56,017 nt of DNA from Bacillota bacterium. Its GTDB lineage: Bacteria; Bacillota; Clostridia; TANB77; CAG-508. Where the stretch lies: NCBI GenBank assembly GCA_963928635.1, contig CAWVFT010000039.1, forward strand, positions 1-56,017, read 5' to 3'. A program made the position numbers and the translations under genes. Shown in pieces: positions 1-56,017 of this stretch. Under the pieces are notes generated by a model. That model was not told the origin of the DNA, searched no databases, and saw only the letters and a program-made list of their open reading frames with translations. Within the stretch, counting starts at the first letter, position 1, and the number at the start of each line of letters is the position of its first letter.

Positions 1-2
1 TA

Positions 3-203
3 CCTGTAATTAATTTTCACGGATTAAGACATACAAATGCAAGTTTACTAGTTGCACAAAATGTTGATATAGCTGTTGTTTCTGCAAGACTAGGTCATGC
101 ACAAATAAGTACAACACTTGACTTTTATGTACATCCACTACTTTCTCATAATAGAAAAGCTGGATATGCACTAGAAAACTTACTATTACCAACAAGGTCT
201 TAA
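3..203 (+). CDS. Tyrosine recombinase / phage-type integrase, C-terminal fragment (gene starts left of the window)
   Basis: Frame +3 reads PVINFHGLRHTNASLLVAQNVDIAVVSARLGHAQISTTLDFYVHPLLSHNRK...*. This shows the HxLRHT box, the LGH box and the catalytic Tyr (FYVH) of tyrosine recombinases, with TAA at 201-203. It is missing from the ORF track because no start codon lies in the window. Confidence 0.8.
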   Translation, partial: PVINFHGLRHTNASLLVAQNVDIAVVSARLGHAQISTTLDFYVHPLLSHNRKAGYALENLLLPTRS

Positions 204-243
204 TTTCACTTTTTTCTAATTTTCACAAATTACAAATTTTCAC
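202..243 (+). repeat. Three direct copies of AATTT(T)CAC spaced 16-17 nt apart, just downstream of the integrase stop (candidate arm-type recombinase/Xis binding sites)
   Basis: aatttcac at 202-209, aattttcac at 218-226 and aattttcac at 235-243. A fourth copy lies at 12-20 inside the integrase ORF. Confidence 0.5.
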
Positions 244-383
244 GATATTAAAAAGTAAAAAACTTTGAGATTTTATATCTCTTTCCCAAAAGTTTTTTAC
301 TTGAAGATTTTAATAAAAATCATAAATTTATAGTACATTTTTTATTGAATTTTTATTAGATTTTCAGGCATTTGAGGTGTTTA

Positions 384-405
384 TTTTACCCAATTTTTAC
401 CCAAT
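384..405 (+). repeat. Perfect tandem duplication of the 11-mer TTTTACCCAAT
   Basis: ttttacccaat at 384-394 is followed directly by ttttacccaat at 395-405, about 95 nt from the att-like tRNA fragment. Confidence 0.6.
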
Positions 406-498
406 TCTACATAATATTGCTATTTTCAAGCATTATTGTAAACTGGTTGGGGCGCATAAAAAATCGCTACAACTTAGTTAGCTGTAACGATATAAGTT

Positions 499-544
499 TG
501 GTTGCGGGGGTAGGACTCGAACTTACGACCTTCGGGTTATGAGC
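499..544 (-). repeat. 46-nt duplicate of the 3' half of tRNA-fMet (att-type direct repeat, not a functional tRNA)
   Basis: tggttgcgggggtaGgactcgaacttacgacctTCgggttatgagc differs at 3 of 46 positions from 3037-3082 of the intact tRNA gene. Similarity stops abruptly after ...gagc. Confidence 0.85.
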
Positions 545-660
545 ATTTTAAGTATTTCGCCAATACTAAAAATAGTCTATATAATAAATCAAATGAACAG
601 CTATATGGCAGACAGGTGAAACTTAAAACCTCATTATATTTTAAGAAAGGAACATTAAAT

Positions 661-1308
661 ATGATAGGTAATCCAGTAGATTATGATAAAAAATTTAAAG
701 ATAAATTTCCAATATTTGCACCTAAGCTTGATGTAGAATTAAGAAGATATTTAAACCTAATACCCGGCAAAAACGTTCTAGATTTAGGAATAGGGCAAGG
801 TAGGAACTCTATTCCATTATCCGAATTAGAGTTTAATATTACAGGTGTAGATTACTCTACTAGATGTTTAGAAATATGTAGAAATTCTTGTTCTAAGTTG
901 AATTTGATTCAAAGCGATATAAGAAACTTTAATATAGAACCAGATAGATATGATTTAATTATTTCAAGATGTGTATTACATTTTTTGCATAAATCTGATA
1001 GTTATCAAATTATCAAAAATATTAAAAGTAATATTAAAAATAATGGTTTAGTCTATATTCAAGTATTTTCGTTAGAAGATCCTAAATATACTAAATTCTC
1101 TATATCTACTAACTTTGAAGTAATTGATAATAATATTTTACACAATAAAATTAATGATACATATGTTAGTTTCTTTACAAAAGAAGAAGTTTTAAAATTA
1201 TTCAATGATTTTAAAACAATTCTAATATCTGAAGAATATTGCTTAGACCAAGGTGGAGAAGCTCCGCATTATGCAGGTATAATAAAATATATTGGTCAAA
1301 AAATATAA
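661..1308 (+). CDS. Class I SAM-dependent methyltransferase (TehB-like)
   Basis: Motif I is VLDLGIGQGRNS, followed by an acidic residue at the end of beta-2 (GVDYS). I prefer ATG 661, which has an AAAGGA Shine-Dalgarno (SD) sequence 9 nt upstream, over the track's GTG 616, which has none. Confidence 0.7.
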   Translation: MIGNPVDYDKKFKDKFPIFAPKLDVELRRYLNLIPGKNVLDLGIGQGRNSIPLSELEFNITGVDYSTRCLEICRNSCSKLNLIQSDIRNFNIEPDRYDLIISRCVLHFLHKSDSYQIIKNIKSNIKNNGLVYIQVFSLEDPKYTKFSISTNFEVIDNNILHNKINDTYVSFFTKEEVLKLFNDFKTILISEEYCLDQGGEAPHYAGIIKYIGQKI

Positions 1309-1335
1309 ATAACAAGATACCTTAATGGAGGAAAT

Positions 1336-1797
1336 ATGTTAAAGATATATAATATAAAAGATAAGCAAGAATACCTAACGGAAATTGCTATACTTACTCA
1401 AAAAGAATGGGGCAAAAAAACTAATTCTAGAGGAAAATTAGAAGAAAAAATAGATAAGCAAATTTCTAAAATTATTAATAACTTAGATAATCCTTTATAT
1501 TGCAAATTAATTTTATTGGATAATGATATTTTAATAGGCTTTATATCTATATTTCCAACTGATTCAGATGAAAGGAAGGATTTATCTCCATGGTATGCCA
1601 CTATGTATGTAAAAGAGGAATTTAGAGGGAAAGGATATTCTAAAATACTTAATAATGCAATACTTCAAGAAGCAAAAAAGCGAGGCTTTAAGAAATTATA
1701 TCTAAAAACAGACTTAATTAATTATTACGAAAAATTCGGTGCGATATTTTTAGATACTTTAGATAGTGGTGAAAAATTATATTATTTTTCAATCTGA
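1336..1797 (+). CDS. GNAT family N-acetyltransferase
   Basis: Acetyl-CoA motif A is EEFRGKGYSKILNNAILQEAKKRGF, and the C-terminal YYEKFGA is typical of GNATs. A GGAGG SD precedes the ATG. Confidence 0.8.
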   Translation: MLKIYNIKDKQEYLTEIAILTQKEWGKKTNSRGKLEEKIDKQISKIINNLDNPLYCKLILLDNDILIGFISIFPTDSDERKDLSPWYATMYVKEEFRGKGYSKILNNAILQEAKKRGFKKLYLKTDLINYYEKFGAIFLDTLDSGEKLYYFSI

Positions 1798-1940
1798 ATC
1801 TTGAAATATGAATATATTTATGTATGCAAGTAAAAGAAAACGTGATATTTTAATTTTTCTAAGGTTTAAAAATATTAGTAAAATACCAGTATTAAAAATA
1901 AATATCAAACATCAATAAACCTATTTATTATACCTTTTAA

Positions 1941-2120
1941 ACAATAGTTGATGAAACTTCAATTGAATTAATTGGAGAACATGCGGAGTCAACTATAATA
2001 AAAAATATTAATTGTAAGAAAATCAATATAGAAGTTTTTGGTCCAAATAAAAAAGGATTAAATTTCTATGAAATGAACAATTATGTTATTAGAGATATAA
2101 TAGTTTTAAAAAGAATATAG
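1941..2120 (+). pseudogene. GNAT acetyltransferase C-terminal remnant
   Basis: The open frame reads ...KKINIEVFGPNKKGLNFYEMNNYVIRDIIVLKRI*, which looks like a GNAT C-terminus (xxFYExxGY). There is no N-terminal half or start codon. Confidence 0.4.
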
Positions 2121-2130
2121 GAGATGTCAT

Positions 2131-2326
2131 ATGAATATACAGTTAGATTATTCTTTTTCTATTAATAAATTTTTAGAAATGGTAGAATCCGTTGGTTAGA
2201 AAACTTATGCTAAGTCACAAGTTGAAAAAGCTTTAAAGTGTTGGTAATGAAGCTTTCTATGAAAAGGCAGGTTTTAAATATAAGCCAGACAAAATTACCG
2301 GTATGTACTTATGGATTAAAAAATAA
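2131..2326 (+). pseudogene. Disrupted GNAT acetyltransferase (in-frame stops plus a frameshift)
   Basis: ATG 2131 with an AGGAG SD gives MNIQLDYSFSINKFLEMVESVG*KTYAKSQVEKALKCW*. A shifted frame then reads EAFYEKAGFKYKPDKITGMYLWIKK*, a canonical GNAT C-terminus. The track's ORF 2238-2768 fuses this debris to the NUDIX gene. Confidence 0.5.
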
Positions 2327-2345
2327 TGGAAGGAGTTTTAATTTT

Positions 2346-2768
2346 ATGGACAAATTTAAAGAAATAAGACCAATAGCTTTAGGTCTTGCTATTAAAAACA
2401 ATAAACTACTCGTTTCAGAAGGTTTTGACAAAGTAAAAAACGAAACATTTTACAGATGTTTAGGTGGAGGTATTGAGTTTCAAGAAAAGGGCGAAGATGC
2501 TCTAAAACGTGAATTTTTGGAGGAAATCAATGTTAATATTACAGTTAAAAATTTCTTAGGAATATCTGAAAACATATTTACATATCAAGGAAAAAAAGCT
2601 CATGAATTAATTTTATTTTATTCAATTGATATATCTGATGAGAATTATCAAGACGAATATAAAGTAATAGATGACCATGGTGAAACTATTGCCAAATGGA
2701 TAAATATTGAAGAATTTAAAAACAAAAACAAAATTTTATATCCTGGAGAAATATTTAAATATCTTTAA
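2346..2768 (+). CDS. NUDIX hydrolase
   Basis: The Nudix box GGGIEFQEKGEDALKREFLEEINV fits GX5EX7REUXEEXGU. The start is taken at ATG 2346, after a GGAGG SD. Confidence 0.8.
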   Translation: MDKFKEIRPIALGLAIKNNKLLVSEGFDKVKNETFYRCLGGGIEFQEKGEDALKREFLEEINVNITVKNFLGISENIFTYQGKKAHELILFYSIDISDENYQDEYKVIDDHGETIAKWINIEEFKNKNKILYPGEIFKYL

Positions 2769-3036
2769 TATTTATATTGTGAATTCACTTAATATTTTAC
2801 TACTAAGTTTTAGCTGTTTATTCCGTTATAAGAATTTATATTTTTTGATAATATTAAGAAAGGCATTTCGCTAAGCAAGTCTTTGTAGCATGTGCGAAAT
2901 ACATACCATTCGCTTTGCTCGGGCGGATTAAGGTAGCCTAACCTTGTTGTATACGGTAAAATCCATATAAGGTCAAGAAAAAAGACGATTTTTCCTATAC
3001 AATAAAAACAGCTAGCCTATTTAGCTAACTGCAATG

Positions 3037-3112
3037 TGGTTGCGGGGGTAAGACTCGAACTTACGACCTCAGGGTTATGAGCCCTGCGAGCTGCCAACTG
3101 CTCCACCCCGCG
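3037..3112 (-). tRNA. Initiator tRNA-fMet (anticodon CAT)
   Basis: The reverse complement is CGCGGGGTGGAGCAGTTGGCAGCTCGCAGGGCTCATAACCCTGAGGTCGTAAGTTCGAGTCTTACCCCCGCAACCA. It has the C1:A72 mismatch and three G:C pairs closing the anticodon stem (GGG/CCC), both hallmarks of bacterial initiator tRNA. CCA is encoded. Confidence 0.95.
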
Positions 3113-3134
3113 ATATTTAATTTGTACATTATTA

Positions 3135-3163
3135 ATTATACTATCATTAATAATTATTGTCAA
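3135..3163 (-). promoter_or_regulatory. Consensus sigma-A promoter for tRNA-fMet
   Basis: The minus strand reads TTGACA-17 nt-TATAAT. The -10 element ends about 22 nt upstream of the tRNA 5' end. Confidence 0.7.
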
Positions 3164-3287
3164 CACTTTTAAGCTATTTTTTGCTTATTTGAGGCTTATT
3201 TTTACTTATTTTAAATTTCTTTTTACTATTATATTCCATTTTTTTTATTTTATTCGTATTTATTATACTTGTACAAAATTAAAATCA

Positions 3288-3410
3288 CAAAAATTGCCAA
3301 AAAGCCCATCCCCTTTGGCACTCTCTGGCAAAACTTTTTAATTTAACATTTTAGGTCTGTCCCCAAAATCCCTATGTATAGGGATTTTGAGATACGTCCC
3401 TAAATCCCCA
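3288..3410. repeat. Cluster of GGGGAC-family intergenic motifs with a hairpin
   Basis: aggtctgtcccc (3353-3364), the hairpin aaaatccct/agggatttt (3365-3388), and gagatacgtccctaaatccc (3389-3408), which is the exact reverse complement of 39846-39865. A GCCAAAGGG-type motif is also present on the opposite strand, read as cccctttggc (3310-3319), within a stretch related to the longer motif at 36321. The last codons and the stop of the P-type ATPase lie inside the repeat. Confidence 0.8.
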
Positions 3411-5730
3411 TTTTCTTGTACATTTTTTCTTTTGCAATTATTATTATTGTGCTTACTACTGCTAATATTGCAAATATTCCAAATTCTTGCATGCTTATTG
3501 GTGATACTTCTAATATTTTGTTGAATAAGAATACTGCTAAGAAGAATCCTATAAATGTTGTTGTAAATAAGAATGCATGTAGTTTATTAAATGGTCTGCA
3601 TACTTCTAATACTGCTAATATGCTTACATATCCTATAAGTAGGTACATTATTGTTACTAATGGTCCTTGTGCTATTCCTAATGTTGGTCCTAATAATGTT
3701 AATAGTATTATATTGAATATTATGACGAGTGCAAATGGCATTGCATTTCGTATTACCTTTACCAGGAATGAGCCTCTTACTGGTTTTCCGTTTGGTTCGA
3801 ATGATATGAAGAATGATGTATATCCTTCTATTATTAAATCTATTAATGTTATTTGTATTGGTAAGAACGGAAATGCTGTGTTTGTTACTATACAGAACAA
3901 TGATAATAACATTGAGTATATTGTTTTTATAAAGAATATTCTTGCTGTATTTGTTAGATTATTTACTACTCTTCTTCCTTCCATTAATATATCTTTTAAT
4001 ACACTGAAATCTGGGTTTAGCAATACTATTTGTGATACTTGTTTTGCTGCATCATTTGCTTCTGGTAATGTTATACTACAGTCTGCTTCTCTTAATGCTA
4101 TTACGTCATTTACTCCGTCTCCTGTCATTGCTACTTTATGTCCTTTTGCTTGTAATGCTTTTACAAGTATGCTTTTTTGATGTGGTAATACTCTCGCAAA
4201 TATGCTATATTTATCCACTATATCTACTATTTCTGCATCTGATTTTATTGTTGATAAATCTATATATGATTTGTAATTTTCTAATCCTGCTCTTCTTGCT
4301 ATTGTTGATACTGTTATAGGGTTGTCCCCTGAAATTATTTTTATATCTACATCTTGTGTTTTAAAATATCCTAACATTTCTTTTGCATTTTTTCTTAATG
4401 GGTCTGTTAGTATTACTGATGCTACTATGTCTAATTCTGGCAATTCTTCTATGCTTATTCCATTTTTTGTATATGCTATGCATAATGCTCTTTTTCCATC
4501 TTTTTGTGCTTGTGTTACTATTTTTGGTAATTCTTTTTCATGGCTTTTTTCTATTAATCTTTCTGGAGCCCCAACTATTACTGTTCCTATATTTCTAAAT
4601 GTTATACTACTCCATTTTCTTTCTGAAGAAAATGATATATCTGATATTTTTTCTAGCTTGTAGTCTCCTTTATAGTGTTCTTCTAATGCTTTAAATGTTG
4701 CGTTACTATCATCTGCTTCTTTTACATATGCTTGCATTATTTTTTCTAATGCTATTGGTAATATTTCTTCATTATATGTTTCTACTTCTGTTACTCTCAT
4801 TTTTCCTTCTGTTATTGTACCTGTTTTGTCCAAACATAGAGTATCTATATGTGCTAAACTTTCTACACTATATAAATCTTGTACCAATACTTGCTTTTTA
4901 GCTAATTTTATTACTCCTGACTCTAGTGCTATACTTGTTAGTAATACAAATCCTTTTGGTAGCATTCCAAGTAGTCCTGCTGCTGTTGCTATTACTGCAC
5001 TTTGTAATTCTGTTTGTCTAAATATATATGCTTGTATGAATAGTATAATTCCTACTGGAATGATTATAAAGCTTGTAAAATTTGTTACTTTTTTCATTGA
5101 GTTTAAAAGTTCAGAGTTTATAGGTTTGCTTTTTTGACTTGCTCCTATTATTTGGTTTGCAAAGTTGTCTTCTCCTACTTTTTCTACCTTTGCATAACAT
5201 TTTCCACTTACTACATAGCTTCCTGATAATAATTTATAGTCTTTTGTTTTTAGTATTGTGTCTGATTCTCCTGTAAGTAGTGCTTCATTTACTTCTATTT
5301 CGCCTTCTAATACATATGCATCTGATGGTATTTGATCTCCTTGTTCTAGTAATATAATGTCATCTATTACTATTTCATTTATATCTATTTCTTGTATTTT
5401 TGAATCTCTTATGACTTTTGTTTTTATTGCCGTTAATATTGATAGTTTTTTTACTAGATTTCTTCCATGTATTTCTTGAATTATTCCTATTAATACATTT
5501 ATGGCTATTATTACTATAAATACCATGTTTGTATATGCTTGTACACATCCAAGAGCTATGGCTATTATTAGGTTGAATAAGTTAAATAATGTGCATACAT
5601 TGTCTTTTATTATTTGTCCATTTGTTTTTAAGTTTTGATTTTCGTATATATTTACTTTTCCTTCTTTTTTTCTTTGTTCTACTTCTTCACTTGTTAATCC
5701 TTTTAATTCTTTTTCCATATTTAAGAACAT
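3400..5730 (-). CDS. P-type (HAD-IC) cation-transporting ATPase
   Basis: LTGESD actuator motif, CLDKTGTITEG phosphorylation site, MTGDGVNDVIAL hinge and multiple TM segments. The start could be the second Met (MEKEL) instead. Confidence 0.9.
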   Translation of the reverse strand: MFLNMEKELKGLTSEEVEQRKKEGKVNIYENQNLKTNGQIIKDNVCTLFNLFNLIIAIALGCVQAYTNMVFIVIIAINVLIGIIQEIHGRNLVKKLSILTAIKTKVIRDSKIQEIDINEIVIDDIILLEQGDQIPSDAYVLEGEIEVNEALLTGESDTILKTKDYKLLSGSYVVSGKCYAKVEKVGEDNFANQIIGASQKSKPINSELLNSMKKVTNFTSFIIIPVGIILFIQAYIFRQTELQSAVIATAAGLLGMLPKGFVLLTSIALESGVIKLAKKQVLVQDLYSVESLAHIDTLCLDKTGTITEGKMRVTEVETYNEEILPIALEKIMQAYVKEADDSNATFKALEEHYKGDYKLEKISDISFSSERKWSSITFRNIGTVIVGAPERLIEKSHEKELPKIVTQAQKDGKRALCIAYTKNGISIEELPELDIVASVILTDPLRKNAKEMLGYFKTQDVDIKIISGDNPITVSTIARRAGLENYKSYIDLSTIKSDAEIVDIVDKYSIFARVLPHQKSILVKALQAKGHKVAMTGDGVNDVIALREADCSITLPEANDAAKQVSQIVLLNPDFSVLKDILMEGRRVVNNLTNTARIFFIKTIYSMLLSLFCIVTNTAFPFLPIQITLIDLIIEGYTSFFISFEPNGKPVRGSFLVKVIRNAMPFALVIIFNIILLTLLGPTLGIAQGPLVTIMYLLIGYVSILAVLEVCRPFNKLHAFLFTTTFIGFFLAVFLFNKILEVSPISMQEFGIFAILAVVSTIIIIAKEKMYKKMGI

Positions 5731-5736
5731 TCCTCT

Positions 5737-6360
5737 CTATTTTATAAATATTTCAACTTTTTTGTTTTTTACTAATTTTTCAAATTTTAGTCCATCTGCT
5801 TTGTCTCCTATTATTAAACCATAATGTGTTGGTACTACTGTTTTTGCTTTTATTATGTTTGCAAGTTCTGCCGCTTCTTCACAATTCATTGTGAATTTTC
5901 CACCTATTGGTATAAATGCTACATCACATTCTATATTGTGTAATTTTTCTATATTATCTGTATCTCCCGCTATATAATACTTCATACCTTCAAAATCTAT
6001 TATAAATCCTACCCATATATTTTCTTCTGGGTGAAATGGTTTATTAATATTGTATGCATATGTTGTTTTGAAACTAATATCATCTATGCTGTACTCTTTT
6101 TCTGGCTCTACTATTAATACATTATTTTCTCCAACCAATTTTTTTGCTTCTTCTTTTGATGATTCTACTGTTATTATTTTTGTGTTTTCTTTCATTACTT
6201 TTTTTATATCTTCTTCTGAAAAATGGTCATAATGTGAATGTGTGCAAAAAATGTAATCTGCATCATTATAATTTTTTTCTATTTTATATGGGTCTATATA
6301 TATAACCTTATTTCCTTCGATTTTTATACTGTTATGACATAATAATTGGTATCTTGCCAT
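5737..6360 (-). CDS. MBL-fold metallo-hydrolase
   Basis: HSHYDH (HxHxDH) zinc-binding motif. Only 6 nt separate it from the ATPase start. Confidence 0.8.
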   Translation of the reverse strand: MARYQLLCHNSIKIEGNKVIYIDPYKIEKNYNDADYIFCTHSHYDHFSEEDIKKVMKENTKIITVESSKEEAKKLVGENNVLIVEPEKEYSIDDISFKTTYAYNINKPFHPEENIWVGFIIDFEGMKYYIAGDTDNIEKLHNIECDVAFIPIGGKFTMNCEEAAELANIIKAKTVVPTHYGLIIGDKADGLKFEKLVKNKKVEIFIK

Positions 6361-6390
6361 TTTATCATCTCCTATACATTTATTATATAA

Positions 6391-7323
6391 TTAATTATTT
6401 TCTAAAAAGTTTTGTATTTCACTTGCTAGTTGTTCTTCTTTTCCTTTATAACTATGGTTTGCACCATCTATGTAGTTTACATCTAAATTCTTATTTTGTA
6501 TTTTTGCTCTTAAATTTTTACACAAATCTTCTGCATTCTGTAAAATTAGTTCTTTATTATTTCCCCATCTCATAAATAGTGGTATTTTTATATTGTTTAA
6601 CTCTTTAAAATCATATTCTGTTTCTGAATATCGTGCAAAATCTATGTTTTGGTAATCTCTTGCATATTTTAAAAATGTTTTTACACTTACTGGATGTATG
6701 AATGTTCCTTCTGGCATTAATATATTTTCCATTCCTGCTTTTTCCATGTCTTTTGCATATTTTAATGTTTCTGGAAATCTATCATTTAAATATATCCTTA
6801 TTGCTGTTGGTATATCCACTAATGATAATATTATTAATGCTTTTATGTTTTTTGTTAATTCTGGTTCTTTTTCTATCATTTTATTGTATGTATATATTGC
6901 TTTTGTTGAACCTAGACTATGACCCATTAGGTATATTTCTTTATATCCTTTTTCTAGTGCATATTTTACTGCTCCACAAATGTCATAATATCCGTCTTCT
7001 ACATTTTCAAATGCTGTTCCTGATATTGCTTTTTCTCCATTTGCCTTTTTTATATAATTTATAATGTCATGACCCCTATTATTAAATGTTAATGTGTCTA
7101 TTTCTATATCTTTTATTTTGTTTGCTATTATTTCATTTCTCTTTTTTAGGCAATTTGATGCCATTCCATGTACTGATATTAGTATTTTGTCTGCATTTTC
7201 TTTACTTTTATATATTATTCCAGATAAGCTTACTCCATCACTCGCTTTGAAATATATTGTTTCTACATTCATTTTGTCTTCTTTCGAATTTTGTTTTTCT
7301 GCATCTAATTTTGTATCTGTCAT
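6391..7323 (-). CDS. Alpha/beta hydrolase
   Basis: GHSLGS nucleophile elbow (GxSxG). Its ATG overlaps the Fic stop as ATGA at 7320-7323. Confidence 0.7.
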   Translation of the reverse strand: MTDTKLDAEKQNSKEDKMNVETIYFKASDGVSLSGIIYKSKENADKILISVHGMASNCLKKRNEIIANKIKDIEIDTLTFNNRGHDIINYIKKANGEKAISGTAFENVEDGYYDICGAVKYALEKGYKEIYLMGHSLGSTKAIYTYNKMIEKEPELTKNIKALIILSLVDIPTAIRIYLNDRFPETLKYAKDMEKAGMENILMPEGTFIHPVSVKTFLKYARDYQNIDFARYSETEYDFKELNNIKIPLFMRWGNNKELILQNAEDLCKNLRAKIQNKNLDVNYIDGANHSYKGKEEQLASEIQNFLENN

Positions 7324-7967
7324 CTATCTTCCTCTCTTTCTTCTTTTTTTCCAAATTTTATTGAGTCTCTTATAATATTATTCAAATATTTGTATTCTGC
7401 ATATTGGCCATCTGATGCTTTAACAAATGCGTTCCTCACATATCCAAAGTGCTTTAATATTATATCTTCATTCATTTCAAATCCATGTTCTTTTGCAAAT
7501 TTGAATGCATACACCATAGTTGTCCTTGTGTTTCCATCTCTAAATGGATGTACTTGCCATAGCCCTGCTAAATTTTTTGTAAATTCTATTGCTTTTTCTT
7601 CTATGTTTTTCTCTTCCCAATTAATACTATTTAGTTTTTCTATATATTCTCTTGTTTTAGGTTCTATCTCTTTTGGATATGCATATCTTATTGTATCTCC
7701 CCCTAATATTACTTCTGGCTTTTCCATAGGCACTGTCCTAAATTCTCCTGCCCACTCAAAAATATCTTCTAGTATATATTTATGTATGTTTTTTATGTAT
7801 TCTATGTTAAAACCATCAAACTTTATATCTTTTTCAGCTGTTAATAGTTTGGCAAATGTTATATCTGCTTCTGCCTGCCTTAATTCTTCGTAATCTTTTA
7901 TTCCTAGTTTGTTTATTAATGTTCCTGTTTCTTCATAAATATATGGATCTTTCATTTTAAAATCCAT
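7320..7967 (-). CDS. Fic/Fido family protein with a non-canonical active-site motif
   Basis: The N-terminal DPYIYEETGTLINKLGI resembles the Fic/VbhT type. The active-site loop is HPFRDGNTRTTM (7515-7550), against the canonical HxFx(D/E)GNGRxxR. The start may be Met5 instead (SD spacing). Confidence 0.8.
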   Translation of the reverse strand: MDFKMKDPYIYEETGTLINKLGIKDYEELRQAEADITFAKLLTAEKDIKFDGFNIEYIKNIHKYILEDIFEWAGEFRTVPMEKPEVILGGDTIRYAYPKEIEPKTREYIEKLNSINWEEKNIEEKAIEFTKNLAGLWQVHPFRDGNTRTTMVYAFKFAKEHGFEMNEDIILKHFGYVRNAFVKASDGQYAEYKYLNNIIRDSIKFGKKEEREEDR

Positions 7968-8002
7968 TCCTTTCTCGTTTTTTTGCTTGCAAAAAGTATT
8001 TT

Positions 8003-8203
8003 TTAATTTAATCTTTTATATTTATCTAATATCTTTTTTTGTATTTCTTCTATTTCTATTTTTCCATCTATGTATTCTTTTGCTAAGTTTAATGCAAAGT
8101 CACTTGGCATTTTTGTTCCTGTTAAACTAATTCCTAATGCTTTTTTTACTATTTTTTTTCTTTCTTCTTTTGATGTTTCAGATATTTTATATTTATTCTC
8201 CAT
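8003..8203 (-). CDS. Small 66-aa protein upstream of Fic (VbhA-antitoxin-like position and size; assignment tentative)
   Basis: A good SD (AAAGGGA, 7-nt spacer) and 35 nt between it and Fic. The layout ...ALGISLTGTKMPSDFALNLAKEYIDGKIEIEEI... loosely resembles VbhA-type antitoxins, but I find no (S/T)xxxE(G/N) motif. Confidence 0.45.
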   Translation of the reverse strand: MENKYKISETSKEERKKIVKKALGISLTGTKMPSDFALNLAKEYIDGKIEIEEIQKKILDKYKRLN

Positions 8204-8317
8204 TTTTGTTTCCCTTTCTGTGAATAAATTACAAATCTATATGTTTTTTCTATTGTTTTACTCATATAAAATTTACAAAATTGTTTTTTGTAAAAACTTA
8301 TATATCTACCTATAAAA

Positions 8318-9364
8318 TCATGTTTCTTTTGTGTCTACTATTTGTTTTGCAATTGATGAAATTAATTCTTTTGCGTTTGTTACTCCTTTTGTATATATGC
8401 CAACGATGTATGTTTCTTTTCCATATATGATTCCATAGTCGTGAACATAGCTACTATAACTTCCGTATTTATGTGCTACTTCATATTGTGGTAATTGTCC
8501 TTTTAGATATTCTCCATTTGATGACTTTTTCATATATTCTAATAGTTCTGTGTATTTACTAGAATTGTTGTATAAATATGTTATTATATCAAATTCAAAT
8601 TCCGGAGTTATTACATTTGATGTGTAATAGTTTTGTGGCATTTCTTCATTAGAATATTTTTGTATTTCTTTTTTGCAGTTTGAATATCCTAGGTTTTGTA
8701 TCATTATATTTACTGCTGTATTATCACTATTTATTATTGCTTGCTCTATTAAAAAGCTTAGTGGTACTGAATTTCCAACTTTATATCTTGATGCTGTTGT
8801 TCCGGCACCTGGTTCATAACATCCTTCTTTATATTTTAATGTACTTTCTTTCGTCATTTTTCCTTCATTTATTCTATCATAATATAACATGGAAACTGGT
8901 ACTTTTATCGTGCTTGCCCCTTGAAAATATTTGTTTTCATTGTATTTATATTCTGTTTTTTGGTTTACATTGTAATAATAAAATCCAAAATTGTTTTCAT
9001 TTAGTCCATTTTTTTGCATTATTGTTTGTATCAGTGTTTCGATTTCTGTATCTATTGATCCTTCCTCAATTATTGTTGTGTTTTCTGTTTTATTGCTTAT
9101 CACAGTATTTTCTGTTTGTCCTTCTGTGTTTTCTTGTGTTGTATTTTCTTCTGTTTTATTTTGATTTTCTATATTTGATGTTTCTGAATTTACTATTTCT
9201 CCTTGTGTTTCTTCTGTTTTGTTTTCAGAATTGGTTTTGTTTAATATAAATATTATAATAGAAGCTATTATTGCTATTATACATATTAATATTATTGTGG
9301 TTTTTATAAATTTTTTCTTGTTTACAATTTTAACTTTACAGTGTTTCCCTTTTTTCTTTTTCAA
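8318..9364 (-). CDS. Membrane-anchored serine hydrolase, class A beta-lactamase-like
   Basis: N-terminal TM segment; the SxxK motif (ASTIK), SDN (INSDNTA) and a KxG-like HKYGS triad. Confidence 0.7.
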   Translation of the reverse strand: MKKKKGKHCKVKIVNKKKFIKTTIILICIIAIIASIIIFILNKTNSENKTEETQGEIVNSETSNIENQNKTEENTTQENTEGQTENTVISNKTENTTIIEEGSIDTEIETLIQTIMQKNGLNENNFGFYYYNVNQKTEYKYNENKYFQGASTIKVPVSMLYYDRINEGKMTKESTLKYKEGCYEPGAGTTASRYKVGNSVPLSFLIEQAIINSDNTAVNIMIQNLGYSNCKKEIQKYSNEEMPQNYYTSNVITPEFEFDIITYLYNNSSKYTELLEYMKKSSNGEYLKGQLPQYEVAHKYGSYSSYVHDYGIIYGKETYIVGIYTKGVTNAKELISSIAKQIVDTKET

Positions 9365-9382
9365 GAAATCACTTCCTTACAT

Positions 9383-10312
9383 TTATCTTAAGAATCCATT
9401 TATTATTTCGTCTTCTGCTTGTTTTTCTGTTAGACCTAGTGTCATTAGCTTGATTATTTGATCTCCTGCTATTTTTCCTATTGCTGCTTCATGTATAAGG
9501 TTTGCATCTACATCGTTTGCTGTAATTTCTGGTGTTGCTGTTACTATTGCATTGTCTTTTATTATTGCATCACATTCGCTATGTGCAAAACATTTTTTGT
9601 TTCCATATATTTTTGAAATAAAATATTGTTTTGATTCGTCTGTTGCAACAGAACGTGATGTTACATGTGTGCTTGAGTTTGCTCCGTTTAATTGGACATC
9701 AAATATTGTTTTTGCCATTTGGATTCCATTTGTCATTATTTTTTCTGATACTACAAAGTTTGTATCTTCTTCTAATATTCCTTTTGTTTCTCTTATAGTA
9801 GAGTCTACTCCTTTTATTTGACTGCTTTCCATTTCCATAGAGCTTCCTTTTTTTAGGTATACTTCTGTTACTGGATTTAGAACTCTTTTTCCGTCTCCTA
9901 TTCCTTCTCCATAATGTTTTTCTATATATTTTACTTTTGCTCCTTCTTCTAAAAAGAATCTGTGTATTCCATCATGCTGTGATTTTTTATGATGGTCATT
10001 GTGTATTCCACATCCTGCTACTATTATTACATTTGCATTTTTTCCTATATAAAAATCATTATATACTATGTCTGTTAGTCCACTTTCTGTGATTATTACT
10101 GGTATATGTATGAATTCGAATTTTGTGTTTTCTTTTACATATATATTTATTCCTGGCTTGTCTTGTTTTGTTATTATATTTATATTTTCTGTTACTTTTC
10201 TTTCTATTCCTTGACCGTTTTTTCTTATATTGTATGCACCTTTTTTTATTTCATTATAGTTTGAAATTTCATTTAATAAATTTTCATCTTCTTTATTTAT
10301 TAGTTTGTCCAT
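9383..10312 (-). CDS. SufB/SufD family Fe-S cluster assembly protein
   Basis: The C-terminal LIHEAAIGKIAGDQIIKLMTLGLTEKQAEDEIINGF is typical of SufB/D. It is paired with an upstream SufC-like ATPase. Confidence 0.75.
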   Translation of the reverse strand: MDKLINKEDENLLNEISNYNEIKKGAYNIRKNGQGIERKVTENINIITKQDKPGINIYVKENTKFEFIHIPVIITESGLTDIVYNDFYIGKNANVIIVAGCGIHNDHHKKSQHDGIHRFFLEEGAKVKYIEKHYGEGIGDGKRVLNPVTEVYLKKGSSMEMESSQIKGVDSTIRETKGILEEDTNFVVSEKIMTNGIQMAKTIFDVQLNGANSSTHVTSRSVATDESKQYFISKIYGNKKCFAHSECDAIIKDNAIVTATPEITANDVDANLIHEAAIGKIAGDQIIKLMTLGLTEKQAEDEIINGFLR

Positions 10313-10343
10313 ATTTTATTCTTATTGCCTCCTATCTCTGTAT

Positions 10344-11054
10344 CTATTTTCTATTTATTTTACAACATTTTGTGTTTTCTGTTAAATTATTTTTCAAAAA
10401 TTCTTCACTATTTTGAATTTTATCAATTTTTCCTGATTTCATCAATATTATTTCATCTGCTATTCTTAATATTTTTTCTTGGTGTGATATTATTAATGTT
10501 GTTCCTTTTATTATATTTCTCATATCTTCAAATATTTTTATAAGATTATTAAAACTCCATAAATCAATTCCTGCTTCTGGCTCATCAAATATTGTAAGTT
10601 TTGTTTCTCTTACGGCTACTGTTGCTATTTCTATTCTTTTTAGTTCTCCTCCTGATAAAGAGTTATTTATTTCTCTGTCAACATATTCGTTTGCACATAA
10701 ACCTACTTTTGATAGTATTTCGCAAGATTCTTTTTTAGTGATATCTTTTTTAGAAGCTATTTTTAATAAATCATGTACTGTTAATCCTTTAAATTTAATT
10801 GGCTGTTGGAATGCAAATCCTATTCCTAATTTTGCTCTTTCGTCTATGCTTAAATTTGATATGTCTTTTCCTTCAAATATTATTTTTCCTGAGTCTTGTT
10901 TTTCTATTCCCATTATGATTTTCACTAATGTTGATTTTCCTGACCCATTTGGTCCTGTTATTGCTATAAATTTATCTGTATCTATTTCTAAGTTTATATT
11001 ATCTAATATCTTTTTGTTGTCTCTTTCAAAACATATATTTTCTAGTTTTAACAT
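10344..11054 (-). CDS. SufC-like ABC ATPase
   Basis: Walker A GPNGSGKST, signature LSGGELKR and Walker B LTIFDEPEAG. Confidence 0.8.
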   Translation of the reverse strand: MLKLENICFERDNKKILDNINLEIDTDKFIAITGPNGSGKSTLVKIIMGIEKQDSGKIIFEGKDISNLSIDERAKLGIGFAFQQPIKFKGLTVHDLLKIASKKDITKKESCEILSKVGLCANEYVDREINNSLSGGELKRIEIATVAVRETKLTIFDEPEAGIDLWSFNNLIKIFEDMRNIIKGTTLIISHQEKILRIADEIILMKSGKIDKIQNSEEFLKNNLTENTKCCKINRK

Positions 11055-11135
11055 TTTATTTATTTTCCTTTCTTTTTTATTTATTTTTATTGTATTTTGA
11101 TTATAATCTCAATTTACTATATACTTTGCCTTTTG

Positions 11136-11804
11136 TCAACTATTGATACAAATTAGTTCTTTTATATTTTCGAATTTGCTTTCCCCTATACCTTTTACTT
11201 CTTTTATTTCTTCAATACTAGAAAATTTACCATTTTCTTTTCTGTAGTTAATTATTTTTTGTGCTGTTGATTCACCAATTCCTGGCAATGTATCTAATTC
11301 TTCTTTTGTTGCAGTATTTATATTTATCTTTTTGTTAGATGTATCTTTGTTTTTTGTCTCATCTATTTGGTTATTATTTTCTATTCCTATTTCGCTTGTA
11401 ATTAGCGTATTCTCATCATTAATGCTTGGTATGTTTATTTTCATTCCATCTTCTAGTTTATATGCTAAGTTTATTTTGCTTGTATCTGCATCTTCTCTTA
11501 ATCCTCCTGCTAAATTTACTGCATCTGATATTCTGCTATTTTCGTCTAATGTGTAGACCCCTTCTTTATTTATAGCTCCTGTAATATGTACTATTATTTG
11601 ATTTTGATTTGTATTATTTTCTATTTTATTTTCTGTTTCTTCCTTAGTTTTATTTTCTTCTTCATATGGGATTAACTCTGTTTCTATTATATTTTCTTCA
11701 AAGTCGTTATTTTTTTGTATTATTAAATATGATATTATAGCGATTATTGTTAATATGATTATAAATATCATCTTTTTTTGTTTTGCGCTTAATTTGTTAA
11801 ACAT
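11136..11804 (-). CDS. comEA: ComEA family DNA-binding competence protein
   Basis: N-terminal TM segment, an SLBB-like region and a C-terminal tandem helix-hairpin-helix (INTATKEELDTLPGIGESTAQKII...VKGIGESKFENIKE). Confidence 0.85.
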   Translation of the reverse strand: MFNKLSAKQKKMIFIIILTIIAIISYLIIQKNNDFEENIIETELIPYEEENKTKEETENKIENNTNQNQIIVHITGAINKEGVYTLDENSRISDAVNLAGGLREDADTSKINLAYKLEDGMKINIPSINDENTLITSEIGIENNNQIDETKNKDTSNKKININTATKEELDTLPGIGESTAQKIINYRKENGKFSSIEEIKEVKGIGESKFENIKELICINS

Positions 11805-11903
11805 TTTTTCCTCCTTTTGTTGAAAACTTCTTTAATTTAGTATATATTATTTTATAGATGTTTTGAGATTTTATATTATTTTAATTGCGAAAGGGTTTTT
11901 ATT

Positions 11904-13142
11904 ATGAATTTTAAAAAAATTAGTGCTTTTATTCTAGCTTTGTTTATTATTTTTTGTAATTGCTTTTGCTTTGCAATGAGTTCTGCTCCAGAAATTTCTG
12001 CTGAAACTGCTATTCTTATTGATAGCTCTACTAGCAAGGTTTTTTATGGTAAAAATGAAAATCAAAGAATGTATCCTGCTAGCACTACAAAAATTATGAC
12101 TGCAATTTTAACTTTGGAAAATTGTAATTTAAATGATGTTGTAACAGTTCCCTATTCAGCTATTAGTGGTATTCCTTCTGGTTATTCTATTGCTAATTTA
12201 AAAACAGATGAAACTTTAACTGTTAATCAGTTATTACAAGTTTTGTTGGTTCATTCTGCCAATGATGCTGCAAATGTTTTAGCTTTTCACATCTCTGGTT
12301 CTATTGAAAATTTTGCAAATTTAATGAACCAAAAAGTCGCTGAATTAGGCTTATCTAATACCCATTTTACAAATCCTAGTGGTATGCATGATGAAAATCA
12401 TTATACTACTGCTTATGATTTAGCTATTATTATGCAATATTGTATGAAAAATAACACATTTAGAAACTTGGCTGGTCTTAAATCTTGTACAATTCCTGCT
12501 ACAAATAAATCTGATGTTAGAACTTTTGCTACTACTAATAATTTGTTAATTAATAGCCAAACGAATATTAATAATAACAGTTATTATGAGTATGCAATAG
12601 CTGGTAAGACTGGTTTTACTACTCCTGCTAAAAATTGTTTGGTTTCTGTTGCTAATAAAGATGGTCTTGAATTGATTTGTGTTGTTTTAGCTGCTGGGCA
12701 AAATGCTAATGGTTCTAGTTCAAAATTTTCTGATTCAAAATCTTTATTTGAATATGGATATGCTAATTATTCGATTAAAACTTTTGTTGAACAAGGCTCT
12801 ACTGCAACCAATGTAAGTATTATTAATGGTACAGACGAAACAAAAAGTTTAGATTTAATTGTTAAAGATGATATTTCTACAATTGTTTCTGTTGATGATT
12901 TAAATGCAAATGTAGAACCTAAAATTGAATTGAATTCTAATCTTTTTGCTCCTATTTCTCAAGGAGCTACTGTTGGAAAAATTGTTTATACTATTGGGGA
13001 TAATGAATATTCTTCTGATTTACTTGCTTCTCATAATGTTATTCCTTCACAGTCTTTTTCACTTATTGTTAAAATAATTGCTTTGTTGTTAGTTTTATTT
13101 ATTTTATATAGATTATTATTCCATAAGAAAAAGAAAAAATAG
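11904..13142 (+). CDS. D-alanyl-D-alanine carboxypeptidase (PBP5/S11 family)
   Basis: Signal peptide; the SxxK (ASTTK), SxN (SAND) and KTG (GKTGFT) motifs; C-terminal membrane anchor. Confidence 0.9.
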   Translation: MNFKKISAFILALFIIFCNCFCFAMSSAPEISAETAILIDSSTSKVFYGKNENQRMYPASTTKIMTAILTLENCNLNDVVTVPYSAISGIPSGYSIANLKTDETLTVNQLLQVLLVHSANDAANVLAFHISGSIENFANLMNQKVAELGLSNTHFTNPSGMHDENHYTTAYDLAIIMQYCMKNNTFRNLAGLKSCTIPATNKSDVRTFATTNNLLINSQTNINNNSYYEYAIAGKTGFTTPAKNCLVSVANKDGLELICVVLAAGQNANGSSSKFSDSKSLFEYGYANYSIKTFVEQGSTATNVSIINGTDETKSLDLIVKDDISTIVSVDDLNANVEPKIELNSNLFAPISQGATVGKIVYTIGDNEYSSDLLASHNVIPSQSFSLIVKIIALLLVLFILYRLLFHKKKKK

Positions 13143-13148
13143 AAAATA

Positions 13149-13405
13149 GGGAAAAATGGGGACTTACTCAGTTTTCCCTCTATTTAAATATAAATGTGAA
13201 AATATATATTAAAATGCAGTGACGCGCAGTTTGGGAGGATGCCAATTCATATAGACCAGTCCTGCGCAACTGCTCATAATATAAAATTGTTGACCAAGTT
13301 CCTTATATGATAAGTCCGACCAGTAAGGAACGAAATTTTAATATATATTTTCACAAAAATAGAGAATTAGAAAAGGGAAAACTGAGTAAGTCCCCATTTT
13401 CCCCC
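13149..13405. repeat. 257-nt nested palindrome (long-stem hairpin) with a GC-rich structured core
   Basis: The outer arms aaaatggggacttactcagttttccct (13153-13179) and 13374-13400 are perfect complements. The inner arms tgtgaaaatatatattaaaat (13195-13215) and 13335-13355 are also perfect. ctctattt (13178-13185) pairs with aaatagag (13357-13364). The roughly 119-nt core holds further hairpins (GCAGT..GCGCAG/CTGCGC.ACTGC and GTTCCTTA/TAAGGAAC). Confidence 0.9.
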
Positions 13406-14784
13406 TAATTAAAATCTTTTCCTAAAACAATTTGTACTTGTACTTTACTTGTAGAAGATTTACTGTTTTGTGTTGTTCCAGTTCCTAGAGTTTCTCGTAT
13501 ATCTTCTAAATTTGATTCTGATATTTCCTTTTTATTATAAATCATTGTTTTTGTTATTGTAGATGTTGGTCCAGTTTTTGTAACATCATATCCAGCCTCT
13601 TCTAATAAATCAACTGCTTTTTGCAAGTTAGAGCTGTTTCCAGAACCATTTAATATTTCTATTTTAATATTTGATTTATTTTCTGCATTACTTGTGGTTG
13701 TACTTACTGAATTTGTTGTGTTTGTTCCATTTACATTATTTCCATCTGTTGTTGTTTGTTGCTCTGGATAGAATAGTGACTGAACTAACTCCTCTGTTTC
13801 TTCTTCGTCTACTACATATATACTTACTCCATTTGTTTCGTTTAAGTTTGGAGTATCTCCAGGTAATGTTGCTGTTTCTAAGTTCTGTGTGCTAAATTCA
13901 ACAGCATATGGTAAATAGTCTTTTATTGCATTGAAGTTTACATTTGTTATTAGGTTTCTTTCTGCTATATCTAAAATTTCTCCTAATTTTGTTATATTTC
14001 CTGCTGTTACTGTTTGGTCTATAACTGCTGATATAAATTCTCTTTGATTTCTCATTCTTCCTATATCATTGTCTCCATATTCATATGGGAAACTTGTACC
14101 ATCATTATTTTTTCTAAATCTTAATAGTTCTTCTGCCTGCTCACCATTTATTTCTTGAAGACCTTCACTAAATTGTATATGTAGGTCTTGTGTTGGATCG
14201 TCATAATCCATGTCTGTTGGTACATAATATTCAATTGGTCCTATTGCATCTACTAATTCAATTAATGCTTCTGTTTTTACTACTAAATAATATTCTATTT
14301 TGTCTTCTTCTGGTAAGTTTAATAAATCATTTACTGCATCTAATGTTTTTGTAGGGTCTTTCGTTAAATTATATATTGCATTTATTTTGTCTTGAGCCCT
14401 TGCTTTTTTAGGATTTGAGCCTGTAAACGAGTCTCTAGGAATTGATAATAAAACTGCTCGTTGTGTGTTTGGATTATATGATACTACCATTATTGTATCT
14501 GATAAATCTACCCCTGCTTGGTCTGTACTTACTCCCATTATTAATGCTTTAAATTCTCCCAGATTTTTTCTTGTGTTTGCATCATGCCCTGCAGCTGTTG
14601 CAAGCATTCCACTTAGGCTTACTTCTCCTTTTATTCTTATACTATTTATTATAAAATATGCGACTATTATTAATATTATTAGTAGAATTATTAGTAGGAC
14701 TTTTTTCCATGTTTTCATTTTTCTTTTTTTTCTATAACTTGTATTTTTTATATTTTTTCTTTTTGTTTTTTGTTTGCTATTCAA
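13405..14784 (-). CDS. LCP (LytR-CpsA-Psr) family protein with a LytR_C-type C-terminal domain
   Basis: Basic N-terminus plus a TM segment; an LCP core (VLLSIPRDS...); a C-terminal IKIEILNGSGNSSNLQKAVDLLEEAGYDV module. Confidence 0.8.
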   Translation of the reverse strand: MNSKQKTKRKNIKNTSYRKKRKMKTWKKVLLIILLIILIIVAYFIINSIRIKGEVSLSGMLATAAGHDANTRKNLGEFKALIMGVSTDQAGVDLSDTIMVVSYNPNTQRAVLLSIPRDSFTGSNPKKARAQDKINAIYNLTKDPTKTLDAVNDLLNLPEEDKIEYYLVVKTEALIELVDAIGPIEYYVPTDMDYDDPTQDLHIQFSEGLQEINGEQAEELLRFRKNNDGTSFPYEYGDNDIGRMRNQREFISAVIDQTVTAGNITKLGEILDIAERNLITNVNFNAIKDYLPYAVEFSTQNLETATLPGDTPNLNETNGVSIYVVDEEETEELVQSLFYPEQQTTTDGNNVNGTNTTNSVSTTTSNAENKSNIKIEILNGSGNSSNLQKAVDLLEEAGYDVTKTGPTSTITKTMIYNKKEISESNLEDIRETLGTGTTQNSKSSTSKVQVQIVLGKDFN

Positions 14785-14927
14785 AATAATCCACTCCTAA
14801 AATACATATGTGTTGCTATTATATCAAATATGTCTTTTAAAGGCAATAAAATACCAGCATTTTTTAAAATTTAATGGTACAGAGTTGCAATTCTCTGTGA
14901 ATTGTACTTATGTAGGACTTGCTTTAT

Positions 14928-15548
14928 CTATTTTAATAAAATATTTAATACATTGTTTTCATACATTGCTTTTGTTATAAATGATTTATTTATATTTTCA
15001 TGAAGCGCATTTTCTGAATTTATTTGGCCTATAAAACTTACTAACAATAAAGCTACATATATAATAAGTAATCCTCTTATTAAGCCATAGACAATTCCAC
15101 CTGCTTTGTTGACTTGTTTTAATATAGGTATTTCTGCAACTAGGTTTGCAATTGCTGTAATTATTCTTAATATTATTCTTATAATCAAGTATAGTATTAT
15201 TCCTACACCAATATTAATAATATTTATAGATAATTCTTTTGCTGCTTCTGGTAACATTTCTGTTTTTACTTCTTCTGCATTTTCAGTAACTATTTGCATT
15301 TCAACATCATTTGTTGCATTATCAACTGTTTCGTTTGCTTTTTCTAATATTGCATTTTGTATGTTTTCATCAAGTTGCGTGTTTTCTATAATTAAATTTG
15401 CTATTGGTTTATATATAATTAAGGTAATAATTATTGCTATTAAGAATGCACATAAGTGTATTGCTAATGATATAAATCCTTTTCTATATCCTAAAAATAT
15501 TGATAATGCAATTATTGCTATCATTATTAAATCTACTATTATTCCCAT
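14928..15548 (-). CDS. CvpA family membrane protein
   Basis: MGIIVDLIMIAIIALSIFLGYRKGFISL... is a CvpA-type N-terminus, and the protein has about 4 TM segments. Confidence 0.6.
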   Translation of the reverse strand: MGIIVDLIMIAIIALSIFLGYRKGFISLAIHLCAFLIAIIITLIIYKPIANLIIENTQLDENIQNAILEKANETVDNATNDVEMQIVTENAEEVKTEMLPEAAKELSINIINIGVGIILYLIIRIILRIITAIANLVAEIPILKQVNKAGGIVYGLIRGLLIIYVALLLVSFIGQINSENALHENINKSFITKAMYENNVLNILLK

Positions 15549-15618
15549 ATTAAATCACATTCCCTTCTTTTATTTTTTGCTTTTATCTTGAACTTATATG
15601 GATTTTTCCGTATCTTTC

Positions 15619-16800
15619 TTATAAATTAACTATTTCTACTCTATCCCTAAATATTATGCCTGCCATAGAATCAGTCATTGTAATTTTTGTTATTTCTTGA
15701 TTTGAAATATATCTTTTAATAAGCCAGCCATTTGTATCTATAAATTCTATTTGTGTTCCCAAATTTAATCCTATTTTGTTTTTGCTTGTATATATTTCTT
15801 TGGCAACAGCTTCTACTTTATATGTGGTTTGATTTTTGTTGTTACTGTTTAGTATTGATACTATTGAATCTGCTGTAAATAATCCCGAAGATTCTTCTGA
15901 TATTGTAATTGTAGAATTTGATAGTTCTACTGAACTAAATGTATTTTTTTTGTCCGAATTATTAGATACTGTTTCTACATTTCCATCTTCAGAAATTATA
16001 TCTATTTTATTTGTATATTGGCAAGCAAGTTTATTGTTTTCTTGATATTCAATATTTGTTATCAATGTATTGTTTTCCCCTTCATAGTTCTTAATTGCTG
16101 AATTTTCTGGATTTGAACTTGCTCCTTCTATTGATATTACTTGTATAGTTGATTTTATAATTGTTCCTGAAGTATCTATTTCTGCTACTGCTAGATATTT
16201 GTTATCATTAGATATTGATATATCTCCTACTCTATTTGTTGCGTAAAATGTTTTGAACAATTCATTTCCCTGTGGATTATATACTGCTACAACTGTTTTA
16301 TTTATTGTGTTTGTTATGGCTACTGCTACATACCCATTTTGATTTACTACTATGTTAGATATGTTACCTTCGATATTTGTTTCCCAAACAATTTCTTTAT
16401 CCACAATTAAGTATAGTTTTTGTCCATTATCTTCTCCTATTGCTAAATATCTGTTATTTGAACTTATTATTGGTGTTGTTATTGTTAAATTCAGATTTGC
16501 TTCTTCTTTACCTGAATTGTTATATATTTTAAATTCGTTTTTATTTAATATACCTATGTATTGGTTGAATGCATATACTGTTGGATTATCATTTTCTTTT
16601 ATTTCTATACTTATTAGATTTTCTTGATTTACTTCTTTTCTTAATATATTTTTATCTATCCATTCTCTGAAAGTTTCATTTTTTGTGTAAATTATTGATA
16701 TTGTAATTAAAAATATTATAAATAGTAGTATTAAAGAAATTATTACTATTTTTTTCTTATTTATTTTTTTTACCTTTTGTTCTCCCCCAAAATCTTTCAT
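15619..16800 (-). CDS. Membrane-anchored hypothetical protein (repeat-rich, possibly beta-propeller-like ectodomain)
   Basis: A long ORF with one N-terminal TM segment and a repetitive N/S/T-rich beta-strand-like sequence. I recognise no catalytic motif. Confidence 0.5.
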   Translation of the reverse strand: MKDFGGEQKVKKINKKKIVIISLILLFIIFLITISIIYTKNETFREWIDKNILRKEVNQENLISIEIKENDNPTVYAFNQYIGILNKNEFKIYNNSGKEEANLNLTITTPIISSNNRYLAIGEDNGQKLYLIVDKEIVWETNIEGNISNIVVNQNGYVAVAITNTINKTVVAVYNPQGNELFKTFYATNRVGDISISNDNKYLAVAEIDTSGTIIKSTIQVISIEGASSNPENSAIKNYEGENNTLITNIEYQENNKLACQYTNKIDIISEDGNVETVSNNSDKKNTFSSVELSNSTITISEESSGLFTADSIVSILNSNNKNQTTYKVEAVAKEIYTSKNKIGLNLGTQIEFIDTNGWLIKRYISNQEITKITMTDSMAGIIFRDRVEIVNL

Positions 16801-16832
16801 AATCTTCTCCTATTTTTCTTTTATTTGTTATA

Positions 16833-17903
16833 TCAATTTTTAGCTTTTTTTTCAATATTTTTATTAAAATTTATTTTGAATCTAGGTGAATTGCAACAGC
16901 AAATTCTTAGAATTTGAATTATCCCAAGATATCCAAATAAAGGATATAGACTATTTACTAAATTAGAAAATCCAAAATTCGATATCACTACTGCTGTTAT
17001 ACATAAAATTAAATTTGTTACTTTTTTATTCTTTTGTCTGTTTTGTATAACACTGTTTCCTAGTGATATTGCAGTTGTTAATATTGATGCTAGTAATATT
17101 AATCCATATGTTATTTTAAGTATAGGATACATTTTCGAAACCACATATACTGCTGGCATTTCTAAATTGTTAATGTTTACATCTACTTTTGTTAATATTA
17201 GAAATAATAGAATTGATAAAATTGTGATTATTAATGTTGTAAATATTGCTATATATTTGATATCTTTTTCTTTTTTAATTGAATTATTTAGTGTTATTAG
17301 AACTGGTATTAATAATATACTATTATAACTACTATACAAAACTGCACTTACTAACCAATTTGTATTATTGCTTTCTGTTATATAGTTTGTTAAATTTGAA
17401 AAATCTATATTTAATATGTTTAAGATTCCAATAATTAATATAAATATAATTAGAAATGGTACTAGTATTTGACTTATAATTATTAACCCTTCTGTATTTT
17501 TCCTTAAAATTATATAACATATACTTGCTAGTATTAGACTTCCAATTATTTTATTTATTGAGAATTGCTCTTCAAAATATGCTCCAAATCCTGCTATCAT
17601 GATATAAAAACTTATTATGATAAAGATGTTTATAATTATATTTACTATTTCTTTTAATTTTGAGTTCTTTTTTTGATAAAATATGTTGTTTAAAAATTCT
17701 TTATATGTTGTTATTTGTTTTTTTACTATGATATTAAGGGAATAATATATTACTATTCCCATTAATGCTATTGAAATTATTATTCCTATTATTCCTTTTA
17801 CTCCATGAGAAAAGAAAAAAATATATATCTCTTTGCCTGATGCAAATCCTGCCCCTATTATGGCTCCTATAAGGACAAATACTATTTTTAGAATATTTTT
17901 CAT
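16833..17903 (-). CDS. YkvI family membrane protein (putative transporter)
   Basis: IGAIIGAGFASGKEI is the N-terminal signature of the YkvI family, and the protein has about 10 TM segments. Confidence 0.65.
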   Translation of the reverse strand: MKNILKIVFVLIGAIIGAGFASGKEIYIFFFSHGVKGIIGIIISIALMGIVIYYSLNIIVKKQITTYKEFLNNIFYQKKNSKLKEIVNIIINIFIIISFYIMIAGFGAYFEEQFSINKIIGSLILASICYIILRKNTEGLIIISQILVPFLIIFILIIGILNILNIDFSNLTNYITESNNTNWLVSAVLYSSYNSILLIPVLITLNNSIKKEKDIKYIAIFTTLIITILSILLFLILTKVDVNINNLEMPAVYVVSKMYPILKITYGLILLASILTTAISLGNSVIQNRQKNKKVTNLILCITAVVISNFGFSNLVNSLYPLFGYLGIIQILRICCCNSPRFKINFNKNIEKKAKN

Positions 17904-17950
17904 TTTTAATACCTCATAATAATCTTTATGAGGTATTTATGTTTTCTATT

Positions 17951-19546
17951 CTATTTTTTTCTTTGTCTCTTTATCCATACAATAATTCCTATTAATATAA
18001 TTATTACTGGAACTACAAATATTATTGCAAGTATAACATTATTTTCTAATTCTGTTGCTGTGTATGTTACACTTCCTGTATTCTTTCTTGCTGTTATATC
18101 TTCATCTCTTTCACATAGATATGCAATTGAGTTTAATACTAAGTCTCTGTTTTGTCTATATACAATTTGTGGCATTTGTGAATCAGAAAATAATGGTAAA
18201 TCAGATACAAAGTAATTTTCTCCATATATTATTAATTTAGATACTACTGCTTGTTCTCCTGTATCTTCGTTTGCTTCTTTAATAGTTTTATCTAGTTCTG
18301 CTCCTACTAAAAATGGTCCTGCTTCATCTTCATCCGATTTTGCTGCATCACTGTTATAGAAGTCTGATCTGAAATATGAACCTTCACTTGTGTTTAATAT
18401 GCCTGTTTCTGTAACATTTAATTCTTCTAACGCTTCATCATCTACTAAATTGATTTTTGTTGCATTTCGGAATATTAATCCATTAATTATATCTTCAGTT
18501 ATTGTATGGTATCCTACTTCTGGCATTATTAAATCTGGTGAGTCATATACCATTTTACTAGAGTCTGTTTCCCTTATTCTTCCTATTTCAAATGGATTTA
18601 CTCCATACATTGCTAATATTTTATTTACATTTGGGAAGTTTTGTTCTTGGCTAACAACTGAGTTTAACCACAAAATATTTCTTCCTGAATTTATATAGTC
18701 AATTATTGCATTTGTTGTTTGTTCATCAAAATCACTGCTAGGTGTTGTTATTACTAATGTATCACAATCATCTGGTACTTTTCCTTCTGACAAGATGTCT
18801 AGTACTGCTATTTCATTTATTTCATTTTGTAAATACATGTTTAAATATTGCATTGCATATGATAATGAAAAATCACTATATCCTGTTAGGAAATATACTT
18901 TTGGTACATCATCTGTTGATATTTGCATAATTGATGCTGTTAGTTTTTCCTCTGCAACACTATAACTTTCATATGTATTTGTATCATAAGCTACTAGGTC
19001 ACTTGTTGATAATATCTTGAATTTTTCTTCACATTCTACAATTATGCTTACATCTCCTGTTTGTATACCGTATTTTTCTGCTAGGTCTGGTCTATTTTCT
19101 ACAGATACCGCTTCTACTTTTATATTTTCGTTGGTTTTATTATATTGTTTTGCTAAGTCTAAAGTAGAGTCTCCATCTGAATATCCAATAAAGTATATAT
19201 CAATTTCTTTATTTATGTCTTTTACTTTTTCTTTGCTTTCATCTGTTAATGTATACAATTTTTCTGCACTAAAATCTAGTGGTGTTAGTTCTAGTTGTTG
19301 CATTAATATATTTATTGCAAAAAATACTGCTAGAATTACTAAAACTAATATTGTTGTTTTTGTACCATTTATTAACCATCTCTTTTTTATTATTTGCATG
19401 AATTTATTTGGCTTTTTTTCTTTATTAGTTTTCTTTTCTTTTTTCTCTTTTTTCAGTTTCTCTTTTTCAGCTTTTTTATTTTCTTTGTCTTTTAAATCTT
19501 TTTCTGACTTTTCTTTCAATTTTAACCCTCCTTTTCTATTTTGCAC
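17951..19546 (-). CDS. GldG-like ABC transporter auxiliary protein
   Basis: K/E-rich N-terminus, a TM segment, a large ectodomain and a C-terminal TM anchor. It overlaps the upstream ABC-2 permease gene by 11 nt. Confidence 0.65.
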   Translation of the reverse strand: MQNRKGGLKLKEKSEKDLKDKENKKAEKEKLKKEKKEKKTNKEKKPNKFMQIIKKRWLINGTKTTILVLVILAVFFAINILMQQLELTPLDFSAEKLYTLTDESKEKVKDINKEIDIYFIGYSDGDSTLDLAKQYNKTNENIKVEAVSVENRPDLAEKYGIQTGDVSIIVECEEKFKILSTSDLVAYDTNTYESYSVAEEKLTASIMQISTDDVPKVYFLTGYSDFSLSYAMQYLNMYLQNEINEIAVLDILSEGKVPDDCDTLVITTPSSDFDEQTTNAIIDYINSGRNILWLNSVVSQEQNFPNVNKILAMYGVNPFEIGRIRETDSSKMVYDSPDLIMPEVGYHTITEDIINGLIFRNATKINLVDDEALEELNVTETGILNTSEGSYFRSDFYNSDAAKSDEDEAGPFLVGAELDKTIKEANEDTGEQAVVSKLIIYGENYFVSDLPLFSDSQMPQIVYRQNRDLVLNSIAYLCERDEDITARKNTGSVTYTATELENNVILAIIFVVPVIIILIGIIVWIKRQRKK

Positions 19547-20222
19547 TTTTTCTTCTTTGAATTACTATTATTGTTAATAATATACACATTATAGTAAATG
19601 TAATAAATGTGGTTGTATCTCCTATGTCTACTTGACCACTTGTGTATTTATATAACATGTTTATAAAAGATAAACTTTCTAAATTATAATTGAAGTTTGG
19701 CATTACCCATGTTATTATGAAAAATGCTATTGATAATATTGCTGCTATTATTTGATTTTCTGTAATACTTGACATTAACATTCCAAAACTTATATATGCC
19801 ATTACAAATAATACAAATCCAAGTAATGCTGTTAATGCTGTTGTGATGTGTGGTACTCCAAAATAGCAAAGTATTGCAAAATACATTAATGTACATATTG
19901 CAGTTATTACTCCTACTAATAATGCTGCAATGAATTTTGCAAGAACAATTTTTGTGATGCTAAGTGGAGATGTTAATAATAGTTGTTCTGTACCACTTTT
20001 TCTTTCTTCAGAAAAAGATCTCATTGTTAACAGAGGTATTAAAAATGCTAGAACAAATATTGTTGGTGTTGAATAAAATATGTATTCAAAATTTACGTTT
20101 CCATATCCTATAACTGTGAAATAAAATGATACACTAAATGCTATTAAAAATATTCCTATAAATACATATCCTATTGGTGTGCAAAAATAATATTTTAACT
20201 CTTTTTTAATTACTGCCCACAT
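19536..20222 (-). CDS. ABC-2 type transporter permease (GldF/NosY-like)
   Basis: A six-TM hydrophobic protein. Its start codon abuts the stop codon of the ATPase gene. Confidence 0.7.
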   Translation of the reverse strand: MWAVIKKELKYYFCTPIGYVFIGIFLIAFSVSFYFTVIGYGNVNFEYIFYSTPTIFVLAFLIPLLTMRSFSEERKSGTEQLLLTSPLSITKIVLAKFIAALLVGVITAICTLMYFAILCYFGVPHITTALTALLGFVLFVMAYISFGMLMSSITENQIIAAILSIAFFIITWVMPNFNYNLESLSFINMLYKYTSGQVDIGDTTTFITFTIMCILLTIIVIQRRKSAK

Positions 20223-21164
20223 TATTTATTACCTCCTTCTATTAATTTCATAAAAGCATCTTCTAGTGTTACATCAGCTTTTTTCATTTCAAATATTGTT
20301 ATATTTTCTTTTGCGAGTTCATTAAACAATATTTTTCTTAAGTCTGTTTCATCTTTTGCTTCTATTTCATATTGTTTTGTTTTGTCTTCATTTTCTTTTA
20401 TTAATTTTATGTTTTTAATTTCTTTAATTTTGTCTTTAATTTTTTCAAGTTTATTTTCTGTATCTTCAACTGTAATATATACTATGTTTTTGCCAGATAC
20501 TTTATTTTCTAAGTTTTCTGGTGTGTCTTCTGCTACAATTTTTCCTTTGTTAATAATAATAACTCGATTACAAATTTGGCTTACTTCAGATAATATATGT
20601 GAACTTAATATAATTGTATGTGTTTTTCCTAGTTCTTTAATTAAATTTCTTATTTCTGTTATTTGTTTTGGATCTAATCCTACTGTTGGTTCATCTAATA
20701 TTAATATTTTAGGTTCTCCAACTAATGCTCCTGCCATACTTACTCTTTGCTTATATCCTCTAGATAATTTCTTGATTAGTTTCTTTTCTACGTCTTTTAA
20801 TCCTGTTTGTTCAATTATCTTTTCTACCTTTTCTTTTCTTTCTTTTTTGTTTACCTTTTTTATTGATGCCATATATGTTATAAATTCTTTTACTGTTAGG
20901 TCAGTATATAATGGCACTCCTTCTGGCATATAGCCAATTTCCTTCTTTGCTTTTTTAGGTTTTTTGTCCATATTGTACCCGTCAACTATAATTTCTCCTG
21001 CCGTTGGCTCAATGTATCCTGTTATCATGTTCATTGTTGTACTTTTTCCCGCTCCATTAGGTCCGAAGTAATCCTACTATTTCGCCTTCGTTTATCTTAA
21101 AGCTGATATCTTCTACGGCTACAACATTTCTGTACTTTTTTGTAACATTTTTAACTTCTATCAC
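20222..21164 (-). pseudogene. ABC transporter ATP-binding protein interrupted by a +1 frameshift in the Walker A region
   Basis: GTG 21164 (AGGAGGA SD, 7-nt spacer) gives VIEVKNVTKKYRNVVAVEDISFKINEGEIVGLL. One extra base near 21065 (cttCgga) then shifts the frame to GPNGAGKSTTMNMITGY..., which is the track ORF 20222-21034. Total length is 943 nt, or 3n+1. Downstream LSRGYKQR and ILILDEPTVGLD are intact. Confidence 0.75.
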
Positions 21165-21287
21165 GAGTTATTCCTCCTATCTCTAATTATTATTTCCCTA
21201 GTATAATATCATTTTAGATTTTTAATGTAAAGTAGTTCACAAAGATTTCACATTTGGGATTTTTTTGAATTTTTTCTTTATTAATCA

Positions 21288-21316
21288 TTGACACTGAATG
21301 TTTTTTGTGCTATTAT
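21288..21316 (+). promoter_or_regulatory. Sigma-A promoter for tRNA-Arg(TCT)
   Basis: TTGACA-17 nt-TATTAT with an extended -10 TG (tgcTATTAT), about 45 nt upstream of the tRNA. Confidence 0.6.
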
Positions 21317-21360
21317 ATTTATTGTTCATAATATTTTATAGTTTATTTTGTTTTGGTTAT

Positions 21361-21437
<77 letters not shown>

Positions 21438-21441
21438 TAAA

Positions 21442-21480
21442 AAACCTTGATTTCAATAGTTATCAAGGTTTTTATTTTTT
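21442..21480 (+). terminator. Intrinsic terminator after tRNA-Arg
   Basis: Stem aaaccttgat/atcaaggttt followed by a T-run. Confidence 0.75.
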
Positions 21481-21787
21481 CTATTTTATTACTTGTTTCT
21501 ATTATTTAGTTTTTCCAAAAAATATGTCTAATTTTCGGTTTTTTTATTATTTATATTAATAATAATTATACTTTTATTTTTTTTTACCTTTTTTTATTGC
21601 ATTTATTTTGTTTTTATTATATAACTTGTTCTTGTACTAATAGTTATACATGATTTTCCTTATAGGTTACACTTTTGTAACTGTTTAGTTCATTTTTTGT
21701 GTTTTAAGGTGTACTATTAATAGTTAGTTTTATTATGTTATTCTGCTTGTTATACTTATTTTAAAATAATTGATTGGAGGGTACATT

Positions 21788-22141
21788 ATGAGTTCAATTA
21801 CAAAACCAGAAATTTATTATTCAATTGGTAAGAAAATTAAAGAATATCGTATTAAAAATCATTTGACTCAAGAACAACTTGCAGAAAGTCTTAATATTTC
21901 TGTAAAATATGTATCTAGGATAGAGAATGGAAATGGCGGTGTAAAATTAGAAACTTTAATTAATGCTATGAATTTATTAGGTCTTGTGCCAAATGTTGCT
22001 TTTTCTGACTTAATAAAAAATGATGATTTGAAACTTCAATTATTCTTATCATCAAAAATTAGTGAATTGTCTAAAGAAAAGGTTGAATTTTTACTTAATT
22101 TTATTGATTTGTTAAAAAATTTGAATGGACAAGAATCTTAG
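21788..22141 (+). CDS. XRE family helix-turn-helix transcriptional regulator
   Basis: HTH_3 signature LTQEQLAESLNISVKYVSRIENG. ATG 21788 follows a GGAGGG SD. Confidence 0.8.
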   Translation: MSSITKPEIYYSIGKKIKEYRIKNHLTQEQLAESLNISVKYVSRIENGNGGVKLETLINAMNLLGLVPNVAFSDLIKNDDLKLQLFLSSKISELSKEKVEFLLNFIDLLKNLNGQES

Positions 22142-22164
22142 TAAAATGCAATTTTCTAGAATTT

Positions 22165-22228
22165 AAAAAAATTAGTTAGATATGATGTGTTACTGAATAA
22201 AGGACATCAAATCTAACTAATTTTTTAT
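22165..22228. terminator. Bidirectional hairpin between convergent genes
   Basis: An 11-bp perfect stem, attagttagat (22171-22181) with atctaactaat (22211-22221), has an inner stem tgatgt/acatca and is flanked by A- and T-runs. Confidence 0.65.
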
Positions 22229-22229
22229 T

Positions 22230-23627
22230 TTATTCTTTCCAAAATGCTTGATATGTTTTATATGCTGAATATACATCAAATTTACTTGTAACTTCATAAG
22301 GTGCGTGCATTGAAAGTACGGGAACTCCACAGTCTATAACATCTACGCCTTTATTAGCTAAGATATATGCTATTGTCCCTCCTCCTCCGATGTCTACTTT
22401 TCCAAGTTCAGCTACTTGATATTTGATTCCATTTCTTTCTAAAATATTTCTTATCCATGCTACATATTCTGCATTTGCATCAGATGCTCCTGATTTTCCT
22501 CTTGCTCCTGTATATTTATTTAAACTTATTCCATTTCCTATAAATCCTGCGTTTTCTTTGTCTGATACTGATGCATATATTGGGTCAAATCCTGCATCTA
22601 CGTCTGATGACAACATTTTTGAAAAACAAAATACTTTGTCTAATAAGTTTGGTCTATTTACATTTAATTTGTTTAATATTTCTGAAATAAAGAAATCAAA
22701 CATATGTGATTCCATTCCTGTATTTCCCATACTTCCTATTTCTTCTTTATCAGATAATATGCATACAGCTGTATTTTTTACATTTTCTAATGTCATCATT
22801 GCTGCTAAAGATGTATATGCACATACTTTATCATCTTGACCATATGCTGCTACCATGCTTGAATCTAATCCTAAACTTCTTGCTTTAAATGCTGGAACAA
22901 CTTCTAATTCTGAACTTGATAAATCGTCTTCTGTTATCCCATATTTTTGATTTAATATATTTAATATATTTAGTTTAACACTTTCTGGAGTTTTTTCCTT
23001 GCTATATGGCATACTTCCTACTAATATTTTTAAGTCTTCTCCTTCGATTCCGTTTTTTAGTTTTTTCTCCATTTGTTCTTGAGCTAAATGTGGTAATAAA
23101 TCTGTAATTGTAAATATTGGTTCATTTTCTTCTTCTCCTATACTTACTTCTATCTTTTCTCCATTTGTTTTTACTAATACTCCATGTATACTTAATGGAA
23201 TTGTTGTCCATTGATATTTTTTTATTCCACCATAATAATGTGTTTTGAAATATGCAAGACCTGTATCTTCACTTAATGGATTTGGTTTTAAATCTAGTCT
23301 TGGAGAGTCAACATGTGAACCTATTATATGCATTCCGTTTTCTATATTTTCTTCTCCTATGATAGCTAAGTACATACTTTTTTCTCTATTTATAAAATAT
23401 ATTTTGTCCCCTGCTTGTAGATGACCGAATTCCATAATATCTTTAAATCCGTTCTCATCTGCTAATTTTTTTGCTTGCTTTATAAACTCTCTTTCTGTTT
23501 TTGCTTTGTTTAAATATTCCATATATTTTTCAGATATTTTGAATATTTCTTCTTTTTCTCTTTCTGATGTGTCTTGCCATCCCTGTTTTCTTTTTCTAAA
23601 CAATTTTTCTTTTAATTCTTCTTCCAT
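22230..23627 (-). CDS. M18 family aminopeptidase
   Basis: IIGSHVDSPRLDLKPNP and the overall length and organisation are typical of M18 aminopeptidase 1. Confidence 0.8.
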   Translation of the reverse strand: MEEELKEKLFRKRKQGWQDTSEREKEEIFKISEKYMEYLNKAKTEREFIKQAKKLADENGFKDIMEFGHLQAGDKIYFINREKSMYLAIIGEENIENGMHIIGSHVDSPRLDLKPNPLSEDTGLAYFKTHYYGGIKKYQWTTIPLSIHGVLVKTNGEKIEVSIGEEENEPIFTITDLLPHLAQEQMEKKLKNGIEGEDLKILVGSMPYSKEKTPESVKLNILNILNQKYGITEDDLSSSELEVVPAFKARSLGLDSSMVAAYGQDDKVCAYTSLAAMMTLENVKNTAVCILSDKEEIGSMGNTGMESHMFDFFISEILNKLNVNRPNLLDKVFCFSKMLSSDVDAGFDPIYASVSDKENAGFIGNGISLNKYTGARGKSGASDANAEYVAWIRNILERNGIKYQVAELGKVDIGGGGTIAYILANKGVDVIDCGVPVLSMHAPYEVTSKFDVYSAYKTYQAFWKE

Positions 23628-23834
23628 TTTATCACTTTCCTTCCTTAAGGTATATTCTTGCTAGAATTTACTACCTATATTGATTTTTTCCAGTATATCA
23701 CTATTTATTTTATTTTTCCACTCTTTTTATAATTTATTCTTTTTTTATGGTTATACTAATGTTACAGTTCAGTATCTTTAAAAATATTTATACTCCCGAA
23801 CGTAATAAAAATAATAAGAAAGGAATGTGATTTT

Positions 23835-25331
23835 ATGAACTCATTATGGTTAAATTCCAATAAAACTTTTAATGCTTCTAATGTTTTAAAAGAAAATTTA
23901 GAGACTGATATTTGTATTATTGGAGCTGGTGTATTTGGAACTACTTGTGCTTATTATTTATCAAAATTAGGGTTTAGTGTTGTTCTTCTTGATAAAAGCG
24001 ATTTAGGTTATGGTACGACTGGTTTTAGTACCGGTAAGATAACTAGCCAACACGGTTTGTTTTATGATTATTTACTTAACTCTTTTGGTATTGATTATGC
24101 TTATGATTATTTATGTGCTAATGAAGGTTCAATTGAGAACATAAAGAAAATTATTGATGATGAAAATATCAAATGTGATTTTGAATATAAAAATAATTTT
24201 GTTTATACTTTAAATAAATCTGATTTAAAACTTTTCGAAGATGAAAAATCTGCTTTAGATAAACTTAATTTTAAATGTGATTTGGTTTCTAAAACTTCTC
24301 TACCTTTTGATGTAGAATGTGCTTTATGTTTTAAAAATCAGGCTCAATTTAATCCTATCAAATATGTTGATTCATTATACAGCTGTATTCTTAATAATAA
24401 TGGACTTATTTTTTCTAATACTGTAATTACAGATGTTAAACAAGACGGTGAGTTTTTTTATTCTTTGAGTTTAAATAATATGATTAAAAGTAAGTTTGTT
24501 ATTGTTGCGACTCATTTTCCTTTTATTAATATTCCTGGTTTTTATTTTACTAAAATGTATCAATCTTCATCTTATGTTATTGCAGTTGAGACTAAAAAAA
24601 CTTTGCCTTCAGGTATGTATATTTCTAATTCTAGCCCTATTTTTTCTTTTAGGACTGCTAAATATAATGGTAAAGACGTTCTTATTGTTGCAGGCGGAGA
24701 TCATAAAACTGGCGATTCTGTGAATTATGATGATACTTATGGTGTTTTGGAAAATGAGGTAAAAAAATATTACCCGGATTCTTCTGTCTTGTTTAAATGG
24801 TCTAGCAATGACTGTATCTCTCTTGATAAAATTCCATATGTTGGGCCTTATTCAACTTTTACTCCTAATATGTTTGTTGGTACTGGTTTTAAAAAGTGGG
24901 GCTTTTCCTCTTCTAACATTGCTGCTAATATTATTGTTGATAAAATTTGTGGTAAGCAGAACAAGTTTGAATATTTATTTGATTCTTCTCGTTTAAAACC
25001 TATTAAGAATTTTAAGGAGCTTAAAAATGTTTCTGTTCAGACTTCTAAATCTTTAATTTTTGATAAATTTAAGGTTAAAGATTATGATTTTAGTGATATT
25101 TCTAATGATTCTGGTTCTGTTGTTAAAATTGATGGTGTGAATGTTGGGATTTATAAGGATTCTGATGGTAATGTTTTTGCTGTTAACCCTGTTTGCTCTC
25201 ATTTAGGTTGTTTACTTGCTTGGAATAATGCAGACAAGACTTGGGATTGCCCTTGCCACGGCTCTCGTTTTAATTATATGGGAGAGTGCATTTCTAATCC
25301 GGCTCTTAAGAATTTGGAAACTTTTTTCTAA
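23835..25331 (+). CDS. FAD-dependent oxidoreductase fused to a C-terminal Rieske [2Fe-2S] domain
   Basis: N-terminal dinucleotide fold ICIIGAGVFGTTCAYYL and Rieske boxes CSHLGC ... CPCHGSRF. Confidence 0.85.
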   Translation: MNSLWLNSNKTFNASNVLKENLETDICIIGAGVFGTTCAYYLSKLGFSVVLLDKSDLGYGTTGFSTGKITSQHGLFYDYLLNSFGIDYAYDYLCANEGSIENIKKIIDDENIKCDFEYKNNFVYTLNKSDLKLFEDEKSALDKLNFKCDLVSKTSLPFDVECALCFKNQAQFNPIKYVDSLYSCILNNNGLIFSNTVITDVKQDGEFFYSLSLNNMIKSKFVIVATHFPFINIPGFYFTKMYQSSSYVIAVETKKTLPSGMYISNSSPIFSFRTAKYNGKDVLIVAGGDHKTGDSVNYDDTYGVLENEVKKYYPDSSVLFKWSSNDCISLDKIPYVGPYSTFTPNMFVGTGFKKWGFSSSNIAANIIVDKICGKQNKFEYLFDSSRLKPIKNFKELKNVSVQTSKSLIFDKFKVKDYDFSDISNDSGSVVKIDGVNVGIYKDSDGNVFAVNPVCSHLGCLLAWNNADKTWDCPCHGSRFNYMGECISNPALKNLETFF

Positions 25332-25371
25332 TTTAATATTTTTGTTTTATTGCATTTCTTCAATGTATGCT

Positions 25372-25441
25372 ACAATTCACAGTTTTATAAATTGAATAAT
25401 TATACTTTTGAAAGCATTTCTTGTTTTGAACTGTGAATTGT
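25372..25441. repeat. Hairpin built from an inverted pair of the ACAATTCACAG motif
   Basis: acaattcacagtt (25372-25384) with aactgtgaattgt (25429-25441). The same 11-mer recurs at 14895, 38431 and 38673. Confidence 0.8.
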
Positions 25442-25483
25442 GACCAAAGTCTTTAATTTTCTTAATTTTTTTTGATTTTTGTA

Positions 25484-25610
25484 TTGACTTGATTTGTTTT
25501 TTTTGCTATTATCTTTTTAAATAATCATATATTTATATATGTTTATTATTTATTTTTTGTTTATTGAACTAGATTTCTCCTTTTATAAGTTATCTAGTTC
25601 TTTATTTTTT
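25484..25610 (+). ncRNA. Candidate orphan transcription unit 1 (promoter plus intrinsic terminator, no ORF)
   Basis: TTGACT (25484-25489)-17 nt-TATTAT (25507-25512) with an extended -10 TG. The terminator stem is gaactagat/atctagttc (25566-25600) plus a T-run. No SD-supported ORF. Confidence 0.3.
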
Positions 25611-25648
25611 GACATTTTTTGTTTTTTTAAATTTTTTTTATTTTTTTA

Positions 25649-25745
25649 TTGACATATATTTTTATTTGATATATTATTTTGGTGTATCCAATTTTAAAAA
25701 TCCTTATTTGAGGATTATGAACTTCTTTTAGAAGTTCTTTTTTTG
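25649..25745 (+). ncRNA. Candidate orphan transcription unit 2 (promoter, about 60-nt two-hairpin RNA, terminator)
   Basis: TTGACA (25649-25654)-17 nt-TATTAT (25672-25677). Hairpin aatcct/aggatt (25699-25716), then terminator gaacttct/agaagttc (25719-25737) plus T7. Confidence 0.3.
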
Positions 25746-25822
25746 TATCTTTTTATTGATTTTTGTACTTTTATGTTGTTTTTTGCCAAAAAAATAATTG
25801 CTGAATTTTTATTCAACAATTA

Positions 25823-25899
<77 letters not shown>

Positions 25900-25931
25900 A
25901 AGTTTTTTATGATTTTAATATGTACCTTTAT

Positions 25932-25960
25932 ATTATACTTTATATATCAAAAAAATTCAA
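25932..25960 (-). promoter_or_regulatory. Sigma-A promoter for tRNA-Arg(ACG)
   Basis: The minus strand reads TTGAAT-17 nt-TATAAT. Confidence 0.55.
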
Positions 25961-25978
25961 TAAATTTCTAAAAAAATC

Positions 25979-26007
25979 TTGCAAATTCCTTTAAAACATG
26001 TTATAGT
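25979..26007 (+). promoter_or_regulatory. Sigma-A promoter for tRNA-Pro
   Basis: TTGCAA-17 nt-TATAGT with an extended -10 TG, 18 nt upstream of the tRNA. It is divergent from the tRNA-Arg promoter. Confidence 0.55.
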
Positions 26008-26024
26008 ATATTAGTACGATTTAT

Positions 26025-26100
26025 CGAGGCGTAGCGCAGTTGGTAGCGCGCGTGGTTTGGGACCATGAGGTCGCAGGTTCGAACCCTGTCGCCTCGACCA
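26025..26100 (+). tRNA. tRNA-Pro (anticodon TGG)
   Basis: CGAGGCGTAGCGCAGTTGGTAGCGCGCGTGGTTTGGGACCATGAGGTCGCAGGTTCGAACCCTGTCGCCTCGACCA. The anticodon loop is TTTGGGA. Confidence 0.9.
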
Positions 26101-26246
26101 TACTTTGAACAAAAGGAAATGGCGTCAACTGTAATAGTTGATGTCCTTTTTTAATAAATAATTGAAAGAGGCTTTTCATGAATTGAAATAGCCTTTTTTC
26201 TTTATGGTCAAAATCAATTCTATGCGTATTTTTTATGTTTCAAAAT

Positions 26247-26894
26247 CTAATCTTTAAAATTTCTTTTCATTTGTTTTACTACTCCAATTATTTCTATCGG
26301 CATTGTTTTCATTTCTTCATTTGTAAGTATAATCGGTTCATAATCAGGAGATATTGTTTGAAAAATAATATTTTCTTTGCTTTTCCATACTTTTCTTATT
26401 ATTGATTTCTTTTTATCTATATTGAGAGCTACAAAATCCCCATTTTCAAAATACTTTTGTTTTTTTATAATAATAATGTCATTTGTTATTAATGTTGGAT
26501 ACATTGTATTTTCTAGTATTTTTGCTGATATATATTCAGTTTGTTCTTTTTGCTTTTTATTTGTTGTTTTTTCTGTTAAATTTTCTTCTATATATTCAAT
26601 TTCTGTTTTTGTATTTCCGAAAAATTCTTTTAATTTTCTTGTTTTGGGATCTGCTTTTCCTGGATTATAATACTTATCATCTGTAATTCCTATTAACCAT
26701 ACTGATGAAACTTTAAAATATTCTGCTATTTTTATTAGCACATTTATATCTATATTTTTTGTTTTCCCTGATGCATATTTGGAAATTGTTCCTTTAGATT
26801 TAAATCCTAATCCTTCTGCAATTTCCATGTAATTAAGATTACAGTCGTTTATCAACTCTTTGAATCTTTCAGAAAAAATTTTTTCAAACTTCAT
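26247..26894 (-). CDS. CI/LexA-like repressor: XRE-type HTH fused to an S24 peptidase-like domain
   Basis: N-terminal HTH (NYMEIAEGLGFKSKGTISKYASGKT). The C-terminal S24 layout is ENTMYPTLITNDIIIIKK...NGDFVAL...IIRKV...IIGVV. A Thr (T130, codon 26505-26507) occupies the position of the catalytic Ser in GDSMxP. Confidence 0.75.
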   Translation of the reverse strand: MKFEKIFSERFKELINDCNLNYMEIAEGLGFKSKGTISKYASGKTKNIDINVLIKIAEYFKVSSVWLIGITDDKYYNPGKADPKTRKLKEFFGNTKTEIEYIEENLTEKTTNKKQKEQTEYISAKILENTMYPTLITNDIIIIKKQKYFENGDFVALNIDKKKSIIRKVWKSKENIIFQTISPDYEPIILTNEEMKTMPIEIIGVVKQMKRNFKD

Positions 26895-26907
26895 GTTTCC
26901 ACCTCAT

Positions 26908-26941
26908 AAACCATTATATCACATGGTTTCCTTTTTGTAAA
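26908..26941 (-). promoter_or_regulatory. Promoter of the CI/LexA-like repressor with an overlapping palindromic operator
   Basis: The minus strand reads TTTACA-17 nt-TGaTATAAT. The palindrome AAACCAT-N8-ATGGTTT (26908-26929) spans the -10 element, and a GAGGTGGA SD precedes the ATG. Confidence 0.55.
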
Positions 26942-26990
26942 CATTAAAATGCAAAAAAAGGGTTTATTGGGGACAGGTCTTGTTGACATT

Positions 26991-27452
26991 TTAATATATG
27001 ACTCCTCCCTCTTTGCTATATCTTTCAAATGTTTTTAAACATTCTTCTCTATCAATTTCTGTTAAATTCAATAATTTTTTATTTTCCCCTTTTAGATAAT
27101 CATAAATCATATTATCTCTAAAACCTATATCTCCTGCATCTTTTTTAGTACAACCATAATAAACTGTTTTAATATTTGCCCAAATAATTGCAGATAAACA
27201 CATAGGACAAGGTTCACAGGAAGTGTATAGAATACATTCAGATAAATCAAAAGTATTAAGCTTTTTGCAAGCTTCTCTTATTGCTACAATTTCCGCATGT
27301 GCTGTTGGATCATTATTTATTATTACTTTATTGTTTCCATTAGAGATGATATTTCCGTTTTTATCCACAATAACTGCTCCAAATGGGCCTCCTTCTTTTT
27401 TTGTTATTCCTTCTTCAGCATTTTCTTTTGCAACTTGCATGTATTTATTCAT
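26991..27452 (-). CDS. CDA-fold nucleoside/nucleobase deaminase (guanine deaminase or TadA-like)
   Basis: Zinc motifs HAEIVAI and PCPMC, in a protein of 153 aa. Confidence 0.85.
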   Translation of the reverse strand: MNKYMQVAKENAEEGITKKEGGPFGAVIVDKNGNIISNGNNKVIINNDPTAHAEIVAIREACKKLNTFDLSECILYTSCEPCPMCLSAIIWANIKTVYYGCTKKDAGDIGFRDNMIYDYLKGENKKLLNLTEIDREECLKTFERYSKEGGVIY

Positions 27453-27559
27453 TTATATCATTCCCTTCGTTTTGGTCCATTGGAACCTGTCCCCGTTGAA
27501 CCATTTTTACTTTTTTAATATATCATATTTCAATTGTTTTTTCCATATATTTATAATGG

Positions 27560-28612
27560 GTGTTTTGGTTGATTATAAAATCTTTTAGGATTAAACAAAA
27601 GATTATAGTTATTATAATAATTCTCTCTATTCTGATAACCTCTATAATATATTTTGTTTCTCTAGCTACAGATAATGAATTATCAACTGAGGAGAAAAAA
27701 GATTTTATTAAGTGGGTTGATTTTAATGTAACAGCTACTGCTATGGAAATTGCTTACAGATTAGATGTCGAGTCTCATCAAAATGATAATGGTGTGACAT
27801 ATAATTGGGTTGAGTTGCTTGCATATCTTGCTTGTAAAAATGGTGGTAATTTTAAAAATTTTAAGCAGGAAGATTTGACTAATTTACTTTTTTGTTTAGA
27901 AAATGGTCAAAAAATGGAAGATTTAACTAAAGATTTGAAATATTATGCTTATTATTACGAAAGTTACCAAGCTGTTTTAGGTGGTTTTGTGGGAAATTAT
28001 TCAATTGAAGTGACAGATGCTGATGGTAACAAGGCTTTTGAACCTAGATATGGACTAAAGGCTTTTTTACCTATTGCTAAAGGTTATAGTTTTAGCCATT
28101 ATGATGATTTTGGCAATTCTAGGTCTTATGGTTTTAGAAGAGTGCATTTAGGTAATGATTTAATGGGTAGCATTGGAACTCCTATTATTGCCGTTGAGTC
28201 TGGTACTATTGAGCATCTTGGTTGGAATCAATATGGAGGCTGGCGTATAGGTATTAGAAGTTTTGATGGCAAAAGATATTACTACTATGCACATTTAAGA
28301 AAAGACCACCCATATGTAAATGGTTTAGAAGAAGGTATAACTGTAAAGGCCGGTGATGTAATTGGATATCTTGGTATGACTGGATATAGTATAAAGGAAA
28401 ATGTTAATAATATTAATGTTCCTCATCTGCATTTTGGGATGCAGCTTATTTTTGATGAGTCTCAGGTAGACAGTCCTAATGAAATTTGGGTTGATGTTTA
28501 TCAAATTATTGAATTTTTGAAAAAAAATCGCTCAGAGGTTTATATGTCAAATAAGGAAACAAAAGATTATTCTAGAAAATATGATTTTATGGAAGACTCT
28601 TTAACTGAGTGA
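27560..28612 (+). CDS. M23 family metallopeptidase with an N-terminal TM anchor
   Basis: The HxxxD motif (HLGNDL) and HxH (HLHFG). The start is uncertain: GTG 27560 has no clear SD. Confidence 0.8.
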   Translation: MFWLIIKSFRIKQKIIVIIIILSILITSIIYFVSLATDNELSTEEKKDFIKWVDFNVTATAMEIAYRLDVESHQNDNGVTYNWVELLAYLACKNGGNFKNFKQEDLTNLLFCLENGQKMEDLTKDLKYYAYYYESYQAVLGGFVGNYSIEVTDADGNKAFEPRYGLKAFLPIAKGYSFSHYDDFGNSRSYGFRRVHLGNDLMGSIGTPIIAVESGTIEHLGWNQYGGWRIGIRSFDGKRYYYYAHLRKDHPYVNGLEEGITVKAGDVIGYLGMTGYSIKENVNNINVPHLHFGMQLIFDESQVDSPNEIWVDVYQIIEFLKKNRSEVYMSNKETKDYSRKYDFMEDSLTE

Positions 28613-28764
28613 CAAAGGGGACGGGGCAAAATGGCAATTTTTTAAAAAATTTATTATATTTATATTATTTTATGGAACAACGTCTAATATAAAAATAATT
28701 TGTCAAAAATATCCGTAACTATTGACACATTAAAAAATTGCCATTTTGCCCCGTCCCCTTTGTC
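28611..28764. repeat. Perfect 35-bp inverted repeat around an 84-nt AT-rich spacer (GGGGACGGGGC motif family)
   Basis: gacaaaggggacggggcaaaatggcaattttttaa (28611-28645) is the exact reverse complement of 28730-28764. The left arm overlaps the M23 stop codon (28610-28612), and the right arm ends 8 nt before the htrA stop codon. Confidence 0.95.
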
Positions 28765-28772
28765 ACCCTTTG

Positions 28773-29954
28773 TCATTTTCCTAATACTATTTTTATTTCT
28801 TTGTTAATCTTCCCTCTTGTTACCTTTAAAGTCACTTCATCATTTGGCTTTTTGGTATAAATATATTCTCTTAAATCATTCATTGTGCTTAAATTTTTTT
28901 CGTCTATCGAAATGATAATATCTCCCTCTTTTAGCTCTGTTTTATCCGCCGGTCCATTTTTTGTTATTTGAACTACATATATTCCCTCTTCGAATTTAAT
29001 ATTGCTATTTAAATATGGTATTACTTCTTTATCATATGCTGATATTCCTATTGTTGCTTGTTCAAATTTTCCTGTATTTTTATAGCTCTCAATTATGTTT
29101 TTTACTACATTTATAGGTATTGCAAACCCTATACCTTCTGCTGATGTTATTTTTACTGTGTTTATTCCTACAACTTCTCCATTTGGTGTAATTAATGGTC
29201 CTCCACTATTTCCTGGGTTTATAGTTGCATCTGTTTGTATTAAATCTGACATATATACTTGTGAGCCATTTTCTTCTAGTTTTATAGTTCTATTTTTTGC
29301 ACTTATTATCCCTGATGTTACTGTTCTTCTAAATTCAAATCCTATTGGATTTCCTATTGCATATACTGTTTCTCCTACTCTTATTTCTTTAGAATCTCCT
29401 AATGCGACATACGACAAATTTTTTGCTTCTATTTTTGTAATTGATATATCTAGGCTTGTATCGCTCCACATTACTGTCCCATCATATGTTTTTCCATCTT
29501 CTAATGTTACATAGCATTTACTATATTTACTTCCTGTAACATGTTCATTACTTAGTATATATCCGTTTTCTGTTACTATTACTCCTGTTCCTAACCCTAA
29601 CTCTTCTGCCGTATTATTAGAAAATATTGAATTTCCTACATTTTTTAATTTTGATATTCCTACTACGCTTCTAGTTGTTTTTTCTATCATATCTGCTATT
29701 TTTGTACTATTTTCTTCTACATTTTCCACAGTTTGTTCTTGATTTGTGGATATTGTCTTTGATGCTTCATAATTTGGTTCTTTTACTTCTATTTTTTGGT
29801 ATGTAAAATATATATAAAATCCTAAAATCCAAAAAATGAGCAATATTATAAAAGTTATTATTACTTTTTTTAAATTACTCATTTTTCTTCTTTTACTTTT
29901 TCTCAAAATCAACACCTCTTTTATATTATGGGCTGATTTTGTTTTTTTAAACAT
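28773..29954 (-). CDS. htrA: HtrA/DegP family serine protease with a PDZ domain
   Basis: TM anchor, a trypsin-like core with GNSGGPL, and a C-terminal PDZ domain. It overlaps the fadD-like stop by 8 nt. Confidence 0.9.
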   Translation of the reverse strand: MFKKTKSAHNIKEVLILRKSKRRKMSNLKKVIITFIILLIFWILGFYIYFTYQKIEVKEPNYEASKTISTNQEQTVENVEENSTKIADMIEKTTRSVVGISKLKNVGNSIFSNNTAEELGLGTGVIVTENGYILSNEHVTGSKYSKCYVTLEDGKTYDGTVMWSDTSLDISITKIEAKNLSYVALGDSKEIRVGETVYAIGNPIGFEFRRTVTSGIISAKNRTIKLEENGSQVYMSDLIQTDATINPGNSGGPLITPNGEVVGINTVKITSAEGIGFAIPINVVKNIIESYKNTGKFEQATIGISAYDKEVIPYLNSNIKFEEGIYVVQITKNGPADKTELKEGDIIISIDEKNLSTMNDLREYIYTKKPNDEVTLKVTRGKINKEIKIVLGK

Positions 29955-31680
29955 TTTTTAGTTCTTCATATCTTTTTACTTTTTGAGTTGTCGTTTTTAT
30001 TAATGGTTCTTTTGTTATTGTTATGCTTTTTATGTGTTTATATACTGGCAATGTTTTGTTTATTTCTTTTATTTCTTCCCATATTTTTTCTTTATATTCT
30101 TTTTCTGTTTTTTCTCCTAATGCTTTTTTGATTTCGTCTTGATTATATACTATTTTTGCACATAACATTGTGTCTGTATTGCTTTGGTCTCTTGAATATA
30201 CTAATGATTCTTCAACATATGGTATTTTATTTATTAGGAATTCTATTTCTTGTGGATATACATTTTTTCCATTTTTTAATACTATTATATCTTTTTTTCT
30301 TCCTGTTACCCATATAAATCCGTCTTTTTCCATATATCCATAGTCTCCTGTTTTGAACCATCCATCTTCAAAGCTTTTTTGGTTTTCTTCTTCATTATTA
30401 TAATATCCTAGCATTACGCTTGGTCCTTTTACTGCTATTTCTCCTTCGCCTTTTTCGTCTGGGTCTAATATTTTTACATTTAGGCTTGGCAATGCTATTC
30501 CGACTGAGCCTGGTCTTTTTTCTTTATCTGTTTCTGCTGCTATTACTGGTGATGTTTCTGTTAGACCATATCCTTGTACTAGGTCTATTCCAAAGTTGTT
30601 ATACCATACTACTGTTTCTTTATTCATTGGTGCTGATCCATATAGTACTACTCTTAAATGTCCTCCTAGATTATCTAGTATTTGCTTAAATACCTTTTTT
30701 CTTATATCTATTTTAATTTTTAAGAATGCATTTGATATTTTAATCATTTTGTTTATTAGTTTTGTTTTTCCTTGTGCTTCTATTGCTTTTGTTATTTTTT
30801 TACACATTGTTTCTAGCACTAGTGGTACTGCTACAAATACTGTTATTTTATATTCTATTAGATTTGACTGTATGTGTTTTAATCCATCGCAAAATGCTAC
30901 TGTTGCGCCACTATAAAATCCATAAAGGAATGTTACTGTACATTCGAAAGTATGATGTATTGGTAAGAATGAAAGTAATGTGTCTGTTGGATATAGTTTT
31001 ACCCAACTTGAGAAATCCGTAATATTTGCACATATGTTTCCTTGTGATAACATTACTGCTTTTGCTTCGTTTGTTGTTCCTGATGTGAATAACATTATTG
31101 CCATTTTGTCATTATCTATTTTTATTTCATCATATCTTTTATCTCCATTTGATACTAGTTTTTCTCCTTTTTTTAGTAACTCGTTAAAATTTAATATTTC
31201 TTTTTCATTTGTTTTATCCATACAAATTAATTTTTTCAAATTTGTATCTTCTCTTTTTTGTAATTTTTTTGCTACTTCCAGATATTTTTTGTCAAATATC
31301 ATTACTTCTGCTTCACTTCTTTTTACTAGGTTTTCTATTTCATTATCTGGTAATGCTTTATCTATTGGTACTACTACCATGTTTCCTGTTGTTATTGCAA
31401 AATAGCTAATGCACCATTCGTATCTGTTGTTTCCTATTAGTACTATCCTTTTTTCTTCTAGTCCCATGTCTAAAAGCTCTGTTGATAGACTTTTTACATC
31501 TTTTCCAACTTGTTCATATGTTTTTTCGATGTATTCTACTTTTTTTGCTGTATAATCTTTTTTGTATTTGTATGCAATGTTCTTTGCAAAATTTTTGCAT
31601 GAGTATTCTAGCATCTCTCTAAAGTTTTTTACTGGTCTTGCTTCATATACTCTCCTATTTTCATTGTCACCCATATACAT
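29947..31680 (-). CDS. Long-chain fatty acid-CoA ligase (FadD-like, AMP-binding family)
   Basis: AMP-binding motif LFTSGTTNEAKAVMLS, plus GYGLTETS and TGDYGYMEKDGFIWVTGRKKDIIV. Confidence 0.85.
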   Translation of the reverse strand: MYMGDNENRRVYEARPVKNFREMLEYSCKNFAKNIAYKYKKDYTAKKVEYIEKTYEQVGKDVKSLSTELLDMGLEEKRIVLIGNNRYEWCISYFAITTGNMVVVPIDKALPDNEIENLVKRSEAEVMIFDKKYLEVAKKLQKREDTNLKKLICMDKTNEKEILNFNELLKKGEKLVSNGDKRYDEIKIDNDKMAIMLFTSGTTNEAKAVMLSQGNICANITDFSSWVKLYPTDTLLSFLPIHHTFECTVTFLYGFYSGATVAFCDGLKHIQSNLIEYKITVFVAVPLVLETMCKKITKAIEAQGKTKLINKMIKISNAFLKIKIDIRKKVFKQILDNLGGHLRVVLYGSAPMNKETVVWYNNFGIDLVQGYGLTETSPVIAAETDKEKRPGSVGIALPSLNVKILDPDEKGEGEIAVKGPSVMLGYYNNEEENQKSFEDGWFKTGDYGYMEKDGFIWVTGRKKDIIVLKNGKNVYPQEIEFLINKIPYVEESLVYSRDQSNTDTMLCAKIVYNQDEIKKALGEKTEKEYKEKIWEEIKEINKTLPVYKHIKSITITKEPLIKTTTQKVKRYEELKNV

Positions 31681-31799
31681 TCCTTCTTTCTTTCTTTTTT
31701 TGATTTTATATTATTTTAAACTTTATTGCAATACTTTTTTATTCATTTTGTTACTTATGGGTTGCAGTTTGTTACAATTTAGTACAACAAAAACTTAAA

Positions 31800-31837
31800 T
31801 AGCGCGAGAATGTAGTTATTAGCTAATGGCCATAGGC
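31800..31837. other. 38-nt GC-richer insert flanked by a 9-bp direct repeat in the fadD/NRPS divergent intergenic region
   Basis: aaacttaaa (31791-31799) | tagcgcgagaatgtagttattagctaatggccataggc | aaacttaaa (31838-31846). Confidence 0.5.
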
Positions 31838-31912
31838 AAACTTAAACGATATTATAATATCAACAGTTTTCAATATATAGTAACAGAATGTAATAAATTA
31901 ATATATGAGTAA

Positions 31913-31940
31913 TTGACTTTTTTTATAACTTTGATATAAT
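31913..31940 (+). promoter_or_regulatory. Near-consensus sigma-A promoter of the NRPS gene
   Basis: TTGACT (31913-31918)-16 nt-TATAAT (31935-31940) with an extended -10 TG (tgaTATAAT). The track's ATG 31939 lies inside the -10 element, so the start is ATG 31975. Confidence 0.65.
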
Positions 31941-31974
31941 GATTTTGTCGAAAATTGTAAAAAAGGTGATAGTA

Positions 31975-34900
31975 ATGGAAAATTTAGAAAAGTATGAGCT
32001 TACTTACCCTCAAAAATCAATTTGGATTACAGAACAATTTTACAATGGCACATCTGTTAATCATATTTGCGGGTCAGCTATATTTCACGAAAAATTAGAT
32101 TTTAAATTATTGGAAGAAGCTATTCATTTAGTTATTTCTTCTCACCAAAATTTTAATTTGAAATTTTGCGTAGATAAAGGTTTACCTAAGCAATATCTTT
32201 CTGACGCCAAAAATATTGAAATTAATATGGTAGATATAAAATCAAGGGAGGATTTAAATTTATTAAATCAGAAATTGATTTCTATTCCTTTCTCTTTACA
32301 AGACTCTTTTTTATTTCGTTTTGTTATATTCCGTTTTCCAGATAATACGGGTGGATATTCTTTAGATATTCACCATTTAATAGCCGACGCATATTCTCTT
32401 GGTCATGTTGCTTCTTGTATTGTCGATGCTTATTCTAATTTAATTAACAATAAAAAAGTTGAAAATGGTTTTGTGGATTCTTATTTGGATTTTGCTAAAT
32501 CTGAACAAGAATATCTTTCTAGTGCAAAATTTAATAAAGATGAGTCTTATTGGAATGAACAATTTGAAATGATTCCAAGTATAGCTACAATACCTTCAAA
32601 ATCTTCAGTTACAAGCATTTCTTCTTCCGCTGCTAAAAGGAAAGTATTTAAGATTCCTTCTTCTATCCTTAATAATGTTAGGAATTTTTGCAAAGAGTCT
32701 CATGTTTCCTTATTTAATTTCTTTATGGCTGTTTATTCTATATATATAGGTAGAATTACTAATTTACATCATTTTGTAATTGGTACTCCTATATTAAATA
32801 GAACTAATTTTAAAGAGAAATCATGTTTTGGCATGTTTATAAGTACGGTTCCTTTTGTTGTTAATATTGCAGAAGATGAATCTTTTTCAACATTTTTGAA
32901 GCAGGTAGCTTATGATTCAATGGGAATGTTAAAACACCAAAAATACCCATATCAATTACTTTTGGAACATCTTCGTAAAACAAACCCAACAATACCAAAC
33001 TTGTATAATATATTACTTTCTTATCAGATAACTAACACTAAAAGTTGTACTTCTGATTTATCTTATTCAACTTCTTGGAATTTTAATGGAAATTGTGCTG
33101 ATGATATAGATATTCATTTGTTTGATATTAATGATACAGGTGCTTTAACCATTGCATATGATTATCAAACTTCTCGTTACACTTTAAGTGATATAGAACA
33201 AATTCATGCAAGAATTATTCATATTATTCATCAAGTCTTAAGTAATCCTAACTTAAGTATAGAAAATGTTTCTATTGTAACAAAGCACGAACAAAATGAA
33301 TTGATACATACTTTTAATAAAACTAATTTAAAATATCCAAAAGATAAATATATTATTCAATATTTTGAGGATATTGCATCAAATGCTCCTAATACTGCAG
33401 CTATTATTTTTCATCATGCAAGGTTGACTTACAGACAGTTGAATGAAAAAGCTAATAGTTTAGCTTATGCTCTTCGTGAAAGAGGGTTAAAAAATAATGA
33501 TATAGTTGGAATTTTAATTCCTCGTTCTTTCGAGATGATGGTAGCGATTTTGGCTGTTTTAAAATGCGGAGCAAGCTATATTCCTATTGACCCAGATTAT
33601 CCTAGTGATAGAATTAAATATATGTTAAAAAATAGCAAGACTGCATTATTACTTTCTAACAAAGAACTTATGGAAAAAGGAAATTATAATATTGATTTTA
33701 TAGATATTTCATTAGAAAATTCTTCTATTTATGATGTTCATAAAGAAAATATCGAAAATATTTCTAATCCTGATGATTTATCTTATATTATATACACCTC
33801 AGGCTCTACAGGAAATCCAAAAGGTGTTATGCTTACCCAAAAAAATCTTATGAATTTTTACCATTCTATGATTTTAAGTGCTCCTTTTTTAACAGATGGT
33901 AAAAAACATAGAGTTTTATCTATGACAACTATATCTTTTGATATATTCTTGTTTGAGACTCTTATATCTTTGGCTTGCGGGTTAACTTTATATATTACCG
34001 ATTATTATGAGCAAAAAATTACATCTAAACTTGAAAGACTTATTGAGGAAAATAAAATAGATGTTATTCAAACTACACCTTCTGTAATGAGGTTTCATTT
34101 GGATAATTTGAGTAATTTATCTTCATTTTCTTCTTTAAAACATATTACCTTAGCAGGGGAACCTTTGCCTAAAAATTTGGTGACTGATTTGAAAGCAATT
34201 TCTCCTAATTGTAGAGTTTATAACGGATATGGCCCTTCTGAGACTACAATTTTTTCTACTTACACTGATGTTACAGATTTAGATAATATTACTATAGGAA
34301 GACCTATTTCTAATACTCAAATTTATATTTTAGGTAAAAACTTATCAATTATACCTAAAGGCACTATTGGTGAAATCTATATTGCAGGCGATGGTGTTGG
34401 AAAGGGATATCTTTTCCGTGATGATTTAACTTGTGAAAGATTTATTGAAAATCCTTTTTTGCCTAATACTATTATGTATCGTACAGGTGATTTAGGTCTA
34501 TGGCTAGATGATGGGACTATAGAATGTAAAGGCAGAATGGATAATCAAATTAAATTACATGGGCTTCGTATAGAGTTAGGCGAAATTGAAGAGAGAATTA
34601 ATTCTTTTAAAGAAGATAATTTATTGCGTTCAGCTGTTATAGTAAAAGATGTTGATGGTAATATTTCTTTAAATGCCTTTTTAACATACCCTCACAAACT
34701 TGATATTGAAGCATTAAAGCAATATTTATTATCAAATTTACCTAGCTATATGATGCCTTCTACATTTACTCTTATAGATGCTTTTCCATTTACACCTAAT
34801 GGAAAAATTGACCGTAAGGCATTACAAAATTATAAAATTTCTAATGTTAGTATTCAAACTGATGTTGCTGAACCAAGAAATGAAATAGAGACTATTTTAG

Positions 34901-36315
34901 TTAAAACAATTTCTAAGAAATTAAACACTAAAAATTTTGGTATAGATAGTAATATTTTTGATTTTGGAGCTGATTCTCTAACTATTATAAATATTCTTAC
35001 TGATTTATTTAAATATAACTTGAATTTAAAAGTTTATGATTTATACCAATATCCTACAGTTCGTAGCTTATATGATAATCTGCTTAATGCAAGTGAATTA
35101 AAAAAAGATTTAGATGTGTCTCATTTCTTAGAATTAAATAATTTAGTTAATACATTTTCTAAAAATACTAAGACAAAAGAATCTACTGCTAAACATACTG
35201 TTTTATTAACTGGTTGTACTGGATTTTTAGGCTCTCATATTTTAATAGAGTTATTACAAAATCCTAGTATAGAAAAGATTTATTGCTTGATGCGTAATAA
35301 AAATAATATAGAAATGGACGAGAGATTTTGGAGTAAAATTCATTTCTATTTTGACGATAAATATGACCAATTAATTAAAGATTCTGTTATATTAATCAAA
35401 GGTAACATTACAAGAGAAAAACTTGGCTTTAGTGAAAAAAAATATGTAGATTTATGTTCTGAAATAGATACAGTTATTCATACAGCTGCTAATGTTAAAC
35501 ATTATGGTAGATATTCTGATTTCGAATCAATTAATATTAATGGAACTAAAAATATTATTGATTTCTGTTTTGATGCTAATGCTCATTTGCATCATATATC
35601 TACCATGACTGTTTCTGGTAATTATTTATTAGAACAAAACTCTACTCAGGCTCCTTTTGATGAAAATACTTTTTATGAAAATCAAAATTTTGATGATAAT
35701 GTTTATGCGAAAAGTAAATTAATCGCAGAAATGAATGTATTAGAAGCAATTTCTAAAGGTTTGGATGCTACTATCTATAGAATGGGAGATTTGACCGGTC
35801 GATATGTAGATGGAGGTTTCCAAGAAAATATTCAGGAAAATTCGATTTATTTAAGGCTAAAATCTATTATAGAAATTGGTGCTATTCCTAAGTCTATAGA
35901 AAATAATTTATTAGAATTTACTCCTATTGATTTTGCCGCAAAAGCTGTTGTTAAGATTATATGTTCTGAAAAATCTAATAATAGAATTTTCCATATATAT
36001 AATCCTAATATGTTAGAAACCAAAAAACTTATCAACTATGTAAATAGATTAGATTGTGCAATAAAAATAATTGATACAAAGTCTTTTAATAGTTTAATTA
36101 AAGAGTTATCTTCTAGTAAATATGATAGTGCTAAAGTGGTTGGTTTAATTAATGACTTTACTGATAACGAAGATTTGATATATAATTATACTATACCTCA
36201 GACTAATGATATTACGGTTGAATATCTTAAAAATTTAGACTTTGAGTGGCCAATTATTGATTTTAATTATATTAAAAATATCTTAGAATATATGAGAAAG
36301 GTTAAATTCATTTAA
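31975..36315 (+). CDS. Single-module non-ribosomal peptide synthetase, C-A-T-R (condensation, adenylation, thiolation, terminal thioester reductase)
   Basis: C domain: HHLIADAYS (HHxxxD). A domain: LSYIIYTSGSTGNPKGVMLT, NGYGPSETT, YRTGDLGLW, GRMDNQIKLHGLRIELGEIE, PNGKIDRKAL. T domain: FGADSLT. R domain: VLLTGCTGFLGSHIL Rossmann fold plus YAKSK (YxxxK). The start is ATG 31975, after an AAGGTGA SD. Confidence 0.9.
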   Translation: MENLEKYELTYPQKSIWITEQFYNGTSVNHICGSAIFHEKLDFKLLEEAIHLVISSHQNFNLKFCVDKGLPKQYLSDAKNIEINMVDIKSREDLNLLNQKLISIPFSLQDSFLFRFVIFRFPDNTGGYSLDIHHLIADAYSLGHVASCIVDAYSNLINNKKVENGFVDSYLDFAKSEQEYLSSAKFNKDESYWNEQFEMIPSIATIPSKSSVTSISSSAAKRKVFKIPSSILNNVRNFCKESHVSLFNFFMAVYSIYIGRITNLHHFVIGTPILNRTNFKEKSCFGMFISTVPFVVNIAEDESFSTFLKQVAYDSMGMLKHQKYPYQLLLEHLRKTNPTIPNLYNILLSYQITNTKSCTSDLSYSTSWNFNGNCADDIDIHLFDINDTGALTIAYDYQTSRYTLSDIEQIHARIIHIIHQVLSNPNLSIENVSIVTKHEQNELIHTFNKTNLKYPKDKYIIQYFEDIASNAPNTAAIIFHHARLTYRQLNEKANSLAYALRERGLKNNDIVGILIPRSFEMMVAILAVLKCGASYIPIDPDYPSDRIKYMLKNSKTALLLSNKELMEKGNYNIDFIDISLENSSIYDVHKENIENISNPDDLSYIIYTSGSTGNPKGVMLTQKNLMNFYHSMILSAPFLTDGKKHRVLSMTTISFDIFLFETLISLACGLTLYITDYYEQKITSKLERLIEENKIDVIQTTPSVMRFHLDNLSNLSSFSSLKHITLAGEPLPKNLVTDLKAISPNCRVYNGYGPSETTIFSTYTDVTDLDNITIGRPISNTQIYILGKNLSIIPKGTIGEIYIAGDGVGKGYLFRDDLTCERFIENPFLPNTIMYRTGDLGLWLDDGTIECKGRMDNQIKLHGLRIELGEIEERINSFKEDNLLRSAVIVKDVDGNISLNAFLTYPHKLDIEALKQYLLSNLPSYMMPSTFTLIDAFPFTPNGKIDRKALQNYKISNVSIQTDVAEPRNEIETILVKTISKKLNTKNFGIDSNIFDFGADSLTIINILTDLFKYNLNLKVYDLYQYPTVRSLYDNLLNASELKKDLDVSHFLELNNLVNTFSKNTKTKESTAKHTVLLTGCTGFLGSHILIELLQNPSIEKIYCLMRNKNNIEMDERFWSKIHFYFDDKYDQLIKDSVILIKGNITREKLGFSEKKYVDLCSEIDTVIHTAANVKHYGRYSDFESININGTKNIIDFCFDANAHLHHISTMTVSGNYLLEQNSTQAPFDENTFYENQNFDDNVYAKSKLIAEMNVLEAISKGLDATIYRMGDLTGRYVDGGFQENIQENSIYLRLKSIIEIGAIPKSIENNLLEFTPIDFAAKAVVKIICSEKSNNRIFHIYNPNMLETKKLINYVNRLDCAIKIIDTKSFNSLIKELSSSKYDSAKVVGLINDFTDNEDLIYNYTIPQTNDITVEYLKNLDFEWPIIDFNYIKNILEYMRKVKFI

Positions 36316-36360
36316 AAATTGCCAAAGGGTGCCAAAGGGGACGGGGCTTTTTGGCAATAT
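36315..36360 (+). repeat. Hairpin made of GCCAAAGGGTGCCAAA plus GGGGACGGGGC motifs, immediately after the NRPS stop
   Basis: Stem attgccaaa (36318-36326) with tttggcaat (36350-36358) and a GC-rich 23-nt loop. The 16-mer gccaaagggtgccaaa recurs at 39922-39937. Confidence 0.8.
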
Positions 36361-36413
36361 TGAAATTTTTGTTAGGTTTTACTAACAATTATTTAAAGTG
36401 TGAGGAGGTTAAA

Positions 36414-38417
36414 ATGAAAAAATTTTTAAAAAATATGAAAATATCTAATAAAATGGTATTATACTTTTGCTCTCTAGTCGTTGTTATAAGTGCTATCTTT
36501 TACTTTATATTACCTAATTTATTGAATTATCCACCAGACACAATTAATACTCAGTTTGATAAAGAAGTTTCAATTTTGTATTATTGTTTCCAATTTTTAA
36601 TAGCTGTTGTATTTATTTTACTAATTTTTACTATATATTTTAAAGTAGTTTTAAGAAAAGTAGATAAATGGGAAAAGACAAAAAGTAAAGATAAAGATGA
36701 AATTTTGAAAATTAGAAAATTTTGTCTTGATTTTCCTTATAAATTATATATCGCAATAGAGATTTTTCCTGTATTAATTGTTAGTTTAGTTTTAGAATTT
36801 ACTGGTAGTCATCCTGTTATTCTTATTTTTAAAATAGGTATTTTAGTTTTTAGTTTTGCTACATTATTAAGTTCATTTTTCTTAATGATTTCTAAAAACG
36901 TGTTATATCCTGTTTTAAGAGAAACTTCTATATTATTAGATATAACCGAACAAAAACATTCATTAGGACTAATGGCTAGACTAATATTTCAAATATTTCC
37001 TAGCGTTTTAGTTACAGCTTTGCTAATTGCTCTAATTGGTTATTCAAGATTAACTGTAGAAAAAGGAGATTTCTTATATACTTATTATAGTAAAGTTTTA
37101 GCTGATGCAAATTTGGATGAAAATATAGAAGGTGATCCTTTTGAATATGTAAAAGAAAATTTATCATCAATTTATATTTCACCTTCAGATTTTCTTTTTA
37201 TAGAATATCCTGATGGTACTATTAGAACTACAAATGGTACAGAACTTAGCCATTTCTTTGTAAAGTATATGCATGAATTATCTCCTTCTCATAATAATAG
37301 AGTCTATGAAGCTTATACTATAGATGCTCAAGGTGTTATTAGAGATTTTGAATATAGAGGTGTTGATTATACTGTTGGTTTCTATTATGAAATAGTAACT
37401 CCTTCTTTAATTTATTATTTCTTATTATCTGCTGGATTATTATTTTTGTTTAACCTAGTTGTAATTTGTTATATATCAAAATCTATAACTTCTGATATTC
37501 AAAGTGTTACAGACGGTTTAAATAAAATTATAGAAAGTGGAGAACATATAAATTATAAGAAATTACCTATAACTTCTAATGATGAACTTGGTGATTTGGC
37601 TATATCTTTTAACCAAATTCAAGATTTGACTAAACACAATATTGAAAAAATACATAGTAACCAAGATATGCTAATGGAAAGTGAACGTTTGGCATCTTTA
37701 GGTCAATTAATTGGTGGTATTGCTCATAACTTAAAAACTCCTATAATGTCTATCTCTGGTGCTGCAGAAGGTTTGTCTGATTTAATTAAAGAGTATGATT
37801 CTTCTATTGATGACCCAGATGTTAATTCTCAAGATCATCATGATATTGCTAAAGATATGAATGACTGGGTTGAGAAAATTAGAGAATATACAAGTTATAT
37901 GTCAGATGTTATTACAGCTGTTAAAGGTCAAGCTGTTACTATGTCTGAGACAGATTACGTTAATTTTGATATGGAAGAATTAGTTAAACGCGTTGATATT
38001 TTAATGAGACATGAATTAAAGAGTGCTTTAATATACCTAAATGTTTCTGTAAATGTTCCTGAACATACTACTATACATGGTGATATTAATACTTTAGTAC
38101 AAGTTATTAATAATATGATTTCTAACTCAATTCAGGCATATGCTGGTAAACCTGAACAAACTATAGATTTAATTATTAATAAGTCTGATGATAATATAAT
38201 TATTTCTGTTAGGGATTATGGTCCTGGCCTTCCTGATGGAGTTAAGGATAAGTTGTTTAATGAGATGATTACTACTAAAGGTAAAAATGGTACTGGCCTT
38301 GGACTTTATATGTCTTACTCTACTATTAAGGCTCATTTTAGAGGTGATATTACTTTTGAGTCAGAAAAAGGCAAAGGTGCTACATTTAATATTATTTTAC
38401 CTTTAAATGAAAAATAG
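36414..38417 (+). CDS. Multi-TM sensor histidine kinase (HAMP, HisKA and HATPase_c domains)
   Basis: About 6 TM segments and an extracytoplasmic loop of roughly 120 aa; HAMP (NDELGDLAISFNQIQ); H-box GGIAHNLKTPI; N-box NNMISNSIQA; G1 RDYGPGLP; G2 GTGLGLYMS. ATG 36414 follows a GAGGAGG SD. Confidence 0.9.
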   Translation: MKKFLKNMKISNKMVLYFCSLVVVISAIFYFILPNLLNYPPDTINTQFDKEVSILYYCFQFLIAVVFILLIFTIYFKVVLRKVDKWEKTKSKDKDEILKIRKFCLDFPYKLYIAIEIFPVLIVSLVLEFTGSHPVILIFKIGILVFSFATLLSSFFLMISKNVLYPVLRETSILLDITEQKHSLGLMARLIFQIFPSVLVTALLIALIGYSRLTVEKGDFLYTYYSKVLADANLDENIEGDPFEYVKENLSSIYISPSDFLFIEYPDGTIRTTNGTELSHFFVKYMHELSPSHNNRVYEAYTIDAQGVIRDFEYRGVDYTVGFYYEIVTPSLIYYFLLSAGLLFLFNLVVICYISKSITSDIQSVTDGLNKIIESGEHINYKKLPITSNDELGDLAISFNQIQDLTKHNIEKIHSNQDMLMESERLASLGQLIGGIAHNLKTPIMSISGAAEGLSDLIKEYDSSIDDPDVNSQDHHDIAKDMNDWVEKIREYTSYMSDVITAVKGQAVTMSETDYVNFDMEELVKRVDILMRHELKSALIYLNVSVNVPEHTTIHGDINTLVQVINNMISNSIQAYAGKPEQTIDLIINKSDDNIIISVRDYGPGLPDGVKDKLFNEMITTKGKNGTGLGLYMSYSTIKAHFRGDITFESEKGKGATFNIILPLNEK

Positions 38418-38692
38418 TATATTTACCGTTACAATTCACAGCAAATTAGTAAAATACTAAATGTTTTGTATATTATATTTCAGAAATTTTTCGGCTCAAT
38501 ACATAATTTAAGAAATTCTAAATTAATTTTTTGGCACCCTTTCACTTAGCCCTCACTTCGTTCGGCGCGAACATTTTCCAAAAAATTAATAAAGAATTTC
38601 TAAAATTACTCCAATCGCATTCAAAATTTTTTCAATATAATATATAAAACATTTAAAGTAACTAGTGCTAGGCTGTGAATTGTAACTATATA
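38418..38692. repeat. 275-nt nested imperfect palindrome inserted between the kinase and response-regulator genes
   Basis: Arms gttacaattcacagc (38428-38442) and gctgtgaattgtaac (38672-38686) are perfect. aaatgttttgtatattatatt pairs with aatataatatataaaacattt (1 mismatch), and taagaaattctaaattaatttttt pairs with aaaaaattaataaagaatttcta (2 mismatches). The GC-rich centre is ggcaccctttcacttagccctcacttcgttcggcgcgaac. Confidence 0.9.
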
Positions 38693-38712
38693 GTAACATT
38701 GAATTAATTTTT

Positions 38713-38754
38713 TTGTCAAAAATTGTTGCTTTTTGTATAACTTATTTATATAAT
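38713..38754 (+). promoter_or_regulatory. Candidate internal promoter(s) for the response-regulator gene
   Basis: TTGTCA (38713-38718)-17 nt-TATAAC (38736-38741), or alternatively TTGCTT-17 nt-TATAAT (38749-38754). Both lie between the palindrome and the RR SD. Confidence 0.35.
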
Positions 38755-38787
38755 ATGTTAAATATTACTTTCAAGGAGGTTTTACCC

Positions 38788-39846
38788 ATGAGAAAGGGCT
38801 TACAAAATAGCGAAAATATTCAAAATAATCAATATAGAATTATAGCTGTTGACGATGAAGAAGGAATTGTAGACTCTTTATCAATTTTTCTTAAAAGGTC
38901 TGGCTATGACTTTACTGGTATTACTGACCCTTTAGAAGCAATTGAAGTTGTTAAAAAGGAACATTTTGACTTAATGATTCTGGACTTTATTATGACACCT
39001 CTTCATGGCGACCAAGTCGTAGAGGAAATTAGGAAATTTAATAAAGATTTATATATTTTATTACTTACAGGTCATAAAGATTTAGCTCCTCCTTTAGAGA
39101 CAATTAGGAGGTTGGACATTCAAGGTTATTGTGAAAAAAGCGATAAATTCGATCAATTGCTATTATTAATTGAGTCTGGCATAAAATCCATTAAACAAAT
39201 GAATCAAATTAAACAAATTAATTTGGAATTAAAAGATACAAATGAAAAATTAGAACAAGCATATTTAGATTCTATAGAAACATTACGTTATACAATAGAA
39301 GCTAAAGATATATATACAAGAGGTCATTCAGATAGAGTTGCAGAATTTTCTGTGTTAATAGGTAAAAAATTAGGTCTTTCTGATAAAGATTTACATACTT
39401 TACATTTAGGCGGTCTATTCCATGATATTGGAAAAATAGGTGTTCCTGATAGTATTTTGCAAAAAGCTGACAAATTGACAGATGATGAATATTCTCAGAT
39501 AAAACAGCATCCAAATATAGGTGTTCACATATTATCAAATGCAGAAATTTTTAATGATATTTTGCCTATTGTAGAACATCATCACGAAAGATATGATGGT
39601 AATGGTTACCCTGGCAAATTAGCTGGCGAAGATATTCCATATCTTGCTAGAATTGCAGCTGTTGCAGATAGTTTTGATGCTATGTCTTCAAGAAGGGCTT
39701 ATCGTGATTCTTTGCCTTTAGATAAAATTGTATCTGAATTTATGCGTTGCAGAGGTACGCAGTTTGACCCAAAAATTGATGATGTTTTTATAGATATTTT
39801 GGAAAATCATTTTGATGAAATAAAAGAAATTCAAGAAAAATACTAG
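38788..39846 (+). CDS. Response regulator with an HD-GYP output domain (RpfG-type c-di-GMP phosphodiesterase)
   Basis: REC domain (IIAVDDEEG ... DLMILDFIMTP); HD-GYP domain (HSDRV ... LFHDIGKIGVP ... HHHERYDGNGYPGKL ... VADSFDAMSSRRAYR). ATG 38788 follows an AAGGAGG SD. Confidence 0.9.
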   Translation: MRKGLQNSENIQNNQYRIIAVDDEEGIVDSLSIFLKRSGYDFTGITDPLEAIEVVKKEHFDLMILDFIMTPLHGDQVVEEIRKFNKDLYILLLTGHKDLAPPLETIRRLDIQGYCEKSDKFDQLLLLIESGIKSIKQMNQIKQINLELKDTNEKLEQAYLDSIETLRYTIEAKDIYTRGHSDRVAEFSVLIGKKLGLSDKDLHTLHLGGLFHDIGKIGVPDSILQKADKLTDDEYSQIKQHPNIGVHILSNAEIFNDILPIVEHHHERYDGNGYPGKLAGEDIPYLARIAAVADSFDAMSSRRAYRDSLPLDKIVSEFMRCRGTQFDPKIDDVFIDILENHFDEIKEIQEKY

Positions 39847-39954
39847 GGATTTAGGGACGTATCTCTAAATCCCTATTTTTCGGGATTTCGGGGACAGATC
39901 TCAATTTTTTACATCTAATTTGCCAAAGGGTGCCAAATTGCCCCGTCCCCAATG
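39846..39954. repeat. Composite of four intergenic motif families between the RR and tex (convergent)
   Basis: gggatttagggacgtatctc (39846-39865) is the reverse complement of 3389-3408. Also present: the hairpin gggatttag/ctaaatccc, ggggacagatc (39890-39900), gccaaagggtgccaaa (39922-39937) and gccccgtcccc (39940-39950). Confidence 0.85.
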
Positions 39955-42141
39955 TCAAATTCCTTTCATTGATAGTGCAACTTTTTGTCTTTCTGCATCT
40001 ATTTTAATAACTTTAACTTTTACAATGTCTCCAACAGATACTATATCTGATGGGTTTTTTATGTATTTATCACTCATTTCTGATATATGTACTAATCCAT
40101 CATGTTTTACTCCAATATCTACAAATGCTCCAAAGTCTATTACATTTCTTACTGTTCCAGTTAAAATCATTCCTTCTTTTAAATCTTCTAGTTTTAAAAC
40201 GTCGCTTCTTAATATTGGTTTTGGCATATCTTCTCTTGGGTCTCTTCCTGGTTTTGATAATTCTGATATTATATCTGTTAATGTCATCTCTCCTATTCCC
40301 AATTCTTTTGCTGTTTTTGGGATGTCTATTGTTTTTAGTTTTTCTCGTAAGTTTTGTAATTTTTCTTTATCTCTTAAATCGTTTTTATCAAACCCTATAC
40401 TTGCAAGTAATTTTTCTGTTGCTTCATAGCTTTCTGGGTGTACTGCTGTTATTTCTAATGGGTTATCCCCATCCATTATTCTTAAAAATCCTGCACATTG
40501 TTCAAATGCTACTTTTCCTAGTTTTGGTACTTTTAGTAATTGTTTTCTATTTTTTAATTTTCCATTTTCATCTCTATATTTTACAATATTTTTAGCAATT
40601 GTACTGTTTATTCCTGATACATATGAAAGAAGTGATGGTGTTGCTGTGTTTACATCTACTCCTACTTTATTAACACTATCTTCTACGACTCCTGTAAGAC
40701 TTTCTGCTAATTTTTTCTGGTTTACATCATGTTGATATTGTCCTACTCCAATTGCCTTTGGGTCTATTTTTACTAATTCTGCTAGTGGGTCTTGTAGTCT
40801 TCTTGCTATTGATATTGCCCCTCTTATTGATACATTTATATCTGGATATTCTTCTGTTGCAAGTTTTGATGCTGAATATACAGATGCTCCTGCTTCACTT
40901 ACAATTACATAATGTACTGGTCTTGATGCTTCTTTTATCATATCTGCTACAAACATTTCTGATTCTCTTGATGCTGTTCCATTTCCTATTGCTATCATAT
41001 CTATTTTATCTTTGTCTATTAGTTTTAATAGTTCTTTTTTTGCTCCTTCTACATCATTTTGTGGTTCTGTTGGATATACTGTTGTATAGTCTAATACTTT
41101 TCCCGTCTCATCTATTACTGCTATTTTACATCCTGTTCTATATGCTGGGTCAAATCCCATTACTGTTTTTCCCTTTATTGGTGCTCCTAATAGCAGTTGT
41201 TTTGAGTTTTGTCCAAATACTTTTATTGCTTTATCTTCTGCTTTTTCTGTTAAGTCAGATCTTATTTCCCTATCTATTGATGGTTCTATTAGTCTTTTAA
41301 AAGCATCTAGTATTGTGTCTTTTAGCATTTCTGTAAATTGTGTTTCACCTTTTATTATATCTTTTTCTATATAGTTTAAAATTTTTTCTTCTGGTTTTTC
41401 TATTTTTACCTTTATAAATTCTTCTTTTTCTCCTCTATTTATTGCTAATATTCTATGACTTGGTATGTATTTTATTGGCTCTTTGTAATCATAATACATT
41501 TCGTAGTTTGATTTTTCGTCTTCTTTTGATGCTTTTGTTTCTATTAATGCTTCTCTGTAGCATTGTCTTTTTATTTCTTTTCTGTATTTTGGATTATCAG
41601 ATATGTCTTCTGCTATTATATCTAATGCTCCTTGTATTGCTTGTTCTGCATTTTCTACTACTTTATCTTTATTCTTCTTATCTTCTTCTGATAATTTTTC
41701 AATGTTTATGTATTCTTTGGCTATTTCTTCTATTGGTTTTGTTTCTTTTTGTTCTATTATTATTTGAGCTAGTGGCTCTAATCCTTTTGCTTTTGCAACT
41801 GTTGCTCTTGTTTTCTTTTTCTGTTTATATGGTCTATATATATCTTCTACTTCTGCTAGTGTTTTTGCTATTGCTACTGCTTGAAGAATTTCATCTGTAA
41901 GTTTTCCTTGTTCATCTATTGATTTTATTACTTCTTCTTTTCTTTGTTCTAGGTTTCTTAAATAATTTAATCTTTCCCCTAATTCCCTAAGTGTTTCGTC
42001 GCTTAGGCCTCCTGTTGCTTCTTTTCTATATCTTGCTATAAATGGTATTGTGTTCCCCTCATCTATTAGGTTTACTGCCGCTTCTACTTGTGTTTCTTTT
42101 ATGTTTAATTCTTCTGCTATTTGTTTATTTATTTTACTCAT
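39955..42141 (-). CDS. tex: Tex-like transcription accessory protein (YqgF, HhH and S1 domains)
   Basis: The N-terminal IAEELNIKETQVEAAVNLIDEGNTIPFIARYRKE is a classic Tex N-terminus. The C-terminal S1 domain is GMILTGTVRNVIDFGAFVDIGVKHDGLVHISE. Confidence 0.9.
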   Translation of the reverse strand: MSKINKQIAEELNIKETQVEAAVNLIDEGNTIPFIARYRKEATGGLSDETLRELGERLNYLRNLEQRKEEVIKSIDEQGKLTDEILQAVAIAKTLAEVEDIYRPYKQKKKTRATVAKAKGLEPLAQIIIEQKETKPIEEIAKEYINIEKLSEEDKKNKDKVVENAEQAIQGALDIIAEDISDNPKYRKEIKRQCYREALIETKASKEDEKSNYEMYYDYKEPIKYIPSHRILAINRGEKEEFIKVKIEKPEEKILNYIEKDIIKGETQFTEMLKDTILDAFKRLIEPSIDREIRSDLTEKAEDKAIKVFGQNSKQLLLGAPIKGKTVMGFDPAYRTGCKIAVIDETGKVLDYTTVYPTEPQNDVEGAKKELLKLIDKDKIDMIAIGNGTASRESEMFVADMIKEASRPVHYVIVSEAGASVYSASKLATEEYPDINVSIRGAISIARRLQDPLAELVKIDPKAIGVGQYQHDVNQKKLAESLTGVVEDSVNKVGVDVNTATPSLLSYVSGINSTIAKNIVKYRDENGKLKNRKQLLKVPKLGKVAFEQCAGFLRIMDGDNPLEITAVHPESYEATEKLLASIGFDKNDLRDKEKLQNLREKLKTIDIPKTAKELGIGEMTLTDIISELSKPGRDPREDMPKPILRSDVLKLEDLKEGMILTGTVRNVIDFGAFVDIGVKHDGLVHISEMSDKYIKNPSDIVSVGDIVKVKVIKIDAERQKVALSMKGI

Positions 42142-42163
42142 CTTCTTTGTTCCTTTCTAACTC

Positions 42164-43747
42164 TTATTCTACTCCCAAATATTCATTATATGTGCATTCT
42201 TTGTCTATTATTTTTCCATCTTCTTTTATGTCTATAATTCTGTTTGCTACTGTTTGTGTTAATTGATGGTCATGTGATGTAAACAGAATATTCCCTTTAA
42301 ATCTGCTCATACCTTCATTTAATGCGGTTATACTTTCCATGTCTAGATGGTTTGTTGGTTCATCAAATATTAGGAAGTTCGCTCCTGATAACATCATTTT
42401 TGATAATACACATCTTACTTTTTCTCCTCCAGATAATACACTTACTTGTTTTAAAGCTTCATCTCCTGAGAATAACATTCTGCCTAAAAAGCTCCTTACA
42501 TATGTTTCATCTGGGTCTTTTGAGTATTTTCTTAACCATTCTGTTATATTTTCGTTTGTTTCGAATAAATAGCTATTATCTTTAGGGAAATAGTCTTTTG
42601 TGATGGTTGTTCCCCATTCTAAACTACCTGTGTCTGGCTCCATTTCTCCTGCTATTATTTGAAATAATACTGTTTTTGCAAGTTCATTGTCTGCTAGAAA
42701 TGCAATTTTGTTATCTTGTTTTACATCAAATGTTATATTATCTAGTAGTTTTACTCCGTCTACTGTTTTTGACACATTTTTAACTTTTAAAATTTCTTTT
42801 CCTGCTTCTCTATCTGGTTTGAAGTCTATATATGGGTATTTTCTGTTTGATGGTTTTATTTCTTCTAGTTCTATTTTTTCTAGTGTTTTCTTTCTTGATG
42901 TTGCTTGTTTTGATTTTGATGCATTTGCACTAAATCTTGCTATAAAGTCTTGTAATTCTTTTATTTTTTCCTCTTTCTTTTTGTTTTGTTCTCTTGCTTG
43001 TTTTAAAGCTAATTGGCTTGACTCATACCAAAAATCATAGTTTCCTGGGTATATTTTTATTTTTCCAAAATCTACATCTGCTATATATGTACATATTTTG
43101 TTTAAGAAATATCTATCATGTGATACTACTATTACTGTATTTTCATAGTTTATTAAGAATTCTTGCAACCATTCAATACTTTTCATATCTAAGTCATTTG
43201 TTGGTTCGTCTAATAATAGCACATCTGGATTTCCAAATAAGCTTTGTGCTAATAAAACTTTTACTTTCTCTCTATCTTCGATTTCTTTCATGTATTTATA
43301 GTGGTCTTCTGGTACTATTCCTAAATCATTTAATAGCATTGCTGCATCTGATTCTGCATTCCAACCATCTAATTCTGCAAATCTTTCTTCTAGTTTTGCT
43401 GCTTTCATTCCGTCTTCTTCTGAAAAGTCTGGTTTTGCATATATTTCTTCTTTCTCTTTCATTATGTCATATAATTCTTTATTTCCCATTAATACTGTAT
43501 CTATTACTGTGTATTCATCAAAAGCAAAGTGGTCTTGTTTTAATATTGATATTCTTTCACCTTTGTCTATTGTTACGTCTCCTTTGCTTGGCTCTAATTC
43601 ACCTGATAATACCTTTAAAAATGTTGATTTCCCTGCTCCATTTGCTCCTATTATTCCATAACAGTTTCCTTTTGTGAATTTTATATTTACATCTTCAAAT
43701 AATACTCTTTTTCCAAATCTTACGGTTACTCCATTTACACTTAACAT
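42164..43747 (-). CDS. ABC-F family ATPase (YbiT-like)
   Basis: Two nucleotide-binding domains (NBDs) and no TM segments. NBD1 has Walker A GANGAGKST and Walker B LLLDEPTNDLD. NBD2 has signature LSGGEKVR and Walker B LIFDEPTNHLD. The NBD2 Walker A is degenerate: ADNELAKT (42671-42694). Confidence 0.85.
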   Translation of the reverse strand: MLSVNGVTVRFGKRVLFEDVNIKFTKGNCYGIIGANGAGKSTFLKVLSGELEPSKGDVTIDKGERISILKQDHFAFDEYTVIDTVLMGNKELYDIMKEKEEIYAKPDFSEEDGMKAAKLEERFAELDGWNAESDAAMLLNDLGIVPEDHYKYMKEIEDREKVKVLLAQSLFGNPDVLLLDEPTNDLDMKSIEWLQEFLINYENTVIVVSHDRYFLNKICTYIADVDFGKIKIYPGNYDFWYESSQLALKQAREQNKKKEEKIKELQDFIARFSANASKSKQATSRKKTLEKIELEEIKPSNRKYPYIDFKPDREAGKEILKVKNVSKTVDGVKLLDNITFDVKQDNKIAFLADNELAKTVLFQIIAGEMEPDTGSLEWGTTITKDYFPKDNSYLFETNENITEWLRKYSKDPDETYVRSFLGRMLFSGDEALKQVSVLSGGEKVRCVLSKMMLSGANFLIFDEPTNHLDMESITALNEGMSRFKGNILFTSHDHQLTQTVANRIIDIKEDGKIIDKECTYNEYLGVE

Positions 43748-43860
43748 TTTGCCATCTTCCTTTCTTTCTGTATAATTATTATTTTAAATTAATTTTTGTT
43801 GTTATTATTGTTTTACAAATGGCATTATATACTATTTTCTAGTTGTTTTCAAGTATTTGA

Positions 43861-44089
43861 AAAATTTAAAAGACATCATTTTACCATTTTATATTTTTTG
43901 TATTGCTCCCGAAGGTAATAATTTATTAATTTTTTCATTTCCCCCATTCTAAAAATTCTAACAAAAGTTTTTACAAACTTTTGAGAATTTTTGAACGGTC
44001 CCCACCGCTTTTCAAAATTAATAAATTATTACCTTCTCGCGCAATTATAATAACAACATTAAGTGGTAAAATGATGTCTTATAAAATTT
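43861..44089. repeat. About 230-nt nested imperfect palindrome
   Basis: aagacatcattttacca (43870-43886) with tggtaaaatgatgtctt (44064-44080). gaaggtaataatttattaatttt (43911-43933) with its perfect complement (44014-44036). Inner arms aaaaattcta..aaagttt and aaacttt..agaattttt. A gtcccc motif lies at 43998-44003. Confidence 0.9.
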
Positions 44090-44281
44090 TTAGTCTTTTT
44101 CAAATAATAATTTAATTCCCCATAGTCCAGAAAGGCCTACTAATCCATAGATAATTCTTGACCAAACTGTCATTTCACCGAAGATAGCAGCCACTAAGTC
44201 AAATCTAAAAAGTGCTATTAATCCCCAGTTTATTGCTCCTATTATTATTAACAATAGAGCTATTTTATCTATAACTTTCAT
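44090..44281 (-). CDS. DUF378 family small membrane protein
   Basis: A two-TM 63-aa protein; IGAINWGLIALFRFDLVAAIFG is typical of DUF378. Confidence 0.7.
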   Translation of the reverse strand: MKVIDKIALLLIIIGAINWGLIALFRFDLVAAIFGEMTVWSRIIYGLVGLSGLWGIKLLFEKD

Positions 44282-44422
44282 TTTTTACCTCCTTTATTAG
44301 TTGATTAAAATCAACTAGTTTTTCTTATTTTTCTCTTTTTATTTTAAAATTATACATTTTATTGAATTTTTTGTTTTTTTATGATAATTTATTATTAATA
44401 ATTTGAATTTGGAGATGATATT

Positions 44423-45739
44423 ATGAGGAGAAGTTCTAGAAATCATAAAAGAAAATCCAAAAGTTTTAAAAATTTATTAGTAAATATTGATACTAAAAAA
44501 TTTATTTTATTTATGATTATTTTGTTTTTAATTTTTCTTATTTTATTTACTTGTATAAAATTAAAAAATGTTAGACACTCTATTTCAGCTTTTAATTATG
44601 AAATATCTGAATTAAATACTTCTAATTCTACACAAACTAATATTTCGCAAAATGAATCAAATTCAAATAATACTTCTGCAGAAAATGCAGAAACAACTAA
44701 TGATTCAACCTCTTTTACGATAGCTGCTATTGGTGACGTTATGTGCCATAATTCTCAATATTTAGATGCATATAATAAATCTACTGATGATTATGATTTT
44801 TCTTCTGTTTTTTCAGATATTATTAATTATACAAAAATTCCTAATCTTACAATAGGAAACTTAGAGACAACTTTTGCTGGAAAAGATGTTGGATATAGCA
44901 ATTATCCTACTTTTAATACTCCTGATAATCTAGCAACAAGTTTAAGAGATATTGGAGTTGATGTTTTATCAACAGCTGGTAATCATTCTCTTGATAAGGG
45001 TTTTTCTGGCTTAAGTAGAACAATTGATGTTTTAGATAAAAATCTTATTTATAATGTGGGTACGAATAAAACTCAGGAAGATCAAGATACAATTTTATAT
45101 CAATATGTTAAAGGGGTAAAAATTGCTATTCTTTCATATACTTATGGAACAAATGGTATAAAAATACCTTCTGATAAACCTTATTGTGTTAATTTAATTG
45201 ATAGAGATTTAATAAAATCACATATTGAAAAAGCAAAATCAGAAGATGCAGATTTAATAATTTGTTGTATGCATTGGGGAGTAGAATATCAAGAAACTCC
45301 TAATAAAGAACAGAAAGATTTGGCAGATTTTCTTTTTCAAAATGGTGTTGATATAGTTTTAGGAAATCATCCTCACACTATACAACCAATGGAAAAAAGG
45401 ACTGTAACTTTAGAAGATGGAACAACTAAAGACGGTTTTATAATCTATGCATTAGGTAATTTTATTGGAGATCAAAGAGATGTAGATACAAGAAGTTCTA
45501 TTATTTTAGAATTATCTCTTACAAAGCATGAAGATTCTCATATTTCGATAGATGATGTTTCTTACACACCTATTTATATGTATAAAAATAATTCCGCTTC
45601 TTCTCATAAATTTAAAGTTTTAGACATTGAAAAAACTATTTCTGATTATGAAAAAGGAATTGATACTTCTATTGGAAAATCTATGTATAATACTTTAAAA
45701 TCTCAACTTAATAGAATAAATGAGATTTTGGGTAATTAA
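44423..45739 (+). CDS. CapA family (PGA_cap metallophosphatase-like) protein with an N-terminal TM anchor
   Basis: AIGDVMCH, GNHSLD, CMHWGVEY and GNHPH motifs. Confidence 0.8.
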   Translation: MRRSSRNHKRKSKSFKNLLVNIDTKKFILFMIILFLIFLILFTCIKLKNVRHSISAFNYEISELNTSNSTQTNISQNESNSNNTSAENAETTNDSTSFTIAAIGDVMCHNSQYLDAYNKSTDDYDFSSVFSDIINYTKIPNLTIGNLETTFAGKDVGYSNYPTFNTPDNLATSLRDIGVDVLSTAGNHSLDKGFSGLSRTIDVLDKNLIYNVGTNKTQEDQDTILYQYVKGVKIAILSYTYGTNGIKIPSDKPYCVNLIDRDLIKSHIEKAKSEDADLIICCMHWGVEYQETPNKEQKDLADFLFQNGVDIVLGNHPHTIQPMEKRTVTLEDGTTKDGFIIYALGNFIGDQRDVDTRSSIILELSLTKHEDSHISIDDVSYTPIYMYKNNSASSHKFKVLDIEKTISDYEKGIDTSIGKSMYNTLKSQLNRINEILGN

Positions 45740-45810
45740 GGACGTATCAAATTGAACTTTTTTAGGTCTGTCCCTTTTGACCAAAAAATGTTCAGTTTGA
45801 TACGTCCCCA
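45740..45810. repeat. 71-nt palindromic element filling the CapA/CorA convergent gap
   Basis: ggacgtatcaaattgaac (45740-45757) with gttcagtttgatacgtcc (45790-45807), 1 mismatch. The inner sequence is aggtctgtccc. The element lies flush between the two stop codons. Confidence 0.9.
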
Positions 45811-45811
45811 A

Positions 45812-46762
45812 TTAATTAAACATATCTCTTTTTTTAAGCCACCATGTTACTACTAATGTTATTACTATTGCGAGCAATATCATTATTAAAAATCCAAATT
45901 TGTTGTATTGGAATGGTACTGGTACGTTCATTCCCCAAAAGCTTGATATCATTGTTGGTACTGCTAATACTATTGTTATTGACGTTAGCGTTTTCATTAC
46001 TCCGTTTAAGTTATTTGATATTATTGATGCATATGCATCCATTGTTCCATTTAAAATATCACTATATATTTTTGCCATTTCTATTGCCTGTCTATTTTCG
46101 ATAATTGCATCTTCTAGTATGTCTTCATCATCTTCATATAATTTAATTATTTTTCCTTTCATTGTTTTTTCCATGACTAGCTCATTTGATTTTAATGATG
46201 TTGTAAAATATACCAAACTCTTCTCTAAGCTTAGTAATTTTAATAATTCTTTATTCCTCATTGAGTTTTTTAATATGTACTCTGCTATTTCTGTTTCTTT
46301 ATTTATTTGTTTTAGATGTGTTAAATAATATGAGGAGTTTAAATATAGTATTTGGAATATGAACCTTGATTTTTTATATGTTTGAAAATTTTTTATTTTT
46401 CTTTTTTCGAAGTCTTCTATTATTTTATTTCTTCTTAATGATACTGTTATGAAAAAGTCATCTCTTACTACTATCATTCCTAGTGGCATTGTTGTATATA
46501 TTTGGTTTTCTTCATTCTTTTCTATTATTGGTACATCTACTACAAATAGAATTGTGTTATCATCTTCTTCTGTATCGATTCTTGCTTTTTCTTCAAAGTC
46601 TAAGGCATCTCTTATGAAGTCTTCTTGTATGTTTATACTTTCACATACTTTTTTTATTTCTATTTCCGATGGGTTTGTTAAACTTATCCAACTTCCTTTT
46701 TTAAATTCTTTAATTTCTTCAAAATTATTTGTTTCAATATCTGTATTGTATATTTTTAACAT
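45812..46762 (-). CDS. corA: CorA family magnesium transporter
   Basis: GMNVP (GMN) motif plus two C-terminal TM segments. I prefer ATG 46762 (AAAGGTGG SD, 8-nt spacer) over the track's GTG 46774. Confidence 0.9.
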   Translation of the reverse strand: MLKIYNTDIETNNFEEIKEFKKGSWISLTNPSEIEIKKVCESINIQEDFIRDALDFEEKARIDTEEDDNTILFVVDVPIIEKNEENQIYTTMPLGMIVVRDDFFITVSLRRNKIIEDFEKRKIKNFQTYKKSRFIFQILYLNSSYYLTHLKQINKETEIAEYILKNSMRNKELLKLLSLEKSLVYFTTSLKSNELVMEKTMKGKIIKLYEDDEDILEDAIIENRQAIEMAKIYSDILNGTMDAYASIISNNLNGVMKTLTSITIVLAVPTMISSFWGMNVPVPFQYNKFGFLIMILLAIVITLVVTWWLKKRDMFN

Positions 46763-46856
46763 TTTATCACCCACCTTTTAAATTTACCATATTTTAATTT
46801 TAACCTTTTAGTTCTTTAATGTCAATACTTTTTATGTAAATTTCATTTTGGAGGTA

Positions 46857-46885
46857 TTGACAATAATATATTAAAATAGTATAAT
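46857..46885 (+). promoter_or_regulatory. Perfect consensus sigma-A promoter for tRNA-Lys(CTT)
   Basis: TTGACA (46857-46862)-17 nt-TATAAT (46880-46885). Confidence 0.7.
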
Positions 46886-46898
46886 ACATTTTGTTAAT

Positions 46899-46974
46899 GG
46901 GCCATTAGCTCAGTTGGTAGAGCAGCAGACTCTTAATCTGACGGTCGGAGGTTCGAACCCTCTATGGCTCACCA
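46899..46974 (+). tRNA. tRNA-Lys (anticodon CTT)
   Basis: GGGCCATTAGCTCAGTTGGTAGAGCAGCAGACTCTTAATCTGACGGTCGGAGGTTCGAACCCTCTATGGCTCACCA. The anticodon loop is CTCTTAA. Confidence 0.9.
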
Positions 46975-46975
46975 T

Positions 46976-47009
46976 AAAAGTCTTATACGAATACTGTATA
47001 AGACTTTTT
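46976..47009. terminator. Bidirectional intrinsic terminator (tRNA-Lys and HepT)
   Basis: Stem agtcttatac (46979-46988) with gtataagact (46996-47005), flanked by an A-run and a T-run. Confidence 0.75.
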
Positions 47010-47010
47010 A

Positions 47011-47370
47011 TTAATTATTATTTTTTTCTTTATCCAAAATTTTTTGTATATTTTCTTTTAATTCTATAAGATCATTTTCTATGACATACCATATACTTTT
47101 TAAACTTATTCCTTCATAATCGTGTACTATTCTATTTCTTAAACCTTTTATCATATTCCACTCTATATTATCATATTTATCCATAGTCTCTTTTGAAATA
47201 TTTTTTACTAATTCTCCTATTTGACTTATTGCAAATATTGTAGCATCTACTGTTTTTTCGTCATCACAAAATTGTTTAAAATCATAGCCTTTTACATATT
47301 TGATTGCTTTATCTATATATTCTATCATTTTTGCGAAAGATACATATTCTTTATTTTTCATATACAACAA
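47011..47370 (-). CDS. hepT: HepT-like (DUF86, HEPN) ribonuclease toxin
   Basis: RNRIVHDY fits the HEPN Rx4HxY motif, in a 119-aa protein. Confidence 0.85.
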   Translation of the reverse strand: MLYMKNKEYVSFAKMIEYIDKAIKYVKGYDFKQFCDDEKTVDATIFAISQIGELVKNISKETMDKYDNIEWNMIKGLRNRIVHDYEGISLKSIWYVIENDLIELKENIQKILDKEKNNN

Positions 47371-47659
47371 CTCCTGTCTTTTTTATTTCTTCATCTATTT
47401 TTGAATTTTCTATGATTTCTGACTTTTCAAAAGCATCAATATTTTTATTGAATTCCTCTTCTATTTTAGTAATCAAGCTATACAATTTAAAACCCATTAA
47501 TTGTTCTTTTGTATCTATTACTAAGTCTAAATCACTATTTGCTGTTGCTAAATTTTTTGCATATGAACCAAATAATATAACACTATATACAGGCATATTT
47601 TCTAATATTTTTTTTAAAATCTGTTTTATTTCATTTATTGTATATATTTTTTTAGTCAT
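47351..47659 (-). CDS. mntA: MntA-like minimal nucleotidyltransferase antitoxin
   Basis: ILFGSYAKNLATANSDLDLVID fits the GSx10-SDxD nucleotidyltransferase motif. It overlaps hepT by 20 nt. Confidence 0.85.
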   Translation of the reverse strand: MTKKIYTINEIKQILKKILENMPVYSVILFGSYAKNLATANSDLDLVIDTKEQLMGFKLYSLITKIEEEFNKNIDAFEKSEIIENSKIDEEIKKTGVVVYEK

Positions 47660-47982
47660 ATCTATCCTCTCCTTGTTTATTATCTCTTTTTTGACTATTT
47701 CTATTATAGCAAATAATTTGTTTTTTTACAACAAATTAAATTATATAATTTCTATATGTTTTTGTGTCTTATAATATTTAAATTGAATATTATTAAATGA
47801 TGCTATTTTAGTTTTTATAGCAAAACCGCATATAAAGAAAAATAGTTTGTTTTATCAAGTTTTGGTTATCTTAATTTTAATTTATTTTATCTATTTCTTT
47901 TTTTCTTTTTTTGTAATATAATGTTATCATAAAAAATATAATTATATTTTTTATGAATTATACTCTTTTGGAGAGTGATATT

Positions 47983-48870
47983 ATGAAAAAAATTTTATTT
48001 AAGGGCTGTGGAACAGCCATCGCTACACCTTTTACTAAAGATGGTGTAAATTTGAAAGAATTTGAAAAATTAGTTGAATTTCAAATTCAGAATAGAGCAG
48101 ACGCCATAATTGTATGTGGTACTACTGGAGAATCTTCAACTATGACTGAAGATGAAAAAAAGGCTTTAATAACTTCTGCAATTAAAACTGCCAATAAACG
48201 AGTTCCTATTATAGTAGGTACTGGTTCAAACAATACTAAACAGGCAATTAAGAATTCTATTATGGCAGAAGAGCTTGGTGCAGACGGATTATTGGTTGTT
48301 ACTCCATATTATAACAAATGTACTCAGGCTGGACTAATTGAACATTATAAAGCTATTGCAAATTCTGTTTCTTTGCCTATTATTTTATATAGTGTTAAAA
48401 GCAGAACTGGTGTAAATATCGAACCTGAAACTTGTTTAGAATTGTCTAAAATAGAAAATATTGTAGCTATAAAAGAAGCTAGTGGTGATATTTCTCAAAT
48501 TGCCGAAATTGCCAGATTATGTGGAGATAATTTGAATATTTATTCTGGCAATGATGACCAAACAGTTCCTATTTTATCTTTAGGCGGTATAGGTGTTATT
48601 TCTGTTCTTGCTAATATTAAACCTACACTTGTACATGATATGGTTTTTGATTATTTAAATCATATTCCTGAGGTAGCAACAGATTTACAATTAAAAGCTT
48701 TGCCTTTAATTAAGGCATTATTTTGCGAAACAAATCCTATACCTGTAAAGGCTGCTTTAAATATGATAGGTTATGATTTCGGTATTCCTAGATTACCTCT
48801 TACAGAAATGTCAGATAAAAATAAGGCAATTTTGAAAGATTTATTATCAAATACATGTACAGAATATTAA
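47983..48870 (+). CDS. dapA: 4-hydroxy-tetrahydrodipicolinate synthase
   Basis: GTAIATPF..., VCGTTGES and a DHDPS family layout. ATG 47983 follows a GGAGAG SD. Confidence 0.9.
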   Translation: MKKILFKGCGTAIATPFTKDGVNLKEFEKLVEFQIQNRADAIIVCGTTGESSTMTEDEKKALITSAIKTANKRVPIIVGTGSNNTKQAIKNSIMAEELGADGLLVVTPYYNKCTQAGLIEHYKAIANSVSLPIILYSVKSRTGVNIEPETCLELSKIENIVAIKEASGDISQIAEIARLCGDNLNIYSGNDDQTVPILSLGGIGVISVLANIKPTLVHDMVFDYLNHIPEVATDLQLKALPLIKALFCETNPIPVKAALNMIGYDFGIPRLPLTEMSDKNKAILKDLLSNTCTEY

Positions 48871-48904
48871 ATTTATGTTTTAAAAAGAAAGGAATGAAAT
48901 TTTT

Positions 48905-49657
48905 ATGTTAAAAATATTATTAAGCGGTTGCAATGGTAAAATGGGGCACGTAATCGTTGATTTAGTTAGTAAGTCTGACAATTTTACTATTTGTTGTGGT
49001 TTTGACAAAGATATTTCTAATAATCTTGGCTTTCCTGTTTTTTCTGATGTAAAAGCTATAGATATAAAGCCTGATATAATTATAGATTTTAGCATTCCAA
49101 TTGCTAGTTTAAACATATTAGATTTTGCAGTAAAGAATAACATACCTATTGTTATTGCTACTACTGGTTTTTCAAAAGAGCAAGAAGATATTATTGTAAA
49201 TGCATCTAAACAGATTCCTGTTTTTAAGTCTGCAAATATGTCTTTTGATATTTGTATCATGAAAAAACTTGTTTCTTGGCTTGCTCCTATGCTTAAAAAT
49301 ACAGATATTGAAATCACAGAAACTCATCATAATAGAAAAATTGATAGCCCTAGTGGTACTGCTCAAATGCTTGCGGATTCTATTAATTCTGCTCTTGGTA
49401 ATACTCATTATTGTAATTATGATAGGCATAGTAAACATGAGAAAAGAGATAAGAATGAAATTGGTATGAATTCTATTAGAGGAGGAAATATTGTTGGTGA
49501 GCATACCGTTCAGTTTTTTGGAGAGTTTGAAACTTTTGAGATTAAACATACTTCTTATTCAAGAAATGTTTTCGCAGAAGGTGCTTTAAAAGCTGCAGAA
49601 TTTTTAGTAGATAAACCCGTTGGTTTTTATGATATGGATGATATCGTTAAAATTTAA
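48905..49657 (+). CDS. dapB: 4-hydroxy-tetrahydrodipicolinate reductase
   Basis: The ETHHNRKIDSPSGTA signature, and the gene lies directly downstream of dapA. Confidence 0.9.
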   Translation: MLKILLSGCNGKMGHVIVDLVSKSDNFTICCGFDKDISNNLGFPVFSDVKAIDIKPDIIIDFSIPIASLNILDFAVKNNIPIVIATTGFSKEQEDIIVNASKQIPVFKSANMSFDICIMKKLVSWLAPMLKNTDIEITETHHNRKIDSPSGTAQMLADSINSALGNTHYCNYDRHSKHEKRDKNEIGMNSIRGGNIVGEHTVQFFGEFETFEIKHTSYSRNVFAEGALKAAEFLVDKPVGFYDMDDIVKI

Positions 49658-49775
49658 TTTTTCAACTGTAAAATATTAAAATATAAAGATTTTGAGATTA
49701 AAAAAGAACTCTTATTTGTTAACTTTGAAGTTAATAATAAGAGCTCTTTTTGACAAATATCTTAAGCTTTTGTTT

Positions 49776-51662
49776 TTATTGTTTTTCATTATTTGCATTT
49801 GCTGTATTTGTACTTGTTTGGCTTGTTGCTGAATTTTGCGTAGTTGTTGCTTTGTTTTCACTTGTTGTATTTTGTGTTAAATTATTTGCTGGAGTAGTAG
49901 TTTGTGTTGCTGTATTTTTATTTGTATTATTTGTTTTACTTCCTTTTGTACCTCTTACAATTATTCTTTGCATTGCATTATATGTATCTCTTGAAATAAC
50001 CTCTCTTGAAACTACTTTTCCATTTAATCTTTTTACTAAATAAGTTTCTGTTTTTTGACCGTTTGAACCTTTTTGTTTTACTTGTTCTTTTCCTGATGCT
50101 AAATTTGGATCTTCTACATATTTAGTTGTATATGGAATTGTTGAGACTTTTTTTACTTCTAGGGAAACATCATATTCTACATCCTCTTTTATTCCATATA
50201 TTGAAATTGTAGCAATTCCATTTTGTGCTGTAGCTATTATTTTTATTGGATATTTTCTCGTGTTTTTAAATCTAAAGTCTGTTGTTCCGTATACTACAGT
50301 TGCATCTTTTCCTGCTTCAACGTATGATGTAACAAATTGGTGATTTCTTCTTTCTACTATATCTAAGTTAGCATCTATTACTGCATTGTATAATGTAGAT
50401 GAAATCTGACATATTCCTCCACCTAATCCATCTACAACTTGACCGTTTGAATATATTTTTGCATTTTTATATCCTGCTTCAATTGTTCTTGCTCCTAGTG
50501 TTTTATTATATGAAAAAGTTTCTCCTGCTAATACGACTTTATTGTTTAACTTTTGGCAAGCAATTCTAAGGTTTGTTGTTCTATCTGTATCTCTTACATC
50601 ATATCTTGTTGTAAATGTGCCTAACTTATCTGGAAATGCTTCTGTTCCTATATCATTAGTTGTAACGGTTGGTTTTGTTATTGTTAATGTTATTACATAT
50701 TCTTCTTTATCTTCTGATGCTAATAGAGCTTTGGCTTCTTCAACATTAAAGTCTACGCCTTCTACTTCTGGGTATATTGTAAATGGATTTTTTGTATAAT
50801 ATGCGTTTTGCATTTCTTTATATATCTCACTATGTATTTTGTCTATATCTATTGGTGCTGGGTCAGCATTTTTTACTGGTATATCTATATATTCGTCATT
50901 TACTTCTATACTAATTAGTCTATCTTTTACTTTACTTAATAAATTTTCTGTATCTATTTTTACTCCAGACTTTCCTTTTGTTATTACTAAATTTTCACCT
51001 TCAACATAATAACTTGATTCTACCATTACTCCTGGTATATTAGCACCTATGTCTTCAATTGTTTTTTTAGCTGTTTCTTCATTTAAATTCATATTTATAT
51101 TTATATTCTTTTTGTTAAATAATGCTAATATTATATTAAAATTATTTACGAATATATTTCCATCTCTTCCAACTTTATATGCTTCATTTACACTACTGTC
51201 TATATCATAATTTGCTTCTATTAATGTTGGATTTATACTTGATTCGAATTCTTGATATTTTATTGGAATTTCTTTTTGCTTCTTTTCGTTATATATTACT
51301 TCTAATTTTCCTTTTGCTTCTTCTTGGGTTAAGCCTGATACATCAATCCCCTGTATTTTTACTCCACTTACGATTTTTGTATTGTTTATATTTATCAGAG
51401 CAAAAATTGTTGATAGAATTAATCCTATAATAATTATTGCTCCAATAATTATTAATGATATTATAATTTTTTTCTTTTTGCTTGATTTTCTCTTTGTTTT
51501 ATTTTCCATGTTTTCTTCTATTTCTTGAATGTCTTTTTGCTCTTTTTTAGTTTTTACTTTTAATTGTTCAAATTTTTCATCTTTGTTTGTTTTTTTTGTT
51601 TCTTTAGAATCACTTTCTTTTACTGCTACATTTTGCTCTTCTTTTTTATTAATTTCTTCCAT
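49776..51662 (-). CDS. VanW family protein with a G5 domain and a T/N-rich C-terminal tail
   Basis: TM anchor, the VanW core (GGGICQISSTLYNAV), a G5-like segment (KGSNGQKTETYLVKRLNGKVVSREVISRD...IVRGTK) and a low-complexity tail. Confidence 0.8.
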   Translation of the reverse strand: MEEINKKEEQNVAVKESDSKETKKTNKDEKFEQLKVKTKKEQKDIQEIEENMENKTKRKSSKKKKIIISLIIIGAIIIIGLILSTIFALININNTKIVSGVKIQGIDVSGLTQEEAKGKLEVIYNEKKQKEIPIKYQEFESSINPTLIEANYDIDSSVNEAYKVGRDGNIFVNNFNIILALFNKKNININMNLNEETAKKTIEDIGANIPGVMVESSYYVEGENLVITKGKSGVKIDTENLLSKVKDRLISIEVNDEYIDIPVKNADPAPIDIDKIHSEIYKEMQNAYYTKNPFTIYPEVEGVDFNVEEAKALLASEDKEEYVITLTITKPTVTTNDIGTEAFPDKLGTFTTRYDVRDTDRTTNLRIACQKLNNKVVLAGETFSYNKTLGARTIEAGYKNAKIYSNGQVVDGLGGGICQISSTLYNAVIDANLDIVERRNHQFVTSYVEAGKDATVVYGTTDFRFKNTRKYPIKIIATAQNGIATISIYGIKEDVEYDVSLEVKKVSTIPYTTKYVEDPNLASGKEQVKQKGSNGQKTETYLVKRLNGKVVSREVISRDTYNAMQRIIVRGTKGSKTNNTNKNTATQTTTPANNLTQNTTSENKATTTQNSATSQTSTNTANANNEKQ

Positions 51663-51880
51663 TTTTTCTCCCTCGTTCTATGTATTCTTTTTACTTCTAT
51701 AAAATTTATTCTTCTTTTAATATAGTATCATAGTTTTATTCTTTTTACAATATTTTTATTTTTTATTTTCTTTAATAATTCTATTCCTTTTTTTGCCTTT
51801 TATTACAATGTTTTTTGAATCTTATTTTGTTGCTTTTCAACAAAAATTTACAAAATTTTTTATTTTTTTTATAAAAATAC

Positions 51881-51909
51881 TTGAACATTGTCTTATTTAA
51901 TATTATAAT
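51881..51909 (+). promoter_or_regulatory. Sigma-A promoter
   Basis: TTGAAC-17 nt-TATAAT upstream of the 51946 CDS. Confidence 0.55.
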
Positions 51910-51945
51910 GTTTAAAGCAAAAGATAAAAGTAAGGAGAATTGACA

Positions 51946-52419
51946 ATGGAATTAACAAAAAATATATTTTTTAACACAGATAAATTAATTGAAAATAGCA
52001 ATGTAAAACTTTCTTACACAGGTAAGTTTTTTCAAGATGGTTCTTCAGAAGAAGTTTTTGTGCACTATGGATTTGGTAATAATTGGGATAATTTAAATGA
52101 TATTAAAATGGAAAAAACCGAGCTAGGTTTTCAAGCAGAATTGACTTTAGGAGAAGGAGAAACTTTTAATTTTTGTTTTAGAAATAATAATAATGAATGG
52201 GATAATAACGATGGTAAAAATTATATTTTCCCTTTAGAAAAGATGCAAACTGAATTAATTGTTTTAGATGATGAGCCTCTTTCTTTAGGCAATGCAAAAA
52301 AGCTAAGAAAGTCTTATTTATGGAGCAAAAAAATTCGTTTAGCAGTTTATAAAATTATAACATACTTACCAAAATTAATTTCTGGTAATTATAAGAAAAA
52401 AGCAAAAAACGTTGAATAA
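51946..52419 (+). CDS. Small protein with a carbohydrate-binding-module-like (starch-binding CBM25/53-type) signature
   Basis: YGFGNNWDN...FCFRNNNNEWDNNDGKNYIF resembles the W...WDNNxGxNY pattern of starch-binding modules. ATG 51946 follows an AAGGAG SD. Confidence 0.45.
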   Translation: MELTKNIFFNTDKLIENSNVKLSYTGKFFQDGSSEEVFVHYGFGNNWDNLNDIKMEKTELGFQAELTLGEGETFNFCFRNNNNEWDNNDGKNYIFPLEKMQTELIVLDDEPLSLGNAKKLRKSYLWSKKIRLAVYKIITYLPKLISGNYKKKAKNVE

Positions 52420-52428
52420 TAAATTAAT

Positions 52429-52465
52429 ACAACCTGTAATACCTAGTATTACAGGTTGTTTTGTG
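52429..52465. terminator. Bidirectional intrinsic terminator
   Basis: A perfect 13-bp stem acaacctgtaata/tattacaggttgt with a 5-nt loop and a T-rich tail. Confidence 0.8.
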
Positions 52466-52472
52466 TTTGTAT

Positions 52473-53204
52473 TTAAGTTATAACCCATCCGCCATTTATT
52501 GAAATTACTTGTCCTGTTGTAAAATTATCATTTATCAACCAATTTACACATTTGGAAATATCTTCTGGTTTGCCTATTCTTTCTAGTGGTATTTCCTCTT
52601 TTATCTTTTTTATATCATTTTCTGATAATTCTTTATTCATATCTGTATCAATGATTCCTGGTGCTATGGAATTTACTCTAATGTTTGATGGTCCTACTTC
52701 TTTTGCTAAAGCTTTTGTTAATCCATCCATTCCTGCTTTTGTAATCGAATATACTATCTCTTGAGTTGCTCCTACTATTCCCCAAACTGATGATATGTTT
52801 ATTATACAACCACTTTTATTATGTATCATATTTGGCAATACTTCTTGACACATACAAAATGCTGAATATAGATTTGTATTTATCATTTCTTCCCACTCAT
52901 TTTTTGTTACTTCTGTTATTAATTCATATTTGTCGATTCCTGCATTATTTATTAAAATATCTACTTTATTGTACTTTTCTAATGTGAATTGTACTATTTT
53001 CTTGCATTCTTCTTTTTCAGAAACATCTGCTTTGATAATGTCAATATGAATGTTATTTTGTTCTAATTCTTCTTTTAATATTCTTGCTTCTTTTTCTGAT
53101 TTGTTATAGTTTGCTATAACTTGTATACCAGAAAGAGCTAATTGCTTTGCTATCTCTCTTCCAATTCCTTTTGATGCTCCTGTTACTATTGCTACTTTAT
53201 TCAT
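52473..53204 (-). CDS. SDR family oxidoreductase (3-oxoacyl-ACP reductase FabG-like)
   Basis: TGASKGIGREIA, NNAG and YSITKAG (YxxxK). I prefer ATG 53204 (AAAGGTGA SD) over the track's GTG 53213. Confidence 0.8.
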   Translation of the reverse strand: MNKVAIVTGASKGIGREIAKQLALSGIQVIANYNKSEKEARILKEELEQNNIHIDIIKADVSEKEECKKIVQFTLEKYNKVDILINNAGIDKYELITEVTKNEWEEMINTNLYSAFCMCQEVLPNMIHNKSGCIINISSVWGIVGATQEIVYSITKAGMDGLTKALAKEVGPSNIRVNSIAPGIIDTDMNKELSENDIKKIKEEIPLERIGKPEDISKCVNWLINDNFTTGQVISINGGWVIT

Positions 53205-53306
53205 CTTTATCACCTTTTTTTATTTTAAAATATGTGTTATGTTAAAATGTTCATATATTAAAAAAAAAGCCAATAATCAAGCCAAGTTGCAAGACTAATG
53301 ACCTTT

Positions 53307-53383
53307 TGGAGCCACTTCCCAGATTCGAACTGGGGACCCTCGCATTACAAGTGCGATGCTCTGGCCAGCTGAGCTAAAGTGGC
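53307..53383 (-). tRNA. tRNA-Thr (anticodon TGT)
   Basis: The reverse complement is GCCACTTTAGCTCAGCTGGCCAGAGCATCGCACTTGTAATGCGAGGGTCCCCAGTTCGAATCTGGGAAGTGGCTCCA. Confidence 0.9.
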
Positions 53384-53389
53384 AAAATT

Positions 53390-53464
53390 TGGTGACCCCG
53401 ACGGGAATCGAACCCATGTCTCCGCCGTGAAAGGGCGATGTCTTAACCTCTTGACCACGGGGCC
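53390..53464 (-). tRNA. tRNA-Glu (anticodon TTC)
   Basis: The reverse complement is GGCCCCGTGGTCAAGAGGTTAAGACATCGCCCTTTCACGGCGGAGACATGGGTTCGATTCCCGTCGGGGTCACCA. Confidence 0.9.
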
Positions 53465-53507
53465 TTAAATACAAAGAACCAAATAATTACTCATTATTTA
53501 GTTCTTT

Positions 53508-53583
53508 TGGTGAGCTATCCGCGACTCGAACGCGGGACAACTTGATTAAAAGTCAAGTGCTCTACCACCTGAGCTAATAGCCC
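53508..53583 (-). tRNA. tRNA-Lys (anticodon TTT)
   Basis: The reverse complement is GGGCTATTAGCTCAGGTGGTAGAGCACTTGACTTTTAATCAAGTTGTCCCGCGTTCGAGTCGCGGATAGCTCACCA. Confidence 0.9.
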
Positions 53584-53772
53584 AAATTGTTTGCGATAAT
53601 CACATCGCTTTTATATCTTACAATATTTTTTTTGAAAAGTCAATACATTTTGTCGATTTTTTATTGATTTTTTTCCAAAAAAGTAATTTATCTTAGTATT
53701 TTTATTAAATGCACTTATATTTTAAGAAAAGAAGTATTTTAAAACTGTCTTTTCTTAAAATATTTTTTACTT

Positions 53773-53958
53773 CTATGCGTTTAGTTTTGCGATAACTTCA
53801 TCTACATCTATTCCATGTACATCACAAGCTTCTTCTATTGTTTCCATTTGTGATGCAGGGCATCCTACACAATGCATCCCTACTTCTAATAATATTTCTG
53901 CCTTTTCAGGTTCATTTTCTAAAATTTCTCCTATTGTTGTATCTTTATTATATTTCAT
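53773..53958 (-). CDS. DUF1858 domain protein (hybrid-cluster-protein-associated redox disulfide type)
   Basis: TIGEILENEPEKAEILLEVGMHCVGCPASQMETIEEAC, with the CxxC typical of DUF1858. Confidence 0.7.
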   Translation of the reverse strand: MKYNKDTTIGEILENEPEKAEILLEVGMHCVGCPASQMETIEEACDVHGIDVDEVIAKLNA

Positions 53959-54276
53959 AATTGACCTCCTCTTTTTATTTTTTTGCTTAATTTTTTTGAT
54001 ATTTAACTAAGCAAAAATATTTGTGTTATAAATTTTATCATATTTTTTAAAAAAAGTATAGACATTTCTTTAAAAATGTTGTATTATGTTAAACAATTCA
54101 GAATATCTCTGAATAATAAATTAAGGAAGGTGATTTTATCGAGACCTTAATTAATATTTATTTTATATTTTTTATTATACAACTTTTTATTACTTTATAT
54201 TCTATTTATACGTTTTTTGATATCAAAATTTTTCATAATCAACAAGGTTCTAAATTAAAAATAAAAAAAGATTTTT

Positions 54277-56004
54277 TTGAATAGGAGGTGCATCATTTTA
54301 AAATTTAGGCTTATTTTTATATTATTATTTTTATTTACTACTTCTTTTTTTGCATATAATCTTTTTTCTCCAATTTATACATCTAATGAAATAATAATTA
54401 CATTTGGTTTTCATCCTTTTGATATTTGTTCAAAGAATCCTGAACTTTGGACTTTGATAAAAATAATTTTTATTGCTACATTTATTTTTTCTAATTTTGT
54501 AATTTCTAATTTTATTTTTACAAGAATCATATCAAAACATTTTTCTAGTCCTGCAAAAAAGCATAAAAATTGGGAAAATAAAGCTTCTTTAAAAAATCCC
54601 TCTTCTTCCGATTTATTTTTAACAATAGGAAAAAATCAAAATAATGAATTAATTTTGATTCCCGAATATGGTCTTTATCAAAATTTTTTAATAACAGGTA
54701 CTATCGGTTCTGGTAAAACTTCTTCTGCAATGTATCCTTTTACAAAACAACTGATAAGATATAATGCTGAACACCAAGATAAGAAAATTGGTATGTTGAT
54801 TTTAGATGTTAAAGGTAATTATTGTTCACAGGTGAAATCTTTTGCAGAAGAGTATGGCATTTTGTCTGATCTAATAGTTATAGGTTTAGGCAATGATGTT
54901 TATTATAATCCTTTAGATAAACCTAATCTTAAGCCAATAGTTTTAGCTAACAGATTAAAAACGATTTTAACATTGTTTTCCGAAAACAATTCAGAATCGT
55001 ATTGGTTAGACAAAGCAGAACAAATTTTGTCAGAATGTATTAAAATTTGTAGATTATATAATGATAACTATGTTACTTTTTCTGAACTTCATAAATTAAT
55101 AACTATTCCAAATTATTTTTCAGAAAAAATTAAAATATTACGAGATCTTTTTATTTCTTCCTCTTTTAGTCAAAAAGATATTTATGAGTTAAATTGTAGT
55201 CTGGATTTTTTTCAAAAAGAATTTAATAACTTAGATCCCCGTACTAAAGGTATTTTAATTTCTGAAATTACTCGTATAACAAATACTTTTATTTCTGACT
55301 ATGATGTTTATTCAACATTTTGTTCTGATAAATCTAAACTTTCTTTTAATGGTTTTTCTGATGTTATACAAAATGGGAAAATTGTTGTTCTAAATTTAAA
55401 TATTGCAGAATATAGTTTGCTTTCTAAAATAATTGCTACTTATTTAAAATTAGATTTTCAGTCTGAAATTTTATCTTTTTTATCTAAGGGATTATCTAAA
55501 AGAACTGCTTTTATTTGTGATGAGTATGATAAGTATTGTACTAAAACAGATGCTGACTTTTTTTCTGTTAGCAGAGAAGCAAAATGTATAAATATTGTTA
55601 GTTCTCAAAGTTATTCTTCTTTAAAAAATGCTCTTCATGATGACTCCTGTGTGAAGGTTATTATTCAAAATTTAATTAACAAACTTTGGTTTCGAACTGA
55701 TGATATTTTTACAATTGAAGAAGCTCAAAAACAATTAGGGAAAGAAGACAAAGAAAAAATTTCTAGAAGCATTTCGGAAAGTGCAAAAGAGACTAAGTTT
55801 AGTTACATAACTAATACTTTGAATTCTGAAAATTCAAATATTTCTGAAACTTTTAGCACTTTTACTCAAAATGATTTTATTTTCGATTCAAATTTTTTTA
55901 CGCAAAATTTAAAAACTTTTGAAGCTCTTTCTTTTTTATCTGATGGAAATAAAATTATTACTCCTCAAAAAATAAAAATGTTTCCATATTTTAAATTTAA
56001 ATAA
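54277..56004 (+). CDS. Membrane-anchored P-loop NTPase resembling type IV coupling proteins (TraD/TraG/VirD4-like)
   Basis: Two N-terminal TM segments; Walker A ITGTIGSGKTSS; MLILDVKGNY; YYNPLD; Walker B AFICDEYDKY; VSSQSYSSL. The start is uncertain, because the only SD (AGGAGG, 54283-54288) lies downstream of the track's TTG 54277. Confidence 0.55.
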   Translation: MNRRCIILKFRLIFILLFLFTTSFFAYNLFSPIYTSNEIIITFGFHPFDICSKNPELWTLIKIIFIATFIFSNFVISNFIFTRIISKHFSSPAKKHKNWENKASLKNPSSSDLFLTIGKNQNNELILIPEYGLYQNFLITGTIGSGKTSSAMYPFTKQLIRYNAEHQDKKIGMLILDVKGNYCSQVKSFAEEYGILSDLIVIGLGNDVYYNPLDKPNLKPIVLANRLKTILTLFSENNSESYWLDKAEQILSECIKICRLYNDNYVTFSELHKLITIPNYFSEKIKILRDLFISSSFSQKDIYELNCSLDFFQKEFNNLDPRTKGILISEITRITNTFISDYDVYSTFCSDKSKLSFNGFSDVIQNGKIVVLNLNIAEYSLLSKIIATYLKLDFQSEILSFLSKGLSKRTAFICDEYDKYCTKTDADFFSVSREAKCINIVSSQSYSSLKNALHDDSCVKVIIQNLINKLWFRTDDIFTIEEAQKQLGKEDKEKISRSISESAKETKFSYITNTLNSENSNISETFSTFTQNDFIFDSNFFTQNLKTFEALSFLSDGNKIITPQKIKMFPYFKFK

Positions 56005-56017
56005 TTTATTTTTTATT

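What the first reader, a model, noticed from the sequence alone, without database searches (positions are those of the whole stretch)
29947..39846. fadD-like ligase | C-A-T-R NRPS, sensor kinase and REC-HD-GYP: an rpf-like lipid-signal / c-di-GMP layout built around an NRPS
Seen in the sequence:
- A FadD-type acyl-CoA ligase (29947-31680, minus strand) diverges from a near-consensus promoter (31913-31940).
- That promoter drives a single-module NRPS that starts with a C domain and ends in a thioester reductase (31975-36315).
- On the same strand follow a multi-TM HAMP histidine kinase (36414-38417) and a response regulator whose output is an intact HD-GYP domain (38788-39846; HDIGK ... HHHERYDGNGYPG).
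- The block is closed on the right by the convergent tex gene.

Established knowledge:
- HD-GYP domains are c-di-GMP phosphodiesterases.
- The Xanthomonas rpf cluster combines a FadD-type ligase (RpfB), a signal synthase (RpfF), a sensor kinase (RpfC) and a REC-HD-GYP regulator (RpfG) to sense a fatty-acid signal.
- NRPSs with a terminal R domain release aldehydes or alcohols.
- NRPS-R clusters of gut Clostridia make peptide aldehydes and pyrazinones (Guo et al., Cell 2017).

Inference: the same four functional roles occur here, but the synthase is an NRPS. This suggests a self-produced N-acyl amino aldehyde or alcohol sensed by the adjacent kinase and read out through c-di-GMP turnover. I am not aware of a described NRPS-coupled HD-GYP circuit in Bacillota.
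Basis: partly seen in the sequence, partly recalled or inferred. Interest (0 to 1): 0.8.

Follow-up and report, generated by a model that had tools for sequence, protein, structure and literature searches.

The report
Swappable NRPS–sensor kinase signalling cassette
In a large group of uncultured gut Clostridia, a small peptide-aldehyde synthetase and the membrane-sensing half of the next-door histidine kinase are exchanged together as discrete alleles, next to a conserved kinase core and an HD-GYP response regulator; this is the genetic signature of a self-made signal with a matched receptor, though no experiment yet shows it.

Summary
In 73 of 73 evaluable species-representative genomes, and in two further lineages with other flanks, an R-terminated NRPS is followed by this histidine kinase and a REC–HD-GYP regulator.

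The locus has two parts. A variable cassette (window ~31,700–37,550) holds the promoter, the NRPS and kinase residues 1–380. A conserved part holds the kinase core and the regulator, which has its own promoter.

NRPS and sensor identities are bimodal and co-vary (Mantel r 0.98). Eight NRPS types pair one-to-one with eight sensor types, each with its own A-domain code. Single-module NRPSs always pair with a 6-TM/HAMP sensor, and two-module NRPSs always pair with a 7TM-PAS sensor. Two contigs 98% identical in DNA differ only by this swap.

The FadD-like ligase lies in the conserved flank and is missing from a third of loci, so the four-part rpf analogy holds only in part.

Best reading: a product-sensing, pherotype-like circuit with cyclic-dinucleotide output. 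Ligand, phosphotransfer and substrate are all untested. I found no published description.

The parts
29947..31680 (-). FadD-like acyl-CoA synthetase (ANL superfamily). It lies in the conserved left flank and is an optional neighbour, not part of the variable cassette.
   Evidence: Pfam AMP-binding and AMP-binding_C_3. All NCBIfam hits are below cut-off. Nearest solved relatives are MatB and FadD13. It is 63-77% identical across loci of all NRPS types, and present in 28 of 42 evaluable single-module loci.
31700..37550 (+). Type-specific variable cassette (this window is type 'M5'): promoter, NRPS and the sensor half of the histidine kinase.
   Evidence: DNA homology to loci of other types stops at 31691-31697 and resumes at 37551-37558. 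For 7TM-type loci it resumes at 37658. Same-type loci are homologous throughout, starting at 31910. The same boundaries appear in L034/L020/L024 and in L103/L106.
31913..31940 (+). Sigma-70-type promoter of the NRPS-HK unit (TTGACT, 16 nt, TG-TATAAT).
   Evidence: It is the best-scoring site in the scan, at 11 of 12 matches. Both hexamers and the TGTCGAAA leader are conserved in the M5-type loci L001, L011, L034, L036 and L045.
31975..36315 (+). Single-module NRPS, C-A-T-R, 1446 aa. C is roughly aa 5-443, A aa 464-955, T aa 979-1034 (Ser1011) and R aa 1076-1446.
   Evidence: Pfam and NCBIfam domains. Motifs HHLIADA, YTSGSTGNPKG, GADSL, GCTGFLG and YAKSK. The 10-residue A-domain code is DIFQTAGIFK. 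It is 50-52% identical to module 1 plus the R domain of two-module relatives.
36316..36413 (+). NRPS-HK spacer holding an inserted terminator-like hairpin repeat (13-bp stem, about 36318-36358).
   Evidence: The fold has z = -4.7. The insertion occurs only in the window and L001-L010. Other M5 loci have a 15-nt spacer with the RBS directly after the stop codon. Part of the repeat recurs at 28748-28772.
36414..37553 (+). HK sensor region (aa 1-380): five TM helices, an extracytoplasmic alpha/beta domain (about aa 232-328) and TM6. This is the variable half.
   Evidence: Hydropathy analysis. AlphaFold model mdd25cc1894bd has pLDDT 81 and pTM 0.73. No solved structural relative reaches E < 0.1. 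Mean identity among the eight type representatives is 17-43%.
37554..38417 (+). HK HAMP-like linker and conserved DHp/CA kinase core (aa 381-667; His438).
   Evidence: HisKA and HATPase_c. The HAMP hit is weak. Identity among type representatives reaches 98% at aa 421-450. The region is 61% identical to the core of the 7TM-type kinase of L018, while the two sensors show no similarity.
38428..38686 (.). A 260-nt nested palindrome (MITE-like insertion) in the HK-RR spacer. It is not part of the system.
   Evidence: Inverted repeats I22, I1 and I2. The fold gives -91.9 kcal/mol, z = -9.2. It is absent from close relatives, and partial copies sit at unrelated positions in L041, L011 and L067.
38727..38755 (+). 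The regulator gene's own promoter (TTGCTT, 17 nt, TATAAT).
   Evidence: It is conserved upstream of the RR in loci of all types. Homology to loci of other types starts 60-80 nt upstream of the RR start codon.
38788..39846 (+). Response regulator with REC (aa 17-135) and HD-GYP (aa about 168-340) domains.
   Evidence: Pfam Response_reg, HD_5 and HD. Invariant residues are D22, D23, D66, T94, K117, H212, D213, H264-266 and G273-Y274-P275. The best solved matches are V-cGAP3 5Z7C and PmGH 4MCW. It is 78-94% identical across the clade.
39844..39875 (+). Intrinsic terminator closing the RR gene.
   Evidence: A 14-bp stem followed by a T-run. A related hairpin lies at 3356-3407.
39955..42141 (-). 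tex, the convergent gene of the conserved right flank.
   Evidence: Pfam Tex domains. It is 82-100% identical across loci and served as the housekeeping yardstick.

Best explanation
The window carries one allele (here called M5) of a two-part signalling locus found in many uncultured, low-GC gut Clostridia.

Part 1 is a type-specific cassette transcribed from its own promoter. It encodes a single-module C-A-T-R NRPS and, directly after it, the membrane sensor half of a histidine kinase.

Part 2 is conserved in all alleles. It comprises the kinase DHp/CA core and a separately transcribed REC-HD-GYP response regulator.

Most likely mechanism:
1. The NRPS loads one amino acid, whose identity is set by the allele's A-domain.
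2. Its N-terminal C domain probably N-acylates that amino acid, and the R domain releases the product reductively as an aldehyde or alcohol.
3. This small hydrophobic product, or a spontaneous derivative, is recognised by the matching sensor domain.
4. The kinase core phosphorylates the regulator.
5. The HD-GYP domain changes the level of a cyclic dinucleotide, most likely c-di-GMP.

Different alleles would then act as separate signal-receptor specificity groups (pherotypes).

Shown here: the gene content, the intact catalytic motifs, the conserved linkage, the cassette boundaries, the one-to-one NRPS/sensor type pairing, and within-species allelism.

Inferred: the product structure, that the product is the ligand, phosphotransfer between this HK and RR, and the nucleotide substrate.
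For: Linkage:
- All 73 evaluable species-representative loci carry NRPS-HK-RR.
- The NRPS-to-HK gap has a median of 4 nt and is at most 30 nt in 61 of 73 loci. Independent gene calls give gaps from an 11-nt overlap (L099) to 15 nt in the eight loci checked.
- The triad also occurs with a different left flank (L103-L106).
- It occurs with neither htrA nor tex in L108, where the HK core is 52% identical.

Cassette:
- Median pairwise identities among single-module loci are NRPS 36.5%, sensor 29.9%, HK core 74.6%, RR 81.2% and Tex 88.4%.
- NRPS and sensor identities are bimodal. For genome pairs with Tex at least 93% identical, same-type pairs give NRPS 82% and sensor 86%. Different-type pairs give 36% and 31%, while the core stays at 86-91% and the RR at 92-93%.
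- The Mantel correlation between NRPS and sensor identity is 0.98, and 0.97 after controlling for Tex.
- Eight NRPS types map one-to-one onto eight sensor types. A-domain codes are invariant within a type and differ between types.
- All 48 single-module loci have the 6-TM/HAMP sensor, and all 25 two-module loci have the HisKA_7TM-PAS sensor.
- DNA homology breaks just before the NRPS promoter and resumes at HK aa 380-415.
- L103 and L106 are 98% identical in DNA through both flanks and through NRPS module 1. They differ only in [R + sensor A] versus [C2-A2-T2-R + sensor B].
- One Tex clade at 95% identity or more holds three different cassettes.

Function retained:
- Catalytic motifs of the A, T and R domains are kept in all types despite 30-40% overall identity.
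- All REC and HD-GYP residues are invariant.

Link to c-di-GMP:
- A distant HK-REC relative sits next to a PilZ-domain protein.
Against: - There are no expression, chemical or biochemical data.
- Co-variation of two adjacent segments can arise from linkage alone. Once two cassettes are non-homologous, recombination can only occur in the conserved flanks, so mismatched combinations may simply be hard to generate.
- The locus encodes no exporter.
- There is no sign of an autoinduction loop. The regulator has no DNA-binding domain, and the window holds no c-di-GMP riboswitch.
- In the window and its closest relatives a terminator-like hairpin has been inserted between the NRPS and the HK.
- The regulator gene is inverted in 5 loci and separated from the HK by 1.2-3.5 kb in 4 loci.
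- HK or NRPS frameshifts occur in several metagenome assemblies.
- The closest solved HD-GYP by sequence is cGAMP-specific.
- A very distant HK-RR relative lacks the NRPS.
- Within two-module type D6, the module-1 A-code differs between loci whose sensors fall in one cluster at the 50% threshold.
Confidence: 0.55

Rival explanations
1. Linked but not ligand-coupled. The kinase senses some unrelated external or membrane cue. The NRPS product acts outward, for example as a protease inhibitor, as reported for gut peptide aldehydes. Both the NRPS and the exposed sensor domain are independent targets of diversifying selection, and they travel together only because they are adjacent in a recombination-cold, non-homologous island.
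For: - The two segments are contiguous, with gaps of at most 30 nt in 61 of 73 loci.
- Between types there is no DNA homology inside the cassette to support recombination.
- There is no exporter and no autoinduction feature.
- Gut NRPS-R products are described in the literature as dipeptide aldehydes and protease inhibitors (PMC12327764).
- The distant L107 relative keeps HK-RR without an NRPS.
Against: - The adjacent FadD-like gene on the other side of the NRPS does not co-vary at all, staying at 63-77% identity in every type, so adjacency alone does not produce the pattern.
- Sensors are well conserved within a type (median 77%, and 86% among close relatives). They are therefore under constraint rather than merely evolving fast.
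- Module number predicts sensor architecture in 73 of 73 loci.
- In L103/L106 the swap keeps NRPS module 1 and replaces only the 3' part of the NRPS together with the sensor.
- The triad persists in an unrelated neighbourhood.
Confidence: 0.2
2. Producer feedback or self-protection. The kinase does detect the NRPS product, or the envelope or proteostasis stress it causes. The purpose is to adjust the producer's own physiology to a reactive aldehyde, not to carry cell-to-cell communication or kin discrimination.
For: - The same co-variation evidence as for the main explanation applies.
- Peptide aldehydes are reactive electrophiles (established chemistry).
- The locus sits beside htrA, a quality-control protease, in most lineages.
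- The regulator's output is enzymatic rather than transcriptional induction of the operon.
Against: - A generic stress sensor would not need a type-matched sensor domain.
- htrA adjacency is lost in L103-L106 and L108 while the triad stays.
- Maintenance of several discrete alleles among close relatives, and within one species, is more typical of recognition systems.
Confidence: 0.15
3. A true rpf/DSF-type fatty-acid signalling system in which the FadD-like ligase is a core component and the signal is a fatty-acid derivative.
For: - A ligase gene diverges from the NRPS promoter in the window.
- The regulator has the RpfG architecture, REC followed by HD-GYP.
Against: - There is no crotonase/RpfF-type synthase.
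- The kinase is not a hybrid.
- The ligase lies in the conserved flank, does not co-vary with the cassette, and is missing from 14 of 42 single-module loci and from L016-L018, L103-L106 and L108.
Confidence: 0.03

Closest known systems
agr (Staphylococcus) and comCDE (Streptococcus) specificity groups (pherotypes); from my own knowledge
   Same: A hypervariable segment covers the signal-producing gene(s) and the membrane sensor domain of the histidine kinase. The kinase core and response regulator stay conserved. Discrete alleles coexist among close relatives and within a species. Signal type and sensor type pair one-to-one. All of these sequence-level features were tested here.
   Different: Here the signal would be made by an NRPS rather than from a ribosomal peptide processed by AgrB or ComAB. 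The regulator's output is an HD-GYP phosphodiesterase, not a DNA-binding activator of its own operon. The regulator has its own promoter. No cross-inhibition or activation data exist.
Rpf/DSF system of Xanthomonas (RpfF, RpfC, RpfG, RpfB); from my own knowledge
   Same: A membrane histidine kinase signals to a REC-HD-GYP regulator. A small hydrophobic self-made signal is inferred. An acyl-CoA-ligase-like gene lies next to the synthase in this window.
   Different: The synthase is a C-A-T-R NRPS, not a crotonase. The kinase is not a hybrid with REC and HPt domains. The ligase is dispensable across relatives. The organisms are low-GC Bacillota-type gut MAGs. The synthase and sensor are allelic cassettes.
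Gut Clostridia NRPS-R clusters making dipeptide aldehydes or pyrazinones (Guo et al. 2017, not held in the library) and ruminopeptin (Schneider et al., summarised in PMC12327764)
   Same: All are R-terminated NRPSs with an N-terminal C domain from gut Clostridia. Two-module relatives (for example P0055, named 'Clostridium sp. 26_21') share 50-52% identity with the window NRPS and occupy the same locus as alternative alleles.
   Different: The window enzyme has a single module, so it would make an (N-acyl) amino aldehyde or alcohol rather than a dipeptide. As far as I could find, the invariable pairing with a type-matched sensor kinase and an HD-GYP regulator has not been described. The published role is host protease inhibition.
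CqsA/CqsS (CAI-1) and LuxM/LuxN of Vibrio; from my own knowledge
   Same: Multi-TM sensor kinases detect small hydrophobic autoinducers made by an adjacent synthase gene.
   Different: The enzymology differs (PLP-dependent acyl-CoA transferase or AHL synthase). Those kinases are hybrids feeding a phosphorelay to a transcription factor. They show no allelic cassette structure of this kind.
NRPS-derived signals from A-T-R type enzymes: PvfC of Pseudomonas and AusA aureusimines of S. aureus; from my own knowledge. The best NCBIfam hit is AusA, far below its cut-off
   Same: Reductive release of amino or peptide aldehydes that were proposed to act as signals.
   Different: No dedicated adjacent receptor kinase is known for these. 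There is no cyclic-dinucleotide output and no type-matched sensor.

Membership tests
Rpf/DSF quorum-sensing system | RpfF-type crotonase (enoyl-CoA hydratase family) signal synthase | tested here: not met
   No crotonase domain occurs in any gene of the locus. The synthase-position gene is an NRPS.
Rpf/DSF quorum-sensing system | RpfC-type hybrid sensor kinase with C-terminal REC and HPt domains | tested here: not met
   The kinase ends with HATPase_c at aa 667. No REC or HPt domain is present.
Rpf/DSF quorum-sensing system | RpfG-type regulator: REC followed by HD-GYP | tested here: met
   Response_reg plus HD_5/HD domains, with HDIGK and HHHERYDGNGYPG motifs.
Rpf/DSF quorum-sensing system | Linked FadD-type ligase (RpfB) as a conserved component | tested here: not met
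   The ligase is present in the window. It is absent from 14 of 42 evaluable single-module loci and from L016-L018, L103-L106 and L108. It lies outside the co-varying cassette.
Pherotype-type two-component quorum sensing (agr/com-like) | Hypervariable region spanning the signal-synthesis gene and the kinase sensor domain, with conserved kinase core and regulator | tested here: met
   Identity medians, bimodal distributions and the HK conservation profile, and DNA homology boundaries.
Pherotype-type two-component quorum sensing (agr/com-like) | Discrete specificity groups with one-to-one synthase/sensor pairing, distributed incongruently with phylogeny and present as alleles within a species | tested here: met
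   Eight NRPS types map to eight sensor types. A-domain codes are type-specific. Tex clades hold mixed types. L103 and L106 are 98% identical outside the swap.
Pherotype-type two-component quorum sensing (agr/com-like) | Cognate signal activates its receptor, and non-cognate signals do not or inhibit | not testable with these tools
   This needs chemistry and kinase or reporter assays.
Pherotype-type two-component quorum sensing (agr/com-like) | Ribosomal peptide signal, with a DNA-binding regulator that autoinduces the operon | tested here: not met
   The signal enzyme is an NRPS. The regulator's output is HD-GYP, and it has its own promoter.
Gut Clostridia NRPS-R peptide-aldehyde/pyrazinone clusters | NRPS terminating in a thioester reductase domain with an intact NAD(P)H site and YxxxK | tested here: met
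   NAD_binding_4 and TIGR01746 hits. GCTGFLG and YAKSK motifs are present and conserved in all types.
Gut Clostridia NRPS-R peptide-aldehyde/pyrazinone clusters | Two modules producing a dipeptide | tested here: not met
   The window NRPS has one C-A-T module. Two-module versions exist as alternative alleles in relatives.
Gut Clostridia NRPS-R peptide-aldehyde/pyrazinone clusters | Sequence homology to the two-module gut Clostridium enzymes | tested here: met
   50-52% identity over 71% of the query to about 100 two-module proteins, including a 'Clostridium sp. 26_21' protein.
Gut Clostridia NRPS-R peptide-aldehyde/pyrazinone clusters | Being one of the clusters characterised in Guo et al. 2017, with an aldehyde product shown chemically | not testable with these tools
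HD-GYP cyclic-dinucleotide phosphodiesterases | HD and GYP signature motifs and metal-binding His/Asp residues | tested here: met
   H180, H212-D213, H241, H264-266, G273-Y274-P275 and D294 are invariant in alignment A1. It aligns to 5Z7C (E = 2e-41) and 4MCW (E = 1e-36).
HD-GYP cyclic-dinucleotide phosphodiesterases | Substrate is c-di-GMP rather than 3'3'-cGAMP or another nucleotide | not testable with these tools
   The top solved match is a cGAMP-specific enzyme and the second is a c-di-GMP enzyme. A PilZ protein next to a distant relative is only indirect support.

The most novel reading that the evidence does not exclude
The R-terminated NRPSs of abundant uncultured gut Clostridia are primarily autoinducer synthases. 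Each allele makes a chemically distinct (acyl-)amino or dipeptide aldehyde that is read only by its co-inherited sensor domain. This would give dozens of small-molecule 'pherotypes' that control cyclic-dinucleotide levels through one conserved HD-GYP regulator. It would be a non-ribosomal counterpart of agr/com specificity groups, and a new native function for the gut peptide-aldehyde family.
Probability: 0.4. Interest if true: 0.9.

Novelty: new variant of a known kind. Interest (0 to 1): 0.8.

Why it matters
The native role of the widespread gut NRPS-R peptide aldehydes is unsettled. They have been discussed mainly as host protease inhibitors.

A conserved receptor and output, physically and evolutionarily tied to each synthetase allele, gives a concrete and testable alternative: kin-specific chemical signalling in organisms that have never been cultured.

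The natural allele series supplies ready-made matched and mismatched pairs for receptor-ligand experiments. It includes at least eight single-module and seven two-module types in 80 genomes. It also includes about 77 and 27 distinct 50%-identity kinase clusters among the top 150 representatives.

The series also offers a rare case for studying how NRPS product changes and receptor specificity evolve together. It would link secondary metabolism directly to cyclic-dinucleotide signalling in Bacillota.

Tried and rejected
1. Direct repeats flanking HK-RR. I first suspected that the 21-nt direct repeats bracketing HK-RR (36316-36336 and 39917-39937) marked an insertion of the two-component pair. 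I rejected this. They are copies of a terminator-like hairpin repeat also found at 28748-28772. Relatives without them have the same gene order, with a 15-nt NRPS-HK spacer.

2. Palindrome in the HK-RR gap. The 260-nt palindrome was considered as a regulatory element. It occurs only in the window, with partial copies at unrelated sites, so it is a MITE-like insertion.

3. Riboswitch. An Rfam scan for a c-di-GMP riboswitch or other leader found only tRNAs.

4. Structure search. Foldseek with the full-length kinase model returned only kinase cores. The sensor-only model had no match below E = 0.1, with only weak PAS-like similarity of the loop domain.

5. Kinase-core homologue search. It returned mostly short fragments. 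Following two of them showed kinases split at the HAMP motif, not sensor-less kinases. In L100-L102 the cause is a 1-nt frameshift; in L099 the cause was not examined.

6. FadD upstream of D1-type loci. I could not see whether two-module D1 loci also carry fadD, because the 10-kb flank ends there. Only 100 nt homologous to the fadD 5' end is visible.

7. Literature. Guo et al. 2017 could not be read. Nine full-text searches found no description of an NRPS-HK-HD-GYP linkage. This is absence in the held library, not proof of absence.

8. A-domain substrate calls (Asn, Thr, Gly-like, Val, Pro-like, His-like) rest on my memory of published specificity codes. The window's code, DIFQTAGIFK, could not be assigned.

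9. The C-domain subtype (starter versus LCL) could not be decided from matches to solved structures.

Full report
**Observation**

The window has about 27% GC.
- An AMP-binding acyl-CoA-synthetase-like gene lies at 29947-31680 (-).
- A 1446-aa NRPS with Condensation, AMP-binding, PP-binding and thioester-reductase domains lies at 31975-36315 (+).
- A 667-aa histidine kinase lies at 36414-38417 (+).
- A 352-aa REC + HD_5 regulator lies at 38788-39846 (+).
- Convergent tex lies at 39955-42141 (-).

Catalytic motifs are intact.
- In the NRPS: HHLIADA, YTSGSTGNPKG, GADSL, GCTGFLG and YAKSK.
- In the kinase: His438 in GGIAHNLKTP.
- In the regulator: D22/D23/D66/T94/K117, HDIGK and HHHERYDGNGYPG.

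The promoter at 31913-31940 (TTGACT, 16 nt, TG-TATAAT) is the best site in the region. It is conserved in relatives carrying the same NRPS type.

Two labels are looser than the finding implies.
- HAMP is a sub-threshold Pfam hit, with E = 0.0011.
- 'FadD-type' is a generic ANL assignment, below every NCBIfam cut-off.

**Who carries it**

Exact and near-exact copies occur only in gut metagenome assemblies. I scanned one genome per species with an alignment of the regulator.
- 321 genomes encode a relative. The best 80 were returned, with RR identity of 78-89%.
- They are uncultured Clostridia or 'Clostridium sp.' MAGs. By their record titles they come from human, chicken, rabbit and mouse-catalogue gut samples. 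They include Clostridium sp. CAG:389, CAG:343 and 28_17.

I called ORFs in all loci and compared them with the window's proteins.
- Seven loci are truncated before the kinase or NRPS.
- In all 73 others, an R-terminated NRPS is followed by this kinase and then by the REC-HD-GYP gene.
- The NRPS-to-HK gap has a median of 4 nt (longest-ORF estimate) and is at most 30 nt in 61 of 73 loci.
- Independent gene calls give gaps from an 11-nt overlap (L099) to 15 nt in the eight loci checked.

This could have been mere conserved synteny, because htrA and tex flank most loci. Two results argue against that.
- A lineage with Tex only 82% identical has spo0A, an M1 peptidase and an SH3 protein on the left instead of htrA/fadD. 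It keeps NRPS-HK-RR (L103-L106).
- In L108 the HK core is 52% identical, and neither htrA nor tex is nearby. A C-A-T-R NRPS abuts the kinase with no gap, followed by a REC-DUF3369-HD-GYP regulator.

Only at very large distance does the NRPS disappear. In L107 the HK core is 35% identical, GC is 41% and the contig is 5 kb. There a PilZ-domain protein precedes the kinase, and a REC 40% identical to the window's follows it.

**The locus is a two-part mosaic**

Comparing the window kinase with that of L018 showed 61% identity from residue 381 onward and no similarity before it. The regulators were 72% identical and Tex 82%.

Across 40 single-module loci, the median pairwise identities are as follows.

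| Component | Median identity |
|---|---|
| NRPS | 36.5% |
| HK sensor | 29.9% |
| HK core | 74.6% |
| RR | 81.2% |
| Tex | 88.4% |

- The NRPS and sensor distributions are bimodal. No NRPS pairs fall between 45% and 55%, and no sensor pairs fall between 40% and 60%.
- Among pairs with Tex at least 93% identical, same-type pairs show NRPS 82% and sensor 86%. Different-type pairs show NRPS 36% and sensor 31%. The core stays at 86-91% and the RR at 92-93%.
- Among representatives of the eight types, identity along the kinase is 17-43% up to residue 390 and 98% at residues 421-450.
- In window coordinates, DNA homology to loci of other types stops at 31691-31697, just past the fadD start codon. 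It resumes at 37551-37558, which is HK residue 380.
- The same boundaries were found for L034, L020 and L024.

**Co-variation**

- NRPS identity and sensor identity correlate with Mantel r = 0.98 in both the single-module and the two-module groups. The partial correlation controlling for Tex is 0.97.
- Clustering gives eight NRPS types that map one-to-one onto eight sensor types in the single-module group.
- The ten-residue A-domain codes are identical within a type and different between types.
- From my memory of published codes, M3 DLTKIGEVGK is the Asn code, M4 DFWNIGMVHK is the Thr code, M6 DILQMGMIWK is Gly-like and M2 DSELTAEVCK is His-like. The window's M5 code, DIFQTAGIFK, is unassigned.
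- Two-module types likewise differ in their codes.
- All 48 single-module NRPSs pair with the window-type sensor. That sensor has six TM helices, an extracytoplasmic alpha/beta domain and a HAMP-like linker.
- All 25 two-module NRPSs pair with a HisKA_7TM-PAS sensor.
- Catalytic motifs of the A, T and R domains persist in all types, so these are working enzymes rather than decaying ones.

**Alleles, not lineages**

- One Tex clade at 95% amino-acid identity or more contains types M3 (7 genomes), D1 (8 genomes) and M5 (1 genome).
- The clearest case is L103 against L106. The two contigs are 98% identical in DNA on both sides and through NRPS module 1 (C-A and part of T).
- They then diverge completely over [R + window-type sensor] versus [C2-A2-T2-R + 7TM-PAS sensor].
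- They return to 98% identity at the kinase DHp domain.
- Adding a module to the NRPS is therefore accompanied by a change of sensor, within what is effectively one species.

**Size of the family**

A search of 50%-identity representatives found 422 kinases at E of 1e-30 or better. Of the best 150, 77 are full-length window-type and 27 are full-length 7TM-type cluster representatives. Natural sensor diversity is therefore much larger than the types seen in 80 genomes.

**What is not part of the cassette**

- The FadD-like gene lies in the conserved flank, at 63-77% identity whatever the type. It is present in 28 of 42 evaluable single-module loci. It is absent from L016-L018, L103-L106 and L108.
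- The regulator gene has its own promoter, conserved in all types: TTGCTT, 17 nt, TATAAT at 38727-38755. It is inverted in place in five loci. It is separated from the kinase by 1.2-3.5 kb of inserted DNA in four loci of the scan, and by about 940 nt holding two small genes in L018.
- In the window and L001-L010, an 80-nt hairpin repeat has been inserted between the NRPS and the HK.
- In the window alone, a 260-nt palindrome sits between the HK and the RR.

**Mechanism**

The most economical reading is as follows.
1. The cassette encodes a signal synthase and its matched receptor domain.
2. The conserved kinase core passes the information to an HD-GYP phosphodiesterase.
3. The single-module enzyme should release an amino aldehyde or alcohol. 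It is probably N-acylated, because the N-terminal C domain has no upstream carrier domain and is orthologous to C1 of the two-module enzymes (51% identity to C1 against 23% to C2).
4. A hydrophobic product could reach a multi-TM sensor without a dedicated exporter.

The output is probably c-di-GMP hydrolysis. However, the closest solved relative by sequence is the cGAMP-specific V-cGAP3, followed by the c-di-GMP enzyme PmGH. The PilZ neighbour in L107 is indirect support for c-di-GMP.

The sensor model is confident, with pLDDT 81 and pTM 0.73. It has no solved structural relative. A motif in the first extracytoplasmic loop, LNYPPxxIxxxF(Q/D), is shared by all eight single-module sensor types. 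It might contact an invariant part of the ligand, but that is speculation.

**Caveats and rivals**

- Physical linkage alone can generate co-variation once alleles are non-homologous.
- Three arguments count against pure hitch-hiking. The equally adjacent fadD does not co-vary. Sensors are constrained within types. The L103/L106 swap keeps module 1 but exchanges the sensor.
- A feedback or self-protection role is hard to separate from signalling without experiments.
- The rpf family assignment fails on the synthase, the kinase architecture and the ligase.

**Literature and novelty**

- Nine full-text searches found no description of an NRPS-kinase-HD-GYP linkage, or of NRPS/sensor pherotypes.
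- The key paper on gut NRPS-R clusters is not held in the library. Whether its figures show these neighbours could not be checked.
- PMC12327764 confirms that such clusters are known for dipeptide aldehydes and their pyrazinone by-products.
- I rate this a new variant of a known kind. It is an autoinducer-type two-component circuit with agr-like allelic structure, built from an NRPS and an HD-GYP output.

**Verdict**

Interest is 0.8.

Noticed in passing
window 38428-38686: A 260-nt nested palindrome lies in the HK-RR spacer (fold -91.9 kcal/mol, z = -9.2). It is absent from the closest relatives. Partial copies at 86-92% identity sit at unrelated positions in L041, L011/L012 and L067. It looks like a MITE-like mobile hairpin element.
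   Followed up: partly
window 36316-36360, 39917-39957, 28748-28772; also 39847-39898 vs 3356-3407: A family of short GC-containing hairpin repeats (core GGGTGCCAAA) lies just downstream of stop codons. They are terminator-like. One copy has been inserted between the NRPS and the HK in this species only.
   Followed up: partly
L065, L069, L074, L077, L078 (RR and neighbours): The REC-HD-GYP gene is inverted in place relative to HK/NRPS and tex, while all other genes keep their order. This suggests recombination between inverted repeats flanking the RR gene.
   Followed up: no
L100-L102 (HK about 6894-8901) and L099 (8974-10981): The kinase is split into sensor and core ORFs. In L100-L102 the cause is a 1-nt insertion inside the HAMP motif (SNDELGELTVAFN), and the split product is carried on 13 contigs. 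In L099 the ORFs overlap in the same way, but the cause was not examined. Several MAGs also have split NRPS ORFs (L019, L021, L022, L028, L031, L057, L068, L077). These may be real loss-of-function variants or assembly errors.
   Followed up: partly
window HK aa 36-53 (nt about 36519-36572): The first extracytoplasmic loop carries a motif, LNYPPxxIxxxF(Q/D), that is conserved in all eight otherwise highly divergent single-module sensor types. It is the only conserved island in the variable half.
   Followed up: partly
L107 1276-2550: A 424-aa PilZ-domain protein lies immediately upstream of a distant homologue of this kinase (core 35% identical), and a REC domain 40% identical to the window RR follows 13 nt downstream. 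This ties the wider HK-RR family to c-di-GMP.
   Followed up: partly
L108 12180-13688: In this distant triad the regulator carries an extra DUF3369 domain between REC and HD-GYP (502 aa). A HepT/MNT toxin-antitoxin pair lies downstream in place of tex.
   Followed up: no
L100 10308-11724; L018 19289-19934; L058, L073, L086, L089 HK-RR gaps: The HK-RR and RR-tex spacers are insertion hot-spots. Inserts include an ECF sigma factor plus a 310-aa gene, small HTH genes, and 1.2-3.5 kb of other DNA.
   Followed up: no
window 53310-53583 and 54277-56004: A cluster of three tRNA genes is followed by a TraG/TrwB-type coupling protein gene that ends 13 bases before the window end. This may be the edge of an integrated conjugative element.
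   Followed up: no
window 25826-26894: Two tRNA genes flank an intergenic stretch next to a LexA-like repressor (HTH plus Peptidase_S24) and a cytidine-deaminase-fold gene. The gene content here differs between relatives (compare L011 and L014).
   Followed up: no
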